Shown here: positions 1-64,000 of the stretch, in pieces
Layout: each line of letters opens with the position of its first letter
Numbering within the stretch: position 1 is the first letter of the stretch
DNA from: Hemiscyllium ocellatum
Taxonomy: Eukaryota
Length of the DNA stretch: 64,000 nucleotides
Assembly (NCBI RefSeq): GCF_020745735.1
Contig: NC_083418.1
Span: 6,173,374 to 6,237,373, forward strand
Direction: 5' to 3'
Program-made: the position numbers and the translations under genes
The notes under the pieces: model-generated
Seen by the model: the letters and a program-made list of their open reading frames with translations, nothing else
What the model was told of the DNA's origin: nothing
Databases searched by the model: none

Positions 1-3000
1 GTGTCAGTGAATGAAAGCATTAAGACTGACTCATTGAATGACAGAGAGATACTCTACTCTTTGAATTAAGACATTCAGTCCGTAACATTGAATTGAATGA
101 GTGCACTTTGTTTCATTGAATGAACGAGGGCAGTAGGATTCACTAAACAAGTGAATCACGAAAAGTTTATTTCATTGCAACAAGGATTATGGTTTGATTC
201 ATTGAATCAATGCAATGAGTCAATCAATGCAGTTTGTAGAAAAGTTGATAGCGTTGTACTTGACACTTTGAACGAATGAGATTAGCCCTACTCATTGAAT
301 TAACAGGTGCAGTTGAGTTCATGGAGTGAATGTGTGCAGTTCGATTGTGACAATGTGTGGAGCTTGTGACATGCAACGAATGTGACCTGCTCTACTCTTT
401 GAATTAACAGGACCAGTCTTTTTCATTGAATTAACGTGTGCAGTTTGATTCACTCACCAGAGTGAGTTAGGTTTGTTCCATTGAAACAAGGAATAAGGTT
501 TGATTCATTGAATCAGTGATTGTAGTTTGATTCAATGAATTCAGCTTGTGTCATTGAATGAAAGCATTAAGCTTGACTCATTGAATGAATGAGAGATGCT
601 CTACTCTCTGAATTAAGACCTGCAGTCTGTATCATTGAATTGAATGAGCGCAGTTTGTTTCATTGAATGAACGAGTACTGTAGGATTCACTAAACAAGTG
701 AATCACGAAATGTTTGTTTCATTGAAACAAGGAATACGGTTTGATTCTTTGAATCAATTCAATGATTTATAAATGCAGTTTCTTTAATTGAATGAAAGCG
801 TTGTGCTTGACACTTTGAAGGAATGAGAGTCGCTCCACTCTTTGAATTAACAGGTACAGTTTAGTTCATGGGGTGAATGTGTGCAGTTTGATTGAGACAA
901 TGTGTCAAGCTTGTGACATTGAACGAATGAGAGCAGCTCTACTTATTGAATTGACAAGTACAGCCTCTTTCATTGAATGAACGTGTGCAGTTTGATTCAC
1001 TAACCTGAGTGAGATAGGTTTGTTCCATTGAAACGAGGAACAAGGTTGGATACATTGAATCAGTGCTTGTAGTTTGATTCAATGATTCAATGAATGCAGC
1101 TTGCTTCATTGAATGAAAGCGTTAATCGTGACAGACTGAAAGAATGAGAGAAGCTCTACTCAGTGAATTAAGACCTGCAGTCTGTATCATTCAACTGAAC
1201 GAGTGCAGTTTATTTCATTGAATGAACGAGTGCAGTACGATTGACTAAACAAGTAGATCACAAAATGTTTGTTCCATTGAAACAATGAATACGGTTTGAT
1301 TCATTGAATCAATTCAATGATTTAATGAATACAGTTTGTATAATTGAATGAAAGCGTTGTGCTTGACACTTTGAAGAAATGAGAGACCCTCCATTCATTG
1401 AATCAACAGGTGCAGTTTAGTTCATGGAGGGAATGTGTGCAGTTTGATTGAGACAATGTGTGAAGCTTGTGACATTGAACGAATGAGAGCAGCTCTGCTT
1501 ATTGAATTTACAAGTACAACCTCTTTCATTGAATGAACGTGTGCAGTTTGATTCACTAACCTGAGTGAGTTAGGTTTGTTCCAGGGAAACAAGGAATAAG
1601 GTTTGATTCATTGAATCAGTGATTGTAGTTTGATTCAATGATTCAATGAATGCATCTTGCTTCTTTGAATGAAAACATGAGGCTTGACCCATTGAATGCA
1701 TGAGAGAAGCTCAATTCATTGAATTTAGTTCTGCAGTCTCTATCAATTGGTGCAGTTTGTTTCATTGAATGAACGAGTGCAGTAGGATTCACTAAACAAT
1801 TGAATCACGAAATATTTGTTTCATTGAAACAAGGATTCTGGTTTGACTCATTGAATCAATTCAATGACTTAATGAATGCAGTTTGTAGAAAAGATTGATA
1901 GCATTGTGCTTGACACTTTGAAGGATTGAGAGAAGCTCCACTCATTGAACTAACAGGTGCAGTCTAATTAATGGGGAGAAGTGTGCAGTTTGTTTGAGAC
2001 AATGTGTGAAGCTTGTGACAGGAACGAATGTGACCTGCTCTACTCTTTGAATTAACAGGACCAGTCTTTTTCATTGAATTAACGTGTGCAGTTTGATTCA
2101 CTAACCAGAGTGAGTTAGGTTTGTTCCATTGAAACAAGGAATAAGGTTTGATTCATTGAATCAGTGATTGTAGTTTGATTCAATGAATTCAGCTTGTGTC
2201 ATTGAATGAAAGCATTAAGCTTGACTCATTGAATGAATGAGAGATGCTCTACTCTCTGAATTAAGACCTGCAGCCTGTATCATTGAATTGAATGAGCGCA
2301 GTTTGTTTCATTGAATGAACGAGTACTGTAGGATTCACTAAACAAGTGAATCACGAAATCTTTGTTTCATTGAAACAAGGAATACGGTTTGATTCTTTGA
2401 ATCAATTCAATGATTTATAAATGCAGTTTCTTTAATTGAATGAAAGCGTTGTGCTTGACACTTTGAAGGAATGAGAGTCGCTCCACTCTTTGAATTAACA
2501 GGTACAGTTTAGTTCATGGGGTGAATGTGTGCAGTTTGATTGAGACAATGTGTCAAGCTTGTGACATTGAACGAATGAGAGCAGCTCTACTTATTGAATT
2601 GACAAGTACAGCCTCTTTCATTGAATGAACGTGTGCAGTTTGATTCACTAGCCAGAGTGAGATAGGTTTGTTCCATTGAAACGAGGAACAAGGTTGGATA
2701 CATTGAATCAGTGCTTGTAGTTTGATTCAATGATTCAATGAATGCAGCTTGCTTCATTGAATGAAAGCGTTAATCGTGACAGACTGAAAGAATGAGAGAA
2801 GCTCTACTCAGTGAATTAAGACCTGCAGTCTGTATCATTGAATTGAACGAGTGCAGTTTATTTCATTGAATGAACGAGTGCAGTACGATTCACTAAACAA
2901 GTGAATCACGAAATGTTTGTTTCATTGAAACAAGGAATACGGTTTGATTCTTTGAATCAATTCAATGATTTATAAATGCAGTTTCTTTAATTGAATGAAA

Positions 3001-4754
3001 GCGTTGTGCTTGACACTTTGAAGGAATGAGAGTCGCTCCACTCTTTGAATTAACAGGTGCAGTTTAGTTCATGGGGTGAATGTGTGCAGTTTGATTGAGA
3101 CAATGTGTCAAGCTTGTGACATTGAACGAATGAGAGCAGCTCTACTTATTGAATTGACAAGTACAGCCTCTTTCATTGAATGAACGTGTGCAGTTTGATT
3201 CACTAGCCAGAGTGAGTTAGGTTTGCTCCATTCAAACAAGGAATAAAGTTTGATTCATTGAATCAGTGATTGTAGTTTGATTCAATGATTCAATGAATTC
3301 AACTTGTGTCAGTGAATGAAAGCATTAAGCTTGACTCATTGAATGAAAGAGAGATACTCTACTCTTTGAATTAAGACATACAGTATGTAAAATTGAATTG
3401 AATGAGTGCAGTTTGTTTCATTGAATGAACGAGTGCAGTAGGATTCACTAAGCAAGTGATGCACGAAATGTTTGTTTCATTGAAACAAGGATTATGGTTT
3501 GACTCATTGAATGTTTTAATGATTTAATGAATGCAGTTTCTTTAATTGAATGAAAGCGTTGTGCTTGACACTTTGAAGGAATGAGACACTCTCCACACAT
3601 TGAATCAACAGGTGCAGTTTAGTTCATGGAGTGAATGTGTGCAGTTTGATTGAGACAATGTGTGGAGCTTGTGACATTGAACGAATGAGACTAGTTCTGA
3701 TCATTGAATTGACAAGTACAGCCTCTTTCATTGAATGAACGTGTGCCGTTTGATTCACTAACCTGTGTGAGATAGGTTTGTTCCATTGAAACGAGGAACA
3801 AAGTTGAATACATTGAATCAGTGCTTGTAGTTTGATTCAATGATTCAATGAATGCAGCTTGCTTCATTGAATGAAAGCATTAATCATGACAGACTGAAAG
3901 AATGAGAGAAGCTCTACTCAGTGAATTAAGACCTGCAGTCTGTATCATTCAATTGAACGAGTGCAGTTTATTTCATTGAATGAACGAGTGCAGTACGATT
4001 TACTAAACAAGTGAATCACGAAATGTTTGTTTCATTGAAACAAGGATTATGGTTTGACTCATTGAATTGATTCAATGACTTAATGAATGTAGTTTGTAGA
4101 AAAGATTGATAGCATTGTGTTTGACACTTTGAAGGAATGAGAGAAGCTCCACTCATTGAATTAACAGGTGCAGTTTAGTTCATGGAGTGTATGTGTGCAA
4201 TATGATTGAGGCAATGTGTGAATCTTGTGACATTGAACGAATGAGACTATGTCTGCTCATTGAATTGACAAGTGCAGCCTCTTTCAATGAATGAACGTAT
4301 GCAGTATGATTCACAAACTGAGTCAGGTTTGCTCCATTCAAACAAGGAATAAGGTTTGATTCCCTGAATCAGTGATTGTAGTTTGATTCAATGATTCAAT
4401 GAATGCAGCTTGTGTCTTTGAATGAAAGCATTAAGCATGACCCATTGAATGAATGAGAGAGTCTCTACTCAGTGAATTAAGACATGCAGTCTGTATCAGT
4501 GAATTGAATGAGTGCAGTTTGTTTCAGTGAATGAAGGAGTGCAGTAGGATTTACTAAACAAGTGAATCACGAAATGTTTGTTTCATTGAAACAAGGAATA
4601 CGGTTTGATTCTTTGAATCAATTCAATGATTTAATGAATGCAGTCTCTTTAATTGAATGAAAGCGCTGTGCTTGCCACTTTGAAGGAATGAGAGTCGCTC
4701 CACTCTTTGAATTAACAGGTACAGTTTAGTTCATGGAGAGAATGTGTGCAGATT
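1..4754 (+). repeat. Tandem satellite array, ~550 bp monomer, orientation 1 (CATTGAATGAA-rich strand); continues off the window start
   Basis: The same landmark recurs at 1, 548, 1103, 1659 and 2196 (periods 537-556 bp). Monomers are highly similar and AT-rich. Strand label is arbitrary. Confidence 0.97.
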
Positions 4755-7700
4755 CACTCAGTTAGTGATTCAACATGCACACGTTCATTCAATGAAAAAG
4801 GCTGGACTTGTCAATTCAAAGAGTAGAGCAGGTCACATTCCTTCAACGTCACAAGCTTCACACGTTGTCTCAATCAAACTGCCCACATTCACTCCATAAA
4901 CAAAAGTGCACCTGTTAATTCGATGAGTGGAGCTTCTCTCATTCCTTCAAAGTGTCATGCACAACGCTATCAACCTTTTCTACAAACTGCATTCATTGAA
5001 TGATTGAATTGATTCAATGAGTCAAACCATAATCCTTGTTTCAATGAAACAAACATTTCGTGATTCACTTGTTTAGTAAATCCTACTGCACTCGTTCATT
5101 CAATGAAACAAACTGCACTCATGGAATTCAATGACACAGACTGCATGTCTTAATTCAATGAGTAGAGACTCTCTCATTCATTCAATGGGTCATGCTTAAT
5201 GCTTTCATTCAAAGACACAAGCTGCATTCATTGAATCATTGAATCAAACTACAATCACTGATTCAGGGAATCAAACCTTATTCCTTGTTTGAATGGAGCA
5301 AACCTGACTCAGTTTGTGAATCATACTGCATACGTTCATTCATTGAAAGAGGCTGCACTTGTCAATTCAATGAGCAGACATAGTCTCATTCGTTCAATGT
5401 CACAAGATTCACACATTGCCTCAATCATATTGCACACATACACTCCATGAACTAAACTGCACCTGTTAATTCAATGAGTGGAGCTTCTCTCATTCCTTCA
5501 AAGTGTCAAGCACAATGCTATCAATCTTTTCTACAAACTACATTCATTAAGTCATTGAATTGATTCAATGAGTCAAACCATAATCCTTGTTTCAATGAAA
5601 CAAACATTTCGTGATTCACTTGTTTAGTAAATCGTACTGCACTCGTTCATTCAATGAAATAAACTGCACTCGTTCAATTGAATGATACAGACTGCAGGTC
5701 TTAATTCACTGAGTAGAGCTTCTCTCATTCTTTCAGTCTGTCATGATTAATGCTTTCATTCAATGAAGCAAGCTGCATTCATTGAATCATTGAATCAAAC
5801 TACAAGCACTGATTCAATGTATTCAACTTTGTTCCTCGTCTCAATGGAACAAACCTATCTCACACAGGTTAGTGAATCAAACGGCACACGTTCATTCAAT
5901 GAAAGAGGCTGTACTTGTCAATTCAATGATCAGAACTAGTCTCATTCGTTCAATGTCACAAGCTCCACACATTGCCTCAATCAAACTGCACACATTCACT
6001 CCATGAACTAAACTGCACCTGTTGATTCAATGTGTGGAGAGTGTCTCATTCCTTCAAAGTGTCAAGCACAACGCTTTCATTCAATTAAAGAAACTGCATT
6101 CATTAAATCATTAAAACATTCAATGAGTCAAACCATAATCCTTGTTTCAATGAAACAAACATTTCGTGCATCACTTGCTTAGTGAATCCTACTGCACTCG
6201 TTCATTCAATGAAACAAACTGCACTCATTCAATTCAATTTTACATACTGCATGTCTTAATTCAAAGTGTAGAGTATCTCTCTTTCATTCAATGAGTCAAG
6301 CTTAATGCTTTCATTCACTGACACAAGTTGAATACATTGAATCATTGAATCAAACTACAATCACTGATTCAATGAATCAAACTTTATTCCTTGTTTGAAT
6401 GGAGCAAACCTAACTCACTCTGGCTAGTGAATCAAACTGCACACGTTCATTCAATGAAAGAGGCTGTACTTGTCAATTCAATAAGTAGAGCTGCTCTCAT
6501 TCGTTCAATGTCACAAGCTTGACACATTGTCTCAATCAAACTGCACACATTCACCCCATGAACTAAACTGCACCTGTTAATTCAAAGAGTGGAGCGACTC
6601 TCATTCCTTCAAAGTGTCAAGCACAACGCTTTCATTCAATTAAAGAAACTGCATTTATAAATCATTGAATTGATTCAAAGAATCAAACCGTATTCCTTGT
6701 TTCAATGAAACAAACATTTCGTGATTCACTTGTTTAGTGAATCGTACTGCACTCGTTCATTCAATGAAATAAACTGCACTCGTTCAATTCAATGATACAG
6801 ACTGCAGGTCTTAATTCACTGAGTAGAGCTTCTCTCATTCTTTCAGTCTGTCACGATTAACGCTTTCATTCAATGAAGCAAGCTGCATTCATTGAATCAT
6901 TGAATCAAACTACAAGCACTGATTCAATGTATCCAACCTTGTTCCTCGTTTCAATGGAACAAACCTATCTCACTCAGGTTAGTGAATCAAACTGCACACG
7001 TTCATTCAATGAAAGAGGCTGTACTTGTCAATTCAATAAGTAGAGCTGCTCTCATTCGTTCAATGTCACAAGCTTGACACATTGTCTCAATCAAACTGCA
7101 CACATTCACCCCATGAACTAAACTGAAACCTGTTAATTCAAAGAGTGGAGCGACTCTCATTCCTTCAAAGTGTCAAGCACAACGCTTTCATTCAATTAAA
7201 GAAACTGCATTTATAAATCATTGAATTGATTCAAAGAATCAAACCGTATTCCTTGTTTCAATGAAACAAAGATTTCGTGATTCACTTGTTTAGTGAATCC
7301 TACAGTACTCGTTCATTCAATGAAACAAACTGCGCTCATTCAATTCAATGATACAGGCTGCAGGTCTTAATTCAGAGAGTAGAGCATCTCTCATTCATTC
7401 AATGAGTCAAGCTTAATGCTTTCATTCAATGACACAAGCTGAATTCATTGAATCAAACTACAATCACTGATTCAATGAATCAAACCTTATTCCTTGTTTC
7501 AATGGAACAAACCTAACTCACTCTGGTTAGTGAATCAAACTGCACACGTTAATTCAATGAAAAAGACTGGTCCTGTTAATTCAAAGAGTAGAGCAGGTCA
7601 CATTCGTTCCATGTCACAAGCTTCACACATTGTCTCAAACAAACTGCACACTTCACCCCATTAATTAAACTGCACCTGTTAATTCAATGAGTGGAGCTTC

Positions 7701-10700
7701 TCTCAATCCTTCAAAGTGTCAAGCACAATGCTATCAATCTTTTCTACAAACTGCATTCATTAAGTCATTGAATTGATTCAATGAGTCAAACCAGAATCCT
7801 TGTTTCAATGAAACAAATATTTCGTGATTCAATTGTTTAGTGAATCCTACTGCACTCGTTCATTCAATGAAACAAACTGCACTAATTGATAGAGACTGCA
7901 GAACTAAATTCAATGAATTGAGCTTCTCTCATGCATTCAATGGGTCAAGCCTCATGTTTTCATTCAAAGAAGCAAGATGCATTCATTGAATCATTGAATC
8001 AAACTACAATCACTGATTCAATGAATCAAACCTTATTCCTTGTTTCCCTGGAACAAACCTAACTCACTCAGGTTAGTGAATCAAACTGCGCACGTTCATT
8101 CAATGAAAGAGGTTGTACTTGTAAATTCAATAAGCAGAGCTGCTCTCATTCGTTCAATGTCACAAGCTTCACACATTGTCTCAAACAAACTGCACACATT
8201 CCCTCCATGAACTAAACTGCACCTGTTGATTCAATGAATGGAGGGTCTCTCATTTCTTCAAAGTGTCAAGCACAACGCTTTCATTCAATTATACCAACTG
8301 TATTCATTAAATCATTGAATTGATTCAATGAATCAAACCGTATTCATTGTTTCAAAAGAACAAACATTTTGTGATCTACTTGTTTAGTCAATCGTACTGC
8401 ACTCGTTCATTCAATGAAATAAACTGCACTCGTTCAGTTGAATGATACAGACTGCAGGTCTTAATTCACTGAGTAGAGCTTCTCTCATTCTTTCAGTCTG
8501 TCACGATTAACGCTTTCATTCAATGAAGCAAGCTGCATTCATTGAATCATTGAATCAAACTCCAAGCACTGATTCAATGTATCCAACCTTGTTCCTCGTT
8601 TCAATGGAACAAACCTATCTCACTCAGGTTAGTGAATCAAACTGCACACGTTCATTCAATGAAAGAGGCTGTATTTGTCAATTCAATAAGTAGAGCTGCT
8701 CTCATTCGTTCAATGTCACAAGCTTGACACATTGTCTCAATCAAACTGCACACATTCACCCCATGAACTAAACTGTACCTGTTAATTCAAAGAGTGGAGC
8801 GACTCTCATTCCTTCAAAGTGTCAAGCACAACGCTTTCATTCAATTAAAGAAACTGCATTTATAAATCATTGAATTGATTCAAAGAATCAAACCGTATTC
8901 CTTGTTTCAATGAAACAAAGATTTCGTGATTCACTTGTTTAGTGAATCCTACAGTACTCGTTCATTCAATGAAACAAACTGCGCTCATTCAATTCAATGA
9001 TACAGGCTGCAGGTCTTAATTCAGAGAGTAGAGCATCTCTCATTCATTCAATGAGTCAAGCTTAATGCTTTCATTCAATGACACAAGCTGAATTCATTGA
9101 ATCAAACTACAATCACTGATTCAATGAATCAAACCTTATTCCTTGTTTCAATGGAACAAACCTAACTCACTCTGGTTAGTGAATCAAACTGCACACGTTA
9201 ATTCAATGAAAAAGACTGGTCCTGTTAATTCAAAGAGTAGAGCAGGTCACATTCGTTCCATGTCACAAGCTCCACACATTGTCACAATCGAACTGCACAC
9301 ATTCACTCCATGAACTCAACTGCACCTGTTAATTCAATGAGTAGAGCTAATCTCATTCGTTCAAAGTGTCAAGTACAACGCTATCAACTTTTCTACAAAC
9401 TGCATTGATTGACTCATTGCATTGATTCAATGAATCAAACCATAATCCTTGTTGCAATGAAATAAACTTTTCGTGATTCACTTGTTTAGTGAATCCTACT
9501 GCACTCGTTCATTCAATGAAACAAAGTGCACTCATTCAATTCAATGTTACGGACTGAATGTCTTAATTCAAAGAGTAGAGTATCTCTCTGTCATTCAATG
9601 AGTCAGTCTTAATGCTTTCATTCACTGACACAAGCTGAATTCATTGAATCACTGAATCAAACTAAAATCACTGATTCAATGAATCAAACCTTATTCCTTG
9701 TTTGAATGGAACAAACCTATCTCACTCAGGTTAGTGAATCAAACGGCACACGTTCATTCAATGAAAGAGGCTGCACTTGTCAATTCAATGAGCAGAACTA
9801 GTCTCATTCGCTCAGTGTCACAAGCTACACATATTCCCTCAATCAATCTGCACACATTCACTCCATGAACTGAACTGTACCTGTTAATCAATGAGTGGAA
9901 CGACTCTCATTCCTTCAAAGTGTCAAGCACAGCGCTTTCATTCAATTCAAGAAACTGCATTCATTAAATCATTGAATTGATTAAAGAATAAACAATATTC
10001 CTTGTTTCAATGAAACAAACATTTCGTGATTCACTTGTTTACTGCATCCTACTGCCCTCGTTCATTCAATGAAACAAACTGCGCTCATTGAATTCAATGA
10101 TACAGACTGCAGGACTCAATTCAATGAGTAGAGCTTCTCTCATTCATTCAAGGTGTTAAGCTTAACGCTTCCATTCAAGGAAGCAAGCTGCATTCCCTCA
10201 ATCATTGAATCAAACTACAAGCACTGATTCAATGAAGCAAACTTCATTCCTCGTTTCAATGGAACAAACCTATCTCACTCAGTTAGTGATTCAACATGCA
10301 CACGTTCATTCAATGAAAAAGGCTGGACTTGTCAATTCAAAGAGTAGAGCAGGTCACATTCGTTCCATGTCACAAGCTTCACACATTGTCTCAAACAAAC
10401 TGCACAATTCACCCCATTAACTAAACTGCACCTGTTAATTCAATGAGTGGAGCTTCTCTCAATCCTTCAAAGTGTCAAGCACAATGCTATCAATCTTTTC
10501 TACAAACTGCATTCATTAAATCATTGAATTGATTCAATGAGTCAAACCATAATCCTTGTTTCAATGAAACAAACATTTCGTGCTTCACTTGTTTAGTGAA
10601 TCCTACTGCACTCCTTCATTCAATGAAACAAACTGCACTCATTCAATTCACTGATACAGACTGCATGTCTTAATTCAATGAGTAGAGACTCTCTCATTCA

Positions 10701-13700
10701 TTCAATGGGTCATGCTTAATGCTTTCATTCAAAGACACAAGCTGCATTCATTGAATCATTGAATCAAACTACAATCACTGATTCAGGGAATCAAACCTTA
10801 TTCCTTGTTTGAATGGAGCAAACCTGACTCAGTTTGTGAATCATACTGCATACGTTCATGCATTGAAAGAGGCTGCACTTGTCAATTCAATGAGCAGACA
10901 TAGTCTCATTCGTTCAATGTCACAAGATTCACACATTGCCTCAATCATATTGCACACATACACTCCATGAACTAAACTGCACCTGTTAATTCAATGAGTG
11001 GAGCTTCTCTCATTCCTTCAAAGTGTCAAGCACAATGCTATCAATCTTTTCTACAAACTACATTCATTAAGTCATTGAATTGATTCAATGAGTCAAACCA
11101 TAATCCTTGTTTCAATGAAACAAACATTTCGTGATTCACTTGTTTAGTAAATCGTACTGCACTCGTTCATTCAATGAAATAAACTGCACTCGTTCAATTG
11201 AATGATACAGACTGCAGGTCTTAATTCACTGAGTAGAGCTTCTCTCATTCTTTCAGTCTGTCATGATTAATGCTTTCATTCAATGAAGCAAGCTGCATTC
11301 ATTGAATCATTGAATCAAACTACAAGCACTGATTCAATGTATTCAACTTTGTTCCTCGTTTCAATGGAACAAACCTATCTCACACAGGTTAGTGAATCAA
11401 ACGGCACACGTTCATTCAATGAAAGAGGCTGTACTTGTCAATTCAATGATCAGAACTAGTCTCATTCGTTCAATGTCACAAGCTCCACACATTGTCTCAA
11501 TCAAACTGCACACATTCACTCCATGAACTAAACTGCACCTGTTGATTCAATGTGTGGAGAGTGTCTCATTCCTTCAAAGTGTCAAGCACAACGCTTTCAT
11601 TCAATTAAAGAAACTGCATTCATTAAATCATTAAAACATTCAATGAGTCAAACCATAATCCTTGTTTCAATGAAACAAACATTTCGTGCATCACTTGCTT
11701 AGTGAATCCTACTGCACTCGTTCATTCAATGAAACAAACTGCACTCATTCAATTCAATTTTACATACTGCATGTCTTAATTCAAAGAGTAGAGTATCTCT
11801 CTTTCATTCAATGAGTCAAGCTTAATGCTTTCATTCACTGACACAAGTTGAATTCATTGAATCATTGAATCAAACTGCAATCACTGATTCAATGAATCAA
11901 ACTTTATTCCTTGTTTGAATGGAGCAAACCTAACTCACTCTGGCTAGTGAATCAAACTGCACACGTTCATTCAATGAAAGAGGCTGTACTTGTCAATTCA
12001 ATAAGTAGAGCTGCTCTCATTCGTTCAATGTCACAAGCTTGACACATTGTCTCAATCAAACTGCACACATTCACCCCATGAACTAAACTGCACCTGTTAA
12101 TTCAAAGAGTGGAGCGACTCTCATTCCTTCAAAGTGTCAAGCACAACGCTTTCATTCAATTAAAGAAACTGCATTTATAAATCATTGAATTGATTCAAAG
12201 AATCAAACCGTATTCCTTGTTTCAATGAAACAAAGATTTCGTGATTCACTTGTTTAGTGAATCCTACAGTACTCGTTCATTCAATGAAACAAACTGCGCT
12301 CATTCAATTCAATGATACAGGCTGCAGGTCTTAATTCAGAGAGTAGAGCATCTCTCATTCATTCAATGAGTCAAGCTTAATGCTTTCATTCAATGACACA
12401 AGCTGAATTCATTGAATCAAACTACAATCACTGATTCAATGAATCAAACCTTATTCCTTGTTTCAATGGAACAAACCTAACTCACTCTGGTTAGTGAATC
12501 AAACTGCACACGTTAATTCAATGAAAAAGACTGGTCCTGTTAATTCAAAGAGTAGAGCAGGTCACATTCGTTCCATGTCACAAGCTTCACACATTGTCTC
12601 AAACAAACTGCACACTTCACCCCATTAATTAAACTGCACCTGTTAATTCAATGAGTGGAGCTTCTCTCATTCCTTCAAAGTGTCAAGCACAATGCTATCA
12701 ATCTTTTCTACAAACTGCATTCATTGAATCATTGAATTGATTCAATGAGTCAAACCAGAATCCTTGTTTCAATGAAACAAATATTTCGTGATTCAATTGT
12801 TTAGTGAATCCTACTGCACTCGTTCATTCAATGGAACAATCTGCACTAATTGATAGAGACTGCAGAACTGAATTCAATGAATAGAGCTTCTCTCATGCAT
12901 TCAATGGGTCAAGCCTCATGTTTTCATTCAAAGAAGCAAGATGCATTCATTGAATCATTGAATCAAACTACAATCACTGATTCAATGAATCAAACCTTAT
13001 TCCTTGTTTCCCTGGAACAAACCTAACTCACTCAGGTTAGTGAATCAAACTGCACACGTTCATTCAATGAAAGAGGTTGTACTTGTAAATTCAATAAGCA
13101 GAGCTGCTCTCATTCGTTCAATGTCACAAGCTTCACACATTGTCTCAATCAAACTGCACACATTCCCTCCATGAACTAAACTGCACCTGTTGATTCAATG
13201 AATGGAGGGTCTCTCATTTCTTCAAAGTGTCAAGCACAACGCTTTCATTCAATTATACAAACTGTATTCATTAAATCATTGAATTGATTCAATGAATCAA
13301 ACCGTATTCGTTGTTTCAATGGAACAAACATTTTGTGATCTACTTGTTTAGTCAATCGTACTGCACTCGTTCATTCAATGAAATAAACTGCACTCGTTCA
13401 GTTGAATGATACAGACTGCAGGTCTTAATTCACTGAGTAGAGCGTCTCTCATTCTTTCAGTCTGTCACGTTTAACGCTTTCATTCAATGAAGCAAGCTGC
13501 ATTCATTGAATCATTGAATCAAACTACAAGCACTGATTCAATGTATCCAACCTTGTTCCTCGTTTCAATGGAACAAACCTATCTCACTCAGGTTAGTGAA
13601 TCAAACTGCACACGTTCATTCAATGAAAGAGGCTGCACTTGTCAATTCAATGAGTAGAGCTAGTCTCATTCGTTCATTGTCACAAGCTCCACACATTGTC

Positions 13701-16700
13701 ACAATCAAACTGCACACTTCACCCCATTAACTAAACTGCACCTGTTAATTCAATGAGTGGAGCTTCTCTCAATCCTTCAAAGTGTCAAGCACAATGCTAT
13801 CAATCTTTTCTACAAACTGCATTCATCAAGTCATTGAATTGATTCAATGAGTCAAACCAGAATCCTTGTTTCAATGAAACAAATATTTCGTGATTCAATT
13901 GTTTAGTGAATCCTACTGCACTCGTTCATTCAATGAAACAAACTGCACTAATTGATAGAGACTGCAGAACTAAATTCAATGAATAGAGCTTCTCTCATGC
14001 ATTCAATGGGTCAAGCCTCATGTTTTCATTCAAAGAAGCAAGATGCATTCATTGAATCATTGAATCAAACTACAATCACTGATTCAATGAATCAAACCTT
14101 ATTCCTTGTTTCCCTGGAACAAACCTAACTCACTCAGGTTAGTGAATCAAACTGCACACGTTCATTCAATGAAAGAGGTTGTACTTGTAAATTCAATAAG
14201 CAGAGCTGCTCTCATTCGTTCAATGTCACAAGCTTCACACATTGTCTCAATCAAACTGCACACATTCCCTCCATGAACTAAACTGCACCTGTTGATTCAA
14301 TGAATGGAGGGTCTCTCATTTCTTCAAAGTGTCAAGCACAACGCTTTCATTCAATTATACAAACTGTATTCATTAAATCATTGAATTGATTCAATGAATC
14401 AAACCGTATTCATTGTTTCAATGGAACAAACATTTTGTGATCTACTTGTTTAGTGAATCCTACTGCACTCGTTCATTCAATGAAATAAACTGCACTCGTT
14501 CAGTTGAATGATACAGACTGCAGGTCTTAATTCACTGAGTAGAGCGTCTCTCATTCTTTCAGTCTGTCACGTTTAACGCTTTCATTCAATGAAGCAAGCT
14601 GCATTCATTGAATCATTGAATCAAACTACAAGCACTGATTCAATGTATCCAACCTTGTTCCTCGTTTCAATGGAACAAACCTATCTCACTCAGGTTAGTG
14701 AATCAAACTGCACACGTTCATTCAATGAAAGAGGCTGCACTTGTCAATTCAATGAGTAGAGCTAGTCTCATTCGTTCATTGTCACAAGCTCCACACATTG
14801 TCACAATCAAACTGCACACTTCACCCCATTAACTAAACTGCACCTGTTAATTCAATGAGTGGAGCTTCTCTCAATCCTTCAAAGTGTCAAGCACAATGCT
14901 ATCAATCTTTTCTACAAACTGCATTCATCAAGTCATTGAATTGATTCAATGAGTCAAACCAGAATCCTTGTTTCAATGAAACAAATATTTCGTGATTCAA
15001 TTGTTCAGTGAATCCTACTGCACTCGTTCATTCAATGAAACAAACTGCACTAATTGATAGAGACTGCAGAACTAAATTCAATGAATAGAGCTTCTCTCAT
15101 GCATTCAATGGGTCAAGCCTCATGTTTTCATTCAAAGAAGCAAGATGCATTCATTGAATCATTGAATCAAACTACAATCACTGATTCAATGAATCAAACC
15201 TTATTCCTTGTTTCCCTGGAACAAACCTAACTCACTCAGGTTAGTGAATCAAACTGCACACGTTCATTCAATGAAAGAGGTTGTACTTGTAAATTCAATA
15301 AGTAGAGCTGCTCTCATTCGTTCAATGTCACAAGCTTCACACATTGTCTCAATCAATCTGCACACATTCTCTCCATGAACTAAACTGTACCTGTTAATTC
15401 AAAGAGTGGAGCGACTCTCATTCCATCAAAGTGGCAAGCACAGCGCTTTCATTCAATTAAAGAGACTGCATTCATTAAATCATTGAATTGATTCAAAGAA
15501 TCAAACCGTATTCCTTGTTTCAATTGAACAAACATTTTGTGATCTACTTCTTTAGTGAAAACTACTGCACTCGTTCATTCAATGAAACAAACTGCGCTCA
15601 TTCAATTCAATGATACAGACTGCAGGTCTTAATTCAATGTGTAGAGCTTCTCACATTCATTCAAGGTGTTAAGCTTAACGCTTTCATTCAAGGAAGCAAG
15701 CTGCATTCCCTCAATCATTGAATCAAACTAAAATCACTGATTCAATGAATCGAACTTTATTCCTTGTTTCAATGGAACAAACCTCAGGTTAGTGAATCAA
15801 ACTGCACACGTTAATTCAATGAAAAAACTGGTCTTGTCAATTCAAAGAGAAGAGCAGGTCACATTCGTTCCATGTCACAAGCTTCACACATTGTCTCAAT
15901 CAAACTGCACACATTCACTCCATGAACTAAACTGCACCTGCTGATTCAATGAATGGAGGGTCTCTCATTTCTTCAAAGTATCAAGCACAACGCTTTCATT
16001 CAATTCTACAAACTGCATTCATTAAATCATTAAATTGATTCAATGAATCAAACCGTATTCCTTGTTTCAATTGAACAAACATTTTGTGATCTACTTCTTT
16101 AGTGAAAACTACTGCACTCGTTCATTCAATGAAACAAACTGCACTCATTCAATTGAATGATACAGACTGCAGGTCTTAATTCACCGAGGAGAGCTTCTCT
16201 CATTCTTTCAGTCTGTCACGATTAACGCTTTCATTCAATGAAGCAAGCTGCATTCATTGAATCATTGAATCAAACCACAATCACTGCTTCAGGGAGTCAA
16301 ACCCGATTCGTTGTTTGAATGGAACAAACCTAACTCAGTTAGTGAATCAAACTGCACACGTTCATTCATTGAAAGAGGCTGCACTTGTCAATTCAAAGAG
16401 CAGAGCTAGTCTCATTCGTTCAAAGTCAAAAGCTTCACACATTGTCTCAATCAAACTGCACACATTCACTCCATGAACAAAACTGCACCTGTTAATTCAA
16501 TGAGCGGAGCTTCTCTCAATCCTTCAAAGTGTCAAGCACAACGCTTTCAATCTTTTCTACAAACTGCATTCATTAAGTCATTGAATTGATTCAATGAATC
16601 AAACCATAATCCTTGTTTCAATGAAACAAACATTTCGTGATTCACTTGTTTAGTGAATCCTACTGCACTCCTTCATTCAATGAAACAAACTGCACTCATT

Positions 16701-19700
16701 CAATTCACTGATACAGACTGCATGTCTTAATTCAATGAGTAGAGACTCTCTCATTCATTCAATGGGTCATGCTTAATGCTTTCATTCAAAGACACAAGCT
16801 GCATTCATTGAATCATTGAATCAAACTACAATCACTGATTCAGGGAATCAAACCTTATTCCTTGTTTGAATGGAGCAAACCTGACTCAGTTTGTGAATCA
16901 TACTGCATACGTTCATTCATTGAAAGAGGCTGCACTTGTCAATTCAATGAGCAGACATAGTCTCATTCGTTCAATGTCACAAGATTCACACATTGCCTCA
17001 ATCATATTGCACACATACACTCCATGAACTAAACTGCACCTGTTAATTCAATGAGTGGAGCTTCTCTCATTCCTTCAAAGTGTCAAGCACAATGCTATCA
17101 ATCTTTTCTACAAACTACATTCATTAAGTCATTGAATTGATTCAATGAGTCAAACCATAATCCTTGTTTCAATGAAACAAACATTTCGTGATTCACTTGT
17201 TTAGTAAATCGTACTGCACTCGTTCATTCAATGAAATAAACTGCACTCGTTCAATTGAATGATACAGACTGCAGGTCTTAATTCACTGAGTAGAGCTTCT
17301 CTCATTCTTTCAGTCTGTCATGATTAATGCTTTCATTCAATGAAGCAAGCTGCATTCATTGAATCATTGAATCAAACTACAAGCACTGATTCAATGTATT
17401 CAACTTTGTTCCTCGTTTCAATGGAACAAACCTATCTCACTCAGGTTAGTGAATCAAACGGCACACGTTCATTCAATGAAAGAGGCTGCACTTGTCAATT
17501 CAATGATCAGAACTAGTCTCATTCGTTCAATGTCACAAGCTCCACACATTGTCTCAATCAAACTGCACACATTCACTCCATGAACTAAACTGCACCTGTT
17601 GATTCAATGTGTGGAGAGTGTCTCATTCCTTCAAAGTGTCAAGCACAACGCTTTCATTCAATTAAAGAAACTGCATTCATTAAATCATTAAAACATTCAA
17701 TGAGTCAAACCATAATCCTTGTTTCAATGAAACAAACATTTCGTGCATCACTTGCTTAGTGAATCCTACTGCACTCGTTCATTCAATGAAACAAACTGCA
17801 CTCATTCAATTCAATTTTACATACTGCATGTCTTAATTCAAAGAGTAGAGTATCTCTCTTTCATTCAATGAGTCAAGCTTAATGCTTTCATTCACTGACA
17901 CAAGTTGAATTCATTGAATCATTGAATCAAACTACAATCACTGATTCAATGAATCAAACTTTATTCCTTGTTTGAATGGAGCAAACCTTACTCACTCTGG
18001 CTAGTGAATCAAACTGCACACGTTCATTCAATGAAAGAGGCTGTACTTGTCAATTCAATAAGTAGAGCTGCTCTCATTCGTTCAATGTCACAAGCTTGAC
18101 ACATTGTCTCAATCAAACTGCACACATTCACCCCATGAACTAAACTGCACCTGTTAATTCAAAGAGTGGAGCGACTCTCATTCCTTCAAAGTGTCAAGCA
18201 CAACGCTTTCATTCAATTAAAGAAACTGCATTTATAAATCATTGAATTGATTCAAAGAATCAAACCGTATTCCTTGTTTCAATGAAACAAACATTTCGTG
18301 ATTCACTTGTTTAGTGAATCGTACTGCACTCGTTCATTCAATGAAATAAACTGCACTCGTTCAATTCAATGATACAGACTGCAGGTCTTAATTCACTGAG
18401 TAGAGCTTCTCTCATTCTTTCAGTCTGTCACGATTAACGCTTTCATTCAATGAAGCAAGCTGCATTCATTGAATCATTGAATCAAACTACAAGCACTGAT
18501 TCAATGTATCCAACCTTGTTCCTCGTTTCAATGGTACAAACCTATCTCACTCAGGTTAGTGAATCAAACTGCACACGTTCATTCAATGAAAGAGGCTGCA
18601 CTTGTCAATTCAATGAGTAGACCTAGTCTCATTCGTTCATTGTCACAAGCTCCACACATTGTCACAATCGAACTGCACACATTCACTCCATGAACTCAAC
18701 TGCACCTGTTAATTCAATGAGTAGAGCTAATCACATTCGTTCAAAGTGTCAAGTACAACGCTATCAACTTTTCTACAAACTGCATTGATTGATTCATTGT
18801 ATTGATTCAATGAGTCAAACCAGAATCCTTGTTGCAATGAAATAAACATTTCGTGATTCACTTGTTTAGTGAATCCTACTGCACTCGTTCATTCAATGAA
18901 ACAAAGTGCACTCATTCAATTCAATGGTACGGACTGAATGTCTTAATTCAAAGAGTAGAGCATCTCTATTTCATTCAATGTGTCAGTCTTAATGCTTTCA
19001 TTCACTGACACAAGCTGAATTCATTGAATCATTGAATCAAACTACAATCACTGATTCAATGAATCAAACCTTATTACTTGTTTCAATGGAACAAACCTAA
19101 CTCACTCAGGTTAGTGAATCAAACTGCACACGTTCATTCAATGAAAAAGACTGGTCTTGTCAATTCAAAGAATAGAGCAGGTCACATTCGTTCCATGTCA
19201 CAAGCTACAAACATTGCCTCAAACAAACTGCACAATTCACCCCATTAACTAAACTGCACCTGTTAATTCAATGAGTGGAGCTTCTCTCAATCCTTCAAAG
19301 TGTCAAGCACAATGCTATCAATCTTTTCTACAAACTGCATTCATTAAGTCATTGAATTGATTCAATGAGTCAAACCAGAATCCTTGTTTCAATGAAACAA
19401 ATATTTCGTGATTCAATTGTTTAGTGAATCCTACTGCACTCGTTCATTCAATGAAACAATCTGCACTAATTGATAGAGATTGCAGAACTGAATTCAATGA
19501 ATAGAGCTTCTCTCATGCATTCAATGGGTCAAGCCTCATGTTTTCATTCAAAGAAGCAAGATGCATTCATTGAATCATTGAATCAAACTACAATCACTGA
19601 TTCAATGAATCAAACCTTATTCCTTGTTTCCCTGGAACAAACCTAACTCACTCAGGTTAGTGAATAAAACTGCACACGTTCATTCAATGAAAGAGGTTGT

Positions 19701-22700
19701 ACTTGTAAATTCAATAAGTAGAGCTGCTCTCATTCGTTCAATGTCACAAGCTTCACACATTGTCTCAATCAAACTGCACACATTCACTCCATGAACTAAA
19801 CTGCACCTGTTGATTCAATGAATGGAGGGTCTCTCATTTCTTCAAAGTGTCAAGCACAACGCTTTCATTCAATTATACAAACTGTATTCATTAAATCATT
19901 GAATTGATTCAATGAATCAAACCGTATTCATTGTTTCAATGGACCAAACATTTTGTGATCTACTTGTTTAGTGAATCGTACTGCACTCGTTCATTCAATG
20001 AAATAAACTGCACTCGTTCAATTGAATGATACAGACTGCAGGTCTTAATTCAAAGAGTAGAGTATCTCTCTTCCATTCAATGAGTCAGTCATAATGCTTT
20101 CTTTCACTGACACAATCTGAATTCATTGTATCACTGATTCAAACTAAAATCACTGATTCAATGAATCAAACCTTATTCCTTGTTTCAATGGAACAAACCT
20201 ATCTCACTCTATTAGTGTATCAAAATGCACATCTTCATTCAGTGAAAGAGGCTGCACTTGTCAATTCAAAGAGCAGAACTAGTCTCATTCGCTCAGTGTC
20301 ACAAGCTACACATATTGTCTCAATCAATCTGCACACATTCTCTCCATGAACTAAACTGTACCTGTTAATCAATGAGTGGAGCGACTCTCATTCCTACAAA
20401 GTGTCAAGCACAGCGCTTCCATTCAATTCAAGAAACTGCATTCATTAAATCATTGATTTGATTCAAAGAATAAACAATATTCCTTGTTTCAATGAAACAA
20501 ACATTTCGTGATTCACTTGTTTACTGCATCCTACTGCCCTCGTTCATTCAATGAAACAAACTGCGCTCATTGAATTCAATGATACAGACTGCAGGACTTA
20601 ATTCAATGAGTAGAGCTTCTCTCATTCATTCAAGGTGTTAAGCTTAACTCTTACATTCAAGGAAGCAAGCTGCATTCCCTCAATCATTGAATCAAACTAC
20701 AAGCACTGATTCAATGAAGCCAACTTCATTCTTCGTTTCAATGGAACAAACCTATCACACTTATTTAGTGATTCAACATGCACACGTTCATTCAATGAAA
20801 AACGCTGGACTTGTCAATTCAAAGAGTAGAGCAGGTCACATTCGTTCAATGTCACAAGCTTCACACGTTCTCTCAATCAAACTGCACACATTCACTCCAA
20901 GAACTAAACTGCACCTGTTAATTCAATGAGTGGAGCTTCTCTCATTCCTTCAAAGTGTCAAGCACAACGCTATCAATCTTTTCTACAAACTGCATTCATT
21001 AAGTCATTGAATTGATTCAATGAATCAAACCAGAATCCTTGTTTCAATGAAACAAACATTTCGTGATTCACTTGTTCAGTGAATCCTACAGCACTCGTTC
21101 ATTCAATGAAACAAACTGCACTCATTCAATTCAATTTTACATACTGCATGTCTTAATTCAAAGAGTAGAGTATCTCTCTTTCATTCAATGAGTCAAGCTT
21201 AATTCTTTCATTCACTGACACAAGTTGAATTCATTGAATCATTGAATCAAACTGCAATCACTGATTCAATGAATCAAACTTTATTCCTTGTTTGAATGGA
21301 GCAAACCTAACTCACTCTGGTTAGTGAATCAAACTGCACACGTTCATTCAATGAAAGAGGCTGTACTTGTCAATTCAATAAGTAGAGCTGCTCTCATTCG
21401 TTCAATGTCACAAGCTTGACACATTGTCTCAATCAAACTGCACACATTCACTCCATGAACTAAACTGCACCTGTTAATTCAAAGAGTGGAGCGACTCTCA
21501 TTCCTTCAAAGTGTCAAGCACAACGCTTTCATTCAATTAAAGAAACTGCATTTATAAATCATTGAATTGATTCAAAGAATCAAACCGTATTCCTTGTTTC
21601 AATGAAACAAAGATTTCGTGATTCACTTGTTTAGTGAATCCTACAGTACTCGTTCATTCAATGAAACAAACTGCGCTCATTCAATTCAATGATACAGACT
21701 GCAGGTCTTAATTCAGAGAGTAGAGCATCTCTATTTCATTCAATGAGTCAAGCTTAATGCTTTCATTCAATGACACAAGCTGAATTCATTGAATCAAACT
21801 ACAATCACTGATTCAATGAATCAAACCTTATTCCTTGTTTCAATGGAACAAACCTAACTCACTCTGGTTAGTGAATCAAACTGCACACGTTAATTCAATG
21901 AAAAAGACTGGTCCTGTTAATTCAAAGAGGAGAGCAGGTCACATTCGTTCCATGTCACAAGCTTCACACATTGTCTCAAACAAACTGCACAATTCACCCC
22001 CTTAACTAAACTGCACCTGTTAATTCAATGAGTGGAGCTTCTCTCAATCCTTCAAAGTGTCAAGCACAATGCTATCAATCTTTTCTACAAACTGCATTCA
22101 TTAAATCATTGAATTGATTCAATGGGTCAAACCATAATCCTTGTTTCAATGAAACAAACATTTCGTGCTTCACTTGTTTAGTGAATCCTACTGCTCTCGT
22201 TCATTCAATGAAACAAACTGCACTCATTCAATTCAATTTTACATACTGCATGTCTTAATTCAAAGAGTAGAGTATCTCTCTTTCATTCAATGAGTCAAGC
22301 TTAATGCTTTCATTCACTGACACAAGTTGAATTCATTGAATCATTGAATCAAACTACAATCACTGATTCAATGAATCAAACTTTATTCCTTGTTTGAATG
22401 GAGCAAACCTAACTCACTCTGGCTAGTGAATCAAACTGCACACGTTCATTCAATGAAAGAGGCTGTACTTGTCAATTCAATAAGTAGAGCTCCTCTCATT
22501 CGTTCAATGTCACAAGCTTGACACATTGTCTCAATCAAACTGCACACATTCACTCCATGAACTAAACTGTACCTGTTAATTCAAAGAGTGGAGCTTCTCT
22601 CATTCCTTCAAAGTGTCAAGCACAACGCTTTCATTCAATTCTACAAACTGCAATCATTAAATTGATTCAATGAAACAAATATTTTGTGATCTACTTGTTT

Positions 22701-23712
22701 AGTGTATCGTACTGCACACGTTCATACAATGAAATAAACTGCACTCATTCAATTCAATGATACAGACTGCAGGTCTTAATTCACTGAGCAGAGCTTCTCT
22801 CATTCTTTCAGTCTGTCAAGATTAACGCTTTCATTCAATGAAGTAAGCGGCAGTCATTGAACCATTGAATCAAACTACAATCACTGCTTCAGGGAATCAA
22901 ACCCCATTCCTTATTTGAATGGAACAAACCTAACTCAGTTAGTGAATCAAACTGCACACGTTCATTCATTGAAAGAGGCTGTACTTGTCAATTCAATAAG
23001 TAGAGCTGGTCTCATTCGTTCAGTGTCACAAGCTTCACACATTGTCTCAATCAAACTGCACACATTCACTCCATGAACTAAACTGCACCTGTTGATTCAA
23101 TGAATGGAGGGTCTCTCATTTCTTCAAAGTGTCAAGCACAACGCTTTCATTCAATTATACAAACTGCATTCATTAAATCATTGCATTGATTCAATGAATC
23201 AAACCGTATTCGTTGTTTCAATGGAACAAACATTTCGTGATCTACTTGTTTAGTGAATCGTACTGCACTCGTTCATTCAATGAAATAAACTGCACTCGTT
23301 CAATTCAATGATACAGACTGCACGTCTTAATTCACTGAGTAGAGCTTCTCTCATTCTTTCAGTCTGTCATGATTAATGCTTTCATTCAATGAAGCAAGCT
23401 GCATTCATTGAATCATTGAATCAAACTACAAGCACTGATTCAATGTATTCAACTTTGTTCCTCGTTTCAATGGAACAAACCTATCTCACTCAGGTTAGTG
23501 AATCAAACGGCACACGTTCATTCAATGAAAGAGGCTGTACTTGTCAATTCAATGATCAGAACTAGTCTCATTCGTTCAATGTCACAACCTTCACACATTG
23601 TCTCAATCAAACTGCGCACATTCACTCCATGAACTAATCTGCACCTGTTGATTCAATGTGTGGAGAGTGTCTCGTTCCTTCAAAGTGTCAAGCACAACGC
23701 TTTCATTCAATT
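4755..23712 (-). repeat. Same ~550 bp satellite in the opposite orientation (TTCATTCAATG-rich strand), ~34 monomers with higher-order variants
   Basis: Reverse complement of the monomers in 1-4754. The array ends abruptly at ~23712 and is followed by an AT-rich degenerate tail to ~23770. Confidence 0.97.
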
Positions 23713-24087
23713 AATTCATTTAACATTCATTCAATTTAATTTCATTAAATTTCATTAAATTGAAATCATTCGAGCCTGAAAAAATTCTGGCAATAATATT
23801 GATGACTTGTGCTAGCCAAGCACTCCCAGTGCAGCTACAATACTGGCATGGACCATGTGGAAAATAAGCCAGGCATGTCCTGTGCACAGAAAATAGGTCA
23901 AACCATCCTGGCAAATTACTGCTCCATCAGTCCATGCTCAATCATGTGTTAGGTGTAGGAAGGTGCTTTCAACAGTGCTATCAAGCAGCACTAGCTCAGT
24001 CATAACCTGCTCGGTGACATAAAATGTGGGTTACGCAAGGCCTACTCAGCTCATGACTGAATTACAGACTTAATTTAAACATGGCTT

Positions 24088-24310
24088 AAAAATGTGTTGC
24101 TGGAAAAGCACACACGTCAGGCAGCAACAAAGGAGCAGGAGAATCGACGTTTTGGGCGTAAGCCCTTCTGAAGCCTGATTCCTGAAGAAGGGCTTATGCC
24201 CGAAACGTTGATTCTCCTGCTTCTTTGATGCTGCCTGACCTGCTGTGCTTTTTCAGCAACACATTTTTAAGCTCAGATCTCCAGCATCTGCGGTCCTCAC
24301 TTTCTCCTAG
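24088..24310. mobile_element. Short hairpin (inverted-repeat) interspersed element, probably Penelope-derived non-autonomous repeat
   Basis: AAAAATGTGTTGCTGGAAAAGC...GCTTTTTCAGCAACACATTTTT arms. The same family recurs at ~24945-25035, 46633-46815 and ~54975-55035. Family assignment is from recall. Confidence 0.7.
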
Positions 24311-24371
24311 TTGATTTAAACATGGACAAAGAACTGAATTCCAGAAATGAGGGAAGAGTGACATTCGACAG

Positions 24372-24920
24372 AGTGTGATATTGTGGAGTCCTAGCAAAAC
24401 TGGATTCAATGGGTATCAGGTGACAAACTCCCTGCTGTCTGCAGTCAGACCTCACACATTGGAAGATGGCTCTGCTTGTTAGAGGTCAGTCGTCTCAGCC
24501 AAAGCAAATCTTTGTTGGAGTTCCTAAAGAAAGTTTCCTTGGCACAATCATGTTCAGCTGCTTCAACAATGACTTTCCCTCCATCAGAAGGTCAGAAATG
24601 AAATCTGCATTGATCTAGCATTTTTTTTTTGTGACTGTTCAGTCCACATTCAAATGCAACAAAATCTGGACAATTTCCAGACTTGAGCTGACAAGTGGCA
24701 AATAGCATTTACAGCACAAAACTGCGAGACAATGACCATTGACAACAAGAGACAATCTAACCAAAACCCCTTGACATTCAATAGTATTACCATCACTGAA
24801 TCCCTCACCATCGACCTCCTGGGTTTTATTGTTCATTAGAAATTGAGCTGGACACTCCATATAAATACAATGGTTGTAAGAGCAGGCCAGAGGCTAGGAA
24901 TACTGCAGCGAGTAACAGCG
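24372..24920 (+). mobile_element. Degenerate CR1/L2-clade LINE reverse transcriptase fragment
   Basis: Decayed GVPQGSVLGP..FSCFINDLPS-type RT segment at ~24505-24590 (GGAGTTCCTAAAGAAAGTTTCCTTGGC...TTCAGCTGCTTCAACAATGAC). Confidence 0.7.
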
Positions 24921-26939
24921 AGTAACAGGCATAACAACTTCATCAGGTATCTTAATGAAGGTCTTATGCCCAAAACGTCGATTCTCCTGCTCCTCGGATG
25001 CTGCCTGACCTGCTGTACTTTTCCAGCACTACAGTCTCGACTGAGAAGCCATTTGGTTGTAATAAAGCTTCTTAAGAAAGATCAACCATAATTAGCCGAG
25101 CAAGATGACAGGTAGCTGATGACCACCTTCTTGGGATATGTGACGAATGTTTTCATAATTCAATGAAGAATTCAAAAAATGCAAAGTACGGTGAGTCAGG
25201 CTGTTCAGATAGAGTCCGATACAGATTTTAGATTGATGATTGAATGCAAAGTCTCCTGTGATGTTGCTGTGGACAGCAAGAGAGTTCTTGCCAGTATTCC
25301 ACTCCAATATTTGTTCATGATGTAAAGTGTCAGATTTATTGCATTTCTGTGCTTTCTGTGCATTTCCAACATTAGGATCACAGTGATGATATCATGAGAC
25401 CAGTATTCTCGCACTCCAGTTTGATGTTGAATGGTCAGTGTTTGGAATACCATCGTTTGCCCAGAGTGAAATTTGAATTTAAAGAAATCCTGGAATCAGA
25501 AAGAAAGCCAAATGCGGACCATGTAACCCGAGTCAATGGAAAAATAAAAAAACAGCTGGTTCACGAATGACAAGGCATCTGTTACCTTTACATGGTCTGG
25601 CCAACATGAGATTCCAGACCCACTGGGAAGTAATTGACTGTGTTCTGAAGTGGCTTTAGCAAGCTATTCAATGGGCAGTTGGGGATAGGGACTCATTGCT
25701 GGCCCTTACCATTAAATAATACATGTAATGAAACCTCATAATAACTGAATCAATTAAATGTAATTGTTGCAGCAATTCCTGATGTCATTTCAAGTATTTC
25801 ACGTGAATGTTCTAAATTTGCAGAATTTTCAGCACTGAACTGTTAACCTAAATAAAAGTTTTAAATTGTTTATCTTTCAGAAATAAATAAAATCTGTTGC
25901 AATTCGGCTTCATAAATTTTTATTCACTTCTGCAAATGATCAACATTCTTAAAATAAACTTTTTTCGATTTGAAACTTACCAACAAATCACTTTGTTCAC
26001 CTGGCTTTGCTGCCATCATCAGTTCCTTGAAGCCAATTAGGCATTTATGTAAATAAACACAGAAATTCTGTATCGACTCTGGGAGGATTTGTTTTAGGGA
26101 ATCCTGGATGCAGCTCTACTCTGTGTCTAAACCAAAATATATTTGACATGATTGCATTGGACAACACAATATAGAGGGAGATTTACCCAGCACATTACAT
26201 CAGCTGTACAATCACGGAAAAAAATTGATGTAGCCCTGTAAAGGGGCTTGAACTCCTACCCACTGTCTTTCTGATTTTGAAATGCTTGATACCAGAATAA
26301 AAAGGGAACAATACTATACAGCGAAACTTTGTTATACAAATAGATTATCATCTACAGGCATAGACATACACAAACACATAAGCAAATCTTCTCTGAACAA
26401 TCCTTGCAGTGTTTAATGAATGAGTACTGAGAGAGCTTTAATATGCAATGTGTGTGTATTCCATACAACACATGCCAACAGTGTGCTTGATATGGTAATT
26501 TAAATGTGGTTTTGATCTGTCGTTAACCTTTTCTGTGACAGCCGTGGTTGTGTTTGACAAATATTCAACAGAACTGGACGACTCTCAATGTAGTCACTGC
26601 ATTAGAGACAGAATGTAATGCCATCAAACAGTGAGAACGCTGATCCCTGTCTTTTTTCATGATGAGGAGGGATTGAAGCAGCTGGGTTTTAAACATGAAA
26701 TGGAGGCTAATTTAGATGAGACCTATATAATTCTGGAAAAGACTAATTTAGAGCAAAAGTCAATGATAGGGAACCAGAAGCAGTCTGTTCAGCCAATGGA
26801 GTTTGGGCTTCCAAACAATGACATCATAGCTGAGCTGATAATCCTCACCTCCATTTTTCAGCGTTTAACTGTAAGCATTGATTCAATTACCAAATCAAAA
26901 CCTGCCCATTTCAGCCTTCAAAATACTGAATGACCCATC

Positions 26940-28140
26940 CTCGACAGTGTTCTATGGAAACAAATTCCACAGATTCATTACATTCTGGGAGACAAAATTC
27001 TGTTCTGCCTGACATTTGTGACCTCTAATTCAGAGATTTTACTCACTGGTCCGAAACTCTCCCACAAGGGGAAACAACATTTCTGCGTTTACACCATCAA
27101 GTTTCCTGAAAATAATAGATGTTTCAGAATGTCACTACTGAATCTTCTATGTTCCATTGAGTATAGGCCCAAACGATTCAGTCTCTACTCCCAAGACAGT
27201 CTCTCCATCCTCAGGATCAGTCGACTAAACCTCGTGTAGATTGTCTCACAGTCCAGTGTACCTTTACTTTGTGAGATGAGTCCCAAGAACAGTCCATAGT
27301 ATTCCAGCTGTGGTAAAAATAGAGCTTCTTTTCAGTTTTAACAAACATTATGGTCATACAAACACAGGCACAGAAACAGACCCTTCAGTCCAACTGCACT
27401 GACCAGATATCCCAACCTGACTGAGTACCATTTGCCAAACATTTGGCCTATCTTTCTCTAAATGTTACCTATTCATACACCAATCCAGGTGCCTTTTAAA
27501 CGCAGTAATATTATTCGTCTCCACCACTACCACTCAGCTTTTTCCATACATACACGTGAAAAGGTTACCCCTCAGGTTCTTTTCAAATGTTTCTCATCTC
27601 ACCTTAATCTGCTGTCCTCTAGTTTTGGACTCTCCCACTCGAGGAAAAAGGCCTTGGCTATTCACCATATCAATGCCCTGCATGATTTTATAGGTCTTGT
27701 TCTGGCCACTCCTCAGCCTCCTTTCCTCTCACTGTAGGGAAAAGAAAAGCCCCAACCTGTTCAGCTTCACCTTATACCTTAAACACTCCAGTTCCAGCAT
27801 CGTTTTTTGGAAATCATTTCTACGTACCCTCAAGTTTCACAAAATCCTTCATCGAAATGGTCAGCCAGATTTGTCTGTAATTATTGTAAATGTGGCCTCA
27901 CAAATGTTCTGTACAGCTGAGACATGAAATCGCTACTCCTACACTTAATGTTATGACCAATAAAGGAAAGCATGCCAAACACCTTCTTCCCCACCCTGTC
28001 TACCTGCAACTCTACTTTCAAGGAATGATGCATCTGTTCCATTTGGTTTCTTTACTCAGCAGCACTCCCCAAGGCCCAGCCATTAATTGTATAAGTCTTT
28101 CCCCGGTTTGCCTTACAAAAATGCAGCACCTCACATTTAT
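26940..28140 (-). mobile_element. Degenerate CR1 LINE 3' fragments
   Basis: Reverse-strand similarity to the better-preserved CR1 at 34986-36761 (3' UTR and RT C-terminal parts). Confidence 0.65.
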
Positions 28141-28149
28141 TTAATAAAG

Positions 28150-29026
28150 CTTGGGTTCATGAAAGGCAGGTCATGTTTAACTGATTAATTGGAATTCTTT
28201 GAGTTCATAATGAGCGTGGTAGACGATGGGGAACTGGTAAAGTGGTATATCTGGATTTCCAAAAGGCATTCAGCAAGGTGCTGCACAAAAGGCTGCTGCA
28301 TAAGATGAAGATGCACAGTGTTATGGGCAATGCATTAGCATGGATAGAAAACTGGTTAACTAACAGAATGCAAAATGTGGGGATGAATGGGTGTTTTTTT
28401 GGTTGGCAATCAGTGGCGAGTGGTGTGTCTCAGGGATGAGTGTTGGGACTGCAATTGTTTACATTGTTGGGATTGCAATTGTTTACAATTCAGGTAGATT
28501 GCTTCGAGTTAGAGACCCAAGTGTAGTGTGTTGTAGTTCGCAGAAGGCACTTAAATGAGTGATAGAGCAAAGTGCGCAGGAGGATATAGACAGGTTAAGA
28601 GAGTGGGCAAGAGTCTGGCAGATGGAGTACAATATTAGTAAACGTGACGTCATCCATTTTGGTAGGAATAATAACAAACAGAATGCTGCTGTGCAGAGGG
28701 ACCTGGGTCTTCTTGTGCATGAAACATAAAAGTGTGGTTTGCAAGTGCAGTATCTAATTAGGAAGATAATTGGAATAATGTCATTCATTGGCAGAGGATA
28801 GAGTTTAAAATTAGGACTTTCCGCTGCAGCTGTGTAGGGCGCCGGTGTGGCCACGCCTGGAGTACGCTATATACTTTTCATCACCTTACATGAGATGGCA
28901 CTGGGGTGGGGTTTGCTGAGGAGGTTGATTACGTTGATTCTGGAAATGAGGGGGTTGGCTTATGAGGAGAGTTTGAGCAGACTGGGATTATACTCATGGG
29001 AATTCAGAAGAATGTGGGGGGGGGTT
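28150..29026 (+). mobile_element. CR1 LINE reverse transcriptase fragment, frameshifted
   Basis: ORF 28242-28439 VYLDFQKAFSKVLHKRLLHKM...IENWLTNR...GVSQG, preceded by GFMKGRSCL and followed by YEESLSRLGLYSWEFRRM. Confidence 0.9.
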
Positions 29027-29629
29027 AATTGAATGAATTGAATGAATTTAATGAAATGAATTTAATGAAATTTAATTTCATTCAGCAACCAGTGCCCCCC
29101 GCCCAACAGTGTCTTGATTTCACATGAAGAGAAGCGATTTCCCTGAAGACAGGTATCTGTAATATTGGTGATCTATGGAAGATACCGAGATGGATCAGAC
29201 AATTGACACTTTGGGCTGATGATTGCTGTGACTGCTTCAGCCTTAACTTTTGCGCGGATGTGTTTTGCTCTCCAAAGCAGAGCAAGGAGATATCGGTGGA
29301 GCTTATTCCTTCAATGAGTCGTTTAATTATCAACTTTAATTCATGACTTGATGTGGCAGCACTGCAAGCTCAGACCCCAGTTTCCTGAATTAATGGTCTA
29401 GCCACAATATCTCCAGACTATAACTCCAACCCCCATTCCATGATGTGGATATGCACAACAAAAGATCGCTTATCCTTTGCATTTGTAGATTCCAACAATG
29501 CATCGTACATTCGCTTAATTTGTTCGTCTTGAAAATGCTTCACTTCACATATTTTAGGATATAATGTTCTGTTTTCAATTTTTCTCTCCAACAGGCAAGG
29601 TCATCGATGTCACGTTGGCTTTTCTCCTC

Positions 29630-29950
29630 ATTAATTGCAAAACCAAACGTTTTTCACCTCATTTTTGAACTTACTGATCAAAGTTGCTACGTCCTTGACT
29701 AGATCCTTCATTTACGCTGCAAACAGCAAAGGATCCAGCACCAAGTCCGAAAGTAAGCCACTGGACACAAGATGTCTTCACAATGACTACCTTCGTCCAT
29801 TACATTCTGCCAACAAATAAACCTTCGATGCATTTGCCAAACTGCACCAGATCCAATGAACCCTGAGCATATTGAAGATGCAAGATCTGGTCAAAAACCT
29901 GATTAAAGTCAAGAAGCATTACATCCACTTTTTACACCCGATGACACATC
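29630..29950 (-). mobile_element. Highly degenerate CR1 RT fragment
   Basis: The reverse complement of ~29700-29745 reads GGTGCTGGATCCTTTGCTGTTTGCAGCGTAAATGAAGGATC, a decayed VLGPLLF..YINDL motif. Confidence 0.6.
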
Positions 29951-31169
29951 TCATTGCCTCTCTGGAAAACAGAATCAACCACTTCCGATATGATATCACT
30001 TCCACAAAAGCCATGCTGAATTTTATTGCTTAAACCTTACAATTCCAACTTTTAATGAATGCTGTCTCTTAGATTTATTTATTAATTTCCCTCAAGCTTT
30101 CTACTTTTAAACATAGGTTGATGAGCGAAACCACATATTGTCATTTCACTCCTTTCACCCGGTGATAACTCTTTTTATCTTTCTGACAGATAATTTACTC
30201 TAGCTGAAATAATCTTGTGTCTCTTCTGTTTCACTCTGGAAAATGGGAATGGAATTGAATACAATATTGAGACCAACAGCAATCTGTCCGTTTGTCCTTG
30301 ACACTGTCAGTGTGTTCACCCTCAGAGGTAGGAAGATTGTTTGTGCTGATAATACGGAAAGTAGCGCCTGGTATATCATTCTCAACTGGCGCGCAACTTC
30401 CAGTTTCTATGTGCCAGCAGCAAGCCACACATCTGACTTCTGATCAGAAAAAAACCCAGGGGATACAATCTGGCAGAACCGTCTGCCAATGTGGCTTATA
30501 TCAGCACACAGAGTGTGAAGCGATCGCATTGAAGTGACATTTGCAAATTGACCTTTCGATCTCTATTTCACGGTCTGATTCCAAGACTTCGTTGGACGAG
30601 TCTCTCGACTATCTAACAAGCTCATTCGATTTACTAATGTCTGGAATACATTGACATGCACCTTTTCATGTCTTTGATCTTGTACTACTTCTTACTCTCT
30701 CTTCAGATTTAATGTTCCCAGCTTTCCTGTTTGACCTATTTCTTAAATTTTGATCAACTAAACAAATAATACAGTTTTTTACAGACAGGTATGTTGGTGT
30801 GTCCGATTGACAGAATCAATATATGGAGAGATCACCTTGTCTGTATCTAACTCTGACCGACATTGAATTTAAAAAAGCCACAGCACTGTATGGTTTCAAA
30901 CTTTGCAAATCCTCTCTCTTTGATAGAGCTTGTTCTAATGGTTAATTCTTTTCTTGATTATTTCAGAAACTATGACTAAAAATCCCTATTTTTAACAAAG
31001 TTTCAAATATTATTAAAAGTTGCAGCACTGGCATTTCCTACAATGAGCTTTGTGGTGTTTAAATGTTTTGGTCAGAACGAAGACTGAAACATTGGTTTCT
31101 CTGAGTTCCCAGCCATTGCCCCTGCAGTTCCATAATAACTGCAAGCTATTGATAAGCCCCAGAATGTCC

Positions 31170-32100
31170 AGGCCCTGTACACATCCAAAAGCCATGATGT
31201 AGGCCTCGAAGCTCTCCATTTCTTCCTGTCACGTCAACCCAAGCAATACATGCTCAACCTCAACTATATTTCCTTTCAATCCTCCCACTTCCTCCAAACC
31301 AAAGGGGTAGCCATGGACACAGTGGCACAGTGGTTAGCACTGCTGCCTCACAGCGCCAGCGACCTGGGTTCAATTCCCGCCTCAGGTGACTGACTGTGTG
31401 GAGTTTGCACATTCTCCCCGTGTCTGCGTAGGTTTCCTCTGGGTGCTCCGGTTTCCTCCCACAGTCCAAAGATGTGCGGGTCAGGTGAATTGGCCATACT
31501 AAATTGCCCGTAGGTAAGGGGTAAATGTAGGGGAATGGGTGGGTTGCGCTTCGGCGGGTCGGTGTGAAGTTATTGGGCCGAAGGGCCTGTTTCCACACTA
31601 GGTAATCTAATCTAATCTAACCTGGATGGACCCCAGCTATGCCTGCCTCTTTGTCAGATATGTGGGACAGTCAATCTTCCACAGCTACACGCGTATCGTT
31701 GTCCACCTTTACCACCGCTACATTGATGACTGTTTCAACGCCACCTCATGCAACCACTAGGAGGTTGAACAGTTCATCAACTTTACTAAAACCTTCCACA
31801 CTGACATAAACTTTACAGGGACCATCTCGGACACCTCCCTCCCTTTCCTAGACCTTTCCATCAGTGACCAACTAAACATTTACTACAAGCCCACTGACTC
31901 CCACAGCTACCTGGACTACACCTTCTCCCACCCGACCTCCTGTAAAAATGCCATCCTTTATTCTCAATTCCTCTGCCTCCACCGCATCTGCTCCCAGGAG
32001 GACCAGTTCCACCATAAAACATCCCAGATCCTTTATCAAATACTGTAATTTCCCCTCCCACATGGTCGATGATTCCCTTGAACCCCATCCCTCCAATCGC
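31170..32100 (+). mobile_element. Penelope-like element RT fragment interrupted by a SINE
   Basis: HFLQTKGVAM before the SINE. After it come a GPSYACLFV-like segment and RYIDDCF (CGCTACATTGATGACTGTTTC, ~31717-31737). Confidence 0.8.
31315..31620 (+). mobile_element. tRNA-derived HE1-type shark SINE with (TAATC)n tail
   Basis: GTGGCACAGTGGTTAGCACTGCTGCCTCACAGCGCC...GGGTTCAATTCCCG A/B-box head. Near-identical body at 61481-61766. Confidence 0.85.
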
Positions 32101-32140
32101 AACAGGGACCCCTCCTGGTCCTCATCTGTATGTCCACTGT

Positions 32141-32724
32141 ATGCCAATGACTTAGTTAAAACATTAAAGCAATTACAGCTTCAAACATTTACAAAATATC
32201 ACTATGGATCTTCCTTGAGTCCAAAAAAATGCCTCTTTGATCAATGATTTCTAAAATTTGCTCCCTTATCTGTTGTGTAAGACGTTTTCAAATAACTTGA
32301 AGTGCAAATGGTTCACATCAGTCGGAATACAGTAACATTTCATGTGTTACCCCACACAAAAAAAAACAAGCAATTTTGTTGTCACGAGTGTCTCTAAGCA
32401 AGTCTAGGATGGACTGTTTTATCAAACAAAATCATTTCCAATTTTGTGAGAGCTAGTCTATCTTCTGGGCAATGGTCTGAATTTTGTGTCTGAATGCAGA
32501 TGTAACTGGTTGTTCTGGGTAAAAGTACATTTTGTGCCTTTCGCATTGTTAATGTATATTGCTGACTTTAGTTGAATAAAGTGATGTTGTCCTAGGCATC
32601 GTCTGGCACTATTAATTAGACCATTAATTTCCACATCACTAGCCGGAGAGTCAGGTGGAGTTTATTGATATCATTGAACTGAAGGCTTGGAATATTTCTG
32701 GTGTGAATCACATGAATTAGAGCC
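32141..32724 (+). repeat. Left arm of ~580 bp diverged inverted repeat
   Basis: Collinear with the reverse complement of 34377-34952, e.g. AAACATTTACAAAATATCACTATGGATCTTCCTT and GGCATCGTCTGGCAC..ATTAATTAGACCATTAATTTCCACAT in both arms. Confidence 0.9.
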
Positions 32725-34376
32725 TCTGAACGAGACAAAGTAGGAAAGATGAATTTAGGAAAGATGAAGTTTTCACGACAGAGAGAGATCACTTCGCCCA
32801 TCACACCTGTATCACGTGAAAACAGAACCTTCCAGCCAACACCCACTTTACAGCATGTTGTCCATAACCCTGCAGCTGATAGCACTTGAAGTAAACATTC
32901 GGGAACGTTGTGTAGGTCTAATCCATTATCAATATAGATATGATCTCCAATGCTGTAAATCCTGGATTATGGAGACAAAAAGTAGGGGCAGAACATCCAT
33001 TTCTAAATGTTGTTTTTCAGGACATTTTGACAATTCTTGACTTAATATCATTGTAAACTGACATGAAAAAAAATACAGACATGTTCCCTAGAAATGCTGA
33101 CAGCAACATACCTTTGCTCAGCCAAGATCAGCAACATGAATTAAGAAAGTTTTAAAAAATCTTTCTTTTAACTGATTATTGACTTCACGGATTTCACAAA
33201 GTGAAAAGTACAGAAGGGAAGGGTTGGTGGGGGGGGGGGGGGGGGGCGCTTGGTGTGTGTGGACGATGTTCACTTGTGAGAAACAAAGCTCACACACTTC
33301 AGTAATTTCAGTCCAAGACAAAATCTGAATCAGTGGTGCCCTTTATTTTACTCTTGCAAGATGGTGTGATGTCCACTGTCGACAAGGCAGGGACACACAC
33401 ACTGAATTAAATTAATACACGATATTTATGTAATTTGTTTTTTTTATTTCATTGCTCCTCCCCGTTTAAATCTTCCACTTCCCTAAGACCGGCGCCCATC
33501 ACACCTGTTTATCTCTTGCCTTATCCGGGCTTGTCTGTGAGAAAATGCTTATTTTCTGGCCTCACAAGGCTGTTTGACCTCAACCCGCTGTGGGTCATTG
33601 TTAGGCATATCCGTTCTTCACCATTATCTATTCCCTCCATCTGCGCCTTCCCCTACCATACTGATCTTTATGACCCTTTTAATTAGGGTTTGTTCCTGTG
33701 TTTCAGTAAAAGTGGGAAACAGATGTTTATACCAACTGTTTGTACAGGCGTATCTAGCTTAACTCCCTCCCCTCACAGCATCTTATCTATTCGTCTGTCA
33801 TATCTACCATTGTTTTGCAGTCACGTTTCATTCTCGCATACAATTTTAGCTAATGCAAAACAACAATTATGTATTTCTTCCACATAGTTTCCATTCTTGT
33901 TGACTCAGCTCTTGGCTGAAACAATTACACACTGGTGTGAATTCATTTACTTTGTATAAGTAATTATAATTGCAGAAGTTATATCCCACACACTGTTCCC
34001 TGATATCTGGTTGCATTTGTGAGCAAAAGGTGAACCTGCGAACCAGATTCAGGGTGGTACTGCAGGTATTTCAGCAGATACTGTGTAAACGGAATTTTCC
34101 CATAAATCAGCAATGACATAAACATTTATTTTTATTGTGTTTGAAGCCAAATAAAATTGAACAATATTGTTGGACAAGTACCTTTCATTTCTTTGAACTA
34201 GTATCAAGGGACACTCTCTGTGGACCTGGGGTGGCAGGAGGATCGTTAACGGCAGAATGTGAGGGAACAAAGTTACCATTGGAAATCCAGATAGACTGGA
34301 ACTTGTTTCACTGGAGGGTGAGAGTTCGGGGAGTGACCTCATATAAGTTTATAAAGCCATGAGTGGAAAGGTGAAT

Positions 34377-34952
34377 GGCTCTAATTTACATGATTCATCT
34401 CAAAAATATCACATAACAATAAACTCCACCTGACCCTCTGGCTAGCAATGTGGAAATTAATGGTCTAATTAATGGTGCCAGACGATGCCTGGGGCAACAT
34501 CCCTTTTTTCAACTAAAGTCAGCAATATACATTAACAATGTGAAAGGCACAAACTGTACTTTTACCCAGAGCAGCCAATTTCATCTGCAGTCAGACACAA
34601 CTTAAAATTCAGACCATTGCACAGAAGATAGACGAGCCCTCACAACACTGGAAATGATTTTGTTTGATAAAAGAATTCATCGTAGACTTCGTCAGAGCAA
34701 CTCATGTCAACAAACCTTGTTTTTTTTGTGTGTGTGGGGTAACACACGAAATGTCAGTTTAATACGATTGATGTGAACCACTTGCATTTCAGAAGTTATT
34801 TGAAAACGTCCATTGCATTAGATACGCGAATAAATTTTACAAATCATTGATCAAAAGGGACAATCTTTTTTGGACTTAAGGAAGATCCATAGTGATATTT
34901 TGTAAATGTTTGGAGCTGGGATTGTTTTCAATTTTGACCCAGGCATTGGCGT
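34377..34952 (-). repeat. Right arm of ~580 bp diverged inverted repeat
   Basis: See left arm. The spacer is ~1.65 kb. Confidence 0.9.
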
Positions 34953-34985
34953 ATTTTCCCTATGGTGGGGGATTTCAACAATAGG

Positions 34986-36761
34986 GAACATAGAACATAG
35001 AACATAGAAAAATACAGCGCAGTACAGGCCCTTCGGCCCTCAATGTTGCGCCGACCGAATCCTACCTAACCTACACTAGCCCAATAACTTCCAAATGCCT
35101 ATCCAATGCCCGCTTAAATGACCATAATGAGGGAGAGTTCACCACTGCTACTGGCAGGGCATTCCATGAACTCACAACCCGCTGTGTAAAGAATCTACCC
35201 CTAACATCTGTCCTATACCTACCACCCCTTAATTTAAAGCTGTGTCCCCTAGTAACAGCTGACTCCATACGCGGAAAAAGGTTCTCACTGTCAACCCTAT
35301 CTAAACCCCTAATCATCTTGTACACCTCTATCAAATCTCCCCTAAACCTTCTTTTCTCCAATGAGAACAGCCCCAAGTGCCTCAGTCTTTCCTCATACGA
35401 TTTTCCTACCATACCAGGCAACATCCTGGTAAACCTCCTCTGCACTCGTTCCAATGCCTCCACATCCTTCCTATAGCATGGCGACCAAAACTGCACACAA
35501 TACTCCAGATGAGGCCGCACCAGAGTCTTATACAACTGCAACATGACCTCAGGACTCCGGAACTCAATTCCTCTGCCAATAAAGCCCAGTACACCATATG
35601 CCTTCCTCACAGCACTATTTACCTGGGTGGCAACTTTCAGAGATCTGTGTACATGGACACCAAGATCCCTCTGCTCATCCACACTACCAAGTAGCCTACC
35701 ATTAGCCCAGTAATCCATCTTCTTGTTACTCCTACCAAAGTGAATGTGTCACACTTCGCTACATTGAACTCCACTTGCCACCTTTCTGCCCAGCTTTGCA
35801 ACTTGTCTATATCCCGCTGTAACCTGCCACATCCTTCCTCACTATCCACAACTCCACCGACTTTTGTGTCATCCGCAAACTTACTCACCCAGCTTTCAAG
35901 CCCCTCCTCTAGATCATTTATAAAGATAACAAAAAGCAATGGTCCCAAAATAGATCCTTGAGGTACACCGCTAGTAACTGCACTCCAAGATGAACATAGT
36001 CCATTAACTACTACCCTCTGTCTCCTTCCAGCCAGCCAATTCCTAATCCAAACCTCTAATGCACCCTCAATCCCATACCTCCGTAGTTTTTGCATTAGCC
36101 TACCATGGGGTACCTTATCGAACGCCTTACTAAAATCCATATACACAACATCTACTGCTTTACCCTCGTCCACCTCCTTAGTCACCTGCTCAAAGAACTC
36201 AAAGGTTTGTGAGGCACGACCTGCCCTTCACAAAACCATGCTGACTATCCTTGATCACGTTATTCCTATCCAGATGTTCATAAATCTTATCCCTTACAAT
36301 TCTCTCTAAGACTTTGCCCACCACAGAAGTCAGACTCACTGGCCTATAGTTACTCGGGCTATCCCTACTCCCCTTCTTGAACAAGGGGACCACATTCGCC
36401 ATCCTCCAGTCTTCTGGTACCATTCCCGTTGACAATGACAACATAAAAATCCAGGCCAATGGCTCTGCTATCTCCTCCCTAGCTTCCCAGAGGATCCTAG
36501 GATAAATGCCATCAGGCCCAGGAGACTTATCTATTTTCATCCTTTCCAGTATTCCCAAAACCTCTTCCCTACATACTTCAATGCCATCCATTCTAATCAC
36601 TTATGACTCAATATTCACACCAGCAACTGTGTTCTGTTCCTGAGTGAATACTGACGAAAAGTATTGATTTAGTGTCTCTCCAATCTCCACCGCCTCCACG
36701 CACAACTTCCCACTACTATCCTTGACAGGACCGATACCTACCCTAGTCATCCTTTTATTCC
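34986..36761 (-). mobile_element. 5'-truncated, relatively young CR1 LINE (ORF2 RT region and 3' end)
   Basis: ORFs 36199-36600 ([30 protein letters not shown]), 35637-36185 ([27 protein letters not shown]) and 35071-35718 (LVRPHLEYCVQFWSP). (ATAGAAC)n tail at ~34990. Confidence 0.96.
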
Positions 36762-36789
36762 TTTTTTTTACAATGAGAGTAGAAAATTT

Positions 36790-37030
36790 TTTAAAAAGAT
36801 ATCAGAGACAACTTTTTATACAGAGAATGGTTTGTGTGTGGGATGATCTGGTGGTGGATACTCACAACCTATATAAGACATTTGGATAAGTAAATGAATA
36901 TCAAATATTTGGAAGGATATGGGCCAAGTACACACAGGCGGGATTAGTTAAGTTTGGGATTATGACTGGCATGGACTGGTTGGACTGAAGTGTCTGTTTC
37001 CATGCTGTATCACTCCATGACTCTATGACT
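36790..37030 (+). mobile_element. Degenerate CR1 3' end fragment
   Basis: Resembles CR1 3' coding end and UTR (TTTTTATACAGAGAATGGTTTGTGTGTGGGATG...). Confidence 0.55.
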
Positions 37031-38236
37031 ATTTATCAATTTTTCTTAATATTAAACAGTGCTATAGTGATCCTCGAATGAACTGTTGATGTTTCGGGTT
37101 GTGTCTGAGACACTGCGAATATTTCCTTCAATGAGAGGAGTGACTAGTTCTCCAAGTTTCACAACTGAAAAATAAACTTTTCTCCAGTATTGTTGCTGAG
37201 TAGATTTGTTTCTGCAGAGGCAGTGGTTATGTTTTGCAGTTTGCTTTCCACCAACTGGTCAACAGTGAGACAAAATATCTTTGATCCACTGCAGAAACTC
37301 CACCTGCTTCCAGTAAATGAAACTGGAAACTCAAGGACCTTTTCTGCAGTCAGCTTAATTGTTGCTAACTATTGTATCTGGCCAATTAAAGGGAAAATGA
37401 ATCAAAGTAAAATCCTACCAAACAAACTATATTTTCCCTTTTACTCACAATGGATACATTTCACTTGGCATTTCTTCTTTAAAAAGGAAAGTCAGTGAAT
37501 ACAGCATTCATTGTATGACAATCAGAAACAGGACATTGAATGCAGTGACATTCTGGTTAGTTCAGCCTGTTTATTGAGTATCTTTAAAGTTCCTGAATAT
37601 GAAGTTAATGGATCCAAAATTCCACATTGCAGTAACATCTGTTATCATCTCAAAGTAAATTAACAAAGTTGAATTGGTTCAAACTCACATCACTTGTTGC
37701 TAGTGATCAATGCTAATCACCATTCTCTGATTCATGTATCTCATTAAAACTGAGTGGGCCCTTTATACACTGGTGTCGTGTAACAACAAATTTCTGTTTA
37801 TTTTTATGAGTTAACTGCCCCTGTCAGAGCTATCAGTGAGCAGAGAAATGTACTGTTTATAACCTACATGCGTGGTAATGATTATTGTAATACTCTCTAA
37901 TTTAACCAAACACTCCTGATGTACTCAGACAGTTACCTGCAATGGTTTAGATGTTGAGGATTTAAAAAAAAACGTATGGACTGTCTTGTTCTAGTTTATT
38001 AGATGCTTTTTCAAAAGTTTACCTAGGTGTCATGTATCACTGCCAACTCACTTTTTGTTTCTCAGGCACATAGCTTTCCTTTACTATACATTTTAGGGTT
38101 GGAGCAATTTGGAAAAAAAAAGATGCAAGAAGAGACATTCTGCAATGTAAGGAGGTGCTTCTAATCTCCAGGCCCAAACTGTTTAGTGACACACTCACAT
38201 TCTGAACATAATCACTTTAGACATGCTCCATATTAG

Positions 38237-38660
38237 GGGTTGCCTAAATTGAATTTAGAAACTCAGATTAGAAATGGTATGTTATTTTATAAGGAGAAAG
38301 AGACTTTGAGTGACAGCAAAAATAAAGTCACTAACTATGTTGGTTAATGATATTATTGAAGTTCTTTTTAGCTTTATCTGCTTGTGGTGAAATGTAGAAT
38401 TAAAGGGAGTTAACTTCTAATTGAATATTCTAAATTTAACCATTTTGGACACGCTCTGTATTCAGTTGCCTAAATTGAATTTTGAAATGTTTAGTATGAA
38501 TTACATGTTATTTTGTAGTGGGACAGACTTGTAGTGTCCAGGGGGAGAAACAAAGCTCAATTGTTTTACTAGCTAGTAATATGTTTGAACTTTGATTTTA
38601 GTTTTATCTGCTTGTAAGTGAATGTAGAAATAAATGGAGCTAACATCAGATTGAATTTGT
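38237..38660 (+). repeat. Diverged tandem duplication (~228 bp period) upstream of the VH promoter
   Basis: GTTGCCTAAATTGAATTT at ~38239 and ~38465. TTAG(C/T)TTTATCTGCTTGT..GTGAA(A)TGTAGAA occurs in both copies. Confidence 0.75.
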
Positions 38661-38915
38661 TTTTTAAAAACAAAATACTTGCAACTATCATGTGAAACAG
38701 ACCTGAAGCTACTCAATTTTACTTGCACCATTTAAAAAACATACTCCCAAAGAAGTTATTCAGCAAAATAAATACCCCAAGATGTGTAAATATCCATGTT
38801 TAAGCGAAACCTCATAAATACATGAGCCCATGTTTTCGGGCTGTGAGCTGATACCAGGATCCAGTCTCAGCCTCCAGCAGGAAACCAACAAGCAGAAGCT
38901 GTAAGCTTGCCCTTT

Positions 38916-38931
38916 CCAATGGCCATATAAA
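38916..38931 (+). promoter_or_regulatory. Putative VH promoter: CCAAT (38916-38920) and TATAAA (38926-38931)
   Basis: Motifs lie ~90-100 bp upstream of the leader ATG at 39019. No ATGCAAAT octamer was seen nearby. Confidence 0.6.
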
Positions 38932-39018
38932 TCCTAGACACTGGACCGTGATTCAACACTCCTGGATCGGCTTTGTTTAGAAAAACCTTGACAGAACCGC
39001 TTCCCAGAAGTTATCCGA

Positions 39019-39067
39019 ATGATTGTGTCGACAATTTTTCTCATTTTATTACTGACTTTCTTATCAT
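39019..39067 (+). CDS. IGHV: VH leader exon MIVSTIFLILLLTFLS(C)
   Basis: Hydrophobic signal peptide with phase-1 donor GTGAGT at 39068. Intron runs to AG at 39194-39195. Confidence 0.92.
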
Positions 39068-39195
39068 GTGAGTGTTTTTTGTTCAAGTCTGTCTTTGTCA
39101 CTGTCTCAATGTTAGTCTACCGCAGGAATGTAAAAGACTCAGGCATCATTTCATCTGCATTAATGCTCATGATTTATTTGTTTTCTTTTTTAAAG

Positions 39196-39498
39196 GTGTC
39201 CAGTCGAAGATTGTTTTGACTCAGCCAGAGGCAGACTGGCCATCCCGCAGGCAGCCTGGAACTGACCTGTAAAACCAGCGGGTTCAATCTTGGCAGCTAC
39301 TACATGAGCTGGGTCCGCCAGGTTCCCGGACAGGCCCCGGAGTGGCTGTTTTGGTAAAATACTCCAAACAGCAATTACTATGCACCAGCGATTAAGGGTC
39401 GATTTACTGCGTCCAAAGACACTTCAAACAACATTTTCGCGTTGGACGTGAATAACCTGAAGATCGAAGACACCGCCATCTATTATTGTGCAAGATAC
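39196..39498 (+). pseudogene. IGHV: VH exon (pseudogene): [13 protein letters not shown] / frameshift / [86 protein letters not shown]
   Basis: Canonical Cys, WVRQ and YYCAR. The frame changes at ~39234, where the leader frame stops at 39270-39272. The V frame has TAA at 39355-39357. Confidence 0.95.
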
Positions 39499-39537
39499 CA
39501 TGGCGAGAGGAACCAGGGCTGGACCCGTTCAAAAACA
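39499..39537 (+). promoter_or_regulatory. VH 23-RSS with non-canonical heptamer: CATGGCG - 23 bp - TCAAAAACA
   Basis: Nonamer at 39529-39537. The 23-bp spacer places the heptamer at 39499-39505, which has CAT instead of CAC. Confidence 0.85.
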
Positions 39538-39890
39538 GCTAGAGGGAACATTTTGTCAATTCCATCATAAACTGACGGTCAGTTTGAGTTTTAAATGCAA
39601 TTATACCAACTGAAGCAGACCTCAGGCTGCCTCTGACAAAGCTATCAAAGAGGAAATGTATCATTTAAACTAGCAAACTGGTGACACAATGGGACAATGT
39701 TTTGGACATGTCATATGTACTGCTAACACTTGCATCAATTAAATGCTCGAACAAAATGTTAATTTTAATATATCTGACAGCTCAGGAAATCACTGCTAAT
39801 TGTTATGTCAACTATGGCATTCATTCTAAACATGATCAGTACTAAATGGCTCTTTCAAATGACAATTGAGACCTTGAGTAAAGAACAGAG

Positions 39891-39970
39891 AATGAGTGTA
39901 TTGGTCTACATCATTGTGATACTACAGTGGGTCACAGTGTGGTGCATAGCGACATCCTCATACAATAATC
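39891..39970 (+). other. D1 segment ATACTACAGTGGGT (39919-39932) with 5' 12-RSS and 3' 22-RSS
   Basis: AATGAGTGT-12-CATTGTG [D1] CACAGTG-22-ACAATAATC. Reads YYSG in one frame, like shark DH1. Confidence 0.9.
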
Positions 39971-40273
39971 ACTGACAAGGATTTATCTCAAATTGGTGAT
40001 TTCTACCGTGGCAGGAGCGTGAAATAATGTGAGATGCAATTTAAACGCAATCCCGTCGTGGTAGTTTGTACAAATGAATAATTTCTTTCGACCTTCTTCG
40101 TGTTGATTGTCAAGTTAAATGCAGACCAAACCTGGAAAAGTATTCCAAGCTTTCAAAATTCAATGAATAACAAAAGCTGAAATAATGCACCAAATCATTT
40201 TTAGAGGAGTCTGAATCACTGCTTTCTAGGAAGTGAAGAAATTATCTGCATTTTACAGTTTACAGACTGTCAT

Positions 40274-40344
40274 AGTATTTGATACAACGTGTCTCACAGT
40301 GATATAACTGGGGTGACACTGCAATTATGATCAATGCAAAAACC
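40274..40344 (+). other. D2 segment ATATAACTGGGGTGA (40302-40316) with 12-RSS on both sides
   Basis: AGTATTTGA-12-CACAGTG [D2] CACTGCA-12-GCAAAAACC. Confidence 0.9.
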
Positions 40345-40671
40345 TTTTCAGCCTCCATTGTTTGAAACTAGTCAGCGATTACTTCTACAAGCCGTCTTAA
40401 CTTGCAGTGCAGTATTAGTTCTGTGGGGTTTTATGCCAGTATCACTATTTAATTTGGAAAAGTGTTGGGTAATTATTGATACACCAGTTGGGAATTTTGA
40501 GAATCAGCCCATGTGTTACTCTGTGAAGTATAAAACAGTATTAAAATTTATCAAGAATTATCAGAATTCACTAGCACAATTATGTGATGAAGATTTATCG
40601 TGACTTTAGTTTGTCTGTGGTTCTGAACATTGAAAATGATGGTAGATTTTTGATTTGTTTTATGCAGAGCT

Positions 40672-40758
40672 AGTTATTGTCTGACACAGTCCTGAGAATG
40701 TAACACTGTGACTATCTTGATTACTGGGGCCAAGGGACCATGGTGACAGTGACTTCAG
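40672..40758 (+). other. IGHJ: JH segment YLDYWGQGTMVTVTS (40711-40758) with 23-RSS
   Basis: AGTTATTGT-23-CACTGTG, WGQGT motif, and phase-1 donor GTAAG at 40759. Confidence 0.96.
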
Positions 40759-41294
40759 GTAAGAACTTTGAACTTTCTTAGTGACTTTTTAAAAACTTTC
40801 TATTCACGTGACTAATTTCTGAATTAAATGAAACTCAGATTCTGTGCTGAGTTTGGTTTGGTTCGGATTGATTTTTGTTCAGACTGATTATAGACGTCAA
40901 TTAAGGTTCAACAAATAGTTAAAATGGTGATGATGGAGTCAGTTGCTCGGTGTATCTCTTTTTTTGATCAGATGGGCATTCTATGTGGCTGAGTTACTTG
41001 AAAACCTAATGTCTCTTAATCAGCCAGCTATAAATAATGTTTAATGTCAGTGACACACTTACTGTGAGTTTTATTATCAACAACAAACGCTAAGAATTCA
41101 AAGATGCTCAAGATATTACCAAACATGATTAAAACATGCTAAAATATCATTATTCATTTCTTGAAGATATGTTCTTACCATGATTATATTTTCTCATTTA
41201 TTTTGTTCATTTTGTTGATGACAAGCAGGTTAGAAACTGTCATAAATGTTTCTTGCGGTGCTATATTGCATTCTGTTGATTAGATTCGGAGTTT

Positions 41295-41565
41295 GTTTTA
41301 ATTGATTCTGTTGAATTGAGTTGATTGGATTTTGGCTTTGTTTTAGTTGATTCGATTGAACTGTGTTGATTGGATTCTGACTTTGTTTTTACATGGTTTT
41401 GTTGAATTGTGTTGATTGGTTTTTGAAATTTGTTTTATTTGATTCTGTTGAATTGAATTGGTTGGATTCTGAGATTATGTCTCATTCAAATCTGTTGTTT
41501 TGAGTTGATTGGATTTTGATTTTATTTTCCTTGATTCTGTTGAATTGGGTTGATTGGATTCTTAT
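41295..41565 (+). repeat. Degenerate T/G-rich minisatellite (~45-50 bp unit, core TTGATTCTGTTGAATTGAGTTGATTGGATT) in J-C intron
   Basis: Core copies at ~41302, 41347, 41395, 41439, 41490 and 41531. Confidence 0.75.
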
Positions 41566-43151
41566 TCAGTTTGTGAAATTGATCTGCGTTTTCATGTTTT
41601 CTGAATTGGTGTTTTCTTTCTATTGAAGAGATTGACTCTCTGGAATACTTTTCATTACCAATATTTGTGAAGTTATTTTGTTTTTCATGAATCATTTCTG
41701 CATTTGTTAACCTTATATGACACATTTTTCTCTGCTTGATTGAAAACATTTGTAACGGCCTGAAAAACAACTTAAGACAGAAACCCGAAAGTGTGAGAAA
41801 TGAAAAAACGAGTTTTTAATGCATTGACTTTTAAAAGAAACTCAGTTCTAATTGTAAACTAACTGAATTTTGTTTTGAGTAGCCTCATTCAAAATAAAAT
41901 TTGGGACTAAAATCTGAAACTGCAGAATTGATCAGATTACGTAATTGAAACTAACTTAAAATTATAATTTAGTAATATTTGTCCATTCATTAATTTTGTT
42001 TTGACCATGAAGTGATTAATCAATATATGCCTTCAACGGCTCTACTGTGCACTGCAAAAGATTGTTATGATCAGGAAGGGTGTGCAGGTTGGAAATAAAT
42101 TGAACTATTGCCAGAAACGTTACAGCTTTAAATGTTAAGTCCCTTCACAAACAAGGTTGCTGTTGTGACTTGTTATTTCTATTCAATTTAATCATTAGTT
42201 TGCTTGATTCTGAGCAAATTTGTTACACTTCAATTTGTTTTTTTGTGAGGTTACATCATGTCCTTGGTTCTGTTGAAAATGGTTGCAGAGCTAGTTCTGC
42301 TGCAAACACACCGTGTTGCGATCTGGTGATCGTTGATCTGTTGAGAAGGGACTGTGCTTGGGTAATATTAAATGTGTTATATTTGGGAAACCGTTTCTGG
42401 TTTCTACATTGTTTTTGCAATGTTACACGGTTGGTGACAGTGAAATGCTCTTTCCTCATACAATGCAATTAACATGCGAGTTGAAATTTCATAAAGCCTA
42501 TTATTAAGTGAAAGGCAAATCGCAAAGGTTTTAGAAATGAAGGGAAAACAGATACCTTCAGGCTCCATTTTTACTTAAAATAAATAATTAAGGATTAATC
42601 TAATTTTGCTTTACATTCCAAATTCAACTATCTAGTTCAATCACAAGGTCTGTCTTTAAACAGTTTACAAGTCATAGAGAAATATAAATAGAATTTCAAA
42701 AGTCTAATGTTCTAATAGTTCTTGCTCTTGAGCAAAAATGCCATGGCTGTGCTATAATTGATCAAGAAACACCTTTCAATTCCGCTGTACACTGCATGCA
42801 TATTTTTCTGACTGGAAAAGATCATTGGCAAAGACCATTTGGAAATTCTGCTCAATTCTACGAAGAACAGATCAGTTTCATTGCTTTGATTAGTTTCACC
42901 CTTAACTTGAGTTAATTAATTTTTATGTCCCTGATTAAACTGGATTTTCAGAATAAAATAAAACATTAACTGAATTATTTAATTTGCACAGTGCTTTAGG
43001 TGTTCCCAATCTGTGCATTTTAAATAAATAGTTACATTTTACAACAAAATATCAACTGAAGAGTTATTCTTCCGCAAATTATTGCTATAGTGAATTATGT
43101 GACCAAGGCCAAATTTCAAATTAATTAAAATAATCCACTCATGAACTCGCA

Positions 43152-43490
43152 GGGCAGCATGGTGGCTCAGTGATTAGCATTGCTGCCTCACAGCGCCAGG
43201 GTCCCAAATTTGATTCCACCCTCGGGTGATTGCCTGTGTGGAGTTTGCACATTCTCCCTGTGTCTGCATGGGTTTCCTTCGGGCGCTCTGGTTTCTTACC
43301 ACAGTCCAAAAGATGTGCAGGTCAGGTGATTGTGCAATTTAGCACAGCCATAGTGTTCAGGGATGTGCAGGTTAGGGTGCATTAGTCGGGGTGGGGTGGG
43401 GAATGGGTCTGTGTGGTCTACATATTGTTCAGAGGGTCAGTGTGGAATTATTGGTCCAAATAGCCTGTTTCCATACTGTAGGAACTCTAC
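43152..43490 (+). mobile_element. HE1-type SINE (older copy)
   Basis: GGCAGCATGGTGGCTCAGTGATTAGCATTGCTGCCTCACAGCGCCAGGG head plus SINE body. Confidence 0.8.
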
Positions 43491-43709
43491 TCTTAAAACC
43501 ATGGGAGTACTTGCTGCAAACGCAGAGAATTCATTTTACATCGATGTGTTCAGACGTATGCAGAGTTCACAAATTTGCAGAAGCCATGATCTAGAGGATA
43601 ATAGAGCACATTGTTTATTCAGACACTGAAAATAGAGTAATATTTGCTTAAATTAATATATTTGGCCAATTTATTGAAATGTAGCGATCGGAGTTAAGTG
43701 TGACAATCA

Positions 43710-43935
43710 TTTAGATTAGACTTCCTGCAATATGTATCGGGCCATTTGGCCCAACAAGTCCACACTGACCCTTTGAAGAGTAACCCACCCAGACCCATTC
43801 CCATACCCTATATTTACCCCTGACTAATGCACCTAACATTATAGACAATTCAGCATGACCAGTTCACCTGACATGCACATCTTTGGATTGTGGGAGCCGA
43901 GCCTGGGTACCTGGAGCTGTGAGGCAGCAGTACAA
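43710..43935 (-). mobile_element. HE1-type SINE fragment, reverse orientation
   Basis: GGCCATTTGGCCCAACAAGTCCACAC is the reverse complement of the SINE 3' body. TTAGATTAGA tail. Confidence 0.7.
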
Positions 43936-46632
43936 CATTTACTTAGACATCCATTAAAGCGGGCAACTCCAGACAGACGCATGTTTTCAATTCATACCTT
44001 TTTAAACATTTTAGTTCATTAAAAGCAGTTAACAAGAAAATAGTCTTGACCTAATTCATTCAACAGAAATGCTTTCCACACTGGAATGCAGTATTGCTTA
44101 TGCAGTGCATGCAAAATCTCCATAGTTCAAGGAACGTTTTAAGAATATGTAAAAATAATTTAGAGAATAATCCATTTCCTCCAGTTCCATGCTTTAATTG
44201 GCGATATTTCCCACCTCAATAATTTTGTTAAATGCAATGACTTATTAAGTTTATTAACTCAGGGGTTATTTATGTTCATTGTGAACACATTCTCGTTCAC
44301 ATGAATCCACTGGTTAGTTCTTCTGATGAATTTGACGTGAGGAGTTGAACAATGAATCCTCTCGGATTAAGTCTGTTGTACAGTTTGTTTCAGTGCTATC
44401 TCTGACTAACTTGTAAACGGTCCTGACCATTTGTAAATTGTTCAGTTCGGATATCTGAATCTCAGACAGTTCAATTTCATCTCGCGCTTCAAAACCACTT
44501 TTATCTGCCAGAAATACAATACTCGATTAGGTGCCTCAGAATTGAGAGCCCTGACTAAGTTGTTCCAATCAGAACGAACGTTTCAGGAACAAAAGGCAGA
44601 TAGCAAGAGTTTTGAAATTGGTTGTTGGCAACAAGAGATATTTGATTGAGTGAGGCAGAGAGAAATATGCTGCATATTTTCTTTGTGCCTCAATTGTGCA
44701 GGACATGTTTCGTGGCACAATGTAGAATCAGAATCTTTTTTGCATCTTATTATTTGAAAACCTATTATCAGCTTTTAATGTCACTGGCAACGGTCATATT
44801 ACACTTCAAAACATTTTAAACTTTTTCAAGCTAAGTAGACCGTCTGGTGCAGCAACATTCACAGGGGAAAGATGAAGGGAGTTGTAGATTGCAATACAGT
44901 GACAATGAATTGATGGCAATGCAATTCCTAGTTTTATTCCTCTGTAGTTCCCATAGAGTTTGAACAATTTGGAGCTGCTGTCAAAGTATTCTTGGATAAA
45001 TGTCGAAATGTTACTTTCATTGTACAAACATTCTGGAACAATCCCTGGTTGTTGAAAGGTGTTAATAACTAACATGGTTAATATACTGTCAAAACAGGTG
45101 GGCTATGTTCTCCGTGATAGTGTCGAGCTCATTGTGTTCAGGTATGTTGTGAAGTTGCTGTAGGGTCCCTGATTCTGTGCCAGGTGGTCTGTGTTCACTT
45201 ACAACCTGTTAGAGAGGTACGTAACACCATCTCTTATCAGGTTACTACAGTGCAAGAAAGCAGATTGAGATGTTTGGGTGTTTGTTGGAATTCCAATCAC
45301 AGAGAAATCTATTCATTCGCTGTCCTGACTTGTGTCTCTTAGATATTAAACAGATTTTTGGTGGTTAGTAGCTTTTTCCGGATCAATATTTGTTCACAAG
45401 CTTTTGGGCATCGCTAGATGGGGTCAATGGAGTAAGTGCTCAAAGAAATCCCAGCTTTTGTCTTGCTGTTCTAACAATATCATTTATAACTTAACTAGAA
45501 TGAATCATTTTCGAAGCATATTTGATGAGATCATGCTTAGGCTGTTTTACTATTAAACCAGTGCTGTAGCTGAATTTGATTGTTCAGTACTGTAGGAGTT
45601 CCGCTGAATCCAACACTTGCAGCAGATGGTGATAGCTTTTCAGTTGGTCTTCAATTGCTATCTCAGACCATCCAGTACCTCTGCTAAGAATTATTTTTCC
45701 AACAGGAGTCAAGCCAACGTAATCACTGTTTATCTGAACAGGTGTGAGCTCTTGTGCCAAAAACATGAAAACAATTTGGTGAAGAGGGGGCGTCTGGATG
45801 CAAAAGCTTAACCTTGCCTTCTCTCCACAGGAGCTGCTAGACATGCTGAGTTTCTTCAGAAATTTCTGTCTTTATTTTGGTTTTCTAGCATTTAAAGTTT
45901 GTTGTTTCATTGAAAAGAAGTTCTGTTCGATTAAGCATGTTCTTCAGAGAAAAGATGCATCTGATCAAATTGCGAAAGTTCAGAGATATTAAATATCAGA
46001 GAATCATTGAATTTGAGCGCCCTGATCTCGAGCTGTAGTTTCACAAGAAACTATTATGAAGTAACAACACACTCCAGAGTGCAGTGGCTGCTGTAATTGG
46101 GTGGAAGTTATTTTGATCACTCAAATAGAGAATGTCAGTGATCCCGTTCCAAATAATCAACAGAAGTTTTTTTTAAAGCATGTGTGAAACAATTAATTTG
46201 TTGAAATATTTTAATAGAAAGTATTCACGGCCAGTGCTAGCTTAATGAATGACACAATGATAGGAAGGTAGGAGCAAGAGGAGGGCACTCAGCTCCTCGA
46301 GCTGTTCCACCGATTACTTAGATCATGGTGCATTTGTGAGCTAAATCCAGAGGTCTCCCTTTGGCTAAAACTCCGTAACACCTTTGTTTAACAAGCAAAA
46401 TCTATCCCAGATTTACTGATTCGACTGCCCATAACAAAGGGAGACACCATTTCTGAAAGACATTCCTGTGAGTACTGTGACACAATGAGGCTGGAATTAA
46501 TTGCTCATGAAAGTAAACTTTAAATCTCTGACAATTTCCAATTGAAAAATCCCAATCATCATCTTTCATTAATTTAACACTATACTTCCCTGGAATAAAG
46601 AAATATAGCGTGTGATTGCCTTGCTAAAAACG

Positions 46633-46815
46633 AGGAGAAAGTGAGGACTGCAGGTGCTGGAGATCAGAGCTGAAAATGTGTTGCTGGAAAAGCGCAGCAG
46701 GTCAGGCAGGATCCAAGGAGCAGGAGAATCGACGTTTCGGGCATGGAACCCTTCTTCAGGAAGGGCTCCTTGAATGCTGCTTGACCTGCTGCGCTTTTCC
46801 AGCAACACATTTTCA
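46633..46815. mobile_element. Short hairpin repeat, same family as 24088-24310
   Basis: AAAATGTGTTGCTGGAAAAGCGCAGCAGGTCA...TGACCTGCTGCGCTTTTCCAGCAACACATTTT. Confidence 0.75.
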
Positions 46816-46914
46816 GAAGTTGCTAAAAATGAGGGAAGCTTCATTCCTATTATATGATTAAGAAATAGTTCTGTTCATTCAGTGAAAACACAGTCAAATC
46901 ACACAAAAGTAAAC

Positions 46915-47120
46915 TATGATTTGGAGATGCCAGTGTTGGACTGGGGTGTACAAAGTTAAAAATCGCACAACACCAGATTATAGTCCAATAGGTTTAATTG
47001 GAAGCACACTAGTTTTCGGAGCGACGCTCCTTTATCAGGTGATAGTGGAGCGTCACTCTGAAAGCTAGTTTTCTTCCAATTAAACCTGTTGGACTATAAC
47101 CTGGTGTTGTGTCATTTTTA
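46915..47120. mobile_element. Second hairpin repeat family (inverted arms)
   Basis: CACAACACCAGATTATAGTCCAATAGGTTTAATTGGAAG...CTTCCAATTAAACCTGTTGGACTATAACCTGGTGTTGTG. Confidence 0.75.
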
Positions 47121-48624
47121 AAAAAAACAAACCATGTCATCTTGTGTAGATACACAAGTGCCTCAAATAATTTTCAATTCTTCCAGTGGTTGTTTGAATC
47201 TCTAGACAGGTGTGGAAGTTTCAGACTTTTTATATCACCTTGAGAAACCAGTTGTCATCAGTCTATTTGAATTGCTGAAGTTTGTGTGGTATTAGCACAT
47301 TCACAGCGCTGTTAGGAAGCGAGTCCCATGGCTGTGATTGAGGAAGAGGAAACGGGCAGGGAAATAGTTGAGAGTCAAGTTGAAGTCTGATTTGGAGGAA
47401 AGCTTTCAATGCATGTGTGCCCTTATTCTCAAGCATCACAATTTTGGAACATGCTGCCGAAGGGACATGCCAGTATGCAAAATGGAAGCTGAAGAAGGCA
47501 TCTCGGCCTCTCTAGAAGGCTATTCCATTCATGGGATCATCATTAATCTTGCTGCTCATCAATCTTCCCAACACACTCATAATATTGAGCCTGATTGTTT
47601 ACTGTTCAACAAAAGAATGCTGAATTCGTTTGGAATTCTCCTCCACAGAAATTCATAGATTCAAGACTCATAGATTCTTGAAATCGTTGTCTCAGTACCT
47701 AGTGTGTTGAAGGTGTTTGGCACATGTACCTTCATTGGTCAGAGCACTGAGTGCAGGAGTTAGGGTTTCATGTTGTAACCGTCCAAAACATTGGAATGAA
47801 CTGCTAGAGGAAGTGGTAACTGCAGAGCTAGGTCCAACATTTAAAAGACATTTGAACAGCTACAGGAACTGGATAGGTTTGGATGGATATGGGCCAAAGT
47901 CAGGCAAGTGGAATTAGTTTAACTTGGGAACTCTGGTCAGCATGGATGAGCTGGACCAAAGGAACTGTTTCTGTGCTGTACGACTTTATCACTCACTGAC
48001 TTTATGGTGGAGTAGGCTCAAAGTTGGAATGTGGTGAGCAAATGAGGGGCTAGATTGGGCATGTGGGAGAGTTTGGGCTGGTAGGCTGGTTGGCTGGCTG
48101 CTGGGTAAGCTTGCGTGCAATCTGTCTGGCAAGGTGGCATCAAGGTAAATGGTAATGGTCACAGGATAATTTGGTCGAATTGTGCTTGGTAGGTCAGGGG
48201 TAGTTTGAGCTGAAATGCAGGAGGTCTGTCTTTGCCAGGCTGATTTATGGAGAGGTGGGCAGGATGCCAAGGTAGTTAGTGTAGAGGTGAGCAGAGTGCC
48301 AGGATGTTTCGGGGGTGGAAGGTCACAGTAATGAAGTGACAGGTGGACGTGTTGTCAAAATGCAAAGGTCGGAGTCTGGCAAAATGGTAGGTTGTAAAGC
48401 ACAGATGCAAAAGGAGCTAGGATGCAATGTGCACAGATTGTCTTGGGTAAGATGAGAGGTCAGTGATCAAGGGCTGAGGTCATGTCTTGGGTAGGGGGCT
48501 TTTGTCAGAGGTTGTGAAAATGATGGTGCCAGGTCCAGTCAGGGCCATATTCGCCATGGGCGAAGTGCAGGGTGGCAGGAGTGTAAATGACTGAAAGGAA
48601 TTGAGATCATATGTCCATCTGGAA

Positions 48625-49285
48625 TATAGAATATAGAACATTACAGTGCAGTACAGGCCCTTCAGCCCTCGATGTTGCGCTGACCTGTGGAACCAATCTG
48701 AAGCCTATCTATCCTACACAATTCCATTTTCATCCATATGTTTATCCAATGATCTGTTAAATGCCCTTAAAGTTGGTGAGTGTATTACTGTTGCAGGCAG
48801 TGCGTTCCATGTCCCAACTACTCTCTGAGTAAAGAAACAACATTTCACATCTGTCATCTATGTCCTCTCCTGCTAGCCAGCACTATTCAAGGAAAAAGAC
48901 TTTCACTGTCCACCCTCTGTTTATCTTTTAAGTCACCTCTCAACCTTCTTCTCTCAGACAAAAGCATCCTCAAGACCCTCATCCTTTCCTCATTAAACCT
49001 TCATGCCATACCAAACAACATCCTGGTAAACCTCCTCTGAACTCTTCCAAAGCTTCCACATTCTATCTATAATGTGGTGACCAGAACAGTACACAATACT
49101 CCAAGTGCAGCCACACCAGAGTTTTGTACAGCTGCAACCTAACCTCGTGTTTCTGAAACTCAGCCCCTCTATCGATGAAAGCCAGTACAAAGTATGCTTT
49201 CTTAACAACTCTATCAAACTGGCTGGCAACTTTTTGTGATCTATGTACATGGGCACCGAGATCTCTCTGCTCAGCTACACTACCA
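48625..49285 (-). mobile_element. CR1 LINE 3' fragment
   Basis: ATAGAATATAGAACATTACAGTGCAGTACAGGCCC tail matches the 34986 copy. Body resembles 35000-35640. Confidence 0.85.
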
Positions 49286-49744
49286 ACATGGATTGCCTTG
49301 GATGTGTTTTGTGTGATAGGGGTTGTGTGTTCCGGGCAGGGTAGGGTTTGTCAATGTGAGTGGAAATTTAGGTCTAGACAGAGTAAGTGCAGTAGTTAGT
49401 CTGAAAGATGAGGTTTGGTGGTGAACTGTGTATCAGTTTGATAGTTATTAAAGTTAAAGATTACTTGTTCATTTCTCAAATCATATTTACGTAAGTACTC
49501 AGCTGTAACACTCCAAAGTCTCTGAAATTTAATGGTCCTGCTTTTTTCAGAGGCCACCAGAATTCAGATAATTGTAAATTAGATGTTTCAACTTCCAGAC
49601 AATTGGCATGAGGTCAGTTGTGACAGCCATCCTCCCCGTCCCAGTGCTCAGCTCCTGTCTGTGCTGCTGCTGCTGACCTTCCTCCCAGAGAGAACATTCT
49701 GCCTTGCATTGATAAGTGAGGAAGGCTCACTGGACCTGATTTCC

Positions 49745-50320
49745 AAGTATGGGGATGGCAAACACGAGGGGACACAACTTTAAAGTGAAATAGGTATAAG
49801 ACGGATGTCAGAGGTAGTTTTTTTTACTCATTGAGTAGTAAGGGTATGGAATGCTTTGCCTGCAACGGTAGTAGATTCGCCAAGTTTAAAAACATTTTTC
49901 ATTGCACAGGCATATGGATGTACATGGAATAGTGCAGGTGGGATGGGCTTCAGATTAGTATGACAGGACAGCGCAACATCGAGGGCCGAAGGTACCTAGT
50001 GGGGCGGCATGCTGGTTCCATGGTTCGCGCTGCTACCTCACAGTGCTAGGGACTTGGGTTTCATTCCAGCCTCGGGTAACTGTCTGTGTGGAGTTGGCAC
50101 TTTCTCCCCATATCTGTGTGCATTTTCTCCCACAGTCCAATGATGTACTGGCTGGGGGAATTGCAAATGTTGTGTTCAGTGATTGGGAGGTTAGGTGCAT
50201 TAGTCAGGGTTAACTGTAGCATAATAGGGTAGGGGAATGTGTCTGGATGCGATTCTTTGAAGAGGGTGGGTGTGGACTTGTTGGGCCAAATGGCCTGTTT
50301 GCACACACTGTAGAATTTCG
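49745..50320 (+). mobile_element. CR1 3' end (~49745-49995) followed by HE1-type SINE (~50000-50320)
   Basis: GATGTCAGAGGTAG...GCGCAACATCGAGGGCCGAAGG, then a SINE head GGGCGGCATG...GCTGCTACCTCACAGTGC. Confidence 0.75.
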
Positions 50321-50663
50321 ATGAACCTGCATTTCCTTGGTTTGTATTTTGTGAAACTTCTCTGCTGTTCACAGCAAACCAGTGGAAGTGTCAGTTGGTG
50401 AGATCTTCAAACAGTTACTGGGATGGGATCAGGATGTTCTTCTTCCTAAATTATATGGCCATGGTCAAGGTCGAGGTCATGTTTCTAAAGAGGGAACCAA
50501 TGATCATTATCAGCAACTGGTAGGAAGCAAAAATAAACTCCAGTTATGCTGTAGACTTCAGCGGGAGCATACTGGCAAACGGTTACAGCTGAGGATACAT
50601 TTGAGTAACGGACACGGTCAAATTAACAGAAACTAACATGCTCAATTGGTCATTCTATTGTAG

Positions 50664-50957
50664 AGACACCATCTTCCCCCACACTTTATGGCCTGGTCTC
50701 CTCCTGTGAGGATTCTGCAATCTTTGGTTGTTTCGTGATGGACTATTCCCCTGACGTCACCAAGGTAACCTGGAAGAAAGATGGGGAGCTAATCATGACT
50801 GGATTGAAGATTTACCCATCAGTGAGAAACAAGAAGGGAACCTACACCCTGAGCAGCCAGTTAACCCTGCCCGGGTCAGCGGTAGATTGCCCCAGCAAAG
50901 TCTACTGTGAGGTTCAACACAGCGAGTCACACAAGAGCAAAAAAATGCCATTTCTAG
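50664..50957 (+). CDS. IGHM: Cmu1 exon, open frame: (E)[97 protein letters not shown]
   Basis: AG at 50662-50663 and GT at 50958. 294 nt, phase 1-1, with C1-set Cys/Trp/Cys. Part of a pseudogenised cluster. Confidence 0.94.
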
Positions 50958-51039
50958 GTACGTATTGTGGGAAATGAGATAAACAGAGCATCTGGGATCA
51001 ATATGAATAAGGCATAATTTATAACCATTTTCACAGAAT

Positions 51040-53480
51040 CACCTTATACAGCACAGGAAAAAGGCCCTTTGGTCCATCCAGTTCACAACTATCAATAACA
51101 GCCACCTAACTATTCCAGTCTCATGTGCCAGCACATGATCCATTGCCTTGTGTGACTTGCCCTTGCAAGGATGCATCTCATTACTTCATACTTATTATGA
51201 GGGGCTCAGTCTCTACATGTCTTATAGGTGCTGAGCTCCAGGCTAACACCACTCTCCGTTTGATTTTGTTTTCCCTGAGATCCACTTGGAACCTCCTGGC
51301 CTTACCTTCACCCTGTGCCCCTGAGGCATTGATGTCTCCATCAAGGGGAAAGGTTTCATCCAGTGTACCCTGTCTATGCCTAAAATAATTCTAAACATCA
51401 TGATAATCTTCTCCCTAATTCTCCTCTGCTCCAAGGAAAACCCCTGTGTATCTAATCTAGTTTCATAACTAAAACCCTCCAACCCAGGCAAGATCCTGAC
51501 AAATCCCATCGATACTGCCTTCAGTGTAATCACATTCCTTCGATAACATGCACACAACGCTTCCGTATGGCCTAACCAGTGTTCTATTAAGTGCCAGTAT
51601 CATCTCCCTACTCTTCATTGTCAATATCTAGGCTAATAAAAGCAAATGTGCGCTCACACTTTCTTAGTCTCTTTATCCAGAAGACACAATACTATAGGGG
51701 ATCGGTGGGTACATGCACCAAAGATCCTCAGGCCTTGCCAGGGTTCCACCATTCAAAACGTCATACCTCACAGATTCTTCTGCCGAATTACATCACCTTA
51801 CATTTATCCAGAATAATTCCCATTTGCAACTTCTCTTCATATACAACCAACCCTTTATATCCTCCTGCAATCTAAAGCCATAATGCTCATGACTTACCAA
51901 CATGACAATTTTCATTTCATCTGCAAATTCACTGGTTAATCCTCCTAAGTTTGAGTCTCAATCATTGGTATGTAAGAGAAATAGCAAGGAAATCAACACC
52001 AATCCCTACAGAACACCAGGAGACATAGATTTCCAGTCACGCAGATACCCAATGACTATTATCTCCTGCTCCCACCACTCAGCCAGTTCTAGATCCAATC
52101 TGTCAAATTAACTCGGATCCCATTGGCTCTGATTATTGCTATCATCTGGACATCAAGTTATCTCTCTGAAAACTACTATCAAATTGTTACACGTGACTTC
52201 CTTTCAATAAAACCGTGCTGAAAATTGTTGATTTATCTTCCAAATGAAGACTAATTTCACTTTTCAATAGTTTCCCTACCACTGAGACTAGCTTGACAGA
52301 TCTGTGTTTTCATTATTTATCCCTTCCTTTGTGCTGCGTAACAGTTGGCTGATCTACACTCACTTGGTACAACTGCTGTGGCCGGACAGTAATTCTAAAT
52401 TATTGTCAGCGACCCAACTATTTCATCCTTTGCATCGCTCAACTGCTTGGTATAACTTTTTATCTGCCCTGGAAATATAACCACTTTTCATTCAGCAAGA
52501 CAACACAGAACATCACATCATGTGCCCTAATTTCTGAAAGTACATCACAATACACCTCTATGATTTCTGTCCCCACATTGTCCGTCTTACTAGTGAACAC
52601 TGACACAACACATTCATTTTGACCACAACCTAATCCTCCGGCTCCACTCCTATAATAACACTTCATGGGCATTACTGTTTCCCGAATAATTCTTTTATTA
52701 TGAATGAGCCTGTAACTTTTAAATATATTTTCCTTTATGTTGACTGCTATTATTTTCTCATGGTCCCTTTTGCTCTTCTAATTCCTTTGTCTTTCAATCT
52801 CCCTCTTGCACGTTCTGTACTCCATACTAATTTCTATTGTTTGGAGATTTCAGTATAGACCGGAAGCCTCCCTTGTTTCTCTTTATCTCACCCTCCATGC
52901 CCTTTGGTGTCCAGAGCCCGCTACATTCTTAGTCCCATTCAGTGGCTTCTGGGAAATGTCCTCCCTATGATTTTCCTATCTCTTTCTTAAATGTGTCACA
53001 CTGCTCTGACTCAGATTTACCAATAAGTGTCAGCTTCCAGTTCACTCTGGTTAAGTCATTACCTGATCTAACTAAAATTGTCCTACCCCTTTTCCGAACT
53101 TTGGGCCAATTTCTATTCCTTTGCAGTACAATGGGAAATCCAACTGATTTACGATCACTGTCTGCAAAGTGCACCAACATTGATGTTTTACCAACTGGAT
53201 CGACTTCATTCCCTAAACTTAAGTTCAGGTTCACCCCTCTCTTGCAAGGTCTGGATTAAAATTCTCTGTATTAACACATGCTTTGTTAAAATATTCTCCT
53301 GGGGGCATTTCCAGAATTGTGCTCCCTCTAAACATTTGACACAATGAATATCCAAGCCTATGCTGAGGAAGTTAAAAACCTCTTTTCCCATTCCCCAATT
53401 TAAATTACATTTCTCTGAAATTTGCCCATGTATTTGCACTTGACCTTTTGGACCTATAGTAAGGTCTATCATGCTCTCTC
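51040..53480 (-). mobile_element. Cluster of degenerate CR1 LINE fragments in the CH1-CH2 intron
   Basis: Reverse-strand remnants such as RILPGLEGFSYETRLDT (ORF 51243-51557) and ENILTKHV/LIQRILIQTLQE-type segments. Boundaries are approximate. Confidence 0.65.
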
Positions 53481-54055
53481 AGTAGTTATGTTTGCTGTAC
53501 TGTTGTTTTGAAGTACTGTCCATTTGCCTTTGTTCGAGGAGGTATCCATGATTTCATTTCTCTTTACTGCCTAAAATACTTTGTCAGAATTGCGACAAAA
53601 ACAACATTCTGTACCGCACACACCCGCCCCCATCCTTTTCCATCTTTCCCTGTCTCGCCTGAAAGCACTAAATCCTGGAATATTGAATAGCCACTCCTTC
53701 CCGGCTCTCAATATGTCTCCGTTATAGCAACCGCATCATTTCCTCATTTATGCTGATAATTCATCGGCCCTGTTCATCAGACTCTGTCATCAAAACGAAT
53801 ACCATCCAACGTTGCTATCTTCCTTCAGATGTTACCGGCCTATAGTTTCTATGCCTCCTTGACTACCTTGCTGTGTCCTATAATTTTAGCCTTTCACATT
53901 GTCCTGATGATCTTTCTGTGTGGATCCCAGCTTTTCCAGCTCTCTGCACAATTATTATTCTTGTATCCATTAACCACAAGAAACCTTGATATATGAGAAC
54001 TGATTGTATTTGTTATGAAATTCATCAGATAATTTATGCGATGTGTTTCCTAAAG

Positions 54056-54359
54056 GTACAGGTCCTCTCCCATCAACTCTTCTCCTAACTGTGAGCTCAA
54101 GTGAAGAAATCGCAAGCGGCAAGTTTGCAACCGTTGTCTGTTCAATCATCGATTTCCATCCGAAGTCAATCTCCGTCAGTTGGTTGAAAAATGGCCGACA
54201 CTTGGATTCTGGCTTCTTCACGTCTCCCGTGTGTGAGGCGAACGGGAACTTCTCGGTGGCTGATGGTCCCTTATGGTGAATGGTACAACAGCGCAGTCTA
54301 TAACTGCCAGGTCACTCATGAAGAGAACATTCAAAGTAAAAACATTACCACACTCCAGG
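54056..54359 (+). pseudogene. IGHM: Cmu2 exon with frameshift at ~54259
   Basis: Frame 1 reads [47 protein letters not shown]...CEANGNFSV and stops at 54277-54279. Frame 2 resumes [33 protein letters not shown]. Donor GT at 54360. An alternative in-frame acceptor lies at 54062. Confidence 0.94.
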
Positions 54360-54729
54360 GTAAGAGACACATACTGAGAGAGCAACAAATCATTCTGAAC
54401 TCTGATGTGAATCAAACACACTAATTTATCAGGCGTAGTAAACAGCATGGTACAGCTTCTCGTTTCCCAACATGTCACGTATCTCATTTCAGTTTTGAGT
54501 GTTACATTAACATTGCTCACAATTCAACATTTTGGCAAGTCAGAAAAGCATGTTTCCTCTCTGTTGAAGATAGATATATAGACAGTGAGCTTTGTTAAAT
54601 ATTTTGTTGCCTGACCATGCTGGGAGAGGCATTCAGAGTGCTGAATCCTTGCCTGGTATCGGCTTCAAGGATAAGTTTGGGGATGGAGGGGGGATATTGG
54701 AGAGATATCTAATTGAAACATAAAAAATA

Positions 54730-55035
54730 CCGAGAGTCTGAGGTCAAGTGAACGTGGAATAGATGTTTTGACTGGTAGGCGAGACTAGGACCCAGTCTCA
54801 GGGTAAAAGGGGCACCGTTTAGAACTGAGATGGTGAGGAATTTCTTCAGCCAGAGGGTGATGAATCTGTCGAACTTGTTGCTGCAAAGGGCTGTGGAGAC
54901 CAGGCCATTGTGTATATTCAAGTCAGAAATAGATCAGCTCTTGTTTAGTGTGGGGAGAAGGCAGTAGAATGACTTTTGCCCGAAACGTCAATTTTCCTTC
55001 TCTTCGGATGCTGCCTGACCTGCTGTGCTTTTCCA
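54730..55035 (+). mobile_element. CR1 3' fragment followed by hairpin-family repeat tail
   Basis: AGAACTGAGATGGTGAGGAATTTCTTCAGCCAGAGGGTGATGAATCTG, then CCCGAAACGTC...GATGCTGCCTGACCTGCTGTGCTTTTCCAGCA. Confidence 0.7.
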
Positions 55036-56314
55036 GCATCATTCTGATCTAAACTCTGGATTGGCCGAACAGCCTTATTCTGATCCTCTATCTTATGATG
55101 ATGTGGTCTCAAAATGACGTGGTTAAAATATGCAGTGACCCTTACTTGAAAATAAATCAAAATGCGTTCATTGTTTCATTCCCTGATCAGGAATGACCTG
55201 CTGGCCTTGGACATTGTCCGACATTGATTTTTATCTGGTACTGAGCTCTTTAACTTCATTTATGGGATAAGACCACAGACCAAGTGGGTGTCACATTTGA
55301 TGAACTGGGATAAACGTGATCTCACTGAGCTTCTTTCAGATGCTGTCTGTAATTAGTGGATGATGTAGGAGAATAAATTCTGGTAAGAATGCTACAATAA
55401 GGATGAATGAACTAGGAACTTTAGACAGGCTGATTTAGCCTGGTTTGGGGTGGCGATGTTCACACGGTGGGTAGTGGATGTCTATAAAATTAGTGTACAT
55501 TTCCATCACGTTTGTAGATTAATTTAAGATGCTTTTGTTTGTTTTTTTTTCTCCCCTGCTCTATGAAGAAATTAAAAAATGCAGCTTGGTAAATAAAATG
55601 AAAGTACAGACCAGTCATGAACTAACTGAATGGAGGGAAAGACTTAAGGAGATGGGTAACCTTCTCGATATCCAATGCTGTACTCAGTGTCTTGTTTTCA
55701 GATCTACTCCAAACTCAGCCCACGAGGAACAATGACATAAATTAGAGAATGACGTCACACCAATAACGCAAAGTATTTTTGATCACGTTAAATATAATGA
55801 ACAGAATTTCCATGGATATTCACCGCTCCTATAACACTTTAGAACTCTGCAAAGAGAATAATTATTATTTATTATAATTTGTCCAAAATTTGTGATGTGA
55901 TTTGGCAGTCAGCGTGACCAGCAATAGTTGCACCTAAGGGTTATGAACATGGAATTGAACTCATTATATTCAGATTACTCTTGTCACAAGTATAAATAGA
56001 TCGTCTTAAGTGAGAGGCAAACTCTGAAAGAAAGGTAATTCCATGGTATCTTCGATGATTTTACTTTTTTTCACCCGTTTCCCTTGTTACAAAGCCAGTG
56101 TTCTTAAGGAATAATTACACAGGGTATGTCATAGGTAATCACAAATGCTTTTACAAATCAAAATACATCAACAATAGGAAGCATCGTTTCAGCAATGGTT
56201 GGAGTTGCCATTTTGAAGGTGGTGTCTTCACCCTGTGAAGAAGTAATCTGAAGATTGGGTGTTTGTATCATAAAGGGGCATTTTTCATTGACTTTGATTT
56301 TTGTTTCATAAAAG

Positions 56315-56616
56315 ATACGGCCACCCTAACACCGTTAAAATCCTCCCACCGCCAGTAGAACAAGTCTTACTGGAAGCGACGGTGACGCTGACCTGCGTTG
56401 TGTCCAATCTTCCTTCTGGAGTCAACGTGACCTGGAAACAAGAAAAGAAGCCTCTGAAATCAGAGATTGCTGACCAACCTGGACAGAATCCCAACAGCGT
56501 GATCAGCAAATTAGACATTTCTACTGAAGCCTGGCTGAGTGGCGTTACTTTTGAGTGTGTGGTGTACCATCAGAATCTACCGACTCCACTGAGAGACTCC
56601 GTCCACAAGGAGAAAG
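56315..56616 (+). pseudogene. IGHM: Cmu3 exon: ...[98 protein letters not shown]; acceptor appears out of phase
   Basis: C1-set domain in ORF 56301-56627. The acceptor AG at 56313-56314 gives phase 2 relative to the domain frame. Donor GT at 56617. Confidence 0.9.
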
Positions 56617-57054
56617 GTGAGCGGTGAGATTAAAACACAAAGGATCCCATGCGTAATCCAGATCCAGTTACATCAATGGCAGGCTTTGATTGGTAATGAA
56701 CAAACACCGTTGGGAGCATTAATGATGCATCTGAAGGCAGGATAGCTAAGTAGCTGATTAAGGAGAAGACTGACCAAAGGATATTCTATTCTGCTTAAGT
56801 CAGATAAGGTGGGAAGAAGCCTGGGTTGTGACGTCACCATCAGCAATGACAATTGGACAGAATGCCCTTATTGTGGGCTGGAAAAATGGAAGCAACTTTT
56901 ACATTAAACTTTATTTTACTGAACAGAATGTGTATTCCTTTAGAAAACGAAAGTGAATAAATCCCCAAAATGGTGTATTTTAATATTAAGTGAAATTGTG
57001 ATATTGGTTCAGGATTTTTTTGGTTGATTTATATTTGTCTCAAATATTCTGCAG

Positions 57055-57434
57055 TGATTAATCCCCTGGAGCCATCAGTGTCGGTCCTCCTGCCACCAAC
57101 AGAAGAACCCGCTCAGGGGTTTCTCTCCCTCACCTGTTTAGTGAGGGGTTTCTCCCCCTTTGTCATGTGGACAAACAATGACAAGCAGGTGAATCCCAGT
57201 AACTACAAGAACACCGAGGTAATGGCGGAGAGTGACAACACCTCCTTCTTCATCTACAGCCTGTTATCCATTACAGCGGAGGAGTGGGCCAGCAGTGCTT
57301 CTTATTCCTGTGTGGTGGGACATGAAGCGATTCCACTGAAGATCATCAACAGAACAGTCGATAAATCCAGCGGTAAACCGAGTTTCGTAAACATTTCACT
57401 TGCACTGATGGACACTGTTAACTCATGTCAATAA
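57055..57434 (+). CDS. IGHM: Cmu4 exon plus secretory tailpiece (...[24 protein letters not shown]), open frame
   Basis: AG at 57053-57054. [10 protein letters not shown] and [13 protein letters not shown] motifs. Internal membrane-form donor G/GTAAA at 57373. NIS sequon and penultimate Cys in the tailpiece. Confidence 0.96.
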
Positions 57435-57476
57435 AAATCTCAAAGTTGCATTTAATAATTCAACAGAAGTAATAAA
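57430..57476 (+). terminator. Secretory-form polyadenylation signals (AATAAA at 57430 overlapping the stop, and at 57471)
   Basis: Hexamers followed by T/GT-rich downstream sequence. Confidence 0.65.
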
Positions 57477-58589
57477 GTTTTTTTTTCTCCTGTTGTGAGT
57501 TAAATACTGAATTAGTTGTTTCTCGCTCTGACTTACATTGCATCTGTGTAGTTAAAGTGAATTATTAACAGGTCTAGGACGAATGTCTTGTGCAGTTAAT
57601 GTTCCCTGCTCAGATTCACCCTGTGTCAGAGACAGAGTAAAGCTTACTCATTGAAGGATTCTGCCAAGTACCTTATCCATCCTAAATCCCTCTGCGACAA
57701 AATCTGACAATGTCCATTTTATGTCAAGGGTAGAGCACGAGTTTTGAAGTTGGTGGTCTTGATTCCCCCGATTGGTCATTCTTACAAAATTCATGTCAGT
57801 TTTAAACTGCCACATTGCACCAATTGGAAATGTAAATTTAAGACACTAAAATTAAATTTGATTGGAACATACCAATCGTAAAGAGTACAGAGCTGTTTGA
57901 ATGTAACCTTTGCTTCTGGGAAACTGCCAGGGATCTTGTGCCAGCGCATGAGTTGACAGAAGTGAGATCACACCAAAGAGAATCGACAGATAAGTTGGTG
58001 TGGAGGAGAGGGGAGGGGAACGATGAATGGTCTGTTCTCTTGCTCCCTGTGAAGAGTTTTCATTGTAGATGTCCTCTGTAATGTAACCCCGTTACTAACA
58101 GGAACAGCAAGCTTTCTAAAAAGATTTAACATTTCCATGCAAAATAATACCTTTGAAGCATGTTGGACACACTTGGCTCTGTTAACAAATGATTAACATT
58201 GATTCCCATAATCCAAAACTGGTGTTTATATCGTCCCGGTTTGAATTCCATAGTTTTGTCTCAGTTTTCTGGAGCACATGGGATCAATTCTGGTATCGAA
58301 TACCTGATATCATTTTGTTTCACATACAGAACACAAGCAGACATTTTCTAATAAACATATTCAGAAATGTTATCTCTGGGGCAGTGGGGATTTGAACTCA
58401 CGCTTTTTCTCTCAGAGACAGAAAATCTATCACTGCAACAGAAGTAGTTGCTCATAAAACGCTTATCTCTCCATGACGATGGGAAATGTTTCCTACAACA
58501 CCAAGATCAGATCGAATTATGGGCAATCCATTAAAATCAGAACAATAAATTAGAATAATAAAAATTGCAGTCTGGTATAAGAACAGATA

Positions 58590-59640
58590 CAGAGAGCTGA
58601 TCACAATACACTCGTAATGACGCATATATAGGCTCTCACCTAAAGACACATATTTATGTGCACACTCAACTGTGCATATAGATAAGATGTCACACATGCA
58701 TACTCGCACAGAGCCACACATGCAAGTGGCACTTGAACACTCACCTAAGCTCATACACCGAAAGAAAATCATTTGCACAAATGAACAGGGGTATTCAAAA
58801 CCATGAGAAACAAAGACACACGGTAACACACAAATGGACATGAATACATATACATATATACAGCACAATGCAGGCAGACATACACGCATGAACACACAGA
58901 TACAAATTCCAAAAAATGTCCTCCCACATGTCAACTCACACAGGCACGTAGGTGCGCAGAGATAAACATTAATATCATTATTTTCCCATTTTCAGAATCA
59001 CAAACATACGATGACAGAGGCAGCTTAATTAGTTATTTTTAAACCACATTGATCAGCATTTGTACAATGTCACATGTACACACAAATTCAGAGTCTCACA
59101 TGCAGACACACAAGTGCATAGATTAATAAATAGAAGGGCGTTTATTAAATAAGGATAATGGGCACAAGCATCAGCAAGCATCCACAAACAATAACACAAA
59201 CAAGCTTCTCAGGAGATTGTTTGGGAAAGTTTGCCACACAAGCAGACATCGTCATATAAATATAAACATCCATCAAAACATGACGTTGCATGCTAACATT
59301 TATTAAGCATAAACATGAAAATAACGTAGTATAGGTAGGCTCTGAAACAGACACATAAGTACGCATTTTCGATAGCACTAATGAAAAGTGAACACTCACA
59401 AAGATATTACAAGATAAGCATAGGCAGAAACGAAGTGGCATATTAGCATGATGATGCTTACGCAATGTGAAAAGACCAAAACGTACGTACACAAACACAT
59501 GAACACACTGGCAGTAAAGGAACAGGAATATGTTTATTCATGCACAAACTCCAACATGGGCAAGAGTGAAGTAAGAGACGCTCATAACCACATACACAAA
59601 CCAAACACAACAAGCAGTAGATCAATTAAATTAAGGGACA
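58590..59640. repeat. Degenerate CA/ACAT-rich low-complexity tract in CH4-TM1 intron
   Basis: Dense ACAC/CACAT/ATAC words with no stable period. Confidence 0.55.
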
Positions 59641-60147
59641 CCTGTACAAAAACTTATTCCTAAATATACAGATCCTACAAACAAAAATATGAAGCAATGT
59701 CCTGACTGTGATATCAGTTATATTCACGATTTGCCAAGCATTTGGTCACCAATACATAAAGATGAGAATCACATTTGAACTTTTATTCAGTGATGGCCAC
59801 AATTTTCCACTAAAGTGCTGTCACAGCCTATATTTAAAATATAATGATATAATTAAAATAATCAATCGTACTAAGCAAATAACAATATCCTTAAATTATA
59901 GATTAAAAGAAAAATAATTTGAAATGTTTTGACATGGACAATGAAGAAAGAACATGTGCAGTTAGTAGTTGTAATTTCTTGTTGAGAGTCAATAATGCAC
60001 TAATAGGTACAGATAAGAGTCACACTTGAGAAATACCTGACTGCTTTATGAAGGTGTAATGGTCTCTAATGACATGACTTGGATGCAGATAGATCGATCT
60101 GGATCAATAAACGATCTGAATGCATTCTCTCGGCTTTATGTTCATAG

Positions 60148-60275
60148 ATTCAATAGATCGCACTTGGATTGAAGACTATAAGGATGATAGCAGCAACATC
60201 TGGACAACTGCTGCCACGTTCAACACCTTGTTCTTCCTAAGTATTTTCTACAGTGCTGCCGACACTCTGGTGAAG
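60148..60275 (+). CDS. IGHM: IgM TM1 exon (D)SIDRTWIEDYKDDSSNIWTTAATFNTLFFLSIFYSAADTLVK
   Basis: AG at 60146-60147 and GT at 60276. Acidic spacer, NIWTTA..F and LSIFYS CART-like motif. Confidence 0.93.
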
Positions 60276-60414
60276 GTGAGAATAATCACATCTTTCTCAC
60301 GCCAAGCAGCCCAATATGTTTTGTGAAATCTCTAAGTGTGCCATTGAATAAACACTAAAACTGAAAGACCCTGATCATAAATATCTGCGTCATTGCTTTA
60401 TTTCTCTTTTCCAG

Positions 60415-60453
60415 GTTAAGTTGTGGACCCCTTTGATTTTCCTGATCTGCTGA
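60415..60453 (+). CDS. IGHM: IgM TM2 exon VK, reading through to VKLWTPLIFLIC*
   Basis: Polypyrimidine acceptor TTTCTCTTTTCCAG, then GTT AAG TTG where a stop is expected. First stop is TGA at 60451-60453. Confidence 0.8.
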   Translation, partial: VKLWTPLIFLIC

Positions 60454-60842
60454 TCAAGGTCTCTGAATTTCCAATCTACAATCTGTCCTGTTGCTGACTC
60501 TAACAGTGAGATCACTTCAGTTTATCAGTGTGTAACTGAGACAATTATTGATGGATTTTCGTTTTTCCTGTGATACCTTTAAAATGGTTGTGGTTGGAAG
60601 AATGTGTAGCTTCCCTGTTGTTTGAAGCCCATTTGTTTTGTTTCTATTTGTTCCTTAGTCAGAATGGTTGCCTACCTTTTCTGATGAGCCTTTGTATTCA
60701 CTTTCTTGTAACTGTTACTGATGTACAGAAAATTCCCACCTCACAGCTCATGTGTTCGTCTCAATATGGCAACCAGCCATTATATTCACTTCTGTTAGCT
60801 TTTACATCAATTTTTCCGATAAAAATGCTTTCTGAAATGGTT

Positions 60843-60848
60843 AATAAA
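60843..60848 (+). terminator. Candidate membrane-form polyadenylation signal AATAAA
   Basis: First AATAAA I found downstream of TM2. Confidence 0.45.
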
Positions 60849-61480
60849 TCTCGAATGAATATGCACTAACCTTGAGTTTGCTTAATTCTTTCTTCAAGGC
60901 CCGTAAGTAATAATATATTTTCCCATATCCTACTCCTTTCCCAGCCAAATACTTTCACTTGTTCTGTTTGATTGTGTTTCATCCAATCATTTAGTTTAAT
61001 GCTGCGCTGCCATGCCACCCACTAATGTAAATGTATCTTTCACACGATATGCCTGATGGAACACTCCAGAGGCAGAATGATTAGAGAACATTTCCTCTTA
61101 TGCACCAAGGGTCACGGCCTCGGGTCACGTAATGATAAAAATTAGGAGATTTACTCCACCAGAAGCCTATAAAAGGCAGGCAAAGTAGTTTGAACGTTTA
61201 CTCTACACCGTCTAAACTAAATGTACTCCCAATGTCCGGACAGCCTGGGTTAGTAATGCATAAATCGCCACCAAAAACGCCCAACGAGACATTCATCAGC
61301 CAAAAATTTCAACGTTCAGTCAGGTAGTCAGACAACAACACATGCACAATCCAAGGGCGGATTCTCAGAACTGGAGTTTTTCTCACACATAAATCTCATG
61401 GAGCACAATTCCTGGGATCTATTTGACACACCACACCTGTCAAATCCCAGGGAATGAGATTGAGATCTATCTGATACAGG

Positions 61481-61766
61481 GATACTGCTGCCTCACAGCG
61501 CCTGTAGACCCGGGTTCAATTCCCGACTCAGGCGACTGACTGTGTGGAGTTTGCACGTTCTCCCCGTGTCTGCGTGGGTTTCCTCCGGGTGCTCCGGTTT
61601 CCTCCCACAGTCACAAAGATGTGCGGGTCAGGTGAATTGGCCAAGCTCAATTGTCCGTAGTGTTAGGTAGGGGGTAAGTGTAGGGGCATGGGTGGGTTGC
61701 GCTTCGGCGGGTCGGTGTGGACTTGTTGGGCCGAAGGGCCTGTTTCCACACTGTAAGTCTAATCTA
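61481..61766 (+). mobile_element. HE1-type SINE, 5'-truncated, well preserved
   Basis: CTGCTGCCTCACAGCGCC...GGGCCGAAGGGCCTGTTTCCACACTGTAAGTCTAATCTA, matching 31315-31620. Confidence 0.85.
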
Positions 61767-62689
61767 CTGAACAGTAACCCTCAAAAATAATAAATCAGAG
61801 GTCGATGTTGACCAGGCAAGGCAGAGCTCATGAGTACCTGAAATATTCAGCCATTTGGATCTATATGACGCAAGACGGAATTGAGAACCAATCATAGCAA
61901 CTGTTCACAGAGTCTATCAGCAGAGGAGGACATTCTCAATTTCTCAGAGTTGGTGAGGTATATCATCCAGGGAATAGTGTTGTGAATCAGTCACGCACCC
62001 AATCTCATAACTTCGCATTTTTTCAAAAACGTGGCACCTGAAACTAGATGCAATATTCCAGGTGAGACAATAGACTGTTTTATTTGAGTTTAATATAATT
62101 GCTTTGTGTTTGTTCTCTACAGCGTTATTGAGTATGTAGGGTTTAGTTGCTCTTCTGTCCATTCCCTGATTTGTGCACATACACACGGAGGATCCTCTGC
62201 TCCTTCAGCCCTTTGGGTTTACCCCCTCACTATTGTATGTTCCCCTGAGTTCATCACAAAACAAAGAAGCACGTCACACCTCCCTGAGACTGAGATCTAT
62301 CTGACACACCGATATTAATGAATAACAATCTTCAAAAATGATCAATCACAGGTTGATTTCAATCAGAGAAGGCAGAGATCAGATGTTCTGGAAACCCTGC
62401 TGCTTTCCATGTCCTTTCCTACAACCCCTCTGTCAAACTTGATGCTCTTAGCTGTTCTTCCAATGTCCTAACATTTTACCTCAAATTGATATTAATATTT
62501 TTCTGTAATTTTGCATGATAGACCAAAGCACAGGTTGGAAAAACAAGGACTCCAAACACTGAACTCTGAGATCGTACACAATAAGGCAATCTACATTCTG
62601 AAACAGCAAACACCCGTTAATAAATGGTTGATAATTACAAAACAGCGGGTGAGATTAACCTGAAGTCATCAAAATAGAAGGAAATTGGC

Positions 62690-63530
62690 ATTGTATATAA
62701 GTTAAAGTTCTTAATTGGACTAGGGCAAATTTTGATAGTATGAGACAAAAACTTTCAAGGGATGATTGGAGTAGACTGATTGCAGCTCAAGGGACGGCCG
62801 ATAAGAGTGAGGCTTTCAGAAGTTAGCGTGAAGATAAGGCTGGTAAGAGGAGGGAACATTGGAGGAATAAAGATATTGAAGCTCTGGTTCACATTAAGAA
62901 TGAATCATATATTAGATGTAGATAAATGAGATCAAGTGAATCTCGAAGAGTACAAGAGGTGCAGGAACATTCTAAAGAGGGAAATGAGGAGGGCAAGAAA
63001 GGAAAATGAGATAGCCTTGGGAGTTAATGTTAAAGATAATCCAAAGAGATTCGACTAGTACATTAAGAGCAAAGGGGTAGATCATAGAGTCATAGAGATG
63101 TAAAATTTCGGAACAGATCTTTCAGTCTCACTTGCCCATGCTTACCAGATATCCTAAACTAATCTAGACTCATTTGCCAATACTTGGCCCATATCCCTCT
63201 AAGCCCTTCCTATTCGTATACACACTCAGATGCCTTTTAAATTTGAAATTGCACCAGCCTCCACCACTTCCTCTGGCAGTTCATTCCATACACACCATCC
63301 TCTGCATGAAAAAGTTACTCCTTAGGTACTTTCAACTTTTTCCCCTCTCATTCTAAACCTATACTCATGAGTATAGGTTTAGAGGAGACTCCACCCATCC
63401 CAGGGAAAAGACCTTGTCTATTCACTCTATCCATGCCTCTGATGATTTTATAAACCTTTATGAAGTCACGCCTCAGCCTCCAACGCTCCATACAAATCAC
63501 CCCAAGCCTATTTAGCCTCTCCCTATATAA
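62690..63530. mobile_element. CR1 fragments: + strand ORF2 remnant (~62690-63080) and - strand 3' end (~63080-63530)
   Basis: KDNPKRFD.YIKSK-like segment, CATAGAGTCATAGAG tail, and reverse-strand YRERLNRLG...RRLRRDFIKVYKIIRG (ORF 63348-63575). Confidence 0.75.
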
Positions 63531-64000
63531 CTCTACATGGCTGTGAATATGTATAAGCTTAGAGGGATAGCTCATAAATCATGTTGCATTTTATATAAAT
63601 GCTGTTTTTTAAGAATAATTTAGTTTAAAACTGAAGATGGGTACCTTTTCAATTTCATATCAATAGCACAGAAATACCTGTGGAAATAAATGCAACAAAA
63701 AAAAGGACAAAAAGTTATTGCACTATGGATCATCTCACCATATCATTCGTCTAAAAAATAATTCCCTGTTTTGACCGTGAAGTGAATAGAGTCTATTAAT
63801 TAGTCCTGTGTTTGTAATAATTGTCATCTATCTGTCATTCTACGTTTAGTTGTTATAGTTAACATGTGGATTACTGCACCTCTCTAAAAATTCAAAACAA
63901 AATAAAGTAAAACTGCAAATTAAATATTGCATCTAATTACGACAAAAAAATTAGCAATTCAATGACACCAAATTGGAAAGGACTGTTGAAATTTAGCCAA

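What the first reader, a model, noticed from the sequence alone, without database searches (positions are those of the whole stretch)
1..9631. Giant near-perfect palindrome (arms of at least 4.6 kb) inside the satellite
Beyond the simple change of orientation, the whole left block is a position-for-position mirror of the first ~4.6 kb of the right block, including rare monomer variants. Pairs checked: 1-10 with 9622-9631, 1681-1690 with 7942-7951, 2781-2790 with 6840-6849, 3301-3310 with 6320-6329 and 4200-4209 with 5421-5430. Coordinate sums stay at 9630-9632. Symmetry breaks at ~4597/5033, leaving a ~435 bp spacer. Only scattered mismatches were seen by eye, implying a very recent inverted duplication (fold-back or breakage-fusion-type event). 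Such a structure could extrude a cruciform. The left arm runs off the window, so its full length is unknown.
Basis: seen in the sequence. Interest (0 to 1): 0.7.

Follow-up and report, generated by a model that had tools for sequence, protein, structure and literature searches.

The report
Mirror-image repeat block in shark satellite
A real 9.6-kb mirror-image (head-to-head) duplication sits where a 552-bp shark satellite flips orientation, but its two arms are no more alike than ordinary same-direction copies in the array, so it is a known kind of fold-back rearrangement and not an especially recent one.

Summary
Window 1-4597 is the reverse complement of 9631-5033 with 35 mismatches and 2 one-base indels (99.2%). 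The next-best colinear match of the left arm is 94.2%.

The satellite (1-23714, ~552-bp monomers) is built of variable higher-order units of about 8-11 monomers. Monomers of one type are 99-100% identical wherever they lie. The arms are one such unit and its mirror copy: eight monomer types in the same order on both sides.

"Near-perfect, very recent" is overstated. In the 1.66-kb block that has other copies, the left arm differs from its mirror at 8 sites. It differs from a same-direction copy 12 kb further on at 7 sites.

The centre is a non-homologous join at 4751/4755, linking monomer phase ~343 (+) to ~465 (-). A 124-nt segment occurs on the right only, and the inner ~280 nt per side match only 82-94%.

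A 118-nt short-read contig matches 4725-4840 exactly. Five samples from two studies hold two thirds of the junction words. The join is therefore real, not a chimeric long read. The arms themselves could not be read-checked.

Untested lead: the palindrome may be the core of a much larger one that includes dead IgM clusters. An earlier scan note (s1-195771) reports a 32-kb IgM palindrome 28 kb upstream.

The parts
1..4471 (+). Left arm, + orientation satellite (monomers L9..L2 plus the start of L1). It is cut by the window start. Monomer types outward from the centre: D C F A E B A G.
   Evidence: 99.3% to rc(5159-9631), with 28 mismatches and 2 indels. Monomer typing. GC skew +0.22.
4472..4597 (+). 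Transition zone of the left arm, within terminal monomer L1 (j-type).
   Evidence: 94.4% to the mirror partner 5033-5158. 4400-4597 is closer to 16807-16610 (98.5%) and 10750-10553 (98.0%) than to its mirror (96.5%).
4598..4751 (+). Left inner segment, monomer phase ~187-343, of a different monomer type from its mirror partner.
   Evidence: 82% to rc(4879-5032). 4598-4754 is 99.4% identical (1 mismatch in 157) to 15511-15355 of monomer R20.
4752..4754 (.). Junction letters ATT between the last clear + monomer base (..GTGTGCAG) and the first clear - monomer base (CACTCAG..). Microhomology is 0-2 nt.
   Evidence: Comparison with six other + monomers and eight - monomers at the same phase. A short-read contig spans it.
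4755..4878 (-). Right-only segment (monomer phase ~465 to ~343 of terminal monomer R1). This is the unpaired 'loop' of the palindrome.
   Evidence: The left array ends at phase ~342 and the right array starts at phase ~465. The best paralogue is 10276-10399 at 96%. 4844-4877 is not covered by any short-read contig.
4879..5158 (-). Right inner segment and transition zone, the rest of the diverged terminal monomer R1.
   Evidence: 82% (4879-5032) and 94.4% (5033-5158) to the mirror. R1 is only 92-94.6% identical to the other j-type monomers.
5159..9631 (-). Right arm, - orientation satellite (monomers R1 end..R9). Same type order: D C F A E B A G.
9632..23714 (-). Rest of the right array (R10-R35). 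It holds further rearranged higher-order units with partial recurrences, D C H E B (R12-R16) and D C F (R23-R25). Whether it is mirrored upstream of the window is unknown.
   Evidence: The array ends at about 23714-23770.

Best explanation
This is a genuine germline head-to-head inverted duplication in a higher-order-repeat satellite, of the fold-back type.

Shown:
- Two blocks of the same ~552-bp satellite meet in opposite orientation at 4751/4755.
- Each block runs in monomer phase up to the join. The join links phase ~343 of a + monomer to phase ~465 of a - monomer with 0-2 nt of microhomology.
- Outward from the join both sides carry the same eight monomer types in the same order.

Inferred:
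- A broken or stalled 3' end inside a j-type monomer primed on the complementary strand about 122 nt further along, either on the sister chromatid or by snap-back after resection.
- It then copied the array backwards, which left the 124-nt one-sided segment.
- The event is not younger than the amplification that made the direct higher-order copies, because arm-to-arm divergence (0.8%) equals copy-to-copy divergence.
- The innermost 150-280 nt per side were remodelled, either by an extra in-register template switch to an R20-like monomer during the event or by later patch conversion. Slower homogenisation at array edges may have added to this.
- The left arm leaves the window, so the structure is probably larger than 9.6 kb.
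For: - Mirror identity is 99.2% over 4.6 kb, against 94.2% for the next-best colinear match.
- Monomer type order is identical on both sides. D C F A E B A G. Types and orders private to the two arms are present.
- There is a single non-homologous join. The phase offset is 122 nt within the same position of the higher-order unit, since both terminal monomers are followed by type D. Two random breakpoints would land this close in about 4% of cases (my estimate: 1/10 for the monomer position times 2x122/552 for the phase).
- The geometry matches the fold-back model, with a one-copy spacer and little or no microhomology (PMC3907307).
- The join is seen in short-read contigs. Run X5 has a 118-nt contig at depth 97 on 4725-4840 with 0 mismatches, and X1 and X7 give weaker cover.
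- Two thirds of the sampled words of 4726-4878 are held by samples S1-S4, and half by S6, in 2 studies.
- The arms differ at states that other monomers also carry (15 of 37 sites). This argues against a single molecule read twice.
Against: - At formation a fold-back predicts identical arms up to phase 343. Phase 187-343 is only 82% alike and phase ~60-186 only 94%, so extra events must be assumed.
- In the D-C-F block the mirror partner is not the closest copy. The arms may therefore be two sister units joined in inverted orientation, not template and copy.
- Microhomology at the join is at most 2 nt, which is no better than chance.
- No read longer than 118 nt was available, so the 4.6-kb colinearity rests on the assembly alone. 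If the earlier notes naming the epaulette shark are right, that assembly is TrioCanu from PacBio continuous long reads (PMC10587355).
- The bridging contig has 30, not 31, letters left of 4754.
Confidence: 0.6

Rival explanations
1. The junction is old and the arms are kept alike by concerted evolution. The orientation switch long predates the present sequence. Multi-monomer gene conversion or unequal exchange, including arm-to-arm conversion as in Y-chromosome palindromes, keeps the interiors at about 99%. The edge monomers L1 and R1 escape and diverge.
For: - The terminal monomers are the most diverged: R1 is 92-94.6% to its relatives and L1 is a chimera.
- Same-type monomers show star-like divergence whatever their orientation.
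- Paired or clustered differences look like short conversion tracts: 626+712, 2651+2654 and 4068-9.
Against: - Arm-to-arm conversion should make the mirror partners the closest pair. In D-C-F they are not.
- 22 of the 37 differences are private single changes with no long identical tracts. The longest identical stretch is 641 nt.
- This model still needs an inverted duplication at the origin.
Confidence: 0.15
2. A simple inversion of part of a one-directional array. The left block is an inverted stretch of the array, with a second reciprocal junction upstream of the window. The mirror order arises because neighbouring higher-order units were alike.
For: Strand switches inside satellite arrays are common in complete assemblies (general knowledge; the papers listed deal with such regions). 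Only one junction is visible in the window.
Against: - Both breakpoints would have to fall in the same monomer position of an irregular 8-11-monomer unit and within 122 nt of the same phase, about 4% by my estimate.
- Units 2-4 of the right array do not share the order C F A E B A G, so likeness between neighbouring units is not the rule.
Confidence: 0.1
3. Assembly artefact of the arms. The join is real, but the long mirror was produced by mis-assembly or mis-polishing of noisy long reads in a satellite, or by a missed-adapter palindromic read.
For: - The assembly is probably built from continuous long reads, polished with Arrow and short reads.
- 4844-4877 is matched by no short-read contig in any run, which hints at local consensus errors.
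- The arms could not be checked with reads.
Against: - A missed-adapter read gives identical arms and a symmetric centre. Here the arms differ at 37 sites, 15 of them at states shared with other monomers.
- The centre is asymmetric and made of satellite sequence.
- The join is present in short reads of several animals.
- The structure is internal to the scaffold, since an earlier finding lies 28 kb upstream.
Confidence: 0.08
4. A foldback-type mobile element, or a 'megatransposon' like maize TR-1 knob segments: a unit with long terminal inverted arrays of tandem repeats.
For: The layout, two inverted tandem arrays around a short centre, is that of Foldback elements and of TR-1 fold-back segments (the latter cited in PMC13011684; the resemblance is from memory).
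Against: - The right array is 19 kb long and irregular.
- No coding centre, terminal motif or target-site duplication is visible. The right end fades into an A/T-rich microsatellite.
- Junction depth fits a single-copy or low-copy locus (this is an inference).
Confidence: 0.03

Closest known systems
Fold-back inverted duplications with a one-copy spacer (human constitutional inv-dup; breakage-fusion-bridge products; Hermetz et al. 2014, PMC3907307)
   Same: Inverted arms, one novel junction, a short segment present once between the arms, and little or no homology at the join.
   Different: The spacer here is 124 nt, against 766 nt to 70 kb in that series. Microhomology is 0-2 nt, so not informative. 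The event lies inside a tandem array, so arm and spacer are paralogous. The inner 150-280 nt were remodelled. No terminal deletion or dicentric can be assessed.
Strand switches or inversions inside centromeric and pericentromeric satellite arrays in complete assemblies (human alpha-satellite higher-order arrays, HSat, Arabidopsis CEN180)
   Same: A satellite built of higher-order units changes orientation at a sharp point inside a monomer.
   Different: Here the two sides are position-for-position mirror copies of one irregular unit, which points to duplication and not plain inversion. The array is small (at least 24 kb) and lies between immunoglobulin clusters. It is not shown to be centromeric.
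Large ampliconic palindromes kept alike by arm-to-arm gene conversion (human and ape Y chromosome P1-P8)
   Same: Kilobase-scale inverted arms around a spacer.
   Different: Arm identity here is 99.2%, against about 99.97% (from memory). There is no excess arm-to-arm likeness over direct copies, and the arms are satellite, not genes.
Maize TR-1 knob repeat 'fold-back DNA segments' (Ananiev et al. 1998, listed) and Drosophila Foldback elements
   Same: Tandem repeats arranged as long inverted arrays able to snap back.
   Different: There is no evidence of mobility or of many copies here. This is a resemblance only, recalled from memory.

Membership tests
Fold-back inverted duplication (Hermetz 2014 model) | Two inverted copies of the same segment | tested here: met
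   99.2% over 4597 nt, with the same eight monomer types in mirror order.
Fold-back inverted duplication (Hermetz 2014 model) | A one-copy spacer between the arms, contiguous with one arm | tested here: met
   4755-4878 (124 nt) continues the right array in phase and has no partner on the left.
Fold-back inverted duplication (Hermetz 2014 model) | Short inverted microhomology (2-8 nt) or an insertion at the spacer/inverted-copy junction | tested here: inconclusive
   The three letters ATT at 4752-4754 fit either side for at most 1-2 nt, or are inserted.
Fold-back inverted duplication (Hermetz 2014 model) | Arms identical right up to the spacer at formation | tested here: not met
   The inner 154 nt are 82% alike and the next 126 nt 94%. 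This needs a second template switch or later conversion.
Fold-back inverted duplication (Hermetz 2014 model) | Copy number of the arms doubled relative to the spacer in reads | not testable with these tools
   Only short contigs were available, and satellite depth reflects the whole family.
Palindrome maintained by arm-to-arm gene conversion (Y-type) | Arms more alike than any other copies of the same sequence | tested here: not met
   In D-C-F, L vs its mirror shows 8 differences, L vs unit 3 shows 7, and mirror vs unit 3 shows 7. In D-C the mirror pair is the most distant.
Missed-adapter / fold-back chimeric long-read artefact | Arms identical apart from random errors, a symmetric centre, and no support in other libraries | tested here: not met
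   There are 37 differences, 15 at states shared with other monomers. The centre is asymmetric. The junction is in short-read contigs of several samples.
Higher-order-repeat satellite | Monomers of distinct types recur in order, with far higher identity between same-type monomers than between neighbours | tested here: met
   Same-type monomers are 98.5-100% identical and different types 84-93%. Recurring orders are D C F and D C H E B. The units are irregular, at 8-11 monomers.

The most novel reading that the evidence does not exclude
The satellite palindrome may be only the core of an inverted duplication with arms of 50 kb or more, carrying a dead IgM heavy-chain cluster on each side. With the tail-to-tail IgM palindrome reported 28 kb upstream (s1-195771), it would form a + - + ladder of three cluster copies with alternating tail-to-tail and head-to-head junctions. 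That is the footprint of repeated fold-back or breakage-fusion-bridge cycles, here multiplying shark immunoglobulin clusters.

Basis: under the mirror map x -> 9631-x, the right arm of the upstream palindrome falls on window 37.8-53.9 kb. That interval holds V (39.2-39.5 kb, with an in-frame stop), J (40.7 kb) and Cmu1 (50.65-50.97 kb). It ends about 120 nt before Cmu2 (54.02 kb). This matches the earlier finding's title, 'V-D-D-J-Cmu1', with no free parameter. The upstream sequence could not be read, so this is untested.
Probability: 0.4. Interest if true: 0.6.

Novelty: new member of a known kind. Interest (0 to 1): 0.33.

Why it matters
On its own this is a clean, base-resolved example of a fold-back junction inside a higher-order satellite of a cartilaginous fish. 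It is useful as a caution: in such arrays, 99% arm identity says nothing about age, because all same-type monomers are that alike.

It would matter more if the mirror continues into the flanks. A ladder of alternating inverted junctions around IgM clusters would show that fold-back or breakage-fusion-bridge cycles can multiply the cluster-type antibody loci of sharks, with a satellite acting as the fragile site.

Tried and rejected
- Chance or ordinary higher-order periodicity as the cause of the mirror. Rejected: the next-best colinear match is 94.2% and no other unit shares the order.
- Dating the event from the arm identity. Abandoned. With the published pedigree rate of 7e-10 per site per generation (PMC10587355), 0.76% would mean millions of generations. 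But 15 of the 37 differences are shared with other monomers (conversion or mis-polishing). The transition:transversion ratio is only 16:19, and consensus errors cannot be excluded.
- Copy number of the junction from contig depth. Depth 97 in X5 would fit a homozygous single-copy site in a parent sequenced at 113-135x. The runs are coded, however, so this stays a guess.
- Reading the upstream sequence. The search of earlier findings refuses negative coordinates. Searches by sequence were blank. The look-up of encoding contigs on the 215-aa ORF at 35074-35718 found no record.
- Rfam scan of the whole window: no family reached its threshold.
- Literature on satellites of this species: only one paper held both search terms, a lamprey genome preprint, which I did not open.
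Full report
**What is there**

The first 23.7 kb of the window are one satellite with a monomer of about 552 bp. The monomer is itself built from 27-28-nt and ~104-nt sub-repeats. GC skew is +0.22 up to about 4 kb and -0.22 from 6 to 24 kb. BLAST of one monomer shows + orientation from 1 to 4754/4755 and - orientation from 4754/4755 to 23714. Earlier notes of this scan name the genome as the epaulette shark. I did not test that. I used it only to find the assembly paper.

**Check of the observation**

- Ungapped mirror identity peaks only at coordinate sums 9630 and 9632. The register shifts at two 1-nt indels, 2020/7611 and 2502/7128.
- In gapped alignment 1-4597 and rc(5033-9631) differ by 35 substitutions and 2 indels, which is 99.2%.
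- The next-best colinear matches of the left arm are 94.2% (21221-16453) and 91%, over a background of 86-89%. The best direct repeat inside the right array is 92.3%.
- The mirror is therefore real and far beyond what the array's periodicity gives.

**Anatomy of the centre**

- The left array ends at monomer phase ~342-343 (4751-4754). The right array starts at phase ~465 (4755).
- Compared with other monomers at the same phases, the + side is normal up to ..GTGTGCAG (4751) and the - side is normal from CACTCAG.. (4755). The three letters ATT between them fit either side for at most 1-2 nt. This is a non-homologous join.
- 4755-4878 (124 nt, phases 465-343) exists on the right only.
4598-4751 vs 4879-5032 is 82%, and 4472-4597 vs 5033-5158 is 94.4%. 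Only 1-4471 vs 5159-9631 is 99.3%.
- The left inner piece, 4598-4754, is 99.4% identical to 15511-15355 in monomer R20.
- The right terminal monomer R1 has no relative closer than 94.6%.

**The array is a higher-order repeat, which changes how the 99% should be read**

I cut the array into 9 left and 35 right monomers and compared all pairs. Same-type monomers are 98.5-100% identical wherever they lie. For example R2 = R23 at 100%, R2-R12 at 99.8%, R17-R19 at 99.8% and L3-R13 at 99.8%. Different types are 84-93% identical.

Outward from the join, the type strings at the 98.5% threshold are:
- Left: . D C F A E B A G
- Right: . D C F A E B A G . . D C H E B I B I . . . D C F . . . . . H . . . 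.

The arms are thus one irregular higher-order unit and its mirror copy. The order F A E B A G and type G are private to the two arms. At 150-nt resolution most of the palindrome has 99-100% matches elsewhere in the right array.

Where other copies exist, the mirror partner is not the closest:
- Over D-C-F (1661 nt), L vs its mirror shows 8 differences, L vs R23-25 shows 7, and the mirror vs R23-25 shows 7.
- Over D-C (1106 nt), the mirror pair is the most distant of six pairs (7 differences against 3-6).

Of the 37 arm differences, 10 are private to the left and 12 to the right. The other 15 are states shared with other monomers, some in pairs that look like short conversion tracts. Transitions to transversions are 16:19.

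I conclude that the arms are as diverged as the direct copies. The inverted duplication is therefore not younger than the amplification, or last homogenisation, of the array. 'Very recent' does not follow.

**Is it an artefact?**

Read laying could use only short contigs:
- Run X5 has a 118-nt contig at depth 97 that lies on 4725-4840 with no mismatch. It crosses the join with 27-30 letters on the left and 86 on the right. That is one letter short of the tool's 31-letter rule if the join is placed at 4754.
- X7 and X1 give weaker cover beyond the join.
- Other contigs leave the window at 4754 with the normal + continuation GATTGAGACAAT, as expected for ordinary monomers.

A second word search on 4726-4878 found two thirds of the sampled words in samples S1-S4, and half in S6, across two studies.

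If the genome is the epaulette shark, the assembly is TrioCanu from PacBio continuous long reads, polished with Arrow (PMC10587355). The resequenced animals would then be one family, so this is support from other libraries, not from a population.

A missed-adapter or fold-back chimeric read is excluded for three reasons. The centre is asymmetric and made of satellite. The arms differ at 37 sites, and 15 of those carry states seen in other monomers. The short reads support the join.

The 4.6-kb colinearity itself remains unverified by reads. One oddity remains: no contig matches 4844-4877 in any run, and the same four sampled words are missing everywhere. This may be a local consensus error.

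**Mechanism**

The geometry fits the fold-back class described for human inverted duplications (PMC3907307). It has one novel join, both ends in the same position of the higher-order unit only 122 nt apart in phase, a one-sided 124-nt segment and no homology. A 3' end primes on the complementary strand a short distance away and copies back.

Two random inversion breakpoints would match this closely in roughly 4% of cases (my estimate).

A plain fold-back does not explain the 82-94% zone next to the centre. Either the event included a further in-register switch to an R20-like monomer, or patches were converted later and the array-edge monomers drifted. I cannot tell which arm is the template, nor whether the arms are template and copy or two sister units.

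A single strand of 4500-5130 folds into one long imperfect hairpin (-224 kcal/mol, z = -30). Extrusion of a cruciform from duplex DNA with such a centre is unlikely (established knowledge).

**Context and the most interesting open reading**

The window also holds an IgM heavy-chain cluster on the + strand:
- V with an in-frame stop at 39.2-39.5 kb, and J at 40.7 kb.
- Cmu1 at 50.65-50.97 kb, and Cmu2 with a frameshift at 54.02-54.42 kb.
- Cmu3 at 56.3 kb, and Cmu4 with the tailpiece at 57.0-57.4 kb.

An earlier finding (s1-195771) reports a 32.1-kb palindrome of two tail-to-tail dead IgM V-D-D-J-Cmu1 clusters. I read its position line as meaning that it ends 28,202 nt before the window.

Mirrored about the satellite centre, its right arm maps to window 37.8-53.9 kb. 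That interval contains V to Cmu1 and stops about 120 nt short of Cmu2.

This fit has no free parameter. It suggests that the mirror runs through the whole array and its flank, giving three cluster copies in + - + order with alternating junctions, a breakage-fusion-bridge-like ladder. I could not read the upstream DNA, so I rate this at about 0.4.

**Verdict**

This is a real palindromic fold-back junction in a higher-order satellite, of a known kind. The claims of recency and of a cruciform are not. Interest is moderate to low unless the large-palindrome reading is confirmed.

Noticed in passing
window 39181-57434 (+): A complete but dead IgM heavy-chain cluster. V has an in-frame stop after FR2 (..EWLFW*). 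J encodes WGQGTMVTV at 40725, with a 23-spacer RSS-like site at 40704. Cmu1 is at 50627-50974. Cmu2 at 54019-54421 is split over two frames (a frameshift). Cmu3 is at 56301-56627. Cmu4 with the secretory tailpiece is at 57027-57431, with a best PDB match to IgM constant regions at E = 1e-38.
   Followed up: partly
window 4844-4877: No short-read contig at 97% or better covers this 34-nt stretch in any of four runs. The same 4 of 12 sampled words of 4726-4878 are missing from every holder. This may be a consensus error of the assembly inside the palindrome centre.
   Followed up: no
window 24113-24242: A 57-nt-arm, 89% complementary mini-palindrome with a 16-nt loop lies about 400 nt beyond the end of the satellite. 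A related sequence seems to recur near 46.6-46.9 kb. It resembles the Penelope-type mini-palindromes reported by earlier notes on this genome. No hammerhead or other Rfam family reached its threshold.
   Followed up: partly
window 35071-36600 (-): A fragmented reverse-transcriptase ORF of a retroelement (RVT_1, E = 2e-22 and 9e-8) lies between the satellite and the IgM cluster. A pair of 188-nt inverted repeats sits at 32298-32671 / 34413-34791.
   Followed up: no
window 4598-4754 and 15355-15511: These two pieces are 157 nt long, differ at one base and lie in opposite orientation 10.6 kb apart. All other matches of the piece are 95.5% or lower. This is evidence of sequence exchange between the inverted arrays, or of a shared donor outside the window.
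   Followed up: partly
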